The position numbers and the translations under genes were made by a program. From contig JASGHJ010000002.1 of the NCBI GenBank assembly GCA_047602405.1, positions 2,080,001 to 2,144,000 on the forward strand: 64,000 nt of DNA, in the 5' to 3' direction. The notes below the pieces were generated by a model. The model was given only the letters and a program-made list of their open reading frames with translations, was not told the origin of the DNA and searched no databases. The DNA comes from Anaeromyxobacteraceae bacterium (GTDB lineage: Bacteria > Myxococcota > Myxococcia > Myxococcales > Anaeromyxobacteraceae). This document shows, in pieces, positions 1-64,000 of the stretch (its first letter is position 1; every line of letters begins with the position of its first letter).

Positions 1-1029
1 CCGTGGAAGAGCTGCTTCTCGAGCGCCTCGGTGAGGTCGCCGACCGTGATGGGCGCCCCGCCCTTGAAGGTCGCGAGGACCCGCTTGTCGGTCTTGAGCT
101 TCTCCCAGCCCTTCGCGTCGTAGTTGACCTTCTTCACGAGCGCCCAGTCGATCTTGGCGTCCGCGTCCGTGAGCTTCTTGTAGTAGGCCTCGAGCGTGAG
201 CTTGTTCTGGCGGGCGACAGACTGCTTCTCGGCCTCGGCCTTCGCCTCGGCGGACTCGCCGAAGCGGAATCTCGTCCACCCGGGCCACCACGAAGCCGTC
301 CTGGAGCTTGACGGCGTCGGTCAGGTGCCCCGCCTCGGTGAGCTGCACGGCGCCGAGCACCGCGGGGGCGAGATCCTTCCGCCCCGCCCAGGAGGACTCG
401 AGGCCCCCGGTCGCCTTCTTGGCCTCGAGCGCCACGCCCGCGAGCGCGCCGAAGTCCTTGCCGTCGATGACGGCCTTGCGGAACACCTGGGCCTCGTCGA
501 GCGTGGGGAACTTGATGGAGCGGAGCTTCCACTCCTTCACGGCCTCCCGGTAGAGCTTCTCGACCTCGAGCGCGTCCGGCTTCACGCCCTTCAGCGCGTC
601 CCGCTGCACGCGCTCGCGGAGGGCCTCCTTCTCCCAGGACTCGACCGCGAACCTCACTTCGTCGAGGTCCTGGATGCCGGACTGGTGCGCCTCGGCGAGG
701 AGGAGCCGGACGTTGAGGAGCCGCTGCAGCATCGGCTCGAACTCCATCTTCGCGGGCTTCGCGCCGCCCTTGTGCTCCTGGTGCGAGGCCGCCATGGCCT
801 CCGCGAGCATCGAGAGGGTCACCTGCTCGTCGCCCGCCGTCGCGATGACGGTGTCGGCGAAGCGCTGGTCGAAGAGCGGCAGGTTCACCGAGGCGACCAT
901 GTCGGGGGCGCCGCCGGTGCCCGCCGCGGCGGGCGGCGTGAGCGCCACGGGCTTCGAGGAACCGGCGCCCGGCATGGCGAGCGCGAGCCCGGGGGCGAGC
1001 GCGAGGACGGCGAGAAGGCGATTCGACAC
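1..1029 (-). CDS. SurA/PpiC-like peptidyl-prolyl isomerase/chaperone, exported; runs off the left edge; +1 frameshift near 268
   Basis: Manual translation from GTG at 1029 (GGGAGA RBS): MSNRLLAVLALAPGLALAMP signal peptide, then ...LQRLLNVRLLLAEAHQSGI...WKLRSIKFPTLDEA...DFGALA...GHLTDAVKLQDGFVVARVDE, a SurA_N plus rotamase-like pattern. Frame is restored by removing one base at GAATC 267-271. Confidence 0.7.
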   Translation of the reverse strand, partial: MSNRLLAVLALAPGLALAMPGAGSSKPVALTPPAAAGTGGAPDMVASVNLPLFDQRFADTVIATAGDEQVTLSMLAEAMAASHQEHKGGAKPAKMEFEPMLQRLLNVRLLLAEAHQSGIQDLDEVRFAVESWEKEALRERVQRDALKGVKPDALEVEKLYREAVKEWKLRSIKFPTLDEAQVFRKAVIDGKDFGALAGVALEAKKATGGLESSWAGRKDLAPAVLGAVQLTEAGHLTDAVKLQDGFVVARVDEIPLRRVRRGEGRGREAVCRPPEQAHARGLLQEAHGRGRQDRLGAREEGQLRREGLGEAQDRQAGPRDLQGRGAHHGRRPHRGAREAALPR

Positions 1030-1093
1030 GGTGGTCTCCCTGCGGCGCCGTCGCGCGGCGCGGTGTTCGGTGCGAGTCGGTGGCCTCGGCGTG

Positions 1094-1109
1094 TGCAACC
1101 CGTGTGCCC
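1094..1109 (-). promoter_or_regulatory. sigma54 (-24/-12) promoter of the PPIase gene
   Basis: Minus strand reads GGGCAC-ACGGG-TTGCA, a near-consensus TGGCAC-N5-TTGCA, 65 nt upstream of the start codon. Confidence 0.8.
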
Positions 1110-1158
1110 TACCCCGGTCGCAGGGCCCGTTTCAACGGTATGAATTTACTCGGCTTCG

Positions 1159-1180
1159 AGTTGGGCCATAGCACCCACTC
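1159..1180. promoter_or_regulatory. putative enhancer (UAS) palindrome TGGG-N8-CCCA
   Basis: AGTTGGGC-CATAGC-ACCCACTC; same core as the sites at 9138, 9168, 17327 and 17357. A CCCCACCC half-site follows at 1201-1208. Confidence 0.55.
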
Positions 1181-1257
1181 GCACGCGGTGCGCCGCCCGG
1201 CCCCACCCCCCGAAGCTTCTGCGCGGCCCGACGGAAAACCGAGGTGCAAGCGGTGTC

Positions 1258-2376
1258 TCAGCGCGAAGGCGGCGGGCGCGCCGCCATCATCCCATCGATC
1301 GCCTTTCGCACCATCCGGCAGGCCGCCTCGTGCGCGGTGAACACCCGCCCCTGCTTGAAGAGCGTCTCGCCGTCGTCGCCGCGGTTGTGCGAGGTGGACT
1401 GCCAGACGATGGCGCCGGTGTGGCCGTCGAGGACCGAGAGCGTGAAGGAGAGCCGCAGCGCGGCGGGCGTGCCCGGATCCTCGAAGTCGAAGATCTCGCC
1501 CGCCACCATGAGGTCCGCCTCCATCGCGCCGAGCAGCGTCCGGGCCTGCTCGAGGTTGACCCCGCCCTGCAGGATGACCCGGTACCGCAGGAGCAGGTCC
1601 CGCGTGACGCCGGGCTCCACCACGCGGAAGCGCTCCTGCGAGAGGAGGCCCTGCACCGCGGCGAGCGCGAGCGCCTCGCCAGCGCCGCGCACGCGCGAGT
1701 GGTTCACCCACGGCAGCACCACCACCTTGGGCGCGCGCACCTTCCCGAGGAAGGTGCTGCGGAACGGGATCTTCGGTGCGTAGGTCGGATCCGAGCCACA
1801 GCGCGGCGCGCGCGGACCGGCCCCCGAGAGCGCGCGGGCGAGCGAGCGGGACAGGCCCGCCGCGGCCTGCTCCTCGAGGCGCTCCACCTCGTGCACCAGC
1901 CCCAGCTTGAAGAGCCCCGGGCTCTCGTCACCGGCGCGGCCGAAGCCATCCATCCAGAGGATCGTGGGCTCCGGGCCGGTGGAGACGAGCCGCATCGAGA
2001 GCGCGATCCGCGGTGGATCTCCGGGCGTGTACTGCTCGAGCACCGTCGCGACGATGCCGTCCACGGCGAGCTCGTCCGCCGCGGTGCTCGCCGCGAGGGG
2101 GTCGACGGCGCCGGTGTACCGGATCCGGTGGCGCTCCAGGAACGCGTCCACCGCCGCGCCCGTGACGACCTCGATCCCCTGGCGGGCGAGCGCGGACTCG
2201 AACGTCGCGAGCAGGCGGCGCACCGGAACCGCGACCCCGCTCACGTTCTCGATCGGCAGGAGCGCGACGCGGGTGACCGCGCGCGCCTCGTCGCCGCGCG
2301 CCGGCCCCCCCGCCAGCGCGGCCGCGAGGGCGACGGCCGCGAGCGCCCTACTTGAAGAGCTGGTCGAGGAGATCAT
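1258..2376 (-). CDS. exported protein with two CsgG/LpoB/TolB_N-like alpha-beta domains (omcS companion)
   Basis: Two repeats starting RVALLPIEN and KVVVLPWVN, each with an xxADxxxxG and G.IVW-type motif; signal peptide; start codon uncertain. Confidence 0.65.
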   Translation of the reverse strand: MISSTSSSSRALAAVALAAALAGGPARGDEARAVTRVALLPIENVSGVAVPVRRLLATFESALARQGIEVVTGAAVDAFLERHRIRYTGAVDPLAASTAADELAVDGIVATVLEQYTPGDPPRIALSMRLVSTGPEPTILWMDGFGRAGDESPGLFKLGLVHEVERLEEQAAAGLSRSLARALSGAGPRAPRCGSDPTYAPKIPFRSTFLGKVRAPKVVVLPWVNHSRVRGAGEALALAAVQGLLSQERFRVVEPGVTRDLLLRYRVILQGGVNLEQARTLLGAMEADLMVAGEIFDFEDPGTPAALRLSFTLSVLDGHTGAIVWQSTSHNRGDDGETLFKQGRVFTAHEAACRMVRKAIDGMMAARPPPSR

Positions 2377-2929
2377 CCACCGCCGCCTCGGTCACGTCGT
2401 TGAGCGGCTCGCCCCCGCTGCCGAGGAGCCGCCCGGAGAGCGTGACCCCGCCCTTCGTCGTCTGGCCCGCCCAGACCACCCTGCCCGTGGCGGTCTCCTG
2501 GAGCTGCACCGAGAGCGAGATGGTGTTCGCGGCCGCAGCGCCCTGGCGGACCTCGCCGTACTCCTTCACCGTCCCGGTGAAGATCGCGTCGGCCTTGAGG
2601 GTCTTCCCGAGCTTCATGACCTCCTCGACCGAGGGTGCCACCGGGTTCGCGACCCCCGCGATGCCGATGCCCCGGACCACCTCGCCGCCGGGCAGCACGT
2701 AGAAGGCGTTCGTGGCGAGGAGCATGGTCGCGAAGACGTCGCGCACGCGCTCACCGGCGAGCGTGTCGCGCGCGAGGTTCGAGAACGGCAGCACCGCCAC
2801 GGTCTTCACGGCCCCGAAGTCCATGTTCCGGTCCATGTAGGTCCGCTTCTGCGCCTTGGAGGCGGCGCAGGAAAGCCCCCCTGCGGCGAGGGCGAGAACG
2901 AGCGCGATGGTGGAGAGGCGACGTGGCAT
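2348..2929 (-). CDS. CsgG/GNA1162-like lipoprotein (omcS companion)
   Basis: Lipobox (AGGLSC); KTVAVLPFSN...LGKTLKADAIFTGTVKEY...ETATGRVVW; GGAG RBS before ATG 2929. Confidence 0.75.
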   Translation of the reverse strand: MPRRLSTIALVLALAAGGLSCAASKAQKRTYMDRNMDFGAVKTVAVLPFSNLARDTLAGERVRDVFATMLLATNAFYVLPGGEVVRGIGIAGVANPVAPSVEEVMKLGKTLKADAIFTGTVKEYGEVRQGAAAANTISLSVQLQETATGRVVWAGQTTKGGVTLSGRLLGSGGEPLNDVTEAAVDDLLDQLFK

Positions 2930-2952
2930 GGGCTTCACTCCGGGTGGGTATC

Positions 2953-5167
2953 CTATCGTATCGCGACGAAGAGGTTCGTGATGAACGACCAGCCGTCCGA
3001 ATCGACCGACGGTCCACGCGTGGCCTCGACCGCATAGCTCGAGTCGATGTAGACCCCGGGCCGCAGCGTGAGCCGCGCCCCGGGGCCCCAGCTGCGCTGA
3101 CGCTCGTCGATCGAGCCGTTCAGCGTCTCGGAGTACCCGAAGCGTACGTTGAGCGCCCCGCCCCTCAACGGAGTCGCGTTCAGCGTGAACGAGGAGAGCG
3201 TGGCGACCTTGCCGGCCTCGTAGGAGCGGGCGAGCGAGCCGCCGAGCGAGAGGGCCGGGAACGGGGCCCAGGCGACGTTACCCTCGATCCGGGATCGCCG
3301 GGTCCACGGCCCGCCGTTCGCGCTGTTCGAGGCAACGGAATAGGACGCGCCGAAGGTGGCGGTCCGGTGCGGGGAAACGTCGCAGGCCACGCCCGCCAGG
3401 GCCGAGCGCGCGACACCCGAGCGCGCCCCGCGCCCGACGCTCGCCGCGCCATTCGTGGAAAGGCTGATGCCGTCAAAGGGCTCGGCGCGCATGAGCCCGC
3501 CGCCGCTCGCGCCCCAGGTGCGGCCGTAGCGGGTCTCGCCGGTCGTGGCGCCAACATTGAGGGAGCCCCCTGCAGTCGGGATGGGCTCGAAGTTGAGGTT
3601 CGCGCTCGCCTGGGTCTGGCCGACGTGCCCGTCCGCGCCCGACGAGTCGGTGCGCCCGAGCCGTGCGAGCCACGAGGCCCGTGGGCCGAGGCTGCGCCCG
3701 GCACCGAGCCCACTGGCGAGTGCCCATGTGCTCCGGGTGCCGTGCGTGACGAAGGCGCTCGTGTCGAACGCGAGGCCCCAGCGCGGGTCCAGGAGGAGCC
3801 TGAGGCCGGCGTTGAGCGTCCCTCCTGTTTCCCCACTGTGCCCCTTCACCTCGTCCGCGGGGCGCCCGTAGTAGGCCTGCAGCTCCGTGACCTGGAGCTC
3901 GCGGTAGGCCGGATCGCTCGTGACGCCGTCCGCCAGCGGGAGGGTCACGAGCTTCACGTAGCGGGCGCGCACGGTGGCGATCTCGGATCTCGAAGCGCGC
4001 GTCGAACGCGGGGAACGTCACGCGCCCGCCGGCCGCGGGGTCCACCGTCTCCCGCTGCGTCCAGAGGACGTTGTCGTCGGAGGTCCAGACGGTCCAGGCG
4101 AGCCGCTGCCAGACGCTCTCGGGGAGCATCCGGTCGACCCAGACGTAGAGGCGGTTGATCGGGGTGGAGGCGTCCGGGAAGCGCAGGCCCAGCTCCCGTC
4201 GGCGGAGCCGGTCGGCGAGGGGCTGGCCGTAGCCGAGGTCGAGCCCGGCGGTGCCCGTGAAGTCCCCGTCGATGAGGCGGGCGTTCGTGACGAGCCGCGA
4301 GGTGGCCTCCGTGGAGAGGTCGCCCGCGGCCGGCACGTGCGCCAGCCCCTCCGCCGCGAGCTGGAGGGTGAGCACCGTCGCGCCCGGCTGGGCGGCCACC
4401 CAGCTGTCCCGCCGCCCCACCGTGTAGGAGGCGCTGGCGCTGCCGCGGCGGTCCCAGAAGCGCGTGGACCAGAGTGCCGCGAAGCTTTCGCTCGCATCCT
4501 TCGTGGATATGCTGGAGATTTGGTCGTCGGACGAGCCGTAGCGGACCGACGCCCGCAGATCGAGGTCCCGGAGCTCGCGGTAGGCCGTGGCAACGGTCGC
4601 CGTAAACGTCTGCTGGTCGTCGGTCCGCCGCGCCTCGTCATGCCGGTCGGTGAGGCCGAGTGCGAGATCCACGGTGGGCCCGCCCTCCGGCCGCCAGCCT
4701 GCGCTCGCACTCCAGACGTCCCGCATTCGGATCGGTCCGGATCTCCGCGCCACCCCCTCCGTGTCTTGAGCACCCCAAGCCTGCTGGCGGTCGTAGGAGA
4801 GTTGGCCAGCGAGGATGGGTGGACCAAACCCGATCCGGAGGTTGCCGAGCCAGGTCTCTCGGTCCTGGCGCGTATCGAGGCCATCCAGGGACCCGTCCAG
4901 GTGGGCCGCCGCGAAGGAACCCAGGCCAGAGAGCGTGAGGTACGGGTAGATCGACTTGTCGAAGGTGAGGCGGTACTGCTGCGTGAGCGCGGCCTCGTCC
5001 TGCCTGTAGGCCGTGCCGTCCGCGCCGCGGGTCTCGTGTTCGGAGAGCCGGTACGAGGGCTCGAGCGTGAGCGCCCACGAATCGCCGCGCGCGAGCGCCG
5101 GCGCGGCCGCGAGGGCGCACCCCAGCAGCGCTGCGCAGGCACCGGGCGCGTGGCTCCGGACCCTCAC
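2953..5167 (-). CDS. large outer-membrane beta-barrel with inserted discoidin/F5-8-like domain; +1 frameshift near 3985
   Basis: ORFs 3473..5167 and 2953..3972 join at RFEI/EIATVRARYVKLV. Alternating beta-strand pattern, signal peptide, C-terminal FITNLFVAIR. The middle part LIDGD...WTVWTSDDNVLWT...ARYVKLV resembles a galactose-binding-like domain. Confidence 0.7.
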
Positions 5168-6578
5168 CGCCGCTCACCCCCAACGACGAGCCGCCCGGGC
5201 TCGCCGGCCACGTCCACGAGCCCGAGCACCTGGCGCGCGGCGAGCCCCACCACCGCGATGGCCCCTCGCGAGGGGAGCGCCACGAAGAGCACGTTCTGCG
5301 CGTCGTCGAGGGCGAGCTCGCCGGGGACGTCGGGCAGCCGGACCCCACCCGCCGGGACGAGCGAGAAGGGGTCGAACAGAATCCAGCCGATCGTCGTCGC
5401 CCGCGGCCACCCAGAGGTAGTCGGTCCGCGGCTCGACGAAGATCGCGCGGGTCGCCGCGCCGACGTAGACGCGCGCCGAAGCCGCGCCTCCCGGGAGCGT
5501 GAGCGCGGTGACGTGGGGCGCGCCCCGGTGAAGCACGAACAGCCGGGTCGCGGCCCGGTTGAGCTGGACCCGCACCGGCTCCGCCTCCGTCGCGTACGTC
5601 GCCGCGACCGCGCGGTTCGGGAGATCGAGCACGGTCACCGAGGCCGAGCGCGCATTCGGGACGTAGGCGAGGCGGCCGGTCCGGTCGAGCTGGAGCCGGC
5701 CCGGCTCCTCGCCGGTCCGCACCCGGGCGAGCTCGAGCCCGCCGCGGGGATCCAGGAACGCCACCGAGGCCGCGCCCGCGCATGCCACCACGAGGCTCGC
5801 GCCGTCCGGAGAGACGAGGAGGTCGGCCGGCGCGTCGCCCGGCTGCAGCCGCTCCCGGGAGAGCTCGGCGCCGCTCAGGAGAATCCAGCACCTGCACCTC
5901 GTCGCGGCGCGGCAGCGACACGAACACCCGCTGCGACCTTGCATCGAGGGCCACGCCGCCGGGCTCGGCGTCGGTGCCGAGCGCGGCCACCACCTCCCGG
6001 CGCAGCCTGTCGACGAGGACGACCCGGCGCTCACCGGGGGTGAGCACCGCCGCGACGGCGGCCGGATTGGGCGCCTGTGGCTCGAACACCGCGAACCGGG
6101 GCGAGAACGCCATCGCGCCCTCGAGCGCGCGTGAGACCTCCAGCGAGGCCCACCGCACGAGCGGCCGCCCCGCCTCGATGGAGAAGGGCGCCTCCAGCCG
6201 GACCGGCTCTCCCACCGAGAGGTCGCTCCGCCCGGCGTCGCCCTGGAGCGCCGCACCGCGCGCCTGCACGAGGAGGCCCGCGTAGCTGCCCGCCGGCAGG
6301 TGGCCCCGCGCGAGGAGCCGCTGGCTGCGGGTGTCTCGCCCCGAGAGGTCCGAGACCGCGACCTCGAGCGGCACCGCCGTGCCGTCCGCCCTCACCGCGG
6401 CGACCGCGCCCAGGGAGAACGAGAGCCGGGCGGCGTCGGGCGGGAGCGGCTGCACGTAGAGGAGGAGCGTCCCCTCTCCGGCCCCGGGACCCGCCCGCCG
6501 CGCGGCGACCGTGGCGCAGCCGGCGACGAGCACGGCCGCGAGGGGCAACAGCGCGAGGCACAGCGTGGGCTTCTGCAT
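5164..6578 (-). CDS. lipoprotein with YVTN/YncE-type beta-propeller; frameshifts near 5883 and 5381
   Basis: MQKPTLCLALLPLAAVLVAGC lipobox; repeats PGGVALD, PADLLVSPDG, PGRLQLDRTGRLAYVPN. The reconstructed frame ends LVVGGERR* with a GTGA overlap onto the barrel gene. Confidence 0.75.
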
Positions 6579-6603
6579 TCCACCCTCCGTGTAGCGCGAA
6601 GCC

Positions 6604-6635
6604 AAAAAAAGGGGGCCGCCGAGGCGGCCCCCCTT
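6604..6635 (-). terminator. rho-independent terminator after omcS-like gene
   Basis: GGGGGCCGCC/GGCGGCCCCC stem followed by T7 on the minus strand. Confidence 0.85.
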
Positions 6636-6657
6636 CTAACACACCATCAGGCCAGGC

Positions 6658-7971
6658 TTAGTCCTTCGCGTGGCACTTGTTGCACTGGCTGCGGGCCCAG
6701 GGGCCGAACGCGGTCGCAGGGCGGCCGTTGTACGCCGCCTGCTGCTGCGCCTGGCTGTAGCCGTAGTTGATCTTGTTCTCCGTCGTGGACGAGTCGTAGA
6801 TGGCCGCGTTGGAGGCGTCGGCGACCGTCATGAACTCGTTCAGGTAGAAGAACCGCAGCATGCTCTCGAAGCCCGACGCGTGCGCGCGGTGGCAGGAGAG
6901 GCAGGACACGTTGGTGGTCGTGTCCGCCGCCACCGGCGTGGCCGCGCGAGCCTTGAGGCCGTCGTACGTCGCGATCGAGCTGTCCGTGAAGCCGTACTCG
7001 AAGGGAACGAGCGTCGAGTAGCGATTCGCGGAGGCACCAAGAATGCCCGAGGTGATGTACCGGTTGTAGTTGTCAGCGATCTCGGCGGTCAGCTTCGCGC
7101 CGTTGCCAGCCGGGTGGCGGAGGCCGGCCATGCCGGAGGTGTAGGAGTTCTTGAGCATCTCCCCGTGGCAGTTCGCGCACCACTCGGAGGAGTTACGGCC
7201 GAGGGCGTACTGGGTCTGGGTCGTGCCCTCCGACCGGTTGTAGCTCGAGGCGACGACGGCGTCGAACACGGGAGCGGTGAACGCGAAGGAGCCCGTGAGC
7301 GACTTCGGCTGGTAGCCAACGCCGGCGAGGATGCGGTACACGCCGCGGGCGGAGACCCCGGCGATCGGGTTGGCGGAGTTCGTGTACGAACCCGAGCCGA
7401 AGATCGGGAGACCCGTCGAGGCGACGGAGCCGTCCGCGAAGCGGCGGTAACGGCCGTGCGGGTCGTGGCAGGACTGGCAGCCAAGGTTCGCGGCCGGGTA
7501 GGTGCCGCCCGGGGCGACCGTGAGCTCAGGGTCCGCGACGTAGCCGAAGTCCGCCGCGACCACGTTGTGACCGTGGCGCTCGCCGGGGTTGCCGTCCGCG
7601 GCGACCGTGCCGCGGATCGTCACGTTCATGGTCTTCTTCAGCCACGCGAAGTCGCCACCCGGGGTGTTCTCAACCGGCGTGGTGGTCGTGTCGTACGGCG
7701 TCACGCCAGCGGTGGAGATGTGGTAGCTGCTCGGCGCCGTGTCGGCCGCCTGGTGGCAGTTGAGGCACGAGCCGGACTGGTCGTTCGCCTTGAGGAGGTA
7801 CGGGCCCGTCCCCTGCGCGAAGGTGCGGCCGGTCACGTTCGGCGCGCCCTCGAACGAGTTGTGCATCGAGTGGCAGCCCTCGCACTCGGCGACGCCGCCG
7901 GAGTGGAAGGCGTACGCGTTCGTACCCACGAACGCGAGCATCGCCGCGACTGCAATCTTCATGAACTTCAT
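6658..7971 (-). CDS. omcS: hexaheme c-type cytochrome, OmcS nanowire family
   Basis: Signal peptide then FHSGGVAECEGCHSMHNS...CLNCH...SSYHISTA...TPGGDF...CQSCHDPHGRYRRF...SEWCANCH...RHPAGNGAK...CLSCHRAHASGF...CNKCHAKD. Six CxxCH, colinear with Geobacter OmcS/OmcT as recalled. Confidence 0.9.
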   Translation of the reverse strand: MKFMKIAVAAMLAFVGTNAYAFHSGGVAECEGCHSMHNSFEGAPNVTGRTFAQGTGPYLLKANDQSGSCLNCHQAADTAPSSYHISTAGVTPYDTTTTPVENTPGGDFAWLKKTMNVTIRGTVAADGNPGERHGHNVVAADFGYVADPELTVAPGGTYPAANLGCQSCHDPHGRYRRFADGSVASTGLPIFGSGSYTNSANPIAGVSARGVYRILAGVGYQPKSLTGSFAFTAPVFDAVVASSYNRSEGTTQTQYALGRNSSEWCANCHGEMLKNSYTSGMAGLRHPAGNGAKLTAEIADNYNRYITSGILGASANRYSTLVPFEYGFTDSSIATYDGLKARAATPVAADTTTNVSCLSCHRAHASGFESMLRFFYLNEFMTVADASNAAIYDSSTTENKINYGYSQAQQQAAYNGRPATAFGPWARSQCNKCHAKD

Positions 7972-8087
7972 CTTGCTTCCCCTTGGTTGGTACTGCGGTC
8001 CCCTGCTTGCTTCGTTACTGCTGCTTGCTGCGCCTGTGATTCCCCCCGCCGCCCGTCCCACCGGGCGGCGTTGCTGCCTGAACCTGG

Positions 8088-9053
8088 TTACTGCGTGCTC
8101 GCTGCCGAGACCCTGAAGACGCTGACCCCGCGGTTCGCCCGCTGGGAGACGAAAAGCCGGTTGCCGGCCACGACGAGGTCGGTCGGGCCGACGAGGCTGT
8201 GGGGCCGGTTGCCGCGGTAGCCGAACTCCTTCACGAAGTTCAGCTTGCGGTCGAAGACGATGACCGCGTTCTTGAGGACGTCGGAGACGTAGATAAATCC
8301 GTCGTCCCCGCGCGCGATGGCAGAGAGCACCTGGAACTTGCCGGGGGCGCTGCCCTTCGTGCCGAATAGCATCGGCTTGCCTTGGGGCGGCGCGACGCAG
8401 GCCGCGAACATCGTTCTCAGCGTGAAGAGGACGTTCCCCTCCGCATCGACATCGAAGCCGCCCATCTCGGCCGAGGCCTTCTTCTCCTCGACCTTGCGCG
8501 GGTCGATCTCCTCGCCGGCGAAGTCGATCTCGTCGCGGAAGTCCCGCGCCGCGAAGACGGCGCCGTCGAGTCCGAAGCCGACGACCTTCAGCGCCATGAA
8601 GCTCGCGAGGTAGATGCGGTCGCCGCGCACCACGAGACCGTCCGGCTGGAAGCCCTCGAGGAAGCCCTTCGGTGCGCCGGCCAGCGTGAGCTCGCCCTTC
8701 ACCTCGCCGCGGAAGTTGCAGCGGGTGACGCGCCACCGCTCGGCGTTCACCGAGACCACCACGAGGTCGCCGCCCTCGAGCCCGGCGACGAGGCGGGGCA
8801 TCCCGAGCTCCTCGGAGGTGCCGAACGCGAACGTCTCCATGCCGGCCTGGTTGAAGACGCGGGCAACGCCGCCGGTGACCACCCAGAGCTCGCGGTTGCC
8901 GGCGTCCCAGGACAGCTTCGCCTCGGAGGCCTTGAGCAGGCCGGCCGGGCTCGCGAGGCCGTGGAGGTAGGCCACCTCGAACGCGCGGGCCGAGGCCGGG
9001 GCGACCGAGGTCGCGGCGGCGAGGGCGAGGGCGATGGAGGTCGTGGCGCGCAT
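8088..9053 (-). CDS. NHL-repeat beta-propeller protein, exported (GSU2505-like, upstream of omcS)
   Basis: Signal peptide; FGTKGSAPGKF...GFIYVSD...VIVFD...EFGYRG...LVGPTDL NHL motifs. Confidence 0.8.
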   Translation of the reverse strand: MRATTSIALALAAATSVAPASARAFEVAYLHGLASPAGLLKASEAKLSWDAGNRELWVVTGGVARVFNQAGMETFAFGTSEELGMPRLVAGLEGGDLVVVSVNAERWRVTRCNFRGEVKGELTLAGAPKGFLEGFQPDGLVVRGDRIYLASFMALKVVGFGLDGAVFAARDFRDEIDFAGEEIDPRKVEEKKASAEMGGFDVDAEGNVLFTLRTMFAACVAPPQGKPMLFGTKGSAPGKFQVLSAIARGDDGFIYVSDVLKNAVIVFDRKLNFVKEFGYRGNRPHSLVGPTDLVVAGNRLFVSQRANRGVSVFRVSAASTQ

Positions 9054-9074
9054 CGTGTGGTGCACGCCCACCTG

Positions 9075-9091
9075 TGCATCAGGGAGGCCAA
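9075..9091 (-). promoter_or_regulatory. sigma54 promoter of the NHL-omcS operon
   Basis: Minus strand TTGGCCTCCCTGATGCA has GG-N10-GC spacing, about 22 nt upstream of the ATG. Confidence 0.7.
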
Positions 9092-9137
9092 CCCCGATCC
9101 CCTGGTTTCCAGGGCTTTTCGGTTCTTCGATTACCAG

Positions 9138-9189
9138 GGGTGGGGGCTTTCACCCATGAGCACGTTCGGGTGGGGGAGATGCCCCACCC
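9138..9189. promoter_or_regulatory. tandem UAS palindromes, 30 bp apart
   Basis: GGGTGGGG-GCTTTC-ACCCATGA (9138) and the perfect GGGTGGGG-GAGATG-CCCCACCC (9168). Confidence 0.7.
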
Positions 9190-9381
9190 AAGATCCCCCA
9201 ATCCACGGGGCGCCAGAATTGCGCCGCATCAGGTGCGCGCACGTAAACGTCCGTGTTCACGGAGGGACGACGGGAGCCGGAAGAGTCCGAAGGTGTGCGG
9301 CGGGAGTCACCAGGCCTGCCACCCCGGGGCACGAGGTCGAGCGCAACCCCGCGCGGACGGCGCGGTGCGCCTACCTGGGCG

Positions 9382-10377
9382 CTATCCACGGTGCGTGAAC
9401 GTACCGTCGCCCCAGGTCGCCTCGCGTACCACGTACAAGGGGCGCCCCTTCACCTCCTCGAAGATCCTCCCGACGTACTCCCCGAGGATCGCGAGGCCGA
9501 GCAGGTTGGCGCCGCCGACGACGGCCACGATGACCACGAGCCCCGTCCAGCCGGGCACGGTCTCGTGGAGGAAGTACTTGGCCACGACCGCGTACCCGCC
9601 GTAGCCGAGCGCGAAGAGCGCGGTGAGCGTCCCCACGAGCCCGATGAGCTTCACCGGCACGATCGAGAACGACAGGGCCGCGTTCCAGGCGAGCTTCGCC
9701 ATCTTCCAGAAGGGGTACTTCGTCTCCCCGTGCAGCCGGGCGGCCCGCGCGTAGCGGACGGCGGTCTGCGGGTATCCCACCCAGGCGAACATCCCCCGGA
9801 CGAACCGGTGGACCTCGTTCATCCGGAGGACGGTGTCGAGGCAGCGCCGGGAGACGAGCCGGAAGTCGCCGGCGTCCACCGGAAGCGCCGCGTGCACGAA
9901 GCGGCGCATGAGCCGGTAGAACGCCCAGGCCGTGAGCCGCTTGAAGGTGCTCTCCCCTGCCCGCTCCGCGCGCTGCCCGTAGACGACGTCGTAGCCGTCA
10001 CGGTAGTGGGCGACCATCTCGGTCACCACCTCGAGCGGGTCTTGCAGGTCGGCGTCGAGGATCACCACCGCGTCGCCGCGCGCCACCGCCATGCCGGCGG
10101 TGATGGCGCTCTGGTGCCCGAAGTTGCGCGAGAAGCTCAGCCCGCGCACGCGCGGATCCTCCGCGGCCCACCGCTCGAGGAAGGCCCAGGAGCCGTCCCG
10201 CGAGCCGTCGTCGACGAGGACGACCTCGCACGCGAAGGGCACGGTCGCGAGCCACGCCTCGAGCGCGGCCCTCAGGTGCGGCAGCCCCTCCTCCTCCTGG
10301 TAGACCGGGAAGACGAGGCTCACGAGGCCCGGCATCGGCCGGGGCTGGAGCCCGGACGCGGGCGCGGGGAAGTTCAT
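9382..10377 (-). CDS. GT2 polyprenol-phosphate glycosyltransferase (GtrB/YfdH/ArnC family)
   Basis: VDDGSRDG, FSRNFGHQSAITAG, ILDADLQDP, GDFRLVSRR, two C-terminal TM helices, GEYVGRIFEEVKGRPLYVV. Confidence 0.92.
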   Translation of the reverse strand: MNFPAPASGLQPRPMPGLVSLVFPVYQEEEGLPHLRAALEAWLATVPFACEVVLVDDGSRDGSWAFLERWAAEDPRVRGLSFSRNFGHQSAITAGMAVARGDAVVILDADLQDPLEVVTEMVAHYRDGYDVVYGQRAERAGESTFKRLTAWAFYRLMRRFVHAALPVDAGDFRLVSRRCLDTVLRMNEVHRFVRGMFAWVGYPQTAVRYARAARLHGETKYPFWKMAKLAWNAALSFSIVPVKLIGLVGTLTALFALGYGGYAVVAKYFLHETVPGWTGLVVIVAVVGGANLLGLAILGEYVGRIFEEVKGRPLYVVREATWGDGTFTHRG

Positions 10378-11492
10378 CCGATCCACCGGTTGGAGGCGTG
10401 CACGACCACCGCCGCAGCCTGGAGCACCGTGCCCGCGCCCACGACCCACGGGAACGCCCGACCGAGCCGGCCGGCGACGCAGGCGAAGAGCGGGAAGACC
10501 ACCGCCACGTAGCGCACGTAGGACGTCATGCTGCCGGTGAGCGCCGGGATGCCCCCGACCACGAGGACGAAGACGAGCATCGCCCGGTCGAGCCTGCGCC
10601 ACGAGGTCGCGACCGCCGCCACGAACAGCACGAACGCCGCGCGGTCGAGCACGCTCGTCGTGAACCCGTTCCAGCTGAGCTTCACCTCGACGAAGTTGCG
10701 GGTGAACCAGTCGAGCGGGTGGAGCACGTTCGCGAGCGAGTTCTGCGCGAGGAACACCTTCTGGGCGTCGAACCCGGCGAGGGCGTCGCCGGTGGAGGCG
10801 TACAGGATCCCGAGGTACGCCGCGAAGCCGACCGCGAACGCGAGCGGCATCGGGAGCTTCCTCCAGGCCGGCCGCCACGCGGGCGCCAGGGCGGCGACGG
10901 CGACCGTCGCCGGCAGCGCGACCATGAGCCCGGTCGGGCGCGTCAGCGGCAGGAGGAAGGCGAAGGCGGTCGCGAGCCCGAGCTCGTTGCGCCTCAGATG
11001 GAAGAAGAGCCCGACCGCGAGCAAGAGGAAGAGCGCCTCGGTGTAGAGGAGCCCCGCGTAGAATGTGGTCGGAAACGCCACGAGGAGCAGGCACGCTCGC
11101 GAGGCCGTCGCCTCGTCGCGCTCCGCGCGGACGAGCAGGAACAGGTAGGCCACCGCGCCGAGGAAGGCCGCCGTGGAGAGCACGAGGCCGGCGACGAGGG
11201 CGTCGCCGCCCGCGAGCGGCCTCAAGAGCTTCAGCAGGAACGGCAGGAGCGGATAGAACGCGCTCGAGATGTGCTGGGGCTGGTAGCCCCAGTCGGCCAG
11301 GAACAGGTAGTGGTTCGCGTCCCAGGTCTTGAAGCACGAGCGGAGCGTCGGCTCCTCGTCGAACGGATACTGGAAGTTGGCCCAGTACGCCGGCTGGAAG
11401 AACGGCAGGATCCACGGGCTCGCGGCCACGAGCGCGAGCACGGCCAGCTTCGCGGCGAGCGCGCACGCGAGCACCTTCCAGAGCGGCTTCAC
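10374..11492 (-). CDS. PIG-V-like GT-C mannosyltransferase
   Basis: WDANHYLFLADWGY...AFYPLLP...FP...LYTEALFLLL...LTRPTG...RY motifs in a polytopic membrane protein. Confidence 0.8.
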   Translation of the reverse strand: MKPLWKVLACALAAKLAVLALVAASPWILPFFQPAYWANFQYPFDEEPTLRSCFKTWDANHYLFLADWGYQPQHISSAFYPLLPFLLKLLRPLAGGDALVAGLVLSTAAFLGAVAYLFLLVRAERDEATASRACLLLVAFPTTFYAGLLYTEALFLLLAVGLFFHLRRNELGLATAFAFLLPLTRPTGLMVALPATVAVAALAPAWRPAWRKLPMPLAFAVGFAAYLGILYASTGDALAGFDAQKVFLAQNSLANVLHPLDWFTRNFVEVKLSWNGFTTSVLDRAAFVLFVAAVATSWRRLDRAMLVFVLVVGGIPALTGSMTSYVRYVAVVFPLFACVAGRLGRAFPWVVGAGTVLQAAAVVVHASNRWIG

Positions 11493-13264
11493 GGCGACGT
11501 GCTCCTCTCCGACGCCCCGGCCCGCGCGCGCGCCTCGGCGAGGCGGGCCCTGAGCTCAGGGTCGTCCGGGGCGAGGCGGGCCGCCTCCTCGAGCGGCCGC
11601 ACCGCCTCCGCCGGACGCCCGGCGTCGAGGAGGACCGTCCCGAGCGCCAGCCGGGCCGAGGGATCCTCCGGCCGCAGCGGCACCGCGGCCGCGAGCTGGG
11701 CCTCGGCCTCGCCGAGCCGCCCGCGCTCCGCGAGCGCTCCTCCGAGGTTGAGCCTCGCCGTGTAGCTCCGCGGGTTCGCGGCCACGGCGCGCGCGTACAG
11801 CGCGAGGGCCTGGCCGGGCTGCCCCCGGCCCTCGAGCAGCATCCCGAGGTTGACGAGCGCGCTCGCCTCGACGGGCGGCGCCGGGCGAAGGTCGAGGGCG
11901 GCGCGCAGCTCCCGCGCGGCGCCCGCGGCGTCACCGCCGCGCATCAGCGCCGTCCCGAGGTTGAAACGGACCTCGGCGGCGCCGGGCGACTTCTCGGCGG
12001 CGTCCGCCCAGAGCGAGCGCTCGTCCTTCCACGCCGGGAGGTGCGCCCAGACGAGGGCGGCGCCCGCGAGCCCGGCCGCGGCCAGCAAGCCCGAGCGAAC
12101 GGCCTCGGCGCGCGGGCCGCGCGCGAGCCGCTCGAGCGCCACGCCCACGGCGAGGCACGCGCCGGCCGAGGGCAGGTACAGGTAGCGCTCCGCGAAGCGC
12201 GCGCCGCTGATCGCCGAGGTGAAGAACGCCGGGGCGAGCGCCACGCCGAAGAGCACGAGCCCGAGCGCGGCCACGCGGTCCCGCCGCCAGGCGAGCACGA
12301 GCGCGGTCGCGAGCACCGCGGCGGCGAGCCAGCCCGCGAGCGCCGCTGAGGACGCGGCCGAGGCGGGCCAGGCGACGTCCCAGTAGGCGTTCAGCGGGAA
12401 CGGCGCGACGAGCGCGCGGACGTACCGCGCCAGCGAGACCGGCACGGTGACGAGCGGCGAGGCCACGGCGGCGCCATGCGCCCGGGGGAGCGCGAGCAAG
12501 CCCCCGAGCGCGTGCTGGCGGAGCACGAGGTAGAGCCCGGCGGCGAGCGCGAACGGCGCGAGCCGCACCACCCTCCGCGACCAGCGGTCCATCGGCGCGA
12601 GGAGCGCCTCCGCTGCCAGGAGGACGAGCGGCAAGGGCAGGACGACCTCCTTCGAGAGGCCGCCGGCGAGGTACGCGGCCGCGCCGAGCCAGGGCGCGGC
12701 CCGGCCCCCCGGGCGCAGCGCGCGGACGTACGCGAGGAGCGCGAGGAGCGCGAAGGCCGTCGCGAGGAGCTCCGGCAGGGCCGCGATCCAGAGCACGGCC
12801 TCGGAGTGGACCGGGTGGACGGCGAAGAGGACACCCGCCGCGAGCGCGGCGTCGGGCGCCGCCGTGCGATCGCCCTCCCGCAGCGCCCTCCCGAGCGCGA
12901 GGACGGCCAGCGGCACCGCCGCGTTCACGAGCACGTTGAGGAGGTGGTAGGCCCAGGCCACCCGCCCGAAGGCCTGGCCCACCGCGAGGTAGGCCACGTG
13001 CATGAGCGGGCGGTAGTAGTTCGAGGTCCCGGCCTGGTCGAAGTCCCAGACCCCTCCCCCGAAGATCTCGGGCAGGTGGCCCCACCCCGACAGCCACCGG
13101 TTCGCGACGACCTGGGCCTGGTCGTCCCAGACGAAGCCGTGTCCGAGCGACGGGAGGTAGAGCGCGAGCGACAGCGCGAAGAGCGCGGCAGGCTCGAGCC
13201 ACCCGTGCCGTCCGGAGAGGGGCGCCCCCGGAGCGGCGCCCTCATGTCCCTTTCCACGGGCCAA
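11489..13264 (-). CDS. TMTC-like GT-C membrane protein with C-terminal TPRs (copy 1)
   Basis: FVWDD, YYRPL, HPVHSEAVLWI, SKE, AERYLYLPS, W.D...LW, then TPR repeats; start codon uncertain. Confidence 0.8.
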   Translation of the reverse strand: MARGKGHEGAAPGAPLSGRHGWLEPAALFALSLALYLPSLGHGFVWDDQAQVVANRWLSGWGHLPEIFGGGVWDFDQAGTSNYYRPLMHVAYLAVGQAFGRVAWAYHLLNVLVNAAVPLAVLALGRALREGDRTAAPDAALAAGVLFAVHPVHSEAVLWIAALPELLATAFALLALLAYVRALRPGGRAAPWLGAAAYLAGGLSKEVVLPLPLVLLAAEALLAPMDRWSRRVVRLAPFALAAGLYLVLRQHALGGLLALPRAHGAAVASPLVTVPVSLARYVRALVAPFPLNAYWDVAWPASAASSAALAGWLAAAVLATALVLAWRRDRVAALGLVLFGVALAPAFFTSAISGARFAERYLYLPSAGACLAVGVALERLARGPRAEAVRSGLLAAAGLAGAALVWAHLPAWKDERSLWADAAEKSPGAAEVRFNLGTALMRGGDAAGAARELRAALDLRPAPPVEASALVNLGMLLEGRGQPGQALALYARAVAANPRSYTARLNLGGALAERGRLGEAEAQLAAAVPLRPEDPSARLALGTVLLDAGRPAEAVRPLEEAARLAPDDPELRARLAEARARAGASERSTSP

Positions 13265-13311
13265 GGCCGCGAACTCTCCCCGTCCCGTGTCCCCGCGTCA
13301 ACCCGGCGGGC

Positions 13312-16300
13312 TTACAGGTGGCAGCTCCTACACGCGGCCGCCGCCTTGTTCGCGGTGATGTCCACGTTCCCGTTCGCGTGGAGCGCCGGGTTGGTGAGCC
13401 GGACGTTCCCGCCTGCCACCGTGCCCGCCGCGTCGGAGTGGCAGAGCGAGCAGTCGTTCTGCGTCCCGAGCGACCCGTGCGCCCCGGAGTGCCACGCTCC
13501 GTTGAACGTCGGCGCGCCGTGGCAGCTCGAGCAGGTGATCGTCTCGCCCGTCCAGATCGCCGTAGCCCCCTTGCCCGTGTAGTCGAGGGTGTGGGTCACG
13601 TCGTCGGGCGTCGTCCACTGGTAGGTGCCCTGGTAGTTCCCGTGGCAGTACGTCGACGCGCAGCTCGCGGTGCCGCGGGTCCAGGAGGCCGCGACCGGCC
13701 CCTGGAGCGTCCAGGTCTTCGGGAACGACACGTCCAGCACCCCGTCCATGTGCCCGATGTTCGTGAGCGGCGGCGTGACGTGGCAGGCGTCGCACGTGTA
13801 GCCCGCGGTCACCGCCCCGGCGGTCACATGCTTCTGGTGCGCGCCGACGCCGAGCGTGGCCGTCGAGGTGTCGCCGTTCACCGCGGTGGGCGGCGCCGAC
13901 TGGACGTACTTCGGGTCCGCCGTGCCGGTGGCCGTGCGGCTCGAGTCGCCGTGACAGGAGGCGCAGGTGAGGTCGATGATGTCGAGCTTGCCGTTGATGT
14001 GGGTCGCGGCGTTCACCGACGACGACGTGTAGCCGGTGTGGCAGCGGCCGCAGTCCGGCGTCGCCGGGTGCGCCGGCCCGGGCGGCGGCGCCCCGTGGCA
14101 GCTGTTGCAGGCGGTCTGGCCCGCGCTCACCTGCGTCCACTTCGGCGTGGTCGCGACGCCGCCGGCGGCGAGCGTCGCGCCGTGGCAGTAGGTCGAGGCG
14201 CAGGTCGCGGCGTTGCGGTCCCACGCGGGCGCCGCGCCGTCGGTCTTCACGAAGTCGCTGAAGGCCAACTGGCGCACGCCGTCGGCGTGGAGGTTGGTCG
14301 AGGGCACCGGGTGGCAGTCGCTGCAGGCGAAGGCCCGGCCGATGTTCCCGGCGTAGACGTGCTTCTGGTGCGCGCCGACCGCGAGCGTGGTGGTCGCGCT
14401 CTCGTCGCCGGTGCCGGTCGGCGGCGCGGCCCTCTGGAGGTCGGTGCCGGCGCGGTTCGAATCGCCGTGGCAGGACGCGCAGCTGAACGCGAGGAGGTCG
14501 AGGTTGCCGTCCGCGTGCTTCGCCTTCGAGTACTGCAGCCCGGCGTCGGCCGGGTGGCAGCCGCCGCAGGCCGCGCGCTGCGGGTGCGGCGAAGGTGGCG
14601 GGGCGGCGTGGCAGCTGCCGCAGGAGGCCTCGGACGCGCCGCCGGTCCAGGCCGGCGTCGTGTGCGTGCCGCCGGGGAGCGTCGCGCCGTGGCAGTACGA
14701 GCTCGAGCAGCTCGTGCCGTTCCAGGTGGTCGTCTTCCCGTTGATGGTCTTGAACGCGGTCGCGACGGTGCCGTTCGCGTGCGAGAGGTCGGCCGGGACC
14801 GCGTGGCACGCGTCGCAGGCGACGCCGTCGGTCAGGGTCGAGCCGTTCACGTGCGCGGCGTGCGCGCCGACGGCGCGGGTCGAGGTCGCGGTCTCGTTCT
14901 GCGTGCCCTGCGGCGGCGCGGCCTTCTTGAGGTCGGCCGCGGTGTAGCTCGTCACCCGCGTGCCGTGGCAGAAAGTGCAGTTCTGCGCCCAGGTCGCCGA
15001 GCCGCCGAGGTGGCAGCCGGTGCAGGAGACGGCGACCACCCCGCCGAGGAGGTCGGCGCCGTGGCAGCCCTTGCAGCCGCCGAGATCCTGGTTCGCCTGG
15101 AGGCCGTGGTTCGTCGGGAGCACCCAGTCGGTCGGGTGGTACTTCGTGACGTCGACCGTGCCGTTCACGTGCTTGCCGCCCGCGAGGTCGATCGCGCCGC
15201 CGGCGGTGACCGTGTTCGCGTGGCAGGTGCGGCAGGCCGCGAGCGTCGGGTGCGGCGCCGGGGGCGGCGCGCCGTGGCAGGTGCCGCAGGCGGCCTCGGC
15301 CGCGCCGCCGGTCCAGGCCGGGGCGGTCTTCGTGCCGCCGGCGTTCAGCGTGGCGCCGTGGCAGTAGGTCGACGCGCAGGTCTGCGTGGCCGTGTACGAG
15401 GGCGCCGCGCCGTCCTTCGTGGCGAGCGCGCCCCAGGTGAGCTTCCTGACGCCGTCGACGTGCGAGAGGTCGGTCGGGACCGCGTGGCACTCGGTGCACG
15501 CGACGCCGCTCGACATCGTGCCGCCGGAGAGGTGGCTCTGGTGCGCGCCGACGGCGCGGGTGGAGGTCGCGAGCTCGCCCTGCGTGCCGACCGGCGGGGC
15601 GGGCTTGTTCGCCGAGCGGTTCGCGTCGCCGTGGCAGAAGGTGCAGTTCGACTGCCAAGTCGCGCCGTGGCACGTCGCGCAGGAGATGCCGGTGCCGCCG
15701 CCGGCGAGGTCGGCGCCGTGGCAGGACTTGCAGGAGGCGAGGTCGGCGTTCGCCGCGTAGCCGTGCACGGTGGGCGTCGCCCAGTTCGCCGGGTGGTAGT
15801 CGTTCACCTCCACGGTGCCGTTCACGTGCATGCCGTTCGCGACCTTGATGGTCACGTCGTCGTTCTCCACCGTGCCGGGGTGGCAGATGTGGCAGGCGGT
15901 GGACTTCGCGGTGTGCGGGGCCGTGGTGGGTGGGGCGCCGTGGCAGGTGCCGCAGTCGGCCTGCGTCCCGTCGACCTTCGTCCACAGCGGCTGCTGGAGC
16001 GTGCCCCCGGAGAGCGTCTGGCCGTGGCAGTAGACGCTGCAGGTCGCGTTCGTGGTGTCGAACGTGGGCGTGCCCTTCGCGCCGGCGAGGCCGGAGAAGG
16101 TCACCTTCACGACGCCGTCGGAGTGGAGCTGGTCGGCCGGGACCACGTGGCACGCGCTGCACTCGAACGCCTTCGACAGCGGGCCGGCGGCGAGGTGCGC
16201 CTGGTGCGCGCCGACCGCGCGGTCGGTGGTGGCGGTCTCGCCGTCGAGGCCGATGGGCGGCGCGGACTTGAGGAGGTCGGTCGTGACGCGGGTCGAGTCG

Positions 16301-16941
16301 CCGTGGCAGGTGGCGCACCCGCCGGTGAGGTCGACCTGGCCGTTCATGTGCTTCTCGGTCACCGCCGACGGCGCCGAGCCGAGCGTGAGCGAGCCGGCGT
16401 GGCACCTCTGGCAGTCGGTGCGGGCCGGGTGCGGCGCCTTCGGGGGCACACCGTGGCAGCTGCCGCAGGAGGCCTGCGGCGGGGAGACGACGTTCCACTT
16501 CGGGGCCGGGTTCGTGCCGTCGGCGAGCGTCGCGCCGTGGCAGTAGACGGTGCAGGTGGCGGTCTCGCGGTTCCAGCTCGCGGTGAAGCCGGCCGGCGCG
16601 GCGAGGGGGCCGAAGCGCACCGCGACCTTGCCGTCGATGTGGGCGAGCGGGTTCGCGGCGTCGGGCGCCGGGTGGCACGCCGCGCAGTCAAGCTTGGGCG
16701 AGAGGTGCGCGGGGCCGAGGACGTGCGCGGAGTGCGCGCCGACCGAGAGCGCGGTCGGGCTCGACTCGCCCTTCACGGACCGCGGCGGGGCCCCGCCGTC
16801 GCTCTCGACGCCACCGTGGCACCGGGTGCACTTCGACTCGGTGGCGCCCTCGGCGCCGACGACGGTGCGGGACTGGCAGCCGGCCCCCGCGACGAGCGCG
16901 GCAGCGGTGATCACCACGAGGTGGAGCGAGCGCGACGTCAT
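13312..16941 (-). CDS. very large multiheme cytochrome c lipoprotein, CxxxxCH/CxxCH repeat family (35 heme motifs)
   Basis: Lipobox LVAGAGC; counted 29 CxxCH, 2 Cx3CH and 4 Cx4CH in repeated modules containing VGAHxxH. Confidence 0.9.
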   Translation of the reverse strand: MTSRSLHLVVITAAALVAGAGCQSRTVVGAEGATESKCTRCHGGVESDGGAPPRSVKGESSPTALSVGAHSAHVLGPAHLSPKLDCAACHPAPDAANPLAHIDGKVAVRFGPLAAPAGFTASWNRETATCTVYCHGATLADGTNPAPKWNVVSPPQASCGSCHGVPPKAPHPARTDCQRCHAGSLTLGSAPSAVTEKHMNGQVDLTGGCATCHGDSTRVTTDLLKSAPPIGLDGETATTDRAVGAHQAHLAAGPLSKAFECSACHVVPADQLHSDGVVKVTFSGLAGAKGTPTFDTTNATCSVYCHGQTLSGGTLQQPLWTKVDGTQADCGTCHGAPPTTAPHTAKSTACHICHPGTVENDDVTIKVANGMHVNGTVEVNDYHPANWATPTVHGYAANADLASCKSCHGADLAGGGTGISCATCHGATWQSNCTFCHGDANRSANKPAPPVGTQGELATSTRAVGAHQSHLSGGTMSSGVACTECHAVPTDLSHVDGVRKLTWGALATKDGAAPSYTATQTCASTYCHGATLNAGGTKTAPAWTGGAAEAACGTCHGAPPPAPHPTLAACRTCHANTVTAGGAIDLAGGKHVNGTVDVTKYHPTDWVLPTNHGLQANQDLGGCKGCHGADLLGGVVAVSCTGCHLGGSATWAQNCTFCHGTRVTSYTAADLKKAAPPQGTQNETATSTRAVGAHAAHVNGSTLTDGVACDACHAVPADLSHANGTVATAFKTINGKTTTWNGTSCSSSYCHGATLPGGTHTTPAWTGGASEASCGSCHAAPPPSPHPQRAACGGCHPADAGLQYSKAKHADGNLDLLAFSCASCHGDSNRAGTDLQRAAPPTGTGDESATTTLAVGAHQKHVYAGNIGRAFACSDCHPVPSTNLHADGVRQLAFSDFVKTDGAAPAWDRNAATCASTYCHGATLAAGGVATTPKWTQVSAGQTACNSCHGAPPPGPAHPATPDCGRCHTGYTSSSVNAATHINGKLDIIDLTCASCHGDSSRTATGTADPKYVQSAPPTAVNGDTSTATLGVGAHQKHVTAGAVTAGYTCDACHVTPPLTNIGHMDGVLDVSFPKTWTLQGPVAASWTRGTASCASTYCHGNYQGTYQWTTPDDVTHTLDYTGKGATAIWTGETITCSSCHGAPTFNGAWHSGAHGSLGTQNDCSLCHSDAAGTVAGGNVRLTNPALHANGNVDITANKAAAACRSCHL

Positions 16942-17249
16942 CTATCCCCCTGCTGCTCGGTGCGACCGCCCCCGCGGACACACCTCTGCCGGCGACACGC
17001 CGTGGAGAAGCTCCCCACCCCACGTGAACCCGGTGTGAAGGGCGCAGTGTAGGGAATCTCGCCGGCGGAGTTCTGGATCGGGATCAACTCGCGCACGCGA
17101 AACCCTCAGGTGCGCTGGGGTTCTTCCGAGCGGCACGAAGAACACGGAGAAGGGGGGCACACCGACCCCCCGATTGGAATGCCCCCCTCCGTCACGTAGA
17201 GCCGCACCCCTCCCCCGAGAACCGCGGCTCGACTGCTGCGAGACCCCTT

Positions 17250-17265
17250 AGCACGCGTCGTGCCG
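17250..17265 (-). promoter_or_regulatory. sigma54 promoter of the large cytochrome gene
   Basis: Minus strand CGGCACGACGCGTGCT has GGCAC and GG-N10-GC; UAS pair lies 60-110 bp upstream. Confidence 0.65.
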
Positions 17266-17326
17266 ACGTCCGCGCGAGGCGCGTTCACGTGAATCCGCGG
17301 GCTTGGAGGCGAATGTGCGCGGGAGC

Positions 17327-17378
17327 GAATGGGCCAAATGCCCCAGCGCGGGTCGGGGGTGGGGGCAAATCCCCACCC
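17327..17378. promoter_or_regulatory. tandem UAS palindromes, 30 bp apart
   Basis: GAATGGGC-CAAATG-CCCCAGCG (17327) and the perfect GGGTGGGG-GCAAAT-CCCCACCC (17357). Confidence 0.7.
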
Positions 17379-17435
17379 ACCTTCACCCAATCGATCGTTC
17401 GCGACGGCCGGGCTCCGCGCGAGCGCGCGCGCGGC

Positions 17436-18098
17436 TCACTTCGCGTCGACGCGCACGACCCCGTGCGCGATCGCGAACCTCACGAGCTCGGTCCGGTTGT
17501 GGACGCCGAGCTTGCGCATCACGTGCTCGCGGTGGCTCATCGCGGTCTTCACCGCGATCTCGAGGATCGCGGCGACGTCCTTCGTGCTCTTCCCCTCGGC
17601 GACGAGCCGGAGCACCTGCTTCTCACGGTCCGTCAGCGTCTCGTAGGGATTGGCGCCGCCCGCCTCGCCCGGCGCCGGCTCGACCGCCGCGCGGGCGACC
17701 GACGGATCGAGCACGAGCCCGCCGCGGTGCACGGCGCGGATCGCCGCGGAGAGCTCGGTCCCCGCCGAGCGCTTCAGCACGTAGCCCGCCGCGCCGGCGC
17801 GCACGAGGCGCCGGACGTACTCGGGGTCGTCGTGCTGCGAGAGGACGAGCACGCGCGCCCGCGCGCCGCGGCGTCGGAGCTCGAGGGCCGCCTCGAGCCC
17901 GCCCAGCCCGGGCATCGCGACGTCCATCACCACGACGTCGGGATCGAGGCGCGCCGCCGCGTCGACGGCCTCGCGGCCGTCGGAGGCCTCGCCGACCACC
18001 TCGAGATCCGGCTGCCGCTCGAGCAGCGCGCGCACGCCCTCCCGGAGGACCGCGTGGTCGTCCGCCAGCAGCACGCGGATGCGGGGCGCCTCCGTCAC
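17436..18098 (-). CDS. NarL/LuxR-family response regulator
   Basis: IRVLLADDH...PDVVVMDVAMP...LTDREKQVLRLVAEGKSTKDVA; GTG start overlaps the kinase stop. Confidence 0.93.
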   Translation of the reverse strand: MTEAPRIRVLLADDHAVLREGVRALLERQPDLEVVGEASDGREAVDAAARLDPDVVVMDVAMPGLGGLEAALELRRRGARARVLVLSQHDDPEYVRRLVRAGAAGYVLKRSAGTELSAAIRAVHRGGLVLDPSVARAAVEPAPGEAGGANPYETLTDREKQVLRLVAEGKSTKDVAAILEIAVKTAMSHREHVMRKLGVHNRTELVRFAIAHGVVRVDAK

Positions 18099-19165
18099 GC
18101 CCTCTCTCCTGCCACGGGCCCGCGCCCGGCGCCAGGCAGCGGCACCTCGATCTCGACCCGGGTCCCCTGCCCCGGCGCCGACTCGATCCGCACCGCGCCG
18201 CCGAGGAGCCCTGCCCGCTCGCGCAGGCCCGTCAGCCCGAACCCGCCCCGCCGGCCCCGATCGCGGGGCGCGGCGGGGTCGAACCCCTGGCCGTCGTCCT
18301 CCACGGAGGCCACGAGCGCGCCGCCGCGCGCCTCCACCTGCACGAGCACCTGGCTCGCGCGCGCGTGGCGAGCCGCGTTGCCGATCGCCTCCTGGAGCAT
18401 GCGGAAGACGGCGGTCTCGGCCGCGCGGGGCAGCCGACCCTCGACGCCCTCGTCGAGCTCGCACCGGACCGCCACGCCCCGCCGCCCGAGCTCCCGGTCG
18501 GCGATGGCCTGCACCGCGGAGGCGAACCCGAGGTCGTCGAGCGCCCCGGGCCGCAGGTCCCGCACGATCCGCTCCACCTCGTCGAGCGTGCGCAGCGCGA
18601 GCGCCTTCACCTCGCCGAGCCCGGGGTCGCGCCCCTCCCGCAGGGCCTCCGCGGCGCGGTCGATCCCGAGCGCCAGCGCGGCGAGGCTCTGGCTCGTGTC
18701 GTCGTGGAGCTCGCGCGCGACGCGCCGCCGCTCGCCCTCCTGCGCCTCGAGCACCTCCCACACGCGGCCCGCGTGCGCGGCCTCCCGCTCGACGAGCGCC
18801 GCGCTCTGCGCGACGAGGCGCACGTGCTCCTGCAGGCCCTCGCGCATCCGCTCGAGCGCGCGCCCGAGCCGGCCGACCTCGTCGAGCCCGACGTCGGCGA
18901 CGGGGACCTCGAGCTCGCCGCGGGCGATCCGCTCCGCCTCCGCGCCGAGCCGCTCGAGCGGCGCGGTCACGCTGCGGGCCGCGCCCCAGGCGAGCGCGGC
19001 CGCGAAGCCGAGGTGGAGGGCGAGCACGGCCGCGAGCGCGCGGCCGCTCGCAACGGGCACGGCGCCCGAGAGCACGAGGCCGAGGAGCGCCACCGGCACG
19101 AGCGCGGTCACCGCGACGAGCACGAGCACGCGGGTGCGGAGCGGGAGCGCGCGCGGCCGGGCCAT
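18095..19165 (-). CDS. HAMP-containing HisKA_3 sensor histidine kinase
   Basis: Two TM helices with almost no periplasmic loop, HAMP, ERRRVARELHDD, QEAIGNAARH, DDGQGF, GFGL. Confidence 0.9.
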   Translation of the reverse strand: MARPRALPLRTRVLVLVAVTALVPVALLGLVLSGAVPVASGRALAAVLALHLGFAAALAWGAARSVTAPLERLGAEAERIARGELEVPVADVGLDEVGRLGRALERMREGLQEHVRLVAQSAALVEREAAHAGRVWEVLEAQEGERRRVARELHDDTSQSLAALALGIDRAAEALREGRDPGLGEVKALALRTLDEVERIVRDLRPGALDDLGFASAVQAIADRELGRRGVAVRCELDEGVEGRLPRAAETAVFRMLQEAIGNAARHARASQVLVQVEARGGALVASVEDDGQGFDPAAPRDRGRRGGFGLTGLRERAGLLGGAVRIESAPGQGTRVEIEVPLPGAGRGPVAGERA

Positions 19166-19280
19166 GGCGGGCGAGTCTCGCACGCGACAGTGGGGCTTGC
19201 CAGGCACACAGGTCGGCCACCCCTTGGAGTCCGTCTCCGAGACCATGCCCGGCCCGTTGCGGTGACAGTAGGATGGCAAC

Positions 19281-20990
19281 ATGGCACCTTGCCGTTGGCT
19301 CAAGCTCGCCTTTCCGAAGGCCCTCGCTTCGGGGTGCGCCCTAGCCGCGTTTGTCGCGGCGACGGCATGGACGTGGCGCAGGCTTGGTAGTTTGGTGATC
19401 GACGGCGGCCGGGAACTCGAGGTTCCAAGGCGACTCGCCGAAGGAGCGCACCTCTACAGTGAGGTACGCTGGTACTGGGGTCCGCTGGCTCCCTGGCTGA
19501 ACGCACTGCTCTACCGGACCTTCGGGGTCCACGCGGACACTCTCATGTGGGCCGGGATCGTGACTGCCGGCTTGTGCTGTGCCGCGATCTACCTCCTCGT
19601 AGAACGCTTCTCGACCGCATGGGTCGCAGCCGCGGCGTCCCTGGCCTTCACTTTCGGGTTTGCCTTTGCAGTGCGCAACCCGTACGCGATTTTCAACTTC
19701 GTGATGCCTTTCAACTTCTCCGCGACCTACGGCATCACCCTAGCAATCTGGAGTCTCTATTTTGTCATTCTGCACGCGGAGAATGGACGCTCAGCGACGC
19801 TCGGATTGTCCGCCGTGTTGGCAGGCCTCGCTGCGCTCACCAAGGCAGAGGTCGGTATTGCTGTAACGGCAGCGCATGTCGCATTCCTCGTGACCACGTT
19901 GCCTCGGCCCGGCGGCGCCCGCGTCCTCTCCTGGGGAAGCGGACTGTTCGTGGCCGGGGGCGGCTACATCTTGGCTTACGTCGAGAGCCGGGGCGCCGTC
20001 TGGTCAAGCCTCCGCGAACTCGCCAATCCGGCGTCACGATTCTACGTCACGAACACCATGGGGCTCGATGACCTGATGGGAGGACCGATCAGACTCGCCG
20101 CATCATCGGTTGGCTTCGCGCTATTGGCCTTCCTGATCTGGCGAACGGGCGAGGTCAGCACGCCCAATTCGAGAGCCTGGAAGTTCCTCTGGGGATCTTG
20201 CGCGTGCAGTGTATCGTTCGCGCTCGCGGCCCTGAGCTCGAAGGTCGCAGCGATACAAGCCCTGCCGATGGCCCTCTTTGTCGGGATCGTGCATCAGGCC
20301 ATGGGCCGAAACGCGAACACCTCTCGATCGCGGTACATGCCAGTTCTCGCGCTAGCCTTGGCTGCCCTTGCTCGGATCCCGCTAAAGGTTGGGCCCGACC
20401 ACTACGGCTTCTATTTGCTCGTGCCGATGCTCGTCGCCGTGCCGGTAACGGCAGAAGCATTTGCGACTTCGAACACGCGGGTTCGTGCGCCCGCGCGCGC
20501 GGCCATCGGCGTCTTCATGATCGGACTCGCATTGAGCGGCATCGCTGCATCCAGATCATATTTGTCCGACCGAACAATGGATGTCCGCGCCCGCCGCGCA
20601 CACATCAGAGTGGCAACTTCGTGTGCGGAGGCGCAGTGGCTGCCCTGGCTCTCCGCTCTCCCGACAACTACCCGTGTGGCGGCGATCCCCGAAGGTGCGG
20701 GCCTCGTCTTCGCCGCAGGGCTGACCCCCACAACCGACGGCTTCACCTCCTACCTGCCTATGGAACTCTTCGAGCCCGAGCTCGACGCGAACCTCGCCGC
20801 CACCTGGGATGCATCACCTCCCGACGTGATCCTCTACAGGGCTCAGAATCAGGCACCGGTCTTCGGCTTCCTCGGCTTTGGCCACGACTACGCGTTGGAG
20901 GCGGGAGAGTGGATTATGCGCAACTATGCCCAGCGGGGTGACCTTGTCGATGGAATCGCGCTTTTCCTGCCAAGACACCCCGCACACTGA
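19281..20990 (+). CDS. GT-C (PMT_2/ArnT-like) polytopic membrane glycosyltransferase, atypical codon usage
   Basis: DGGREL...GAHLYSEVRWYWGPLAP...ALTKAE; many TM helices; visibly more A/T-ending codons than the flanks. Confidence 0.65.
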   Translation: MAPCRWLKLAFPKALASGCALAAFVAATAWTWRRLGSLVIDGGRELEVPRRLAEGAHLYSEVRWYWGPLAPWLNALLYRTFGVHADTLMWAGIVTAGLCCAAIYLLVERFSTAWVAAAASLAFTFGFAFAVRNPYAIFNFVMPFNFSATYGITLAIWSLYFVILHAENGRSATLGLSAVLAGLAALTKAEVGIAVTAAHVAFLVTTLPRPGGARVLSWGSGLFVAGGGYILAYVESRGAVWSSLRELANPASRFYVTNTMGLDDLMGGPIRLAASSVGFALLAFLIWRTGEVSTPNSRAWKFLWGSCACSVSFALAALSSKVAAIQALPMALFVGIVHQAMGRNANTSRSRYMPVLALALAALARIPLKVGPDHYGFYLLVPMLVAVPVTAEAFATSNTRVRAPARAAIGVFMIGLALSGIAASRSYLSDRTMDVRARRAHIRVATSCAEAQWLPWLSALPTTTRVAAIPEGAGLVFAAGLTPTTDGFTSYLPMELFEPELDANLAATWDASPPDVILYRAQNQAPVFGFLGFGHDYALEAGEWIMRNYAQRGDLVDGIALFLPRHPAH

Positions 20991-21023
20991 ACCGACATCG
21001 ATTGGCAGGTATACTCGCGGCGC

Positions 21024-22724
21024 TTGCCCGGCCCCTCCAGAGCAGCCTCGCCCCGGGCCCGGCCCGCGACGGCCCTGGCCACGCCGGCGATCGCCGCCGG
21101 CCTCGCCGCCGTGGCGTTCGCGCTGTTCGCCCGCACCGGCGCGCACGGCTTCCTCCTCTGGGACGACCAGGCCTACGTCACTGGCAACGCGCGGGTCCTC
21201 GGCGGGCTCTCGCGCGAGAGCGCCGCCTGGGCGCTCACCACGTTCCACCACGCGAACTGGCACCCGCTCACCTGGCTCTCGTTCCTGCTCGACGCCTCGC
21301 TGTCCGGCGCCGCGCCGGGCGCGATGCACCTCGAGAACGCCGCGCTCCACGCCGCGAACGCGGCGCTCGTCTTTCTCGCGCTCCTCCGGCTCACCGGCGC
21401 GCGCTGGCGGAGCGCCCTCGTCGCGGCCCTCTTCGCGGTGCACCCGACCCGCGTCGAGGCGGTGGCCTGGGTCTCGGAGCGGAAGGAGCTCCTCTCGACG
21501 CTCTTCGGGCTCCTCGCGATCCTCGCCCACGCGGCGTACGCCCGCCGGCCCTCGGCGTGGCGGTACGCGCTCGTCGTCGCCGCGGCGGCCGCGAGCCTCG
21601 CCTCGAAGGCGATGCTCGTCACCCTGCCCTTCCTCCTCCTCGGCCTCGATGCGTGGCCGCTCGACCGGCTCCGCGCGGGAGGCTGGCGGCGGGCGCTCCT
21701 CGAGAAGGTGCCGCTCCTCGCGCTATCGGCCGGCTGCGCCGCGCTCACCTACGCCGCGCAGGCCCGGGGCGGAGGGATCCCCGCGGTGGCCCTCCCGTTC
21801 GGCGAGCGGCTCGCCGGCGCGGTCGTGGCGCCGGTCCGGTACGCGGGGCTCCTCGCGTGGCCGTCCGGGCTGTCGGCGCTCTACCCGCTGCGCGACGGCG
21901 GGCCTCCGCCCTGGCAGGTCGCGGGCGCCGCGGTGCTCGTCGCCGGCGCGCTCGCGGCCGCGTTCGCGCTGCGGGGCCGCGCGCCCTGGTTCGCGGTGGG
22001 GCTGTGCGGGTTCCTCGGCACGCTCGTCCCGGTCGTGGGGCTCGTGCAGGTGGGCGCGCAGGCGCTCGCCGACCGCTACACGTACTTCCCGGCCCTGGGC
22101 CTCTTCCTCGTGGTGGCGTGGGGCGCCGCCGCGCTCGCGCGCGGCCCGGCGCGCGGCGCGGTGGTCGCCGCGGCGGTGGCGGCCCTCGTCGCGCTCTCCG
22201 CGGTCACCTGGCAGCGGATCGCGCTGTGGGGCGACGAGGTGGCGCTGTTCCAGGATGCCCTCGCCGCGACCGGCGAGAACGGTCGCGCGAGCACGCTCCT
22301 CGCCCTCGCGCTGCTCCACCGGGGCCGCGCCGGGGAGGCGCTCGCGCCGGCGGCGGACGGGACGCGGCTCGCGCCGGGCGACGCGATGGGCTGGCTCGCG
22401 CTCGGGCTCGCCGCGCGCGACACCGGCCGGGACGAGGAGGCCCTCCGCGGGCTCCGCGAGGCGGTGAAGCGTGCCCCCGACCTGCGGCAGGCGTGGGCGG
22501 CGCTCGCGGGGGCGCTGTCGCAGGCCGGCCGCAGCGCCGAGGCCGTCGAGGCCTTCCGCGCCTACCTCGCGCTCGCGCCCCGCGACGCCGACGCCTGGGC
22601 GCTCCTCGTCTGGGAGCTCGCGCGGCTCGAGCGCTACGCCGAGGCACGCGAGGCGTACGAGCGGCTCCAGGCGATCGACGCCGCGGCCGCGGCGCGCCTG
22701 CGGCGCGAGCTCGGCGGTCGGTAG
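21024..22724 (+). CDS. TMTC-like GT-C membrane protein with TPRs (copy 2)
   Basis: FLLWDD, NWHPLTWLS, HPTRVEAVAWVSERKE, SKAMLVTLP, ADRYTYFP, TPRs; start codon uncertain. Confidence 0.85.
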   Translation: MPGPSRAASPRARPATALATPAIAAGLAAVAFALFARTGAHGFLLWDDQAYVTGNARVLGGLSRESAAWALTTFHHANWHPLTWLSFLLDASLSGAAPGAMHLENAALHAANAALVFLALLRLTGARWRSALVAALFAVHPTRVEAVAWVSERKELLSTLFGLLAILAHAAYARRPSAWRYALVVAAAAASLASKAMLVTLPFLLLGLDAWPLDRLRAGGWRRALLEKVPLLALSAGCAALTYAAQARGGGIPAVALPFGERLAGAVVAPVRYAGLLAWPSGLSALYPLRDGGPPPWQVAGAAVLVAGALAAAFALRGRAPWFAVGLCGFLGTLVPVVGLVQVGAQALADRYTYFPALGLFLVVAWGAAALARGPARGAVVAAAVAALVALSAVTWQRIALWGDEVALFQDALAATGENGRASTLLALALLHRGRAGEALAPAADGTRLAPGDAMGWLALGLAARDTGRDEEALRGLREAVKRAPDLRQAWAALAGALSQAGRSAEAVEAFRAYLALAPRDADAWALLVWELARLERYAEAREAYERLQAIDAAAAARLRRELGGR

Positions 22725-22751
22725 CGGCGAGCCGGCGGCTCCAGGACCACG

Positions 22752-22791
22752 AAAAGCGAAGCGGGCGGACCCGGTGGGCCCGCCCGCTCGC
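22752..22791 (-). terminator. terminator hairpin between convergent genes
   Basis: GCGGGCGG/CCGCCCGC stem with a T4 tract on the minus strand. Confidence 0.55.
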
Positions 22792-22815
22792 GAACTTGCG
22801 CCTGCTGGACCGCCG

Positions 22816-23553
22816 CTACCCGGCCTTGTGCGCCGGGGCGGCGCCGTGGCCGCCGTGGCCGTGGCCGCCGACGAGCTTCTCGACCGGCACGCCCTCCATG
22901 CGGGCGAGCTCCACCGGGTGCTCGTGCAGCATGCGCTCGCGGGAGATCTTGCCCGTGAAGATGCCGGTGTCGAACGGGAAGACGTCCGGGTTCAGGTGCG
23001 CGTTGAAGATGTGCCAGATGGTGATGACGAAGAACGCCATCAGGCCCTCGTTCGAGTGCGCCATCTTCGCGGCCGGGATGATCTGGCCGGGGATGATCAT
23101 CGAGGCCGTCACCGGGAAGAACAGGACGAGGCCGGTGACCACCATGATCACGTTGCCGGCGACGAGGCCCCAGTACTCGAACTTCTGCTTGTAGTCGTAA
23201 CGGTCGTACAGCGGCTGCTGATCCGTCACGCCCATGTAGTACTTGAGCTGGGTGAACGCGTCGACGAAGTCCTGCCGCGTCGGCACCATCGACCAGCGCG
23301 CCTTCTTCTGGATCATCAGCAGGAAGGTGTTGCCGAAGTGGACCACCGTCGAGGCGGCGAGCACGAGCCCGCAGATCCGGTGGACCCACCGCATGGTGTC
23401 GAAGCCGAAGAACAGGTGGACGGTCGTCTGGGCCCACCCGGCCGCGTAGAACTTCTGCGGCAGGCCGGTGATGCACAGGAGCACGAAGGTCACCATGGTG
23501 ACCATGTGCTCGATGCGCTGGCTGAGGTTGAAGCGGACGACGTACGTGCTCAT
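22816..23553 (-). CDS. FdnI/HydC-like b-type cytochrome (quinol-interacting membrane subunit)
   Basis: RFNLSQRIEH...TGLPQKF...HR...VHF...YDRYDYKQKFEYWG...AHSNEG...WHIFNAH; ATGA overlap with the upstream cytochrome. Confidence 0.88.
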   Translation of the reverse strand: MSTYVVRFNLSQRIEHMVTMVTFVLLCITGLPQKFYAAGWAQTTVHLFFGFDTMRWVHRICGLVLAASTVVHFGNTFLLMIQKKARWSMVPTRQDFVDAFTQLKYYMGVTDQQPLYDRYDYKQKFEYWGLVAGNVIMVVTGLVLFFPVTASMIIPGQIIPAAKMAHSNEGLMAFFVITIWHIFNAHLNPDVFPFDTGIFTGKISRERMLHEHPVELARMEGVPVEKLVGGHGHGGHGAAPAHKAG

Positions 23554-24593
23554 CGATTCACCACGGTGCGCCAGAGGTGCAGCGCGATCTGGAGGGAGAG
23601 CCCGCCCACCATGAACGGGATCATGAACTTGTAGAAGAGGAGGACCACCCAGACGATCGGCGCCTTCTCCGGCGACGGCTCGTAGTGGGAGAGCCACGCC
23701 CTCGGGAAGGTCGCCGTCGCGCCCTCGTGGCAGCGCGAGCAGGTCTTCTGCAGGTTCGCCTGGATGACGGTCGAGGTCGGGTCGTTCGTCTTCTGGATGT
23801 CGTGGATGCCGTGGCAGTCGGTGCAGCCGGCCACGATGCGCTGCGCCGGGCCCTTCTTCTGGCCCTTCGACAGCTGGGCGCCCATGCCGTGGAAGTCGGC
23901 GAGGTACGTCTTCACGACGTTCGGCGAGATGCCGTACTTGTTCATCAGCTCCACGTTGGAGTGGCAGCGGCCGCACATCTCGGCGGTGCGGAGCGAGAGG
24001 GCGCCGCCGTCGCGCGGGTCGGTCGCCTCGTGCGGGCGGTGGCAGTCGGTGCAGACCGGCACGTCCTGGTTCGTGTCGACCGCGCGGCCGTGGACCGACT
24101 GCTTGTAGGTCGCCGCCTGCGTCGGGTGGCAGCCCATGCACTTCGCGGCCACCTTCGTGCGCGACTCCTTCGCGGAGACGATGTCGTGCGCACCGTGGCA
24201 CTCGCCGCACGCCGGCGTCTTCTGCGAGCCGGCCGCGATCTTCGCGAAGTGGATGCCGTCGAGGAGCTTCGTGTACTTGTCGAGGTGGCAGCCCTTGCAG
24301 TTCTCGAAGTACGCGCGCGACGCCTCGTGGCGGGTCTTGTACGGGAGCTCGCCGGTGGCGTGGTCCGCCTTCTTCCCGACGTGGCAGTCCGTGCACTTGT
24401 TGTTCTCGCCGTGCACCGACTTGGCGAAGACCTCCTTGTTCACGTACAGGCCGAGCTTCTCGCCCGACGGGAGGTCGAAGGTCTGGTTGGGATCCTCGTG
24501 ACAGCCGAGGCACTCCTCCGACTCGGCCGGGATGCCGGCGCGGGCCGGCAAGGCGACCGTCAGACAGAGGAGCGGAAGGATGAATCTCGTCAT
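23550..24593 (-). CDS. nonaheme cytochrome c with C-terminal TM anchor (CbcL-like c domain)
   Basis: Signal peptide MTRFILPLLCLTVALPARA; 9 CxxCH; SVHG repeats; C-terminal hydrophobic helix ending in LHLWR. Confidence 0.88.
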   Translation of the reverse strand: MTRFILPLLCLTVALPARAGIPAESEECLGCHEDPNQTFDLPSGEKLGLYVNKEVFAKSVHGENNKCTDCHVGKKADHATGELPYKTRHEASRAYFENCKGCHLDKYTKLLDGIHFAKIAAGSQKTPACGECHGAHDIVSAKESRTKVAAKCMGCHPTQAATYKQSVHGRAVDTNQDVPVCTDCHRPHEATDPRDGGALSLRTAEMCGRCHSNVELMNKYGISPNVVKTYLADFHGMGAQLSKGQKKGPAQRIVAGCTDCHGIHDIQKTNDPTSTVIQANLQKTCSRCHEGATATFPRAWLSHYEPSPEKAPIVWVVLLFYKFMIPFMVGGLSLQIALHLWRTVVNR

Positions 24594-25007
24594 GGGCAAC
24601 CCTCGCGGGATCACGTTCCTCGATCCCTGCACAAATCGGACGCGGCGTTTCCTACCAGCGAGCGGCCTCTGGACGCAATGGCATAACGCCCCGTAAGCCG
24701 CTGAAAATTCACGAACATTCGTCGGTGGGACCACCCGGATTTGCGCGCGCAGAAAAAGCGTTTGGCGCCCAACTCCCCCGACCCCTGCGCAGGTTTGCAC
24801 CTTTGCCCGAGCGGGACCGGGGGAGCATTGACGTGCGTCAGTTCTCGGCGCGACACGGCGCCGCGCTCGCGCGCTCGAACGCACAGCGGGTCCGCGTCAT
24901 GCCCGCCCGCCCGGCCGCGCCTCCTGCGGCGCTTCGCCGCGATCGGCGGCGGACGGGCGACGCTCCGCGGGGGCGACCTCGGTGGCGCGCGAAAGACGTG
25001 CGGGCCC

Positions 25008-26783
25008 TCAGCGTGCCCGCGGCGCCCAGCCCTCGGCCTCGAGCCGCGCGAGCCGGACCTCGACCGGCTCCCGGGTCGGCGCCGCCGCGAGCCGCGCGCG
25101 CGCCTCGGCGGCGCGCCCCGACCTGAGCAGCACGATCGCGAGCCCGTCCTCGAGGAGCGCGTCTCCCGGCGATCGCTCGAGCGCCGCGCGGAGGCCCCCC
25201 TCCGCTGCGCGCGGGTCCCCCGCCTCCAGCCGCGCCATCGCGAGCCAGAACGCCGGCGGGGCGACGCGCGGATACGCGCTGGCGACGGGCGCGAGCACGT
25301 CCCCTGCCAGGGCCGGTTCGCCCGCGCGGAGCAGGATGAGCCCGAGCTCCTGCCCGAACTCGGGCGACGGGCGTAGGGCCTCGGCCTCGCGGTGGGCAAC
25401 GACCGCCTCGGGGGCGCGGCGGCGCTGGGCGAGCCAGAGCGCCCGCGCCCTGAGGCGCGTCTCGGGAGACGTCGCGTCCCTGGCCACCCGCTCCAGCACC
25501 TCGTAGGCCTCTCGCACCCGGCCGGCCTCGCCGAGCTGGTCGGAGTACATCCAGGCCGCGAAGAGCGCGTCGGGGGCCTCGGCCGCCGCGCGCGCCCAGA
25601 GCGCGAGGTCGGAGGCGTAGGCCCGCGAGCGCTGGAACGTCCAGGTCCCTGCCCCGAGCACGAGCGCCGCGGCCGCGACCGCGGCGAGCCGCTCCCCGGC
25701 GCGGCCTCCGAGCCGCGCGAGCCCCCAGCCCCAGAGCGCCGTGGCGCCCGGGAGCGCGAGGTACTGGAGGTGATTGGCGACCGGCGCGATCTGCCGGTAG
25801 GCCATGTCGACGAGCCCCAGCACGGGGAGGACGAGGAGCAGGTGCCACCCGAGGGCGAGCCGCAGCGGCCCGAGCGCGCGCGCCCGCCCGGACACGAGCC
25901 CGCCGATCACCGCTACCCCGCCGGCCGCGCGCACCAGGTACGCGACCGCCTCCCGGGGCGGAGCCTCCGGGTACGTCACCGCGACGCCCCAGGGGAAGAA
26001 GGCGCGCTGCACGTAGTCACCGAGCGCGTACCCCGCGTCGGCGAGGCGCGCCAGCGCCCCGCGAGGCACCACCGTCGCCGTGCTCATCGCGTTGCCGTGC
26101 TGGAAGAGCAGCGTCCCCGCGCCCGCGACGAGCGAGAGCACCGCGAACGGCGCGAGCCTGCGCAGCGTCCTCTGGTCCAGGGGTGCGCCGAGCGCCCACT
26201 CCGCTCCGAGGACCGCGAGGGGGAACGCCACCACCGAGGTCTTCGCGAGGAGCGCCAGGGCGAAGAGCCCGAGCGACGCGGCGCGCAGCGTCCGGCCCCG
26301 CTCCCCGCCGTCGCGCGCGTGCAGCCACGCGAGCGCGGAGCCGAAGAGGAGCACCCCCGAGAGCACGTTCTTGAGCTCGGACACCCACGCGACGGACTCG
26401 ACCGCCACGGGGTGGACCGCGAAGAGCGCGGCGCCCACCCACGCGCCGGGCACCCTCGCGCGCAGGAGCACGCGCCACAGCAGCAAGGCCGCCGCGGCGT
26501 CCAGGGCCACGTTGATCGCATGGTACCCGGCCGCGGAGTCCCCGAAGACTCGCCACTCGAGCCAGAGGACCGACCAGGTGAGCGGCCAGTAGTCCCACGC
26601 GTCGGCGGTGAACCAGATCCGCCAGAGCGGGCCGCGCACGACGCTCTCGGGCCCGAGGAGCGCGTGATCGTCGTAGACGAAGCCGCCCGCGAGGGCCGGC
26701 GCGAAGGCCGCGAACACGAGCAGCACCAGCGCGGCGCCGAGCGCGAGCTCGGGCGGGGCGGCGCGTGTCGCGGGGCGGGGCAC
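25008..26783 (-). CDS. TMTC-like GT-C membrane protein with TPRs (copy 3)
   Basis: FVYDD, DYWPLT, HPVAVESVAWVSELKN, LAKTS, ANHLQYL, TPR-like tail. Confidence 0.8.
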   Translation of the reverse strand: MPRPATRAAPPELALGAALVLLVFAAFAPALAGGFVYDDHALLGPESVVRGPLWRIWFTADAWDYWPLTWSVLWLEWRVFGDSAAGYHAINVALDAAAALLLWRVLLRARVPGAWVGAALFAVHPVAVESVAWVSELKNVLSGVLLFGSALAWLHARDGGERGRTLRAASLGLFALALLAKTSVVAFPLAVLGAEWALGAPLDQRTLRRLAPFAVLSLVAGAGTLLFQHGNAMSTATVVPRGALARLADAGYALGDYVQRAFFPWGVAVTYPEAPPREAVAYLVRAAGGVAVIGGLVSGRARALGPLRLALGWHLLLVLPVLGLVDMAYRQIAPVANHLQYLALPGATALWGWGLARLGGRAGERLAAVAAAALVLGAGTWTFQRSRAYASDLALWARAAAEAPDALFAAWMYSDQLGEAGRVREAYEVLERVARDATSPETRLRARALWLAQRRRAPEAVVAHREAEALRPSPEFGQELGLILLRAGEPALAGDVLAPVASAYPRVAPPAFWLAMARLEAGDPRAAEGGLRAALERSPGDALLEDGLAIVLLRSGRAAEARARLAAAPTREPVEVRLARLEAEGWAPRAR

Positions 26784-26861
26784 GCCGCTTCGTTACCACG
26801 AATAGACGAGGCGCGCGGCCTGGGTGGCCCGCGCGCCCGTGACCCTCGTGCTGCTGGATCC

Positions 26862-27554
26862 TCAGACCGTCAGGAACGACTGCACGAGCTTCCGCCAGCC
26901 GTCCTCGCCCATCAGCCAGGGCTCGGGGGCGAGCAGCTCGCCGCCGTCGGCGGCCGCGAAGCCGAGCTGGTCCTCGAGGAACCGGCTCCACCGCGCGGAC
27001 TCGCGCTTCAGCCAGCCCTCGGCCGTCGGGCCCTGCGGGAGCGCCGACCAGCTCGCGTCGGCGGGGCGCAGCGCGACGAGCCAGCCCTTGCCGTAGCCGT
27101 CGCGCTTCACGAGCGCGGGGTCGCGGACGACCGCCGCGTTCACGCCGACCACGAACGCCGGCACCGGCGTGCGGATCTGGATCTCGCGCCCGCCGCCGGA
27201 CAGCGTCGCGATGACGTCGCCGCGCTCGACCTTCGTCCCGGCGCGCGGCACCTCGACGGAGGTCACCGACGGCAGGAGCCGCTGGGCGATGTCGTCGACG
27301 CCGAGCTCGAGCGCCCCGCCCTTCCTGGCCGCGAGCCAGGTGTGGCCGGGGGCGTAGGCGACGCCCGGACGGAAGCGGACGCCGGCGACCGAGGCGAGGC
27401 CGAGCTTTCGCTCGTGGCTCCGCTGGAGGCCGCGGCGGACGAGGGCGAAGAGGATCGCGGGGATCGCGAGGACCGCCGCCATCAGGACGACGATGCCGAC
27501 CCGGGCGGCGATGCCGGAGAGGAAGACGCCGAGGCTGGTGAGCAGTGCGGTCAT
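26862..27554 (-). CDS. membrane-anchored glycine-cleavage-H-fold protein lacking the lipoyl lysine (copy B)
   Basis: N-terminal TM; PGHTW...LGVDD...GTKVERGDVIATLSGGGREIQIRTPV...VN...DGYGKGWL; C-terminal ADGGE extension. Confidence 0.8.
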   Translation of the reverse strand: MTALLTSLGVFLSGIAARVGIVVLMAAVLAIPAILFALVRRGLQRSHERKLGLASVAGVRFRPGVAYAPGHTWLAARKGGALELGVDDIAQRLLPSVTSVEVPRAGTKVERGDVIATLSGGGREIQIRTPVPAFVVGVNAAVVRDPALVKRDGYGKGWLVALRPADASWSALPQGPTAEGWLKRESARWSRFLEDQLGFAAADGGELLAPEPWLMGEDGWRKLVQSFLTV

Positions 27555-27612
27555 GACCCGTTCCCCCCGGAAGCATCGGCCGGCCCCGCCGAGGCGGGGC
27601 CGGCCTGGTGGA

Positions 27613-27966
27613 TTACTGCGCGTGACACATGCTGCAGTCGTCGAAGGCGAACGCCTTCTTGCCCTTGCCGTGGCACTGGCCGCACGCCTCGCCCTGCTTC
27701 TCCATGCGATCGTGGGTGATGGCCGGGCCGCGCTTCTCGGCCGAGCGGCCCAGGATGCTGAAGCCGCTCGGCTGGGTGTGGCAGGTGACGCAGTTCGGCT
27801 TCTTGTCGTCGACGTGCGTGGCGTGGTCGAACTTCACCACGCCGGGGCTGTCGGGCGACTGCGGCATCACGACGGGCTGCGGCAGCTTCGCGAGGCCGCC
27901 CGCGAGGGCGCGGCCACCGAGGAGGAGCGCCCCCAGGGACACTGCGATGAGTGCGAGCTTCTTCAT
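27613..27966 (-). CDS. periplasmic triheme c7-type cytochrome
   Basis: Signal peptide; VKFDHATH, CVTCH, ITH..M, CGQCH, AF, CSMCH. Confidence 0.88.
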   Translation of the reverse strand: MKKLALIAVSLGALLLGGRALAGGLAKLPQPVVMPQSPDSPGVVKFDHATHVDDKKPNCVTCHTQPSGFSILGRSAEKRGPAITHDRMEKQGEACGQCHGKGKKAFAFDDCSMCHAQ

Positions 27967-27979
27967 GGCGTCGCTCCGA

Positions 27980-28720
27980 TCAGGTGAGGAAGTGCTGGCG
28001 GGCGAGCTGATCCCAGTCGTCGCCGGCGAGGGTCTGGGCGATGCCGTGGATCGGCGAGCCGCCGTCCTGCATCACGTGGACGAGCTGCGGGTCCATGCGG
28101 AGCGCGATGGCCTCGCCCGCGTCCTCCAGGAAGCGGCGGGCGGGGTTCTCGGCCAGGAGCTGCCGGAAGTTCGCGGCGAGGCGGGGCGCCTTCACCTTGA
28201 ACAGCCAGCCGGCGCCGTACGGGTCCTGCAGGGAGTCGGGCTTCTCGCGGGCGGCGGCGTTGACCGCGACCACGGTGCCGTCGACCGGCGACAGCATGGG
28301 GACCATGCGGGCGTCGTGGCCGATCTCGAGGGCCGGCTCGCCCTGGGCGACCTTCTCGCCCAGCGCGGGGAGGTCCACGCTGCCGGGCCCGACGAGCTTC
28401 GCGGCGAAGTCGTCGATGCCCACCGACACGAGGCCGTCGGCCTCGAGCCGCGCCCAGGTGTGGCCCGGGTGCAGGTGCACGCCGGCCGGGACCTGGAACC
28501 AGCCCTGCGCCGGGCGGAGCGCGGTGGCGCCGGCCGCCCGCGCCGCGGGGGCGCGGAGGACCTGCGTCGCCGGCTTCTTCACGTCCACCTGGATCGCCGC
28601 CTCCACCTTCTTGCCGCCCTGGACGTAGCGCCAGAACGGGATGAACAGGAGCAGGTAGCTGACCGCGAGGATGTACTCGGCCGCCTTGGCGCCGTAGATG
28701 CTCAGGAAGTCGTGGCTCAT
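27980..28720 (-). CDS. membrane-anchored glycine-cleavage-H-fold protein lacking the lipoyl lysine (copy A)
   Basis: N-terminal TM (K..EY...FW); HPGHTWA...VGIDDFAAKLVG...LSPVDGTVVAVN...DPYGAGWLFKV; C-terminal QDGG extension. Confidence 0.82.
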   Translation of the reverse strand: MSHDFLSIYGAKAAEYILAVSYLLLFIPFWRYVQGGKKVEAAIQVDVKKPATQVLRAPAARAAGATALRPAQGWFQVPAGVHLHPGHTWARLEADGLVSVGIDDFAAKLVGPGSVDLPALGEKVAQGEPALEIGHDARMVPMLSPVDGTVVAVNAAAREKPDSLQDPYGAGWLFKVKAPRLAANFRQLLAENPARRFLEDAGEAIALRMDPQLVHVMQDGGSPIHGIAQTLAGDDWDQLARQHFLT

Positions 28721-28730
28721 GGCGTCCTCC

Positions 28731-29951
28731 TCAGTGCGCCGCGGGGAACCGCGGGTCTTCCTTCAGGATGGGCATGCGGTTGACGATCCAGCGGAAGAGC
28801 AGGACGCCGATGAGGCACAGCGTCACCGACACCCAGATCTCCATCCAGCTCGGGACGTACCGGACCTCGTTCTGCCAGTTGAACGCGAAGACCGAGACGT
28901 TGAGGCGGTTGAAGGCGATGCCGCACACGCCGAGCACGCCCGCGATGCGGACGAGCACGATGTTCTCGTTCCGCGCGCCGATGGCGTACAGCATCGACGG
29001 CAGGAGCACGAACCCGAGGATCTCGGTGAGGAACAGCGTGCCGTAGCCGGTGGTGAGGTAGCCCCACGCGTGCCCGTCGATCACGCCCTGCAGCTTCAGG
29101 AAGAAGTAGGCGAAGAAGACGAGCGCGCCGGCCTTGGCGAGCCCGAACTGCAGCTTGTCGAGGTCGACGTGGTGGTCGACCTGGCTCTGGAAGGCGCGGT
29201 GCGAGAGCCAGCCCTCCACGACGACCATCGAGATGCCGGCCATGATCGCGGAGATGAAGAAGAAGATGAAGATGAAGGGCGTGTACCAGAGCGGGTGGAG
29301 CTTCGTCGGGGCGAGCAGGAAGAGCGACCCGAGCGCCGACTGGTGCATGGTCGAGAACATGACCGAGAGCACCGTGAGGGCGATGAGCGCCTTCTTCATC
29401 ATGGCCTGCCACTTCTTCAGGCCGAGCCACTCGGAGGCGGGGAGCGTGAACTCGAGGAAGAGCACCGTCGAGTAGCACATCACGCACCAGGCGACCTCGA
29501 AGAGGGCCGAGGCGGTGCCGTAGTTGAAGATGGCCATGACGATGTTCCACGGCCGGCCGAGGTCGGCGAGCAGGCCGACGATGGCCATCACGTAGCCGAG
29601 GAACGCGGTCAGGATCGCGGGCCGCTCGATCGGGTGGTACTGCTTCAGCCCGAAGAGCTGGACGGTCGCGCCGATCGTGAACCCGCCGGCGGCGAGCACG
29701 ATGCCGGTCATCATGTCGAACCCGATCCAGAGCCCCCACGGGAAGGACTGGTTCAGGTTCGTCGTGGCGGCGAGGCCCACGATGAAGCGGATGGCGAGCA
29801 GCGGGAGGCCGACGGCGAGGATGATCGCCGAGACGATGTTGAACGGGGTGATGAGCGACTTCAGGTACGCCTTGAAGTCCATCCCCAGGAAGATCTTCTC
29901 GCGGACGAACGCCTGGACGGGCGACATGGCGACGGTCTCCGGGCTAGCCAT
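28731..29951 (-). CDS. NrfD/PsrC-family membrane subunit (HybB/HmcC-like)
   Basis: TNL...PWGLWIGFD...LAAGGF...RPAILTAFLGY...DLGRPW...FEVAWCVMCY...STMHQSALGSL...KLHPLW. Confidence 0.9.
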   Translation of the reverse strand: MASPETVAMSPVQAFVREKIFLGMDFKAYLKSLITPFNIVSAIILAVGLPLLAIRFIVGLAATTNLNQSFPWGLWIGFDMMTGIVLAAGGFTIGATVQLFGLKQYHPIERPAILTAFLGYVMAIVGLLADLGRPWNIVMAIFNYGTASALFEVAWCVMCYSTVLFLEFTLPASEWLGLKKWQAMMKKALIALTVLSVMFSTMHQSALGSLFLLAPTKLHPLWYTPFIFIFFFISAIMAGISMVVVEGWLSHRAFQSQVDHHVDLDKLQFGLAKAGALVFFAYFFLKLQGVIDGHAWGYLTTGYGTLFLTEILGFVLLPSMLYAIGARNENIVLVRIAGVLGVCGIAFNRLNVSVFAFNWQNEVRYVPSWMEIWVSVTLCLIGVLLFRWIVNRMPILKEDPRFPAAH

Positions 29952-30822
29952 GGTGGTCTTCCTTCTCGTGCTTGGCGGCCTCGTCGCGGCTCTTCGAGAA
30001 CGCGAAGAGTCCCATGAGGAGCGGCGGCCAGAGGGTCATCACGAACGGCGGGGCGCCGAGCGCGCCGGAGACGAGCTCCGGGATGGGCTTCTTCGGGACG
30101 TCGTCGCGGAAGCCGAGCTTGTCGAGCTCGACGTCGGAGATGTAGAGCCAGCTCGTCCCGCCGGCCTCGGTCTCGCCGTAGACGTGCGGGATGTACTTGC
30201 CCGGGTTGGTGTAGATGCGGGTCTTCGCGAGCTCGAGCAGCTCGTCACGCTTGCCGAACGTGAGCGCGCCGGTCGGGCAGACCTCGGTGCACGCGGGCTT
30301 CAGGCCCTTCGCCTGCCGCTCCGCGCAGAAGGTGCACTTGCGGACCCGCGGCTTCCACGACTCGTACTCGTACTTCGGCACGTCGAACGGGCACGCGATC
30401 ATGCAGTAGCGGCAGCCCATGCACTTGTTCGCGTTGTAGACGACCGGGCCGGTGGGCAGCTTGTCCATCGCGCGGACCGGGCAGGCCGACGCGCAGCCGG
30501 GCGCGATGCAGTGCATGCACTGCTTCTTCGCGAACCGGACGGTGCCGTCCTCCTTCGCCGTCTTGTTGACGACCGTGAACACCTGCTGCGACATCTCACG
30601 GCGCCCGTCCATCACGGCGTCGTCCACCGGCGGGGCCGGCAGCTCGTTCGACTCGGAGCACGCGGCCTCGCAGCCCCGGCAGCCCACGCACAGCGTGGTG
30701 TCGACGAGCACGCCGGGCGTCGTGACGGCGCCCTCGTGCACTGCAGCGTTCGCCGCGGAAGCGCCGGCTGCACCGGCTGCCACCGCGGCGGTCTGGATGA
30801 ATCCTCTGCGTCCGATCTTCAT
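29944..30822 (-). CDS. Tat-exported 4x[4Fe-4S] subunit (HybA/HmcB-like) with C-terminal TM
   Basis: KIGRRGF Tat motif; CVGCRGCEAAC, CMHCIAPGCASACP, CMGCRYCMIACP, CTFC...CTEVCP; IYGxxEAGGT-like motif. Confidence 0.92.
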   Translation of the reverse strand: MKIGRRGFIQTAAVAAGAAGASAANAAVHEGAVTTPGVLVDTTLCVGCRGCEAACSESNELPAPPVDDAVMDGRREMSQQVFTVVNKTAKEDGTVRFAKKQCMHCIAPGCASACPVRAMDKLPTGPVVYNANKCMGCRYCMIACPFDVPKYEYESWKPRVRKCTFCAERQAKGLKPACTEVCPTGALTFGKRDELLELAKTRIYTNPGKYIPHVYGETEAGGTSWLYISDVELDKLGFRDDVPKKPIPELVSGALGAPPFVMTLWPPLLMGLFAFSKSRDEAAKHEKEDHHG

Positions 30823-30838
30823 AAGGCCCCTCCCTCTT

Positions 30839-30919
30839 TCAGCCCTGTCGGGCCGCCACCAGGTTGAGCGTCCCGAGGACCGCCACCCCGACCAGCGCCA
30901 CCACGAAGCCGACCAACAT
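30839..30919 (-). CDS. putative 26-aa single-TM small protein
   Basis: MLVGFVVALVGVAVLGTLNLVAARQG; purine-rich AAAGGGAA upstream; GC-ending codons; lies between the promoter and the hybA-like gene. Confidence 0.45.
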   Translation of the reverse strand: MLVGFVVALVGVAVLGTLNLVAARQG

Positions 30920-30986
30920 GGCTGGTTCCCTTTCACTGCAGAGAGCTGCGTTGGCGTTGCGTGAACCCCTCACGCATGTGGGTAAG

Positions 30987-31003
30987 AGCATCACCCGCGC
31001 CAA
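30987..31003 (-). promoter_or_regulatory. sigma54 promoter of the HybA/HybB/GcvH-like operon
   Basis: Minus strand TTGGCGCGGGTGATGCT, GG-N10-GC, directly downstream of an enhancer-binding protein gene. Confidence 0.75.
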
Positions 31004-31379
31004 CGCGGCCCGCTGCAGCCCGGGGCCTCGAAACGCGCGCATTCACGCACCTTTCCGACCTTCACGGAAGGTGTGCAGTGTCGCGCGCGCATTCGCGCAC
31101 GGGCCCCGCGTGGTGATTCTCGACGGACCAGGAGCACGGACCCGCGACGAAGCGCGCTCACCACGAGTGATCCCACGCGCTTGCGAGCGCCCGGCCGGCG
31201 CGACGCCGCGATCGCTGAGATCCTCCACGCCCGTAACGTGATTCAACGGGCGCAAAGCACGTGTGGTGGCGGGTTCTTGCGCGCAGCCGCGCGCACGCGC
31301 CGGCGCGGCCGCGCGCGAGGGCGCAGCCCGCGGGCGACGCGAGCGGAGCACGAGCGGAGAGGCCGGGACGGCGAGCGGA

Positions 31380-32762
31380 TCAGCCCTGCTTCGCGACCTC
31401 TTCCTCGCCGTCGCGCCTGAGGCCCCACTTCTTCATCTTGTTGTAGAGCGTCACCCGGTCGATGCCGAGGATGCGGGCCGACTGGCTCACGTTGCCGCCG
31501 GTGTGGGCCAGCACCGCCGAGACGTGGCGGCGCTCGACCTCCTCCAGCGAGGCCATCGTGCCCGGCCGCGGCGGCGCCTCGCCGCGCGCGGGCAGGCCGA
31601 GGTCGGAGGTCTGGATCTGCGTGCCGGTCGCGACCACCGCGCCGCGCTCGAGCACGTTCCTGAGCTCGCGGACGTTGCCCGGCCAGTCGTGCGCCATGAT
31701 GGCCGCGAGCGCCTCGGCGGAGAGGCCGTCGAGCTTCTTCTTCATCTCGAGGGCGAGCCGCTCCACGAAGCTCTCCACGAGCAGCGGGATGTCCTCCCGG
31801 CGGTCGCGGAGCGGCGGGATCAGGATGGGGATCACGTTGAGGCGGTAGAAGAGATCCTCGCGGAACCGCCCCTCGGCGACCGCCTTGCGGAGGTCGCGGT
31901 TCGTCGCGGCGATGATCCGCACGTCGACGTCGATCTGCTCGTTGCCGCCCACCCGGTGGAACTTCCGCTCCTCGAGCACCCGGAGGAGGTCGAGCTGGAG
32001 CTTCGGCCCGATGTCGCCGACCTCGTCGAGGAAGAGCGTGCCGCCGTCGGCGGCCTCGAACTTGCCCTTGCGGCGGGAGACCGCGCCGGTGAAGGCGCCG
32101 CGCTCGTGGCCGAACAGCTCGGACTCGAGGAGGCTCTCGGTGAGCGCCGCGCAGGAGACCGCCACGAACGGCATCTCGGCCCGGAGGCTCTCGGCGTGGA
32201 TGGCGCGCGCGAGGACCTCCTTGCCGCTGCCGGACTCGCCGAGCACCAGGATGGTGGAGTTCGAGCGGGCCGCCGTGCGGGCGAGCTCGAAGACCGACTG
32301 CATGGCCGGGCTCTTCGAGAGGAGGTCCCGGAACTTGAACTCCTTCTTGAGCGCCTGGCGCAGGACCGTGTTCTCCCGGACCAGCGTCTGCTGGGAGACG
32401 ATCTTCTGCATCATCAGCGACATCTCCTCGGGATCGAACGGCTTCACGAGGTAGTCGTACGCACCGGACTTCATCGCCGTGACGGCGGTGTCCACGGTCG
32501 CGTACGCGGTCATGATGACGACCGCGAGGTCCGCCTGCAGCTTCTTCGCCTCCTCGAGGACCTGCAGCCCGTCCATGCCGGGCATCTTCAGGTCCACGAT
32601 GAGGATCGTGCGCCGCTTCTCCTTCAGCTTCCGCAGCGCCGACGGTCCGTCCGGCGCCGTGTCGACCTGGTAGCCGTCCTTCTCCAGCCAGCCGCCCAGC
32701 GACTCGCGGACAATCTCCTCGTCGTCCACCACCAGGATGCTCGTGCCCTCGGTGACCGTCAT
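31380..32762 (-). CDS. NtrC/AtoC-family sigma54-dependent response regulator
   Basis: REC domain, GESGSGKE, ELFGHERGAFTGA, FREDLFYRLNV, WPGNVREL, Fis-type HTH. Confidence 0.96.
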   Translation of the reverse strand: MTVTEGTSILVVDDEEIVRESLGGWLEKDGYQVDTAPDGPSALRKLKEKRRTILIVDLKMPGMDGLQVLEEAKKLQADLAVVIMTAYATVDTAVTAMKSGAYDYLVKPFDPEEMSLMMQKIVSQQTLVRENTVLRQALKKEFKFRDLLSKSPAMQSVFELARTAARSNSTILVLGESGSGKEVLARAIHAESLRAEMPFVAVSCAALTESLLESELFGHERGAFTGAVSRRKGKFEAADGGTLFLDEVGDIGPKLQLDLLRVLEERKFHRVGGNEQIDVDVRIIAATNRDLRKAVAEGRFREDLFYRLNVIPILIPPLRDRREDIPLLVESFVERLALEMKKKLDGLSAEALAAIMAHDWPGNVRELRNVLERGAVVATGTQIQTSDLGLPARGEAPPRPGTMASLEEVERRHVSAVLAHTGGNVSQSARILGIDRVTLYNKMKKWGLRRDGEEEVAKQG

Positions 32763-33304
32763 GCCCCGTCTCCTTCGGTCGGTGGCGCCTCGAGCACCGC
32801 CCGGCATTCCTCACAAAGCGCGCCCGTCTTGTCGTCGACCTCGCGCACCGCGGGCGACCGCCCCATCACGCAGCCCTCCACGTGGCAGTGCACGAGCCCG
32901 AAGGCGTGCCCCACCTCGTGGATGGCCTCCTTCGCGGCCCTGGCGAGGTACAGCGGCCGCCCCCGCTCCGCGACCCCGTCGACGAGCCGCGCGAGCGACA
33001 CCACCGCCGCGCGCCCGCCGAGCTGGGCCTCACCGAACACGTACGTCAGGATCGGGATGAACAGGTCCCGGTCGGTGACGCCCAGGACCTTCCCGTTCTC
33101 GGGCCCTTCCTCGATCAGCCACCTGAGGATGGGCGCGGTCTGCCACTGCTTCCGCTTCGCGTCGTAGGCGTGGAACGGCCGCTCCGGGCTCTCCCAGAGG
33201 AAGACGGGGCGCCCGAAGGTGTGGGCGAGCTCGCGGCGGACGTGCTCCATCAGCTCACGGTCCTCCTCGCCTTCCCCGATCCACCATGCGAACACGGAGT
33301 CCAT
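32759..33304 (-). CDS. archaemetzincin (M54) zinc metalloprotease
   Basis: HEVGHAFGLVHC...CVM...LCEEC; DLFIPILTYVFGEAQL; no signal peptide. Confidence 0.9.
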   Translation of the reverse strand: MDSVFAWWIGEGEEDRELMEHVRRELAHTFGRPVFLWESPERPFHAYDAKRKQWQTAPILRWLIEEGPENGKVLGVTDRDLFIPILTYVFGEAQLGGRAAVVSLARLVDGVAERGRPLYLARAAKEAIHEVGHAFGLVHCHVEGCVMGRSPAVREVDDKTGALCEECRAVLEAPPTEGDGA

Positions 33305-33307
33305 TCA

Positions 33308-35086
33308 TCACTGTGCCCCCGGGACAGGGGCCCCCGTGCTGGCCGGCGCCCCCGTGGACGCGCGGGGCGCCGTCCCCGCGAGCGGCGGCAGTCGGATTGC
33401 GACGCGGGTCCCCTTCCCCACCTCGCTGCGCAGCTCGATCTTGCCGGCGTGGCGCTCGACGATGCCGTAGACCACCGAGAGGCCGAGCCCCGTGCCGCGC
33501 TCCTTCGTGGTGAAGAACGGGTCGAAGATCTTCGAGAGGTGGTCCGGGGCGATGCCCGGCCCGGTGTCGGCGAACGCGAGCTCGACCCACCGGCCGTTCT
33601 CGACCATCGCCGACTCGATCGCGAGCCGCCCGCCGCGCGACATCGCCTCGCAGGCGTTCATGATCACGTTCACGCAGGCCTGGCGCAGCTGCCCGAAGTC
33701 GCCCTGCACGCTCGGGATGGGGCCGAGGCGCTTGTCGATGGTGACGCCCTGGATGGCGATCTGGTTCGCCAGCAGCTGGAGGGCCTCGTCGACCACCGCG
33801 TTCGGGTCCACCTCCACCACGGTCAGCGGGCGCTCGCGCGCGAAGTCCAGCAGGTTGCGCACGATGGCGCTGCAGCGCTCGGTCTCGCGCTGCACGAGGA
33901 GCAGGTTCTTCACCATGGCCTTGCGGCCCGCCTCGTCCGGCACGCCCTGGTCGAGGTTGCGGACGATGAGCTTCGCGAAGGTCAGGATGCCGGCGAGCGG
34001 GTTGTTGATCTCGTGGGCGATGGAGGCCGAGAGCTTCCCGAGCGAGGAGAGCTTCTCGTTGCGGACGAGCTGCTCCTGGGCGGCCTCGAGCGCGGCGGTG
34101 CGCTCCTTCACCTGCCGCTCGAGCGAGTGCATCAGCCCGTCGACCTCGGCGCGCGCGCCGCGGAGCCTGCGGGTCATGTCGTTGAACGAGGCCGCGAGCA
34201 GGCCGAGCTCGCCGGACCAGGTGACCGGGATCTCGAGCTCGAGCTGGTCGCGCGAGACGCGGCGGGTGGCCTGCAGGAGCGCGGCGACCGGCTGGATGAC
34301 CTGGTGGCGGGCGAAGAACCAGACGAACAGCGAGAGCGAGAGCGCCACCATCGCGGCGATGGCGAGCGAGACCCAGCGGAAGTCGCGGGTCTCGGCGTCG
34401 AGGCGGGAGAGCGAGACCGAGACGTCGAGCACGCCGAGGACCTTCCGGTCCGGGCCGTGGGCGTGGCAGGCGGCGGTGGAGCAGGACGCGTCGTTGTGGA
34501 ACGCCGTGATGACGCCGAGCATCCGGCGCCCGTCCTGGCGGAACACCCGGCTGCGCTCCTCGAGCCCCACCGCGTGGATGGGCCCCGAGTCGAGGTGGCA
34601 GGCCACGCAGGACTCGGCCTTGCGGTCGACCTGATGCCCCGCCTCGCCCTGGGCCGTCGAGTAGGTGACGACGCCGTTCTCGTCGAACAGGCGGATCTTC
34701 TCGATCCCGGGCTGGCGGCCCACGTCCTCCATGATCGCGTAGGCGTCGGCGCGGCGGTCCTGCAGCATCGACCGGTGGAGCGCGTTGCGGATCGTGGCGC
34801 CGAGGAGGTCGGACTCCGCGACCACCTGCGAGAGGAGGTGGCGCTGCACCCCGATCTCGGCGAGGAAGAAGGCGCCGACGGTCACGATCGCGATGACGCC
34901 GACCATCCCGAGCAGGCGCACCGAGAGCCGCTGGATCCAGGGGATCTCGAACCCGACGTCCTGCAGCGAGTGTGGCGCGATGGCGCGCGCGAGCCGCGCG
35001 AGCGCGCGGTCCTCCGCCGGGGTGTGTGACCCGGGAAGGCTCGCGCCGTCCGGTACTCGCTGGTCCTTCGGAGCTGCCGTGGACAT
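33308..35086 (-). CDS. sensor histidine kinase with periplasmic heme-c-motif domain, HAMP, HisKA and HATPase
   Basis: Between the two TM helices are CVACH and CSTAACH; EKLSSLGKLSASIAHEINNPL; DPFFTTKERGTGLGL. Confidence 0.9.
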   Translation of the reverse strand: MSTAAPKDQRVPDGASLPGSHTPAEDRALARLARAIAPHSLQDVGFEIPWIQRLSVRLLGMVGVIAIVTVGAFFLAEIGVQRHLLSQVVAESDLLGATIRNALHRSMLQDRRADAYAIMEDVGRQPGIEKIRLFDENGVVTYSTAQGEAGHQVDRKAESCVACHLDSGPIHAVGLEERSRVFRQDGRRMLGVITAFHNDASCSTAACHAHGPDRKVLGVLDVSVSLSRLDAETRDFRWVSLAIAAMVALSLSLFVWFFARHQVIQPVAALLQATRRVSRDQLELEIPVTWSGELGLLAASFNDMTRRLRGARAEVDGLMHSLERQVKERTAALEAAQEQLVRNEKLSSLGKLSASIAHEINNPLAGILTFAKLIVRNLDQGVPDEAGRKAMVKNLLLVQRETERCSAIVRNLLDFARERPLTVVEVDPNAVVDEALQLLANQIAIQGVTIDKRLGPIPSVQGDFGQLRQACVNVIMNACEAMSRGGRLAIESAMVENGRWVELAFADTGPGIAPDHLSKIFDPFFTTKERGTGLGLSVVYGIVERHAGKIELRSEVGKGTRVAIRLPPLAGTAPRASTGAPASTGAPVPGAQ

Positions 35087-35333
35087 CCCGCCCCCTCCGG
35101 GAACGCCTCTCCCCCCAGACACCCTTGCCCTTCCGAGCCCATACGCCCGCGCACACATCGGTCACCTTGCGCGACGTCAACTGAACGTGGAGTTTTTCGA
35201 CGCACCCTCGCGGTCCCTGGTGAGGAACCCGACGCACCGTCCGTCGGAGGTGCGCGCCCGCGCACGCGCGCCCTCCCGCGCGGGGCTGCGCCGCGTGGCG
35301 CAGGTGTCCGCCGTGGGCTACCCTCGACCCTCC

Positions 35334-36246
35334 GTGTCCACCGACGACCGAGCCATCCTCCTCGTGCAGTGCCCCGACCGGTCCGGCATCGTCGCCGCGG
35401 TCTCGAGCTTCCTGTTCCGCCACGGCGCGAACATCCTCGACTTCGATCAGCACACCTCGGTCCCTCGACCCCGCGGCGACGAGGCCGCCGCCACGCCCGG
35501 AATGGCCGGCCAGGAAGGTCCTGTCTTCTTCACGCGCGTGGAGTTCGACACCGCGCGGATCGACCTGCCCCTCGACGACCTCGAGAAGGCCTTCGCCCTC
35601 GACGTCGCCCGCCCCTACGCGATGGACTGGCGGCTCTCCCGCGCCGGCAAGAAGAAGCGCATCGCGGTGCTCTGCTCCCGCCACGACCACGCGGTGCTGG
35701 AGCTCCTGTGGACCTGGCGCCGCGGCGAGCTCAACGGCGACGTCGTGCGGGTCATCTCGAACCACGAGGACCTGCGCGAGGCCACCGCGCCGTTCGGCGT
35801 CCCCTTCGACCACGTGCCGGTCACGCCCGCCACGAAGGAGGCGGCGGAGGCGCGGGTCTCGGCGCTCGTCGACGGCGAGGCCGACCTCCTCGTGCTCGCG
35901 CGCTACATGCAGATCCTCTCGCCCGCCCTGGTGGAGCGCTGGCGCGAGCGGATCATCAACATCCACCACTCCTTCCTCCCCGCCTTCGCCGGCGCGGACC
36001 CCTACCGGCAGGCGCACGAGCGCGGCGTGAAGATCGTCGGCGCGACGGCGCACTACGTGACGGCGGCGCTCGACGCCGGGCCGATCATCGACCAGGACGT
36101 GGCGCGGGTCAGCCACCGGGACTCGGTGGAGGATTCTCAAGCGCCTCGGTCGCGACCTCGAGCGGCGGGTCCTCGTCCGCGCCGTGCGCTGGCACTGCGA
36201 GGACCGCGTGCTCGTGCACGGGAACAAGACGGTCGTGTTCAGCTGA
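35334..36246 (+). CDS. purU: formyltetrahydrofolate deformylase; +1 frameshift near 36134
   Basis: [15 protein letters not shown] domain; [46 protein letters not shown]-terminus GRDLERRVL...GNKTVVFS in the shifted frame. Confidence 0.93.
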
Positions 36247-36249
36247 GCT

Positions 36250-36295
36250 TCATCCTTCGACTTCGGCCCGCTTCGCGGGCCTACGCTCAGGATGA
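36250..36295. repeat. REP-like palindromic intergenic element
   Basis: TCATCCT-TCGACTTC-GGCCCGC-TTC-GCGGGCC-TACGCTC-AGGATGA nested inverted repeat between convergent genes. Confidence 0.65.
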
Positions 36296-36303
36296 GCGAA
36301 CGA

Positions 36304-37269
36304 TCAGGAGCGGCTCTCCACCGGCCTGCCGTCCGGCTGCGCCCGCGCCTCGTCCCGCGCGCTCCGCCAGAGCGAGTACGCGATCGACGCGCCGAGCAGC
36401 GAGACCACCACCCCGAGCGACACGAGCGCGTGCAGGTGCACGACCCCGGAGGCGAGCATCTTCGCGCCGATGAACACCAGCACCGCCGCGAGCCCCGCCT
36501 TCAGGTACGCGAACTTCCGGAGCAGCTGGGCCACCGCGAAGTAGAGCGACCGCAGGCCCAGGATCGCGAAGATGTTCGAGGTGAAGACGATGAAGGGGTC
36601 GAGGGTCACCCCGAAGATCGCCGGGATCGAGTCGAGGGCGAAGACGACGTCCGACACCTCGATGAGCACGAGCGCGAGGAGGAGCGGCGTCGCGACCCGC
36701 CGGCCGTGCTCCCGGAGGAAGAAGGCGTGCCCCTCCATGCGCGTGGTCGAGGGCACGATCCGGCGGAGGAGCCGGAAGGCGAAGCTCCGCTCCGGGCGGT
36801 GCTGCTCCTCCCCCTGGAGCCACAGCCGCAGCCCCGTCACCACGAGGAAGCCGCCGAAGACGTAGATGAGCGCGTGGAACCGCTGCAGGAGCGCGGAGCC
36901 GCCCACGATCATGAGCGCGCGCAGCACGAGCGCGGTGAGGATGCCCCAGAACAGCACCCGGTGCTGGACCTCGCGGGGGATGGCGAAGGTCGAGAAGATG
37001 ACGACGAAGACGAAGAGGTTGTCGACCGAGAGCGACTTCTCGATGAGGTAGCCGGTCAGGTACTCGACCGCGAGCGTGCCGCCGAAGCGCCACCACACGA
37101 AGGCGCCGAAGGCGAGCGCGAGCGCGATCCAGACCGCCGTCCACCCGAGCGCCTCGCGCGTCCGCACCACGTGGTCCCGGCGGTTGAACACGCCGAGATC
37201 GAGCGCGAGGAGCGCGAGGACGAGGAGGATGAAGCCTCCCCAGAGCAAGGGTGTGCCGACGGTCTCCAT
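36304..37269 (-). CDS. TerC/Alx-family membrane protein
   Basis: GYLIEKSLSVDNLFVF, QHRVLFWGI, DVVFALDSIPA, FTSNIFAILGLRSLYF. Confidence 0.93.
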   Translation of the reverse strand: METVGTPLLWGGFILLVLALLALDLGVFNRRDHVVRTREALGWTAVWIALALAFGAFVWWRFGGTLAVEYLTGYLIEKSLSVDNLFVFVVIFSTFAIPREVQHRVLFWGILTALVLRALMIVGGSALLQRFHALIYVFGGFLVVTGLRLWLQGEEQHRPERSFAFRLLRRIVPSTTRMEGHAFFLREHGRRVATPLLLALVLIEVSDVVFALDSIPAIFGVTLDPFIVFTSNIFAILGLRSLYFAVAQLLRKFAYLKAGLAAVLVFIGAKMLASGVVHLHALVSLGVVVSLLGASIAYSLWRSARDEARAQPDGRPVESRS

Positions 37270-37399
37270 GTTCACGCGGGCCGCTCCCCCCGGAAGGCCC
37301 AGACCTTTCTAGACCGCCCCGCACACCCGGGCGTGAGATAGTTTCTGCAACAGACTGAGGTTTAAGCTAACCTTCAACGAACGTCCAGGAGGGGCCGAC

Positions 37400-38305
37400 A
37401 TGGAGTGGCTCAACTACCACCACCTGTTCTACTTCTGGACGGTCGCGCGCGCCGGCAGCATCGCGAAGGCGAGCCAGGAGCTCCGGCTCGCCCAGCCCAC
37501 CATCTCGAACCAGCTGAAGACCCTCGAGGCCAACCTCGGCGTGAAGCTCCTCGAGCGCCAGGGCCGCCGGCTGGTGCTCACCGATGTGGGGCGGACGGTG
37601 CTGAAGTACGCCGACGACATCTTCCGCACCGGCCGCGAGCTGCAGCGGGCGGTGAAGGGGCTGCCGACCGGCCAGCGGATGCGCCTCGTCGCCGGCGTCG
37701 CCGACGTCATCCCGAAGCGCATGGCCGCGCTCCTCCTGCAGCCCGCCGTGGACGCGTTCCCGGACCTCACCGTGGTCGCGCGCGAGGGTCCGCTCCCGCA
37801 GCTCCTCGCCGCGCTCGCCATCCACGAGCTCGACGTCGTCATCGCCGACGTGCCCGCCACCGAGGACGTGAAGGTGAAGGCCTTCAACCACCGGCTCGGC
37901 GACTGCGGGACGACCTTCTTCGCGCCCCCGAAGCTCGCCGCGCTGAGGCGGGGCTTCCCGGGCTCGCTCGCCGGGGCGCCGCTCCTCCTGCCGGCGGAGG
38001 GCACCGCGCTCCGCAAGGGCATGGACGCCTGGCTCGAGGAGCAGGAGCTGCGGCCGGTGCTCGCGGGCGAGTTCGACGACAGCGCGCTCATGATGGCGTT
38101 CGGCTCGCGCGGGCTCGGCGTCTTCCCCGCGCCGCGCGTGCTCGAGGACGAGATCCGCACCCAGTTCGGCGTCTCGGTGGTCGGCCGCGTGGACGAGGTG
38201 CGCGAGGCCTTCCACGCGATCACGGTCGAGCGCCGCCTGCGCCACCCGGCGGTCGTCGCCGTGGTGGAGACCGCGCGGGACGCCGTCTTCGGCCCGGCCG
38301 CGTGA
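37400..38305 (+). CDS. nhaR: NhaR-like LysR transcriptional activator
   Basis: WLNYHHLFYFW...QPTIS.Q...GEFDDSALM...ERRLRHPAV; divergent from terC. Confidence 0.85.
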   Translation: MEWLNYHHLFYFWTVARAGSIAKASQELRLAQPTISNQLKTLEANLGVKLLERQGRRLVLTDVGRTVLKYADDIFRTGRELQRAVKGLPTGQRMRLVAGVADVIPKRMAALLLQPAVDAFPDLTVVAREGPLPQLLAALAIHELDVVIADVPATEDVKVKAFNHRLGDCGTTFFAPPKLAALRRGFPGSLAGAPLLLPAEGTALRKGMDAWLEEQELRPVLAGEFDDSALMMAFGSRGLGVFPAPRVLEDEIRTQFGVSVVGRVDEVREAFHAITVERRLRHPAVVAVVETARDAVFGPAA

Positions 38306-38401
38306 GCGGGCCGGCGGGCGTGTGACTTAGGTCACACCTCAGAATCTTGCTGACATTGTCTAATAGACTCAGCATGTGCGACGGGCCATGTTCCCCGTCG
38401 G

Positions 38402-39302
38402 ATGAACCAGCTCAAGACGATCCTGCTCCTCGGCTCGCTCTCCGCGATCCTCCTCGCGCTCGGCGCCAGCGTCGGCCCGGGCGCCTTCTGGGTCATGACC
38501 GCCCTCGCGGTGGGCATGAACCTCGTCGGCTACTTCTTCTCGGACAAGCTCGTGCTCCGGATGCACGGCGCCCGCGAGCTCCCGCGCGAGGAGTCCCCCC
38601 GGCTCCACGCCCTCGTGGAGGAGCTCTCCGGCCGCGCCGGGATCCCGAAGCCGCGGGTGTTCCTCATGGACGACCCGCACGCGAACGCCTTCGCCACCGG
38701 GCGCAACCCGCGGAACGCGGTGGTCGCGGTGACCCGCGGCATCCTCGAGAATCCTCGACGAGCGCGAGCTGCGCGGCGTCCTCGCCCACGAGCTCGCGCA
38801 CGTGAAGAACCGCGACATCCTCGTCGCGAGCGTCGCGGCCGGCCTCGCCACCGCCGTCTCGCACCTCTCGCACGTGCTCGCCTTCGCGGGCCTGGCGGGC
38901 GGCTCCGACGAGGAGGATGGCGCACCCGCGGCCGGCCTCGCCACGATGATCCTCGCCCCCATCGGCGCCACGCTCGTGCAGCTCGGCATCTCCCGCTCGC
39001 GCGAGTTCCTCGCCGACGAGGCCGGCGCCCGCATGTCGGGCGACCCCCTCGCGCTCGCGAGCGCGCTCGAGAAGCTGCACCGCTCCGCGGAGGAGCTCCC
39101 GAGCGCGGCCACCCCGGCCACCGCGAGCCTCCACATCGTGAACCCGTTCGGCGGCCTCGCCGGCGGCCTCGCGAAGCTCTTCTCGACGCACCCGCCCGCC
39201 GAGGAGCGCATCCGCCGCCTCCGCGAGCTCGCGTGCACCGTGCGCGGGCCGGCCTTCGACGCGCCGGCGACGTTCATGCGCTCGCGGCTCGCGCGCTCGT
39301 GA
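38402..39302 (+). CDS. htpX: HtpX-family M48 zinc metalloprotease; +1 frameshift near 38751
   Basis: NAFATGRNP; ELRGVLAHELAHVKNRDIL after the shift; ISRSREFLAD; LFSTHPP. Confidence 0.88.
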
Positions 39303-39404
39303 CGCGGCGAGACCGGAGTGACGGGATCGTGACGGCCCGACGCCATGCCGGGCCGTCACGCGGGCGTTGACGGGGGCCCCGCTCTCCTCCAAAAAGGGGC
39401 GCGG

Positions 39405-40838
39405 ATGCCTCCTTCCCTGCCCCGCCTCGCCGCTCCGGCGGCGCTCTTGCTCGCCCTCGCCGGGAGCGGCTGCGCGACGCTCTGGCCACCCGCGCAGCTC
39501 TCGAGGCACGCGCCGCCTCCGCGGGAGATCGCCGCGGCGTGGCCGGCCGCCCCGGCCGTGCCCGCCCCGACGGCCCCTCCGGCGCCGCCGGCCGGCGCCG
39601 AGCCCGCGCCGCGCTCGCTGACGGACCTCGTGGACCGCGCGCTCCGCACCGATCCCGCCACGCGCGCGGTCTGGCAGGACGCCCGCGCCGCCGCCGCCGA
39701 GGCGGGCGCACGCCGGGCCGACTACCTCCCCGCGGTCACCGCGACGGGCAACCTCACGCGCGTCGGCGGCCTCGGCCCGGCCTCCACGCCCGAGTCCACC
39801 ACCGCGAGCGCGACCGCGGCGCTCACCTGGCTGCTCCTCGACGTGGGCGGCCGCGGTGCGCGCGCGGAGGAAGGCGACCTGCTGCTCGAGGCGGCCCGGC
39901 TCGCGGAGCACGCCGCGGTCGCCGATCTCGTGCTCTCGGTGCAGCAGACCTACTACCAGCTCCTCGCCGCGCGGGCGCTCGCGGAGGCCGAGGGCTCGAC
40001 GGTGAAGCAGGCCGCGGCGAACCTCGAGGCCGCGGAGGGCCGCCGCCGCTCCGGGCTCGCGACCGTCGCCGACGTCCTCGCCGCCCGCACCCAGCTCGCC
40101 CAGCTCCGGCTCTCGCAGCAGCAGCTCGAGGGGCAGGCCCTCGCGCTGCGCGGGGCGCTCGCGACGCTCGCCGGGCTCGAGCCGACCGCCGAGCTCGAGG
40201 TGGGCGCGCTGCCCACCCGCGTGGACGCCGCGGGGGCCACGCCGAGGGTCGAGGCGATCCTCGCCGAGGCCGCCGCCCGCAACCCCGACCTCGGCCGGGC
40301 CCGCGCCCTCGCCGGCGCCGCCGACGCACGCGCCCGCGCCGCGCGCTCGGCGCTCTTCCCGACGCTCTCCGCGCAGGCGAGCGCCACCCGCGCCTGGCCG
40401 CTCCGGCCCGCCGACGGCGATCCCTCCACCCTGTGGAGCGCCGGCCTCGTGCTGCGCTTCCCGCTCTTCGAGGGGCTCGGCGCGACCTACGACGTGCTCT
40501 CCGCCCGCGCCTCCGCGGAGGCCTCCCGGCTGCGCGCCGACGCGACGGCCCAGCGGGTGGCGCTCGACGTCTGGACGAACTTCCAGGCGCTGCGCACCGC
40601 CGGCGAGCGGCTCGAGTCCGCCCGCGCCCTGCTCGAGTCGGCGACCGCCTCGGCGGAGGTCGCCGCCGGCCGCTACCACGAGGGGGTGGGCTCCATCCTC
40701 GACCTCCTCAACGCCCAGGCCGCGCTCGAGGGCGCGCGCGCCGAGGACGTCCGCGCCCGCGCGGACTGGCTCCTCTCCGTCGCGCGGCTCGCCCGCGCCG
40801 CGGGCCGCCTGGATCTCCCGGAGGACGCCCACCGATGA
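39405..40838 (+). CDS. TolC-family outer-membrane efflux lipoprotein
   Basis: Lipobox LAGSGC; two OEP repeats (YLP, LFP...PLFEG, RYHEGVGSILDLLNAQ). Confidence 0.88.
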   Translation: MPPSLPRLAAPAALLLALAGSGCATLWPPAQLSRHAPPPREIAAAWPAAPAVPAPTAPPAPPAGAEPAPRSLTDLVDRALRTDPATRAVWQDARAAAAEAGARRADYLPAVTATGNLTRVGGLGPASTPESTTASATAALTWLLLDVGGRGARAEEGDLLLEAARLAEHAAVADLVLSVQQTYYQLLAARALAEAEGSTVKQAAANLEAAEGRRRSGLATVADVLAARTQLAQLRLSQQQLEGQALALRGALATLAGLEPTAELEVGALPTRVDAAGATPRVEAILAEAAARNPDLGRARALAGAADARARAARSALFPTLSAQASATRAWPLRPADGDPSTLWSAGLVLRFPLFEGLGATYDVLSARASAEASRLRADATAQRVALDVWTNFQALRTAGERLESARALLESATASAEVAAGRYHEGVGSILDLLNAQAALEGARAEDVRARADWLLSVARLARAAGRLDLPEDAHR

Positions 40839-41965
40839 ACCGCACCGCGCTCGCCGTCCCGCTCTCCCTCCTCGTCGCCGCGTGCGGCGCCGACCCGAAG
40901 GCCGGCCAGAAGGGCCCGCGCCCGGTGCCGGTGCGCGCCGTCACCGCCCAGGTGCGCGACGTCCCCGTGGAGGTCCGCGCCGTCGGCCGCATCGAGGCGA
41001 GCCAGTCGGTCGCGGTGCGCCCGCAGGTCTCCGGGCAGCTCACCCGCGCGCACTTCACCGAGGGGCAGTACGTCCAGAAGGACGCCCTCCTCGTCGAGAT
41101 CGACCGCCGCCCGTACGAGGCCGCCCTCGCCGAGGCCCGGGGGCGGCTCGCGCAGGATCAGGCGCGTGCCGAGAACGCCCGCGCCGACGCGACCCGCTTC
41201 GCGGAGCTCGTCGGCAAGGAGTACGTGAGCCGCTCCCAGTACGAGGCCGCGAAGGCCAACGCCGCGGCGCTCGAGGCGGCGGTCGTCGCGGACCGGGCCA
41301 CCGTCGAGCGCGCCGCGCTGAACCTCTCCTACTGCACCATCCGCGCGCCCGCCTCGGGCCGGACCGGGCGGCTGCTCGTGCACCCGGGCAACCTCGTGTC
41401 GGCGACGGCCGCCGAGCCGCTCCTCACGCTGCAGCAGGTGAAGCCGGTCTTCGCGACCTTCTCCATCCCGGAGGGCCACCTCGCCGCCCTGCGCGCGCGC
41501 CGCGACGCGCCGCCGCCGGTGCGGCTGCGGGCCGGGAGCGGGCCCGAGGTCGCCGGCGAGCTCGTGTTCGTCGACAACGCGGTCGACGCGACGACCGGCA
41601 CCATCCTGCTCCGCGCGCGGATCGAGAACGCCGACGAGCTCCTCTGGCCGGGCCAGGCGGTGGACGTCTTCGTGCGGGTCGCCGAGCGCGAGCGGGCCGT
41701 GGTCGTGCCCGCGTCCGCGGTGGCGACCGGCCAGCAGGGCGACTACGCCTACGTCGTGGTGGACGGCAAGGCGCAGCTGCGCAACGTGACGGTCGCGGAG
41801 GCGAAGGAGAAGGAGGTCGTCCTCGCCGCCGGCATCGCCGCCGGCGAGACGGTCGTGACCGAGGGGCTCCTGAAGCTCCGCCCGGACGCGCCGGTCGAGC
41901 TCCTGGGCGCGGGCGGAGGCGGCGCGGCCACCGGCGCCCGCCCGGAGGGGGCCGGGACCCGATGA
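40835..41965 (+). CDS. RND membrane-fusion protein (MdtA-like)
   Basis: VRPQVSGQL, IDRRPY, IRAPASGRTG, DNAVDATTGTI, LWPGQ. Confidence 0.92.
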   Translation: MNRTALAVPLSLLVAACGADPKAGQKGPRPVPVRAVTAQVRDVPVEVRAVGRIEASQSVAVRPQVSGQLTRAHFTEGQYVQKDALLVEIDRRPYEAALAEARGRLAQDQARAENARADATRFAELVGKEYVSRSQYEAAKANAAALEAAVVADRATVERAALNLSYCTIRAPASGRTGRLLVHPGNLVSATAAEPLLTLQQVKPVFATFSIPEGHLAALRARRDAPPPVRLRAGSGPEVAGELVFVDNAVDATTGTILLRARIENADELLWPGQAVDVFVRVAERERAVVVPASAVATGQQGDYAYVVVDGKAQLRNVTVAEAKEKEVVLAAGIAAGETVVTEGLLKLRPDAPVELLGAGGGGAATGARPEGAGTR

Positions 41966-44900
41966 ACGTCTCCGCGCCCTTCATCCGCCGGCCGGTGATG
42001 ACGACGCTCCTCGTGGCGTCGTTCACCGCCTTCGGCGCGATCGCCTACCAGGGCCTGCCGGTCTCCGACCTGCCGGTGGTGGACTTCCCGACCATCCAGG
42101 TGAGCGCGTTCCTCCCCGGCGCGAGCCCGGAGACGGTCGCCGCCTCGGTCGCGACCCCGCTCGAGCGCCAGTTCACGCGCATCGCGGGCGTGAAGTCGAT
42201 GAACTCCTCGTCGAGCCAGGGCTCGACCTCGATCACCATCGAGTTCAACCTCGACCGCGACATCGACTCCGCCGCCCAGGACGTGCAGGCCGCCATCTCC
42301 GGCGCCCTCGGCGCGCTGCCGTCGGACATGCCGGCGCCGCCGACCTTCCGGAAGGTCAACCCGTCCGACCAGGCGATCGTGCTCCTGTCGATGACGTCGC
42401 CGACGCTCCCCCTCACCGAGCTCAACCGCATCGCCGACACGCTCGTCTCGCAGCGCATCGCCACGGTCCCGGGCGTCGCCGAGGTGGCCATCTTCGGCGA
42501 GCAGAAGTACGCGGTCCGCATCCAGCTCGACCCGCGCGCGCTCGCCTCCCGCGGGCTCGGCCTCGACGAGGTGCTCGCCGCGATCCGCTCCTCGAACGCC
42601 AACCTCCCCACCGGCACGGTCATGGGCGCCGACCGCGCCTACACGGTCGAGGCGACCGGCGGCCTCTTCCGCGCCGCCGAGTTCAGGGACGTGCCCATCG
42701 CGGTGCGCGACGGCGCGCCGGTGCGCCTCGGCGACGTGGCCCGCGTCATCGACGGGGTCGAGAACGACAAGCAGGCCGGCTGGTTCGTGAAGGACGGCAA
42801 GGCCCAGCGCTCGATCACCGTGGCGGTCCGCCGCCAGCCCGGCTCGAACACGGTCGAGATCGCGAAGCGGGTGCTCGCGCTCGTGCCGGGCATCAACCAG
42901 CAGCTGCCGGCGTCGGCCTCGCTCGAGATCATCTTCGACCGCTCCCAGGCCATCCGCGAGTCGGTGCGCGACGTCCAGTACACGCTCCTCCTCACGCTCG
43001 CGCTCGTCATCCTCGTCATCTTCCTGTTCCTCCGGAACCTCCCGGCCACCGTCATCCCCAGCCTCGCGCTGCCGGTCTCGATCGTCGGCACCTTCGCGAT
43101 CATGAGCCTGTTCGGGTTCTCGCTCGACAACCTCTCGCTCATGGGGCTCACGCTCGCGGTCGGCTTCGTCGTCGACGACGCGATCGTGATGCTCGAGAAC
43201 ATCGTCCGGCACGTGGAGAAGGGCGAGGCGCCGCTCGACGCCGCGTTCAAGGGCTCGAAGGAGATCGCCTTCACGATCGTCTCGATGACGATCTCCCTCG
43301 CCGCGGTCTTCATCCCGGTGCTCTTCATGGGCGGCCTCGTCGGCCGCCTCTTCCACGAGTTCGCCATCACCATCGCCGCGTCGATCCTGGTCTCCGGCGT
43401 GGTGTCGCTCACCCTCACCCCGCTCCTGTGCGCCCGGTTTCTCAAGCCCGGCGCCGGGCACGGCGGCCCGCACGGCGCGGCCTACCAGGCCGTCGAGCGC
43501 GCCTTCGACGCGACGCTGCGGTTCTACGACCGCGGCCTCGTCTGGTCGCTCGACCACCCGCGGACGGTGGTCGCGTTCTCGATCGCGGTGCTCGTCGCCA
43601 CGGGCGCGCTCTGGCAGGTGGTGCCGAAGGGCTTCCTCCCCTCCGAGGACACCGGCCGCATGATGGTGAACACCGAGACCTCCGAGGGCACGAGCTACGA
43701 GGCCTCCTCCCGCGCGCACCAGGAGGTCGCCCGGATCGTGACGCTCCACCCGGGCGTGCAGCACGCGAACTCGTCGATCAGCGCGCGCGGCACCTCCGGC
43801 AGCGGCTTCGCCTTCGTGAAGCTCGAGGACGGGCCGCGCGAGCACGCCGACCAGATCGCCGCCGACCTCCGCCAGCAGCTCTCGAAGGTCCCGGGCATCC
43901 GCACCTTCGTGGTGGTCCCGCCCCCCATCTCCCTCGCCGGCGGCGGCCGGGGCGCCCAGTACACCTTCACGATGCTCGACCCGGACACCGCCACGCTCTT
44001 CCAGGCGGCGCCGAAGCTCGAGCAGAAGATGCGGGAGCTCCCGGAGATCACCGACATCAACAGCGACCTCAGGCTCGCGTCCCCCCGGCTCTCGGTGCGG
44101 ATCGACCGCGACCGCGCGCTCGCCGCCCGGGTCTCCCCGCTCGCGGTCGAGGACGCGCTCTACACGGCGTTCGGCCCGCGGCGCGTGTCGGTCATCAACG
44201 CCGCCGACGACCAGTACGAGGTGCTCGCCGAGCTCCTGCCGGAGCTGAAGCTCGACCCCGGCGCGCTCGGGCTCGTCTACGTGCGCTCGTCCACCGGCCA
44301 GCTCGTCCCGCTCGAATCGATCGCCACGATCGGCCGCGAGGTCGGGCCGCTCTCGGTCGCCCACGCGGGCCAGCTCCCCGCGGTGAACGTCACGTTCAAC
44401 CTGAAGCCGGGCGTCGCGCTCGGCGACGCGGTGGACCGGATCACGAGGGCCGCCGGCGAGACGCTCCCCGACACCGTCGGCACCCGGTTCCAGGGCAACG
44501 CCCAGGCCTTCCTCGAGTCGATGGTCGGCCTGCAGGGCCTCCTCGTGATGGCGATCCTCGTCATCTACGTCGTGCTGGGCATCCTCTACGAGAGCTACGT
44601 CCACCCGATCACGATCCTCACCTCGCTCCCCTTCGCCGGGTTCGGGGCGCTCGTGACGCTCGCGGTGTTCGGCAAGGACCTGTCGCTCTACGCCTTCGTC
44701 GGCGTGATCATGCTCATCGGGCTCGTGAAGAAGAACGGCATCATGATGGTCGACTTCGCCATCGAGGCGCAGAAGGCCGGCAAGTCGCCCCGCGAGGCCA
44801 TCCACGAGGCGTCGCTCGTGCGCTTCCGCCCCATCATGATGACGAGCTTCGCGGCGTTCATGGGCACGCTCCCCATCGCCATGAAGCTCGGCGCGGGCGC

Positions 44901-45057
44901 CGAGGCGCGCCAGCCGCTCGGCCTCGCGGTCGTCGGCGGGCTCCTCTTCTCCCAGCTCCTCACGCTCTACGTCACGCCGGTGTTCTACGTGCTCTTCGAG
45001 CGGCTCCGCGCCCCGCGGGCCCGGCTCTCGGTTGCGGCGCTTCCGACCGACCGTTAA
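41962..45057 (+). CDS. RND efflux permease (MdtB/MdtC-like)
   Basis: FIRRPVMTTL, DNLSLM, GFVVDDAIVMLENI, GLVKKNGIMMVDFA, RFRPIMMT. Confidence 0.95.
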   Translation: MNVSAPFIRRPVMTTLLVASFTAFGAIAYQGLPVSDLPVVDFPTIQVSAFLPGASPETVAASVATPLERQFTRIAGVKSMNSSSSQGSTSITIEFNLDRDIDSAAQDVQAAISGALGALPSDMPAPPTFRKVNPSDQAIVLLSMTSPTLPLTELNRIADTLVSQRIATVPGVAEVAIFGEQKYAVRIQLDPRALASRGLGLDEVLAAIRSSNANLPTGTVMGADRAYTVEATGGLFRAAEFRDVPIAVRDGAPVRLGDVARVIDGVENDKQAGWFVKDGKAQRSITVAVRRQPGSNTVEIAKRVLALVPGINQQLPASASLEIIFDRSQAIRESVRDVQYTLLLTLALVILVIFLFLRNLPATVIPSLALPVSIVGTFAIMSLFGFSLDNLSLMGLTLAVGFVVDDAIVMLENIVRHVEKGEAPLDAAFKGSKEIAFTIVSMTISLAAVFIPVLFMGGLVGRLFHEFAITIAASILVSGVVSLTLTPLLCARFLKPGAGHGGPHGAAYQAVERAFDATLRFYDRGLVWSLDHPRTVVAFSIAVLVATGALWQVVPKGFLPSEDTGRMMVNTETSEGTSYEASSRAHQEVARIVTLHPGVQHANSSISARGTSGSGFAFVKLEDGPREHADQIAADLRQQLSKVPGIRTFVVVPPPISLAGGGRGAQYTFTMLDPDTATLFQAAPKLEQKMRELPEITDINSDLRLASPRLSVRIDRDRALAARVSPLAVEDALYTAFGPRRVSVINAADDQYEVLAELLPELKLDPGALGLVYVRSSTGQLVPLESIATIGREVGPLSVAHAGQLPAVNVTFNLKPGVALGDAVDRITRAAGETLPDTVGTRFQGNAQAFLESMVGLQGLLVMAILVIYVVLGILYESYVHPITILTSLPFAGFGALVTLAVFGKDLSLYAFVGVIMLIGLVKKNGIMMVDFAIEAQKAGKSPREAIHEASLVRFRPIMMTSFAAFMGTLPIAMKLGAGAEARQPLGLAVVGGLLFSQLLTLYVTPVFYVLFERLRAPRARLSVAALPTDR

Positions 45058-45120
45058 CCTCGAACCTCCTCGAGACCGTCTCGCCGGGGTCCTTCGACCA
45101 CCGGTGCGGGAGACCTGCCG

Positions 45121-45792
45121 ATGATCACGACGAAGCTCCTCGACCTCGCCTCCACCTGGGGCGCCGAGTGGGTGATGTGGGCCCTCATCGCCATGTCGCT
45201 CGCCGGGCTCACCGTGTTCCTCGACCGGGTCCTGCTCTTCTGGCGGACGCGCGAGCGCTACGAGGCGCTCCGGGCGAGCTTCGGCGAGACGCTGGCCCGG
45301 GGCGAGCTCGAGGCCGCCCTGCGCGCCGTGGAGGGCGACTCGCTCGTGCGCAACGTGCTCCGGCGCGGGCTGGGGCTCGTCGCGCGGGGCGACCGGGACC
45401 CGGGCCGGCTCGAGCAGGTCATGCTCGCCCAGCTCGCCGAGGAGCGCGGCCGCTACGAGGCGCGGCTCGCCTGGCTCACCTCCATCGGCAACACCGCCCC
45501 GCTCGTCGGCCTCCTCGGCACCGTCATCGGCATCGTCGCCGCGTTCTACGCGCTCGGGAAGATGGGCACGGTCCAGGCGCAGGCGAACAACCTCGTCATG
45601 TCGGCCATCGGCGAGGCGCTCGTGGCGACCGGCTTCAGCATCGCGGTCGCGGTGCCCGCGGTCATCTCGTTCAACGCGCTCCGCACCCACGTTTCCACCC
45701 GCCTCAAGATGGCCGAGGCGCTCATGCGCGACCTCCTCGCCGGCGCCGCCGGGCTGCGCCCCGCCGGCGGGGCGCCGCGGGCGGAGGGCTGA
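45121..45792 (+). CDS. exbB: MotA/TolQ/ExbB proton channel
   Basis: APLVGLLGTVIGI...IGEALVAT. Confidence 0.88.
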   Translation: MITTKLLDLASTWGAEWVMWALIAMSLAGLTVFLDRVLLFWRTRERYEALRASFGETLARGELEAALRAVEGDSLVRNVLRRGLGLVARGDRDPGRLEQVMLAQLAEERGRYEARLAWLTSIGNTAPLVGLLGTVIGIVAAFYALGKMGTVQAQANNLVMSAIGEALVATGFSIAVAVPAVISFNALRTHVSTRLKMAEALMRDLLAGAAGLRPAGGAPRAEG

Positions 45793-45795
45793 CCC

Positions 45796-46230
45796 GTGGC
45801 CGGCGGCTGGTCCACGGGCGGCGACGACGAGCTCATCGGCGGCGTGAACATCACGCCGATCGTCGACGTCTGCCTCACCCTCCTCATCGTCTTCATCGTC
45901 ACCGCCTCGGCGATCGTGAACCGGAACATCCCGGTCCAGGTCCCGAAGGCGGCCTCCTCCGAGGGCGCGCCCCCCGCCGTCCTCAACATCGCCGTGCTGA
46001 AGGACGGCGCGGTCTGGGTGAACGGCCAGCCCGCGTCGCTGGACGCGATCCCCGCCGCGGTGGAGCAGGCGAAGGCACGCCTCCAGGAGGGCCAGAAGCT
46101 CGCCGGCTTCGTCTCGGCCGACGTCGCCGCGCCGTACGGCAGGTTCGCCGAGGCGGTGGACCGGCTGCGCCTCTCCGGCGTCGTCGAGATCGCGCTCGAC
46201 ACCCAGCCCGTGGAGGAGCCCGCGCGGTGA
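45796..46230 (+). CDS. exbD: ExbD/TolR protein
   Basis: VNITPIVDVCLTLLIVFIVT. Confidence 0.88.
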   Translation: MAGGWSTGGDDELIGGVNITPIVDVCLTLLIVFIVTASAIVNRNIPVQVPKAASSEGAPPAVLNIAVLKDGAVWVNGQPASLDAIPAAVEQAKARLQEGQKLAGFVSADVAAPYGRFAEAVDRLRLSGVVEIALDTQPVEEPAR

Positions 46231-46985
46231 CGCGGGTCCGGGGCCAGCTCGCGCCCGCGGCGCTCGCCGCGCTCGCCGCCCACGCGGCGGCGCTGGGCTG
46301 GCTGTGGACGCTGCCGCCCCCGGCGACCCCGAAGGTCCGGATGCCGCCCGCGGCGGTGAAGCTCGCGACCCGGCCGCCGCCGCCCGCGCCGAAGCCTCCC
46401 GAGCCCGCCCCGGAGCCGAAGCCCGCCCAGCCCGCGCAGCGCACCGCGAAGGCGGAGCCGCGCGCCGCGAAGCCGCCGCCCGCGGAGGCCCCGCCGCCGG
46501 CGCCCACCCCGCAGCCCGAGGCGCCGAAGCCCGCGCCGCGCCGCTTCGCGGTCTCGATGGAGGCCACCGTGCCCGGCGGCGGCGTGGCCGTGCCGACCAC
46601 CGAGGGCCGCACCTCGGCCCGCGGCCGCGCCGACCTCCCCTCCAGCGCGCCAGTGGGCAACAACGAGGGGCCGACCTCGCCGGTCGACGTCGTCGAGGTG
46701 GAGCGCGCCCCGCGGCTCCTCCGCCAGCCCTCGGCCGCCGACCTCCGCGCGCTCTACCCCGAGGCGGCGCGGCGCGAGCAGCTCGAGACCGACGTCGCGC
46801 TCCAGCTCCTCGTCGACGCGGCCGGCAAGGTCGCCGACGTGCGCGTGCTCCGCGCCTCCGGCAACGGCTTCGACGAGGCCGCGGTCACCGCGGCGCGCGG
46901 CATCCGCTTCCAGCCGGCCGAGCGCGGCGGGAAGGCCGTCGCGGTCTGGATCCCCTGGACCATGAAGTTCCGCCTCGACAGCTAG
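46227..46985 (+). CDS. tonB: TonB energy transducer
   Basis: N-terminal TM with His, Pro-rich linker, YPEAARR...GFDEAA...FQPA C-domain. Confidence 0.85.
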   Translation: MTRVRGQLAPAALAALAAHAAALGWLWTLPPPATPKVRMPPAAVKLATRPPPPAPKPPEPAPEPKPAQPAQRTAKAEPRAAKPPPAEAPPPAPTPQPEAPKPAPRRFAVSMEATVPGGGVAVPTTEGRTSARGRADLPSSAPVGNNEGPTSPVDVVEVERAPRLLRQPSAADLRALYPEAARREQLETDVALQLLVDAAGKVADVRVLRASGNGFDEAAVTAARGIRFQPAERGGKAVAVWIPWTMKFRLDS

Positions 46986-46995
46986 AGCCCCTCTC

Positions 46996-49603
46996 ATGGC
47001 CTTCCTGCCCGTCCTCCTCGCGCTCTCGATCGTCACCGGCCAGCCCGCGGCGCAGCCGGTAACACAGCCCGCGGCGCAGCCCGCCACCCCGCCCGCCGAG
47101 CCCGTCCTCGCGACGCCCCCGGCGCTGAAGGCGCTCGTCCCCGCCGAGGTCCCGCCCGGCACCGCGTTCCCGGCCCCCGAGGTCGCCGTCACGCTCGGCA
47201 TCGACGTCGGCGCCGACGGCCGCGTGGAGGACGTGCGCGTCGAGGAGGGCGCCGGGGAGCCGTTCGACTCGGCCGCCGTCGCGGCCGCCCGGAGGTTCGC
47301 CTTCGAGCCCGGCCGGCTCACCACCGGCGAGGCCGTCCCGGTCACCATCACCTTCAAGCTCCGCATCTCCGCCCCGCCGCCCGCCTCGAGCGCCGCTGCC
47401 CCGGCCGCGCCGCCCCCGCAGCCGGTCCGCCTCGGCGGCCGCCTGCTCGAGCGCGGGACGCGGAGGCCCCTCGCGAACGTCGCGGTCGCCGCGCGCGCCG
47501 GCGAGGAGACCCTCGCCCGGGCCACCACCGACGCGGCCGGGCGGTTCGCGCTCGAGGTGCCCGCGACCGCGTTCTCGATCGTGGCGCTCCCCGCCGCGCA
47601 CGAGCGGCTCGACGCGAAGGTCGAGGCGAAGCCCGGCGAGGAGCGGGACGAGACCTTCTACCTGGAGGCGGTCGGCACCGGCTTCGAGACGGTCGTCCGC
47701 GCCGCGCCGGTGCGCCGGGAGATCACCCGGCAGGTCATCCCGGCCGACGAGGTCCAGAAGGTCGCCGGCACGCAGGGCGACACGCTGAAGGCGGTGCTCA
47801 ACCTGCCCGGCGTCGCGCGCACCCCGTTCGGCAGCGGTCAGCTCGTGCTGCGCGGCTCGTCCCCGCAGGACACGCGCGTCTACGTGGGCGGGCAGGAGGT
47901 GCCGATCCTCTACCACTTCGGCGGCCTGCGCAGCACGCTCTCGCCCCGCTTCCTCGAGTCGGTCGAGTTCGTCCCGGGCAACTTCGCCCCCGACTACGGC
48001 CGCGGGATCGGCGGCGTCATCGAGGTGAAGCTGCGCGACCCGGCCGAGGACCTGTTCCGCGGGCAGGCGCAGGTCTCGTTCTACGACGCGGGCGTCGCGC
48101 TCGAGGGCCCGCTCGGCGGCGGCTGGACCGGCGCCTTCGCGTTCAACCGCTCCTACATCGACACGCTCCTCCCGCTCTTCATCCCGAAGGACGCGAACCT
48201 CTCCTTCGACACCGCGCCGCGCTACTACGACTACCAGGCCATCGCCCAGCGGAAGCTCGGCGACGGGCGGCTGCGGTTCCTGTGGTTCGGCTCGATGGAC
48301 AAGATCGAGCTCATCCTGAAGCGCCCCGCCGAGGACCCGAAGATCACCGGGAACCTGAGCGCCGGCATCATGTTCCACGCGCTGCAGGCCTCCTACGACT
48401 CGCGCGTGACGCCCTGGCTCACCCAGGAGTCGAGCGCGCAGGTCACCTGGCAGCGTTTCCGCACGCAGTTCGGGCCGGAGTTCTACTTCGACCTCGACAC
48501 GCTCCAGCTCTCCACCCGCTCCGCGTGGTCGGCCGCCCTCTCCGGCGCGCTCAGCGCCCGGGCCGGCGTGGACCTCCAGAATCTCGAGCGCCCAGATCGC
48601 GCTCAACGTGCCGGGCTCGGCGCCCACCGAGGGCGACACGAACGGCGGCTCCGCGTCGACGGAGGGCAGCCTCTCCGCCGACAAGCGCGCCACGCTCTAC
48701 GAGCCCGCCGCCTTCGCCGAGCTTCGCTGGGCGCCGCTCCCGGGCCTCGAGATCCTGCCCGGCGTCCGGCTCGACTGGAACCGCGCCATCCGGCGCTGGG
48801 CGCTCGACCCGCGCGTCGGCGCCCGCTGGGAGCTCGCCCCGGGCACGGTCGCGAAGGGCGCCTTCGGCCTCTTCCAGCAGCCGCCGCAGCCGCCCGAGTA
48901 CGACGACACCACCGGCAACCCGCGCCTCGTGCAGCAGCGCGCGCTCCACGGCTCGCTCGGCGTCGAGCGGCGGTTCTCCGAGAACCTGCAGGGCGAGCTC
49001 ACCGGCTTCCACAAGCGGCTCGACCGGATGGTCGTCTCGAACCCGGCCGCCGCCTACGACCCCGCGGCCCCGCCCTACACGAACGAGGGCTCCGGCCGCG
49101 TCTACGGCCTCGAGGCCACCCTGCGCGGCCGGTGGGGCGAGCAGCTCTTCGGCTGGGTCGCGTACACGTACCAGCGCTCGTTCCGGCGGGACGGCTACGG
49201 GAAGCCCGAGCGCGCCTTCCAGTACGACCAGCCGCACAACCTGACCGCGGTCGCCACCTGGCAGTGGAACCCGCGCTGGTCGGTCGGCGGGCGCTTCCGG
49301 CTCGTCTCGGGCAGCCCGTACACGCCGGTCGTCTCCTCGGTCTACGACACGACGAGCGGCACCTGGGTGCGCGTCTACGGCCAGACCAACTCCGCCCGCC
49401 TCGCCGCGTTCCACCAGCTCGACGTCCGCCTCGACCGGACCTGGACCTACGAGCGCTGGAAGCTCGTCGCGTTCGTCGACGTGCAGAACCTCTACAACCG
49501 GAAGAACCCCGAGGGCTGGACCTACGCCTTCGACTACCGCCAGAAGCAGGTCGCCTCCGGCCTGCCCATCCTGCCGATCCTCGGCGTCCAGGGAGAGTGG
49601 TGA
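46996..49603 (+). CDS. TonB-dependent receptor with N-terminal TonB-C-like and carboxypeptidase-regulatory-like domains; +1 frameshift near 48581
   Basis: Plug motif LNLPGV...LRGSSP...YHFGG; barrel continues in ORF 48608..49603, ending QLDVRLD...PILGVQGEW. Confidence 0.85.
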
Positions 49604-50460
49604 TGATCCGCCCGCGCCTCCTGCCCTTCCCCGTCGCAGCGCTCCTCGCCGCCGGCCTCGGCGGCTGCGCGCAGGACTTCCTGCCCGAGTCGTACCTCGA
49701 CGGCCTGCGCGTGCTCTCCATCGCCGCGTCTCCGACCGAGCTCGGGCCGGACGAGAGCGTGACGCTCACGCCGACGGTGTACGCGACGGCGGCCGACCCC
49801 GTCGCGTCGGCCACCTGGAAGTTCTGCCCGCTCACGCTCGGCTCGGCGGGCAGCTTCGCCTGCGCCCTGCCCGCGTGCGAGGTCACGGTGACGCCGGACC
49901 CCGACGGCACCGTCACCCAGGACCCCACCGCGCTCGCCCTCGACTGCCTCACGAAGCTCGCCGCCGCTCCGCCGCCCGGCTTCGAGCCGGGCCAGGTGCC
50001 GGACACGATCGAGACCACCTTCCGGCTCACGGTGACCTCGCAGTCCGGCGACGTCCGCGAAGCGCTGAAGCGGGTCACGCTGCACACGAAGGCGGCGCCC
50101 TCCCCCCGCAACCTGCCGCCGGTCATCGCCGCGGTCGAGCTCGGCGGCGCGCCCGCGGCGGGCGGGGCGACGCTCGCGGCGGGCGGGAAGCTCCGCGTGA
50201 CGGTGCGGATCGACCCGGCCTCCATCGGGACCTACCAGGACGGCAACGGCCGCACGGTGCAGGAGGCCGTGGCGGTCTGGTTCTACGCGACCGCGGGGCG
50301 CCTGGACGACCCGCGGGGCTCCGCGCCCGTCGCGGAGACCGACTTCGTCGCGAAGGAGCTCCTCGCCTCCGACACCACGGCCTCGATCTACGTCGTCGCG
50401 CGGGACCTCCGCGGCGGCGAGGCGGTCGCCGGGCCGTTCACCGTCACGCTCGTGCGCTGA
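49603..50460 (+). CDS. lipoprotein partner of the TonB-dependent receptor
   Basis: Lipobox AGLGGC; LRVLSI..SP; WFYATAG; VARDLRGG. Confidence 0.75.
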   Translation: MIRPRLLPFPVAALLAAGLGGCAQDFLPESYLDGLRVLSIAASPTELGPDESVTLTPTVYATAADPVASATWKFCPLTLGSAGSFACALPACEVTVTPDPDGTVTQDPTALALDCLTKLAAAPPPGFEPGQVPDTIETTFRLTVTSQSGDVREALKRVTLHTKAAPSPRNLPPVIAAVELGGAPAAGGATLAAGGKLRVTVRIDPASIGTYQDGNGRTVQEAVAVWFYATAGRLDDPRGSAPVAETDFVAKELLASDTTASIYVVARDLRGGEAVAGPFTVTLVR

Positions 50461-50530
50461 GCAGGGCGGCACGCGGGCCGGCCCGCTTCCCAGGGTCCAT
50501 CGTTCACGCATCCCAACAGGAGGACGCGCC

Positions 50531-50746
50531 ATGAACGAGGATCAGGGCAAGGGCAAGCTCGACCAGCTGAAGGGCGACGTGAAGGAGCGGATTGGCGGCG
50601 CCTCGAAGGACCGCAGCCTCGAGGGCGAGGGCGCGTGGGACCGCGCCAAGGGCAAGGTCCGCGAGGCGGTCGGCGACGTGAAGGAGAAGTTCAAGGACGA
50701 GAAGCGCGAACGCGACGTCAACCGCGACGATCCGGACGCGATCTAG
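50531..50746 (+). CDS. CsbD-family stress protein
   Basis: MNEDQGKGKLDQLKGDVKE...LEGEG...KGKVREAVG; AGGAGG RBS. Confidence 0.88.
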   Translation: MNEDQGKGKLDQLKGDVKERIGGASKDRSLEGEGAWDRAKGKVREAVGDVKEKFKDEKRERDVNRDDPDAI

Positions 50747-50866
50747 CAGGCCCTGCGTCGACGCGGGCGGCCGGGCTGGCGCCTGGCCGCCCGCGTGCCT
50801 CTCCAGGTGGGGACTGCCGCCTGCCGCCTCGCCTGCCGATCCTTTCCGGCGGGGTCGGGTTCCCGC

Positions 50867-52655
50867 ATGACACACGCCTGGATCGCGGCCGCGGTGACGA
50901 CACTCGTCGCGGCCGGGGCGCCTGCGTCTCCTTCACCTTCCGCGAAGCCTGGCGTCGCCGCGCCGGACGGCGAGTGGCGCATGGCGGCCCGGGACCCGGC
51001 CAACACCCGGTACAGCCCGCTCACCGAGCTCGACACCGGTAACGCGAAGGACCTGAAGCTCGCCTGGACCTTCGACACGGGCGTGAACCGCGGTCAGGAG
51101 GCGGCGCCGCTCGTCGTGGGCGCGACGATGTACGTCGTCACGCCCTTCCCGAACCACGTCTACGCGCTCGACCTCTCGCGCCCCGGCACACCGCAGGTGC
51201 GCTGGAGGTACTCACCGCCGGTGCTCCCGTCCACCCCCGGCGTCGCCTGCTGCGACGTCGTGAACCGCGGCATGAGCTACGACGGCGGGCGGCTCTTCCT
51301 CGCGACCCTGGATGGCCAGGCCGTCGCCCTCGACGCCGGCACCGGCCGGGAGCTGTGGCGGACGCAGCTCGCGGACCCGCTGAAGGGCGAGACGGTGACG
51401 ATGTCGCCCGTGGTGGTGAAGGGGAAGGTGCTCGTCGGGAACTCCGGCGGCGAGCTCGGGGTCCGCGGCTGGCTGACGGCGCTCGACGCCGCGACCGGGA
51501 AGGTCGAGTGGAAGGCCTACAGCACCGGGCCGGACGCCGACGTCCTCGTCGGCGCGGGCTTCCGTCCGTTCTACGCCGCCGACCGGGGGAAGGATTCGGG
51601 CGTGCGGAGCTGGCCCCCGGAGGCCTGGAAGATCGGCGGCGGGACGGTGTGGGGCTGGAATCTCCTGGGACCCCGAGCTCGACCTCGTCTACCACGGCAC
51701 CGGCAACCCCGGCCCCTGGAACTCGGAGCAGCGCCCCGGGGACAACAAGTGGACCGCGGGGATCTTCGCGCGCCGGCCCGAGACCGGCGAGGCCGTCTGG
51801 TACTACCAGTGGTCGCCGCACGACGTCTTCGACCACGACGGCGTCAACGAGAGCGTGCTCGTGGACCTCGAGCTCGGGGGCCAGCGCCGCAAGGTGCTCG
51901 TCCACCCGGAGCGCAACGGCTACGTCTACGTGCTCGACCGCACCACCGGCGAGGTGCTCTCCGCGACGCCGTACGTGCACGTGACGGGCTCGTCGGGCGT
52001 CGATCTCTCGACGGGCCGCCTCGTCGAGCGCGCGGACCGCCACCCCATCACCGGCAAGGTCGTGCGCGACATCTGCCCGGCCGCGCCGGGCGGCAAGGAC
52101 TGGCAACCCTCGGCCTGGTCCCCGCGCACGCAGCTCCTCTACATCCCGCACCAGAACCTCTGCATGGACTGGGAGAGCGTGGAGGTGAGCTACATCGCCG
52201 GCACGCCCTACGTCGGCGCGAACGTCGTGTACCGCCCCGGCCCCGGCGGCCACATGGGCGAGTTCACCGCCTGGGACCCGGTGAAGCGCGAGGCGCGGTG
52301 GAAGCTCACCGACCGCTTCCCCATCTGGTCGGGCGCGCTCGCGACCGCCGGTGACCTCGTCTTCTTCGGGACGATGGACGGCTGGTTCAAGGCCGTCGAC
52401 GCGCGCGACGGGGCGGTGCTCTGGCAGTGGAAGCTCGGCTCCGGGATCATCGGCCAGCCGGTCACCTGGCGCGGCCCCGACGGAAGGCAGTACGTCTCGG
52501 TCCTCGCCGGGATCGGCGGCTGGCCGGGGGTCGTCGTGCTCAACAAGCTCGACGTCCGCGACCGGACCGCCGCGAACGGCTGGGGCGAGGCCATGAAGGA
52601 CCTCGCGAAGGTCACGGCCGCGGGCGGCACCCTCTACACCTTCGGGCTCCCGTGA
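50867..52655 (+). CDS. xoxF: PQQ-dependent methanol/ethanol-family dehydrogenase, XoxF-type (lanthanide D-x-D); +1 frameshift near 51660
   Basis: CCDVVNRG, GNSGGELGVRG, GGGTVWGW, GTGNPGPWN, PHDVFDHDGVNE, ICPAAPGGKDWQP. Confidence 0.8.
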
Positions 52656-53446
52656 CCGCGGCCGCGCTCCTCCTCGCGGCGGCGCTCGCCGCCGGTCCGC
52701 CGGCCCCGGGCGCGCGAGGGGCGCCCCTGCGCGTCTGCCTCGATCCGAACAACCTCCCCTTCTCGAACGCGCGCGGCGAGGGGCTCGAGAACCGGCTCGC
52801 GGCGCTGCTCGCGCGGGAGCTCGGCAGGCCGCTCGAGCCGATCTGGCTCGCGCAGCGCCGCGGGTTCTTTCGCCAAGGCCTGAAGGAGGGAGCCTGCGAC
52901 GCCGTGATGGGGGTGCCGGTCGGCCTCGGGCGCGCGCTCCTCACCCGGCCCTACTACACGTCTAGCTACGTGTTCGCCTGGCGGCGCGGCGCCGGCCCCG
53001 AGATCTCCTCGTTCGACGACCCGGGCCTGCGCGAGGTGGTCGTCGGCGTGCAGCTGCCCGGCAACGACGGGGCCGCGACGCCGCCGGGCCACGCGCTCGC
53101 GCGGCGGGGTCTCGTCGCGAACGTGCGCGGCTTCCCGCTCACGGCCGACTACCGGGAGCCGGACCCGCCGGCGCGCATCCTCGACGCGCTCGTCCGCGGG
53201 GAGATCGCGGTCGCCGCCGTGTGGGGGCCGCTCGCGGGCTGGTACGCGCGGAGGGCACCCATCGCCTTCCGGCCGGTCCGGGAGGCCTCCGACGGTGGCC
53301 TCCCCATGCGCTACGCGATCGCGGTGGCCGTCTCGCCGCGCGACCCCTCCCTCCGCGACGCGCTCGACGCCGCGCTCGAGCGCCGGCGCGCGGAGGTCGA
53401 GCGGCTCCTCGCCGACGCCGGCGTCCCGCGGGTGGAGGCACCGTGA
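52652..53446 (+). CDS. MxaJ/XoxJ-like substrate-binding protein
   Basis: LRVCLDPNNLPFSN...GLEN...QRRGFFR...CD...TRPYYTSSYVF...WGPLAG. Confidence 0.88.
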   Translation: MTAAALLLAAALAAGPPAPGARGAPLRVCLDPNNLPFSNARGEGLENRLAALLARELGRPLEPIWLAQRRGFFRQGLKEGACDAVMGVPVGLGRALLTRPYYTSSYVFAWRRGAGPEISSFDDPGLREVVVGVQLPGNDGAATPPGHALARRGLVANVRGFPLTADYREPDPPARILDALVRGEIAVAAVWGPLAGWYARRAPIAFRPVREASDGGLPMRYAIAVAVSPRDPSLRDALDAALERRRAEVERLLADAGVPRVEAP

Positions 53447-53895
53447 GCGGCCGGGCCGCGCTCGTGGTGCTCACGCTCGCCGCGCTCGCCTGCGAGCGCG
53501 AGCGGCGCGACCCCGACCTGCCGGCGTCCGGTGGCCCGGCGCGCCCGCAGGGCGTCGCCTACGAGCTGTCGGAGGGGAAGCGGCTGTACGCCGCCATGAA
53601 CTGCGTAGGGTGCCACCAGCACGGCGGCGGCGGGATGGGCCCCGCGCTCATGGACGACCTGTGGCTGTACGGGTCGGAGCCGGACGAGGTCTACCGGAGC
53701 ATCGTCGAGGGCCGGCCCCGCGGGATGCCCGCCTTCGGCAGCCGCCTCACCGAGCGGCAGCGCCGCCAGCTGGTCGCCTACGTCCGGTCCCTCGCCGGGC
53801 TCTCTCCCAAGGACGCCGCCCCGCAGCGCGGCGATCACCTGAGCACCTCGCCGCCGGAGGCCTCCCGCCCTGCCGCGCCCGGAGGCCCGCGATGA
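53443..53895 (+). CDS. monoheme cytochrome c (XoxG/cL-like electron acceptor), lipoprotein
   Basis: NCVGCH..GGGGMGPALMD..WLYG...GRPRGMPAF. Confidence 0.85.
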   Translation: MSGRAALVVLTLAALACERERRDPDLPASGGPARPQGVAYELSEGKRLYAAMNCVGCHQHGGGGMGPALMDDLWLYGSEPDEVYRSIVEGRPRGMPAFGSRLTERQRRQLVAYVRSLAGLSPKDAAPQRGDHLSTSPPEASRPAAPGGPR

Positions 53896-54854
53896 GCTTC
53901 CCCCAGTCCACCCTCGCGCCGGCCGGCCCGCAGGCCCAGCAGATCGCCGACCTCGGGTGGACCTTCTTCGCGGTCTGCGCCGTGGTCTGGGTGGCGGTCC
54001 TCGCGACGCTCGCCTGGGGCATCTTCCGTCGCCGCGCGGGCGCCGACCCCGGGCCGGTGGTGGACCCGGGGCCCCGCGCCGAGGCCCGCACCACCCGCGT
54101 CGTCGCCGGGCTCGTCGGGGCGACGGCGGTGACGCTCATCGTGCTCGTCGGGCTCTCGACCCGCACCGGCAACGCGCTCGCCGGGCTCGGCCTCGCCGCG
54201 CCGCTCACCGTGGAGGTCACGGGGCACCAGTGGTGGTGGGAGCTCCGCTACGTCGCCCCCGTGCCGAGCCAGACGTTCACGACCGCGAACGAGCTCCACC
54301 TCCCCGCGGGCATCCCCGTGAGGCTCGTGCTCCGGTCTCGCGACGTGATCCACTCCCTGTGGATCCCCGCGCTGCACGGCAAGAAGGACCTCGTGCCCGG
54401 CCGCGACGGCGAGCTCACGCTCGTCGCGGCGCAGCCCGGGATCTACCGCGGGCAGTGCGCCGAGTTCTGCGGCGTCGCCCACGCCGAGATGGCGATCCGG
54501 GTGGTGGTCGAGCCCCGGGAGGACTTCGACCGATGGCGCGCGGCGCAGCGCCTCCCCGCCCTCGAGCCCGCCACCGCGGAGGCCCACCGCGGCAAGGACG
54601 TCTTCCTGCGCGGCGCCTGCGCCACCTGTCACCGGATCGCCGGCACGCCCGCCGGCGCGACCCTCGGGCCCGACCTCACGCACCTCGCCGGGCGGCGGAG
54701 CCTCGGCGCCGGCACCCTGCCCAACACCCGCGGCCACCTCGCCGGCTGGATCGCGAACGCCCAGGCGGTGAAGCCCGGCAACCACATGCCACCGCAGCCG
54801 CTCGAGCCCGCCGACCTGCAGGCGCTGCTCGCCTTCCTGGAGGGGCTGAAGTGA
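53892..54854 (+). CDS. coxB: cytochrome c oxidase subunit II with fused cytochrome c (caa3-type)
   Basis: GHQWWW, DVIHSLW, CAEFCGVAHAEM CuA site, CATCH...KPGNHMP. Confidence 0.93.
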   Translation: MSFPQSTLAPAGPQAQQIADLGWTFFAVCAVVWVAVLATLAWGIFRRRAGADPGPVVDPGPRAEARTTRVVAGLVGATAVTLIVLVGLSTRTGNALAGLGLAAPLTVEVTGHQWWWELRYVAPVPSQTFTTANELHLPAGIPVRLVLRSRDVIHSLWIPALHGKKDLVPGRDGELTLVAAQPGIYRGQCAEFCGVAHAEMAIRVVVEPREDFDRWRAAQRLPALEPATAEAHRGKDVFLRGACATCHRIAGTPAGATLGPDLTHLAGRRSLGAGTLPNTRGHLAGWIANAQAVKPGNHMPPQPLEPADLQALLAFLEGLK

Positions 54855-56770
54855 CCCCCGACCCCGGCACCCCGCGCCTCCCGGCGCCGACCGAGACCGA
54901 CGAGCCGGCGCTCCGCGCGACCTGGGGCAGCGGCCGTGGCGTCGTCGCGTGGCTCACCGAGGTGAACCACAAGGCCATCGGCAAGCGCTTCGTGGTCACC
55001 GCGTTCGTCTTCTTCGTCCTCGGCGGGCTCGAGGCCCTGGCCATGCGCCTCCAGCTCGCGCGGCCTGAGAGCCAGCTCGTCACGCCCGATCGCTACGATC
55101 AGCTCTTCACGATGCACGGCTCCACGATGATGTTCCTGTTCGCGGTGCCGGTCATGGAGGGCCTCGGGGTCTACCTCGTGCCGCTCATGGTGGGCGCGCG
55201 GAACATGGCCTTCCCGCGCCTGTCGGCCTACTCCTACTGGACCTTCCTCACCGGCGGCCTGCTCCTCTACGTGGGCTTCGTGCTCGGCATGGGTCCGGAC
55301 GCCGGCTGGTTCGCGTACGTGCCGCTCTCCGGTCCGGCCTACTCGCCGGGGAAGCGCGTCGACGTCTGGGCGCAGATGGTGACCTTCACCGAGCTCTCCG
55401 CCCTCGCGGGCGCGGTGAACGTCATCGCCACCATCCTCAAGCACCGCGCCCCGGGGATGACGCTCTCGCGGCTGCCGCTCTTCGTCTGGGCACAGCTCGT
55501 GAAGGCCTTCATGGTCCTGTTCGCCATGCCGGCGGTGATGCTCTCGAGCCTGATGCTCGCGATGGATCGGCTCGTCGGCACCCACTTCTTCAACCCGGCC
55601 GAGGGCGGCGACGCCCTGCTCTGGCAGCACCTGTTCTGGTTCTTCGGGCACCCCGAGGTCTACATCATCTTCATCCCGGCGACCGGCATGGTCTCGGCCA
55701 TCCTGCCGGTCTTCGTGCGCCGCGAGGTGTTCGGCTACGCGGCGATGGTCCTCTCGCTCGTCGCGATCGGGTTCATCAGCTTCGGCCTGTGGGTCCACCA
55801 CATGTTCGCGGCGCCCCTGCCCGAGATGGGCCAGGCCTTCTTCACCGCCGCGAGCCTCGTCATCGCCGTCCCGAACGGCATCCAGATCTTCTGCTGGCTC
55901 GCGACGCTCGTCCGCGGGCGCCCGCGCTGGCGGGCGCCGCTGCTGTACGCTTGCGGGTTCGTGGCGGTGTTCACGATCGGCGGGCTCTCCGGCGTGATGC
56001 TCGGCTCGGTGCCGCTCGACGTGCAGGTGCACGACACCTACTTCGTGGTGGCGCACTTCCACTACGTGCTGATCGGCGGCGCGGTCTTCCCGCTGCTCGG
56101 GGCGGTGCACCTGTGGTTCCCGAAGGCGACGGGCCGGATGTACTCCGAGGCGCTCGCGCGGGTGGGCTTCGCGCTCGTGTTCGCCGGGTTCAACCTCACC
56201 TTCTTCCCGATGCACCGGCTCGGGCTCCTGGGCATGCCGCGGCGGGTGTCCACCTACCTCGCCGACATGGGCTGGGGCCCCCTCAACCTCACCGCGACCG
56301 TGGGAGCCTTCGTGCTCGCCCTCGGGGTCCTCGCGGTGGTGGTGAACCTCGTCCGGGCGCTCCGCCGCGGCCCCGTCGCGGGTGACGATCCGTTCGAGGG
56401 CGACTCGCTCGAGTGGGCGACCTCCTCGCCACCGGCCCCGTACAACTTCCAGTTCCTCCCCACGGTCCGGGCCCGGTACGCGCGCTGGACCACCCCTCCG
56501 GACCAGCCGGTCGTGGCGGGGCTCCGCAGCGATTGGCGCGAGGTGCTCGTGACGACGCTCCTCGACGCGGAGCCCGACCACCGCGTCGAGCAGCCCGGGC
56601 CGGCCTGGGCGCCGCTCGTCGCCGCGCTCGCGACCGCCTTCACGTTCATCTACGGCATCTTCTCGCCCTGGGCGGCGGTGTGGGGTGGGGCCGCGGTCCT
56701 GCTCTCGCTCCTCGTCTGGTTCTGGCCCCACGGCGCGGGGAAGTTCGACCTCATGGAGGAGCAGCCGTGA
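54851..56770 (+). CDS. ctaD: cytochrome c oxidase subunit I (A family)
   Basis: FTMHG, WFFGHPEVY, WVHH, HDTYFVVAHFHYV, GMPRR. Confidence 0.95.
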   Translation: MTPDPGTPRLPAPTETDEPALRATWGSGRGVVAWLTEVNHKAIGKRFVVTAFVFFVLGGLEALAMRLQLARPESQLVTPDRYDQLFTMHGSTMMFLFAVPVMEGLGVYLVPLMVGARNMAFPRLSAYSYWTFLTGGLLLYVGFVLGMGPDAGWFAYVPLSGPAYSPGKRVDVWAQMVTFTELSALAGAVNVIATILKHRAPGMTLSRLPLFVWAQLVKAFMVLFAMPAVMLSSLMLAMDRLVGTHFFNPAEGGDALLWQHLFWFFGHPEVYIIFIPATGMVSAILPVFVRREVFGYAAMVLSLVAIGFISFGLWVHHMFAAPLPEMGQAFFTAASLVIAVPNGIQIFCWLATLVRGRPRWRAPLLYACGFVAVFTIGGLSGVMLGSVPLDVQVHDTYFVVAHFHYVLIGGAVFPLLGAVHLWFPKATGRMYSEALARVGFALVFAGFNLTFFPMHRLGLLGMPRRVSTYLADMGWGPLNLTATVGAFVLALGVLAVVVNLVRALRRGPVAGDDPFEGDSLEWATSSPPAPYNFQFLPTVRARYARWTTPPDQPVVAGLRSDWREVLVTTLLDAEPDHRVEQPGPAWAPLVAALATAFTFIYGIFSPWAAVWGGAAVLLSLLVWFWPHGAGKFDLMEEQP

Positions 56771-57401
56771 CCGCGGAGGCCGGGCGCCCGGTGGTCGACG
56801 TCTCGGCGCTGCCGACCTTCGCGTTCGGGACGCGTGATCCGCTCACCATCGGGATCCTCGGGCTGCTCGCGATCGAGACGACGGTGTTCGCGCTCTCCTG
56901 GGCGAGCGCGCTCTACCTCCGGGGCAACTTCACGCCCTTCCCGCCCACGCCGCTCACGCCCGGCGTCGTCGTCGGGGGCGGCGTCGAGCTCGCGATCCTC
57001 CTCGCCACGATCGTCCCCACCCGGCTCATGAACGACGCCGCCCGGGCGGGCCGGCTCCGCCCGATGCGCAGGGCCATCGGGGCCTCGGTCCTCCTGCAGG
57101 CCTGTGCGCTCACGGTCCGGTGCTGGGTGCTGTCGCAGGTGCCGTTCCGCTGGGACACGCACGCGTGGGGCTCGATTCTGGTGGCTCACGGTGGGCCTCC
57201 AGACCACGCACACCATCTTCGGCCTCGTCGAGGAGGCGACGCTTCTTCGCGCTCCTCTCGAAGGGGCCGGTCCTCGAGAAGCACCGCACCGACGTCGAGA
57301 CGACCGGCCTCTACTGGTACGTCGTCGTGGCGTGGTGGGTCCCCACGTACGCGCTCCTCTACCTCGACCCGCTCCTCCTCGCGCGCGGAGCCGCCCCGTG
57401 A
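56767..57401 (+). CDS. cytochrome c oxidase subunit III-like; frameshifts near 57176 and 57243
   Basis: LPTFAFG...IETTVF...WDTHAWGSIWW...H...DVETTGLYWY pieced together from three frames. Confidence 0.75.
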
Positions 57402-57769
57402 GCCACCCCGCCGAGCAGGACCGTCCGGTCCGGCGCGTCGACCGGCTCCTGGCCTTCGCGTTCTTCTCGGGCCCCGTCGCCTGGCTCGTGGACCTGCAGG
57501 CGAGCTACGTGCTCGTGGGCTTCGCCTGCCGCCACCTCGTGACGTGGCCGCTGCACCTCCTGACCCTCGTGCTCGTGGCCGTGCCGGCGGCGGGGGCCGC
57601 GGCCGCGTTGCGCGCCCGGGGCCTCGTGCCGGAGGGCGCCGGAGAGGCCCGGGCCGACCGGATCCGCTTCGTCGCGTGGACCGCCCTCGCGATGTGCGCC
57701 CTCTTCGGCCTCCTGGTCCTCGCCATGGGCCTCGCGAAGCTCGTGCACGCGCCATGCGACGTCTTCTGA
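57398..57769 (+). CDS. small 3-TM membrane protein of the oxidase cluster
   Basis: GPVAW...ASY...AC...PC hydrophobic protein, overlapping both neighbours. Confidence 0.65.
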   Translation: MSHPAEQDRPVRRVDRLLAFAFFSGPVAWLVDLQASYVLVGFACRHLVTWPLHLLTLVLVAVPAAGAAAALRARGLVPEGAGEARADRIRFVAWTALAMCALFGLLVLAMGLAKLVHAPCDVF

Positions 57770-59007
57770 GCCTCGCGGTCCTCCTCCCCGCGGTCACCCT
57801 CGCCCACGAGGGCGAGGTCCACGCCGCCGCGGCCCGCACCTCCTCCGCGGTGGAGGGCCTCGCCCTCGCGGTGCTCGCGGCCGCGGGGCTCCTCTACCTC
57901 GCCGGGCTGCGCGCGCGCTGGCGCGCGCGGACCGCGGGGCACACCGCCCTCGCGCTCGAGGGGCTCGCGTACGGCGCCGGGCTCGTCGCCCTCGCGGCGG
58001 CGCTCGCCCCGCCGCTCGACCGGGCCGCCGCGGCGGGCTTCGCCGCGCACATGGCCCAGCACCAGCTGCTGCTCCTCGTCGCGCCGCCGCTCCTCGTCCT
58101 CGGCCGCCCGCACCTCGCCGCGCTCGCCGCGCTGCGGCCTGGCCCCCGGCTGCGCCTCGCGGCGCTGCTCCGGCGCCCCGCGGTCCGCGGCCCCTGGCGC
58201 GTCCTCGCGTCGGCGCCCGGCGCCGCCGCGCTGCACGCCGGGGCGCTCTGGCTCTGGCACGCGCCGGAGGCCTGGGGCCTCGCGCTCGCGCACCCCTGGC
58301 TGCACGGGGTGCAGCACCTCACGTTCTTCGCGACGGCGCTCCTCTTCTGGTGGGCCATGATCCTCGGGCGCTTCGGCCGCGCCGGCTACGGAGCCGCGGT
58401 CGTCTACGTCTTCGCGACCGCCGTCCACACCGGGGCGCTCGGCGCGCTCCTCACCTTCGCGCGGGCGCCCTGGTACCCCGACAACGCCGGCGCCCGCGAC
58501 GCCGCCGCGACGCTCGCCGACCAGCAACTCGGAGGGCTCGTCATGTGGATCCCGTCCGGCCTCTACCTCACGCTCCTCGGGCTCGCGCTGCTCGCGGCCT
58601 GGCTCGGCGACCTCGAGCGCCGGGCCTCCCGGGCGCCGCTCGCGCTGCTCCTCGCGGCCGTCCTCGGCACCGCCGCGGGGTGCACGGGCACCGGGCGCGC
58701 CCAGGACGAGGCCCGGCGGCTGACCGGAGGCGACCCGGAGCGCGGCCGGGCGGCGCTGCGCGGCCGCGGCTGCGTCGCGTGCCACACCGTGCCCGGGGTC
58801 CCTGGCGCCGGGAAGGTCGGGCCGTCACTCCAGGGCCTCGCGACCCGCAGCTACCTCGCCGGTCGCCTGCCGAACACGCCGGGCAACCTCGTCCGCTGGA
58901 TCCGGACGCCGCGGGAGGTGGATCCCCGGACCGCGATGCCGGACCTCGGCGTGGGCGAGGCCGAGGCGCGCGACATCGCGGCCTACCTCTACTCCCTGCG
59001 CGAGTGA
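57754..59007 (+). CDS. Caa3-type CtaG assembly factor fused to a C-terminal cytochrome c
   Basis: AHMAQH...APPLLVLG...WLWHAP...QH...DQQLGGLVMWIP, then GDPERG...CVACH...VGPSL...AMP. Confidence 0.85.
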   Translation: MRRLLSLAVLLPAVTLAHEGEVHAAAARTSSAVEGLALAVLAAAGLLYLAGLRARWRARTAGHTALALEGLAYGAGLVALAAALAPPLDRAAAAGFAAHMAQHQLLLLVAPPLLVLGRPHLAALAALRPGPRLRLAALLRRPAVRGPWRVLASAPGAAALHAGALWLWHAPEAWGLALAHPWLHGVQHLTFFATALLFWWAMILGRFGRAGYGAAVVYVFATAVHTGALGALLTFARAPWYPDNAGARDAAATLADQQLGGLVMWIPSGLYLTLLGLALLAAWLGDLERRASRAPLALLLAAVLGTAAGCTGTGRAQDEARRLTGGDPERGRAALRGRGCVACHTVPGVPGAGKVGPSLQGLATRSYLAGRLPNTPGNLVRWIRTPREVDPRTAMPDLGVGEAEARDIAAYLYSLRE

Positions 59008-60020
59008 GCCTTCGCGCTGGCCGCGGGCGCGACCGAGACGCCCCAGGGCGACCGGCCCGCCGCCACCCGCCGCAGCACCGCGCCGCTGCCCGCGTCCAGC
59101 ACCGCGACGTCGTCGGAGGGTCCGCCCGCCACGTACAGCTTCTTCCCGTCGGGCGTGACCGCGATGCCCCACGGACGCGCCCCCACGTCGCGGACCGTCC
59201 GCAGCACCGCACGCCGCGCGAGGTCGACGAACGCCACCCCGCCGCCGCGGCCGGTGGCGACGTAGAGGGTCCCGCCGTCCGGCGAGACCGCGAGCCCCAT
59301 CGGGCGCGCCGGCGGCGGGAGCGCGACGTCGCCGAGCGCCTGGCGTGCGCCGGCGTCGATCACCGTGACGGAGCCGCCGTTCTCCGCGCTGACGAGCGCG
59401 AGCCGACCCCCGGGCCCGAAGACGACGGCCCGCGGGCGCGCCCCGGTGCGGATGCGCGCGAGCTCGTGCCGGGACGCGACGTCCAGCACCGCGACGTGGT
59501 CGCCCGCCTCGCTGGTGACCCAGACCGTCTTCCCGTCGGGCGCCGTCGTGACGCCCTCCGGCTCCTCGCCGACCGGCACCGAGCCGAGCGCGCGCCCCCG
59601 GGCGACGTCCACGAAGGTCGCCTCGCCGGTCTCCTCGTTCGAGACCACGAGCACGCCATCCGCGGCGAGGTCGAACGCCTCCGGATCCCGTCCCGCCGCG
59701 ATCGTCCGCAGGAGCCGGCGGGAGGCGAGATCCACCACGGCGATGCCGTCCGCGGCGCGGTCGGCCGCGGCGACGCCCGGGGCGCCGCCGCCCGGCCTCG
59801 ACGGCGGCGAGCCGGACACCGCGACGTACGCGAGCTTCCCGTCCGGCGAGACCCTCACCCCACGCGGCCGCCTCCCGACCGGCACGGTCGCGACGACCGC
59901 GTCCGTGGCGGTGTCGATGAGGGTCACGTCCCCCGAGCCCTCGTTCGTGACGACCGCGAGCGGTGAGGGACTCGGAGCCGCGAGGACGAGCGCGACGACG
60001 AAGGAGAGCAGGAACGACAT
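58989..60020 (-). CDS. exported YVTN beta-propeller protein (PQQ-catabolism-associated type)
   Basis: VVTNEGSGDVTLID...VGRRPRG...DPEAFD...VSNEE...EPEGV...SPDG repeats. Confidence 0.85.
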   Translation of the reverse strand: MSFLLSFVVALVLAAPSPSPLAVVTNEGSGDVTLIDTATDAVVATVPVGRRPRGVRVSPDGKLAYVAVSGSPPSRPGGGAPGVAAADRAADGIAVVDLASRRLLRTIAAGRDPEAFDLAADGVLVVSNEETGEATFVDVARGRALGSVPVGEEPEGVTTAPDGKTVWVTSEAGDHVAVLDVASRHELARIRTGARPRAVVFGPGGRLALVSAENGGSVTVIDAGARQALGDVALPPPARPMGLAVSPDGGTLYVATGRGGGVAFVDLARRAVLRTVRDVGARPWGIAVTPDGKKLYVAGGPSDDVAVLDAGSGAVLRRVAAGRSPWGVSVAPAASAKAHSRRE

Positions 60021-60137
60021 CGCGGGGCCTCCCTGGCAGTCGCAAGGTGGAGGTGGACCGGCCCTGCGGCCAGGCGCCCCCCGGGGTGGCCGTCAGGGGC
60101 CTTCCACCCGACCGGGAAGCCGGGCATCTCTACCGGG

Positions 60138-62183
60138 GTGTTCGTCCCCGTCCTGGTCACCGCGGTCGCGCTGTCGGCCGCTCCCGAGGGCGAGCCGGTC
60201 GAGCCGGCCGTGCTGCCCGAGCAGGTGGTCGTCACGGGCACCCGCTCGCCGCGCCCCACCTCTTCCCTGCCCACCACCGTCGAGGTGCTGGAGGGCGAGG
60301 CCGTGCGGGGCTCCGGGGCCACCACCGCGGACGCGGCCCTGCGCCAGGTGCCCTCGTTCCAGACCTTCCGCCGGTCCTCGAGCCTCGCGGCGGACCCCTC
60401 GTCGCAGGGGCTCGCGCTCCGCGGCGTCGGCCCCTCCGCGGTCTCCCGCGCGCTGCTCCTCGACGACGGGGTCCCCGCGAACGATCCGTTCGGCGGCTGG
60501 GTCGCCTGGCGCTCCGTGCCGCGGCTCGGGCTCGACCGCGTGGAGGTCGCCCCGGGCGGCGCCTCGGCGCTCTACGGGAGCCAGGCGCTCGGCGGCGTGG
60601 TGGCCCTCGTGCCGCGGCCCATTCCCGAGGGCGCCACCCTCGAGGCCGAGTCGTCGGGCGGCGCGCTCGGCACCGCCGCCGGCGCGCTCCTCGGCACGGC
60701 GCGCGCCGGGCCGCTCGGAGTCTCCCTCGAGGGCGATGCGCTCAGGACCGACGGCTACCGGGTGGTCGCGCCGGCGTCGGCGGGGGCCATCGACGGGCGC
60801 GCGGGCGCGGACCACGCGACCGGGACGCTCCGCCTGCGCTGGGACGCGGCGCCGGACCTCGCGGTGACCGCCGGCGCGGGCGCCTTCGCCGAGGACCAGG
60901 ACGGCGGCACCCGCTACACGCGCAGCGCCGCGCGCGCCCTCACCGGCCGGCTCGGCGCGGTGTGGTCCGGCGAGGCCGGCCGGCTCGAGGCGCTCGGGTG
61001 GGTGGCCGGCCGGACCTTCACCCAGGACCGCACGCGCGCGCTCGCCGGGCGCAGCGACGAGGAGCTGGCGGCGCGGCAGCGGGTCCCGTCGCGCGATCTC
61101 GGCGGCTCGCTCGTGCTCGCGCCCTCCACGGGTGGCGGCCACGCGCCCGCGGTCGGGCTGGACGTGCGGCGCGTGTCCGGGGAGGCGGGCGAGGACGTCT
61201 TCCCGGCGGCGGGCGCGCCGTCCACGGCGACCGTCCGACGCGACGCGCGGGGCGCGCAGGTGCTCGCGGGCGTGTTCGCGGAGGACGCGCTGCGGCTCGG
61301 GGAGGCGCTCGAGGTCGCGGCCGCGCTCCGGCTCGACGCCTGGCGCAACGCGCCCGCCACGACCTCGCGCACCGCCGCGGACGGCACGGTCGAGACCACC
61401 CGGCACGCCTCGCGGGCGGACGCGCAGCTCTCCCCGCGGCTCGCGGTGCGCTACCGGCCCCACCCGGCGCTCACGCTGCGCGCCTCGGCCTACCGCGCCT
61501 TCCGGGCGCCGACGCTGAACGAGCTCTACCGGACGTTCCAGGTGGGGACGATCGTCACCGCGCCCGAGCCCGCCCTGCGGGCCGAGACGCTCACCGGCGC
61601 CGAGGCCGGGCCGGAGCTGCGGCTCCCCGGGGCGCTCCGCGCCCGCCTCACCGGCTGGTGGAGCGTGCTCGACGATCCCGCGACCATCGTGACGCTCGCG
61701 GCGCCACTGCCGGACGGCGCGACCCGCCAGCGCGCGAACCTCGGGCGGCTGCGGATCCGCGGGCTCGAGTCCTCGCTCGCGTGGGGCGAGGCGGGGCCGC
61801 TCGCGGCCTCGGTCGCGTACACGCTCGCCGACGCCCGCGTGGTCTCCGCGCCGGGCCACGAGGAGCTCGTGGGCTCGAGGCCGCCGCAGGATCCGGTGCA
61901 CCGCGTGGCGGGGAGCGTCCGCGCGGGGGTGGGCCGCGTGCGCGGGCAGGTCGACGTCGCCTGGAGCTCCGGGCAGTGGGAGGACGACCGGAACACGCTC
62001 AGGATCGCGGGCGCGGCGGTCGTGGACGCGTCCGTGGCCGTGCGGGTGGGCGGCGGAATGGAGCTGTTTGGAGCGGCGGAGAACCTGCTCGACCGCAGGT
62101 ACCTCGTCGGACGCGCGGGGATCGATACGGTGGGGGCGCCGAGGTTGATCCGGGTGGGGTTGAGGATCGTGGCTGGAAGGTGA
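60138..62183 (+). CDS. TonB-dependent receptor
   Basis: TonB box EQVVVTGTR, plug LRGVG...DGVP.ND...SALYGS, AFRAPTLNELYR, ENLLDRRY, GAPR. Confidence 0.92.
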   Translation: MFVPVLVTAVALSAAPEGEPVEPAVLPEQVVVTGTRSPRPTSSLPTTVEVLEGEAVRGSGATTADAALRQVPSFQTFRRSSSLAADPSSQGLALRGVGPSAVSRALLLDDGVPANDPFGGWVAWRSVPRLGLDRVEVAPGGASALYGSQALGGVVALVPRPIPEGATLEAESSGGALGTAAGALLGTARAGPLGVSLEGDALRTDGYRVVAPASAGAIDGRAGADHATGTLRLRWDAAPDLAVTAGAGAFAEDQDGGTRYTRSAARALTGRLGAVWSGEAGRLEALGWVAGRTFTQDRTRALAGRSDEELAARQRVPSRDLGGSLVLAPSTGGGHAPAVGLDVRRVSGEAGEDVFPAAGAPSTATVRRDARGAQVLAGVFAEDALRLGEALEVAAALRLDAWRNAPATTSRTAADGTVETTRHASRADAQLSPRLAVRYRPHPALTLRASAYRAFRAPTLNELYRTFQVGTIVTAPEPALRAETLTGAEAGPELRLPGALRARLTGWWSVLDDPATIVTLAAPLPDGATRQRANLGRLRIRGLESSLAWGEAGPLAASVAYTLADARVVSAPGHEELVGSRPPQDPVHRVAGSVRAGVGRVRGQVDVAWSSGQWEDDRNTLRIAGAAVVDASVAVRVGGGMELFGAAENLLDRRYLVGRAGIDTVGAPRLIRVGLRIVAGR

Positions 62184-62190
62184 AATGAAT

Positions 62191-62220
62191 CGGGCCGTGC
62201 TCGACGAGCACGGCCCGTTT
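62191..62220 (+). terminator. hairpin terminator after the receptor gene
   Basis: CGGGCCGTGCTC/GAGCACGGCCCG stem then TTT. Confidence 0.6.
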
Positions 62221-62241
62221 CACCCAAACTCCCCCACAGGC

Positions 62242-62266
62242 GTCACGCCTCCTTCGGAGGCGTGAC
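62242..62266. terminator. hairpin just downstream of the M2 peptidase stop
   Basis: GTCACGCCTCC-TTC-GGAGGCGTGAC perfect stem, no clear U tract. Confidence 0.45.
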
Positions 62267-62269
62267 AGC

Positions 62270-64000
<1,731 letters not shown>

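Follow-up and report, generated by a model that had tools for sequence, protein, structure and literature searches.

An omcS/osc cluster with a probable role in forming OmcS-type filaments in an Anaeromyxobacteraceae bacterium

How are multihaem cytochromes that have already folded passed through the outer membrane and assembled into polymers? The locus described here, at the start of a 64,000-nucleotide stretch of DNA from an Anaeromyxobacteraceae bacterium (the window), bears on this question. To our knowledge, no OmcS-type filaments have been imaged in Myxococcota. The omcS/osc (omcS-companion) operon of Geobacter sulfurreducens is reportedly the subject of Shen et al. 2025 (Cell Chem Biol 32:239). 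An earlier note on this DNA had read in the locus an OmcS-type cytochrome with companion genes outside Geobacter and a curli-like export route. We read the locus as an omcS/osc cluster of ten genes, the orthologue of the G. sulfurreducens one, which probably produces OmcS-type cytochrome, secretes it and builds it into filaments that serve extracellular electron transfer.

Gene order, orthology and integrity of the cluster

The genes follow the order NHL–omcS–oscD–oscE–oscF–oscG–oscH–oscI (26 haems)–oscJ–NHL. The seven genes from the first NHL gene to the PPIase gene oscH are all on the minus strand and in the order that the earlier note had given. In searches against a G. sulfurreducens genome (G076, the OmcS of which is that of PDB 6EF8), the six neighbours of the cytochrome (NHL and OscD to OscH) are reciprocal best hits, and OmcS itself is likewise tied to G076 by reciprocal best hits; the companion cluster proposed for this organism is thus borne out. 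Identities between the cluster proteins and those of G. sulfurreducens range from 26 to 61%, with the same strand and order. For OscI, OscJ and the second NHL protein, best hits were obtained genome-wide in one direction and within fetched regions only in the other. The analysis thus shows directly which genes are present, their order and their orthology, as well as the haem motifs and the histidines. The cluster extends beyond window position 1, into the 26-haem and 16-haem cytochromes and the second NHL protein, a part absent from the earlier note.

The first gene (8088–9053, minus strand) encodes a 321-residue NHL-like β-propeller with a signal peptide (37% identity, reciprocal best hit). 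It has a weak NHL-family match in NCBIfam and no Pfam match at E ≤ 0.001. Its counterpart, directly upstream of G. sulfurreducens omcS, is by numbering presumably GSU2505.

As assembled, three genes carry four +1 frameshifts, which the earlier note does not mention: two in the YVTN gene oscD (near 5882 and 5381), one in the barrel gene oscE (near 3984) and one in the PPIase gene oscH (near 268). Decay of the export genes into pseudogenes in this strain would be one reading of four such events over three genes. However, every event is a +1 at or beside GATC, and the pattern is general: over ~396 kb of alignment to the nearest relative (L002), 37 of 84 simple +1 differences sit in GAATC/GATTC, against a background of 0.19%. 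Moreover, all three genes are intact in that relative at 83–88% identity, and decay is therefore very improbable. The frameshifts are likely sequencing or assembly errors at GATC sites, and the cluster is thus likely intact in the cell.

An OmcS-family cytochrome encoded by a single gene

The cytochrome (6658–7971, minus strand), assigned by homology and motifs, has 437 residues, of which the mature part of 416 begins at residue 22 with FHSGGVAECEGCHSMH and contains six CxxCH motifs. Its sole PDB match is OmcS (6EF8, E 3e-133, over 1–407, full length), confirming the hexahaem OmcS-family protein with a mature N terminus and His16 recognized in the earlier note. It is 58% identical to G. sulfurreducens OmcS, 52% to OmcT, 50% to OmcJ and 45% to OscC, and full-length homology to OmcS together with the six CxxCH motifs places it in the family. 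An AlphaFold2 model of the apo protein (pLDDT 30.9) was set aside.

Motif and non-motif histidines lie at mature positions 2, 13, 16, 52, 63, 112, 114, 148, 151, 248, 265, 340, 343 and 413. All twelve histidine ligands are accounted for by the six motif histidines and His2, 16, 114, 151, 265 and 343. The latter six align to OmcS His2, 16, 110, 147, 257 and 335 and are kept in 96–97 of 97 members; ligand roles other than that of His16 are assigned by count from PMC6584659. These five besides His16 are near-invariant. Of the histidines to which the earlier note had drawn attention, that of the YH motif, His63, is conserved in only 80 of 97 members and probably does not bind haem. In OmcS, His16 is linked to haem V (PMC13319180, available in part). 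The residue had been taken as a sign of filament formation; since every one of the 97 family members compared has it, among them OscC, OmcT and OmcJ, its presence does not demonstrate polymerisation.

Phylogenetic trees were built with FastTree on 97 rows and with IQ-TREE on 35 rows chosen by the analyst. In the IQ-TREE tree the cytochrome falls in a separate well-supported clade, with no supported sister grouping with G. sulfurreducens OmcS; OmcS, OmcT/OmcJ and OscC branch in no resolved order around this clade. On its sequence, we regard the cytochrome as a member of the OmcS family and not as a proven one-to-one orthologue of OmcS.

All OmcS-family paralogues have the same histidines, and OscC is labelled periplasmic in the accessible text of PMC13194489. 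Both points would suit a cytochrome that is a non-filament carrier, exported or, like OscC, kept in the envelope, in a cluster that serves surface display without nanowires. Such a role is quite unlikely: identity is highest to OmcS, the cytochrome lies outside the OscC clade in both trees (support for that clade 100/99 in the 35-row tree), and its gene stands where omcS does in the operon, behind the NHL gene and ahead of a terminator-like hairpin.

A search of the complete genome gives this cytochrome as its one OmcS-family match. When OmcT, OscC and OmcJ of G. sulfurreducens serve as queries, each matches this gene alone, and no omcT is found genome-wide with them; the single copy without omcT noted for the window therefore holds for the genome. 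Many Anaeromyxobacter genomes have at least two omcS-family copies, whereas this genome and its nearest relative have one. The single gene is thus free of the paralogue redundancy that hampers Geobacter genetics.

A putative export machinery of barrel and lipoproteins

A GC-rich hairpin followed by a U-run separates omcS from oscD (6604–6637, minus strand; fold z −2.9) and is likely an intrinsic terminator or attenuator. A comparable hairpin precedes oscD in 22 of 61 loci, against 3 of 168 control stretches. A generic terminator scan, in which the terminator count was at chance level, missed it.

OscD (5164–6578, minus strand) is a lipoprotein of ~470 residues (469 in the intact gene of the nearest relative) with a YVTN/YncE-type propeller, as indicated by propeller-family profile matches; its reciprocal best hit in G076 is 35% identical. 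The G076 OscD has a CxxCH motif, whereas the protein here has none, as is the case for 58 of 58 other orthologues.

The start of oscE (2953–5167, minus strand) overlaps the oscD stop (GTGA). Its product, an outer-membrane β-barrel of ~738 residues, is 26% identical to the G076 protein (reciprocal best hit). AlphaFold2 was run on the intact orthologue of the nearest relative (pLDDT 90.7, pTM 0.65) and the model was used for fold searches; OscE is predicted to be a ~28-strand barrel with an inserted CBM32-like β-sandwich.

MtrB (6R2Q_B) has the top TM-score among the Foldseek matches listed (0.34) and is near the top in VIA (Z 13.8, r.m.s.d. 8.6, 406 aligned), tied there with other barrels within 1 Z. 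The genes downstream of oscH encode cytochromes that might occupy such a barrel: OscI, with 26 haems (L001 15338–17305), and OscJ, with 16 (L001 14058–15329), both outside the window and assigned by best hit, as is the second NHL protein further downstream (L001 13171–14070, also outside it). OscI and OscJ score 296 and 225 bits, above the DmsE-family cut-off of 192, and oscI comes next after oscH in almost every locus that extends far enough to reveal it. OscE could then be an MtrB-like sheath for the MtrA/DmsE-like haem chains of OscI and OscJ, with electrons crossing to a surface OmcS that is itself exported otherwise. This conduit is unlikely. The fold scores are generic large-barrel matches, the OscE profile does not hit MtrB by sequence in the PDB at E ≤ 1 and OscE has no MtrB/PioB hit in Pfam or NCBIfam, three genes lie between those of the barrel and the cytochromes, and the published proposal, in the available text of PMC13194489, is secretion. 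In addition, G076 makes OmcS filaments although its oscJ is split into two frames; OscJ here is intact, with 16 motifs. Compared with MtrAB (PDB 6R2Q), the osc cluster has a barrel of similar size and DmsE/MtrA-like multihaem proteins too, but it differs in the β-sandwich insert and in its additional lipoproteins and chaperone.

OscF (2348–2929, minus strand) is a 193-residue lipoprotein with a single GNA1162/PelC-like domain (61% identity to its reciprocal best hit in G076). PF05643 is found in 43 of 43 members (34.4 bits, cut-off 25.9) alongside an invariant lipobox Cys21, and the PDB profile matches are 4HRV, 9H80_C and 5T11. OscG (1258–2376, minus strand; 372 residues) is 36% identical to its reciprocal best hit in G076, and the gene overlaps oscF at its end. 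Its C-terminal half is homologous to OscF (hhalign 99.1%), and OscG likely consists of two tandem domains of the OscF fold. Its profile matches PelC, with PF05643 weak in 10 of 31 members. The OscG of this genome has no lipobox cysteine, a difference from the G. sulfurreducens osc operon.

The earlier note had called both proteins CsgG-like and envisaged curli-like export, in which OscF and OscG would oligomerise into a CsgG-type pore that secretes OmcS. The first description stands as to the α/β lipoprotein core, which is common to the CsgG curli channel and OscF/OscG: weak Pfam CsgG (PF03783) matches, indicating a CsgG/TolB_N-type core, occur in 20 of 43 OscF and 8 of 31 OscG members (the window's own OscF is absent from the CsgG matches of the genome), and Atlas neighbours include CsgG-labelled clusters as well as PelC likeness. 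Yet PelC and GNA1162 are the better match: OscF and OscG profiles hit PelC and GNA1162 structures in the PDB and no CsgG chain at E ≤ 1, the PelC matches being modest (E 2e-6 to 4e-4). OscF is colinear with PelC, no gap being longer than a few residues. Against E. coli CsgG, a weak alignment (3% probability) leaves 13 residues of CsgG without counterpart in the hairpin region, and CsgG has 277 residues to the 193 of OscF. By that alignment OscF lacks the membrane-spanning β-hairpin insertion; CsgG makes its own 36-strand pore, and PelC-type proteins are without its membrane-spanning segments (PMC13631591). Finally, the cluster encodes a separate large barrel and the cargo would be folded. A curli-like route is thus quite improbable.

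C-type haems are attached in the periplasm, and the exported cytochrome would therefore be folded. The likeliest exporter of folded, haem-loaded OmcS would consist of the barrel and the lipoproteins. The signal peptide of OmcS would take it across the inner membrane, it would gain its six haems in the periplasm, and the hairpin after omcS may cause OmcS to be made in excess over the downstream machinery. OscH, the orthologue of which runs off the window start (5′ part at 1–1029, minus strand), is a SurA/PpiD-like PPIase chaperone of ~574 residues with two rotamase domains (reciprocal best hit with G076) and would fold or hold the OmcS monomer. The large OscE barrel would be the exit for the folded monomer, and OscF and OscG would form a periplasmic collar on it, like PelC on PelB, instead of a CsgG-style pore. 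Polymerisation would be head to tail, His16 binding haem 5 of the neighbour and OscD shaping the filament, and electrons would enter it from the periplasmic cytochromes with 26 and 16 haems.

The locus thereby suggests a specific architecture, a large barrel with a PelC-like collar. OscF and the C-terminal domain of OscG match PelC of the PelBC exporter (PDB 9H80), in which an outer-membrane barrel is encoded alongside as well; PelB has 16 strands and TPRs, whereas OscE is predicted to have ~28 strands, a CBM32-like insert and no TPR (PMC12141448, available in part). PelBC exports exopolysaccharide, whereas the Osc cargo would be protein. Two observations run against a PelBC-like collar: OscE is without a periplasmic TPR stalk such as docks PelB into PelC (PMC12141448), and the 3.2-nm pore of PelC is narrower than the ~4-nm OmcS filament. 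As a tentative possibility, OscE, OscF and OscG may form a distinct export machine for folded cytochromes, with a single-chain ~28-strand barrel, a surface CBM32-like domain, a periplasmic mixed PelC-like collar and polymerisation at the pore; the one-cytochrome, ten-gene version might then be near a minimal transferable nanowire kit, with a more divergent second version serving other hexahaem cargo in some Anaeromyxobacter. In the literature searched, which did not include Shen et al. 2025, no link of Osc proteins to PelC was found, and among the papers listed only a MALDI review (PMC12983221) names both OmcS and PelC.

Conserved core and distribution

Functions, secretion included, have been proposed for OscH, OscEFG and OscD in G. 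sulfurreducens (available text of PMC13194489, citing Shen et al. 2025), and a search of that paper's supplements turned up no Osc terms. The same text notes reports that G. sulfurreducens grows on anodes and reduces Fe(III) oxide without needing OmcS, which speaks against the filament role proposed here. OmcS homologues outside Geobacter, including Anaeromyxobacter, are likewise published, those of A. dehalogenans in Fig. 9 of Portela et al. 2024 (PMC10954620), the available part of which does not describe companion genes. Occurrence outside Geobacter is thus real, but its novelty had been over-rated: the system is already known, with the Anaeromyxobacter homologues and the osc operon both in print.

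The locus adds no new system; what it reveals is a conserved core to which omcT, oscC and the GSU2502-type gene do not belong. The version in this genome differs from the G. sulfurreducens osc operon in the absence of omcT, oscC and omcJ. None of omcT, oscC and a GSU2502-type gene is found inside the cluster, and the homologue of the fused transporter/spermidine-synthase gene, which we take to be at the GSU2502 position in G. sulfurreducens, is ~830 kb away.

The genes oscD, E, F, G and H adjoin omcS in conserved order, and 51 of 79 related loci have all five of them in this order; 26-haem and 16-haem cytochrome genes, oscI and oscJ, lie downstream here. Extra omcS-family copies vary between loci and look accessory. 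Strong OmcS and OscE matches (cut-offs of 1e-20 and 1e-50, picked by the analyst afterwards) coincide in 19 of 36 genomes of the same genus and in none of 24 genomes of other families.

Glycosyltransferase neighbours were considered as core members and rejected, since homologues of this window's three genes, used as queries, occur in 3 of 50 loci with 8–10 kb upstream. An Rfam search of window positions 1–20000 gave no match, and scanning for promoters gave no sigma-70 site. At 27616–27966, the same window has a trihaem c7 (PpcA-like) gene.

Orthology and integrity of the companion genes

The window locus is a real osc (omcS-companion) cluster, belonging to a system already described. The genes around omcS in the G. 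sulfurreducens reference genome, whose OmcS is identical to 6EF8, were searched against the entire host genome: the upstream NHL gene, oscD, E, F, G, H, I and J and the downstream NHL gene each have their best match at the window locus, in the same order. In the reverse, genome-wide search, the window NHL, oscF and oscG genes and one piece each of oscD, oscE and oscH match the G. sulfurreducens osc cluster best; for oscI, oscJ and the second NHL gene the reverse check was restricted to fetched regions. The earlier note had guessed at this orthology and proposed reciprocal searches, and the companions do match both ways, with identities from 26% (OscE) to 61% (OscF). Beyond window position 1 the cluster goes on with a 26-motif cytochrome, a 16-motif cytochrome and an NHL protein. 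Counterparts of omcT, oscC and omcJ were not found in a search of the whole host genome; a homologue of the GSU2502-type gene is present, but away from the cluster.

Gene letters follow PMC13194489, which names oscC (GSU2501), oscI (GSU2495) and oscJ (GSU2494); the letters D–H were assigned by position, one to each of the five genes lying between oscC and oscI. The same paper, citing Shen et al. 2025, assigns OscH to folding, OscEFG to secretion and OscD to morphology. It also lists a frameshift difference between strains in oscJ; in the oscJ of the reference genome (L082:12189-13529) the match to the 16-haem protein is spread over two reading frames, the first of which has 10 motifs. A CxxCH at the OscD lipobox occurs only in the reference genome (L081:8273-9769; 0 of 58 other orthologues).

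The host genome (6.16 Mb, 2 contigs, 74% GC) appears to be of Anaeromyxobacter type, judging by a same-genus listing and by its closeness to L002, an Anaeromyxobacter sp. locus that is the closest relative in the genome collection (OmcS identity 85%, regional DNA identity 88–92%). Three minus-strand genes are broken in the assembly and intact in L002: oscD (near 5882 and 5381), oscE (3984) and oscH (268). All four breaks are +1; at three of them the assembly reads GAATC and the frame is regained with GATC, and the fourth is next to a GATC. Against a compared genome, G065 (396,368 aligned columns in 22 regions of 20 kb), GAATC/GATTC holds 37 of 84 distinct simple +1 events, compared with 0.19% of random 11-mers, and GATC is involved in 2 of 51 −1 events. 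This pattern suggests that bases were systematically miscalled at a modified motif. The osc cluster is likely intact, and, given systematic +1 insertions at GATC, broken genes elsewhere in the genome are best regarded as suspected artefacts.

The OmcS-family cytochrome and its histidines

The hexahaem cytochrome (6658-7971, minus strand) has 437 residues, a 21-residue leader and six CxxCH motifs; its mature chain begins FHSGGVAECEGCHSMH. Its sole PDB match is OmcS 6EF8, at full length (E 3e-133), and it shares 58% identity with OmcS, 52% with OmcT, 50% with OmcJ and 45% with OscC. Trees group it, with support, with proteins of Geomonas, Pelobacter and Myxococcota and keep it apart from the OscC clade; a supported grouping with OmcS itself was not found in them. 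As the earlier note had it, there is a single omcS copy and no omcT: the whole genome gives no other family match.

We surveyed the non-motif histidines in 97 distinct six-motif family members (from 79 loci, the window and four G. sulfurreducens proteins; partial and frameshifted copies left out). His2, His16, His110, His147 and His257 (OmcS numbering) are present in all 97, His335 in 96 and His63, the 'YH' of the earlier note, in 80. OmcS is described as having twelve His ligands, one donated by the neighbouring subunit (Filman et al., PMC6584659), and His-16 and haem V are named for the linkage (PMC13319180). Six motif and six near-invariant histidines make twelve, and therefore His63 is likely not a haem ligand. 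His16, which the earlier note rightly placed in this protein, is necessary for polymerisation, yet its presence is no evidence of polymerisation because OmcT, OmcJ and OscC retain it too. We infer filament formation by the window cytochrome.

Between omcS and oscD lies a GC-rich hairpin followed by a U-run (6604-6637, minus strand; fold z −2.9). A simple script finds a hairpin of this kind within 300 bases 5' of oscD in 22 of 61 loci and, as a control, 5' of oscE, F or H in 3 of 168 stretches, although the control stretches lie mostly in coding sequence and so make the contrast look stronger than it is. In the G. sulfurreducens reference genome the hairpin is located after omcT. During electrode growth, a table in PMC3495685 gives omcS as up 19.46-fold and GSU2497 as up 1.32-fold, in line with uneven expression.

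PelC-like proteins and a large barrel

An OscF profile built from 43 sequences matches, in the PDB, GNA1162 (E 1e-7), P. aeruginosa PelC (2e-6), three other PelC chains and then LpoB. The OscG profile (31 sequences) matches the same PelC chains, and CsgG is not listed at E ≤ 1 for either. The structures 5T0Z, 5T10 and 5T11 are labelled PelC-like in PMC13631591, which describes PelC as lacking the membrane-spanning segments of CsgG and as partnering the porin PelB. In Pfam, all 43 OscF members carry a GNA1162-like domain and 20 of the 43 match CsgG, weakly. The OscF alignment with PelC is almost gapless; in a weak alignment, E. coli CsgG is 13 residues longer across the hairpin region. The C-terminal half of OscG is homologous to OscF (99%). 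The export route had been called 'curli-like'; with these PelC matches, no CsgG listed at that threshold and a separate barrel encoded, that label is not supported and should give way to 'large barrel with PelC-like helpers'.

That barrel, OscE, was modelled from the intact L002 orthologue (pLDDT 90.7, pTM 0.65). By our count of its strand list, 11 strands come before an insert (about 265-437) and 17 after it, about 28 in total. The matches of the barrel are to large barrels in general, with MtrB near the top, and the insert matches the CBM32 domain 5XNR (Z 11.1, rmsd 3.3, 130 aligned). The rules of outer-membrane barrel topology and of periplasmic haem attachment are established, and because of standard barrel topology the insert is expected at the cell surface. 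OscE lacks a TPR stalk, which argues against a simple copy of PelBC. Moreover, the PelC pore, given as 3.2 nm in PMC12141448, is narrower than the ~4-nm OmcS filament, so any collar under OscE would have to be open or contain more subunits.

Distribution and surroundings

Seventy-nine loci were drawn from the best 80 of 310 matching stretches; several come from shared genomes and kin, so the counts are non-independent. In this set 51 have D-E-F-G-H complete and ordered; another 11 have part of it, mostly because the locus stops there, and 17 have none of it, being short contigs or family copies off-cluster (for example L008, L016, L026 and L062). The carriers among these best-match loci are Geobacterales, Desulfuromonadales, Desulfocapsa, Myxococcales, Anaeromyxobacteraceae, Nitrospirota and Acidobacteriota. 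Among 36 same-genus genomes, those with a strong OmcS match and those with a strong OscE match (cut-offs 1e-20 and 1e-50, picked afterwards) are the identical 19; none of 24 genomes taken from the order's other families matched. The host is not the novelty that the earlier note supposed: OmcS homologues of Anaeromyxobacter dehalogenans have been described before (PMC10954620).

At its edges the cluster is not arranged in the same way everywhere. In three Geobacteraceae loci (L055, L057, L069) the NHL gene lies 3' of omcS; in G007 (L110-L111) it is placed after the second NHL gene and is followed by another omcS copy. Many Myxococcota loci (L003, L004, L005, L006, L017, L052, L059-L061, L071) have a second, divergently transcribed omcS-family gene just upstream of the NHL gene; the host and L002 lack this second gene. 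Some same-genus genomes hold a second, divergent osc-like cluster (L107, G020:C38; L108, G026:C31; L109, G029:C309) with two hexahaem proteins ~25% like OmcS, a 9-haem protein and an OscE-like barrel. A 42-motif cytochrome and F, G and H occur in L107 and L108, and an NHL gene in L107 and L109; none of the three has an OscD match.

Genes for GT2, PIG-V-like and membrane-plus-TPR proteins (TMTC-like by our own reading) flank the cluster on both sides (window 9382-13264, 21024-22721 and 25011-26783; 5931-7889 and 12383-13153 in L001, the DNA beyond window position 1). With these queries they were found beside just 3 of 50 other osc loci, and are thus not conserved. A lipoprotein cytochrome of 1209 residues with 29 CxxCH, in CxxxxCH/CxxCH repeats, lies 4 kb upstream on the same strand (window 13312-16941); BLAST gives a match to it at 14 of 81 loci, which in some cases may be a generic multihaem hit. 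Window 23550-30936 encodes a 4Fe-4S protein, an NrfD-type membrane protein, two GcvH-like proteins, a trihaem c7 and a 9-haem cytochrome, possibly a quinol-oxidising electron source near the cluster. A Peptidase M2 (angiotensin-converting enzyme family) gene occupies window 62270-64000 and continues past the window end.
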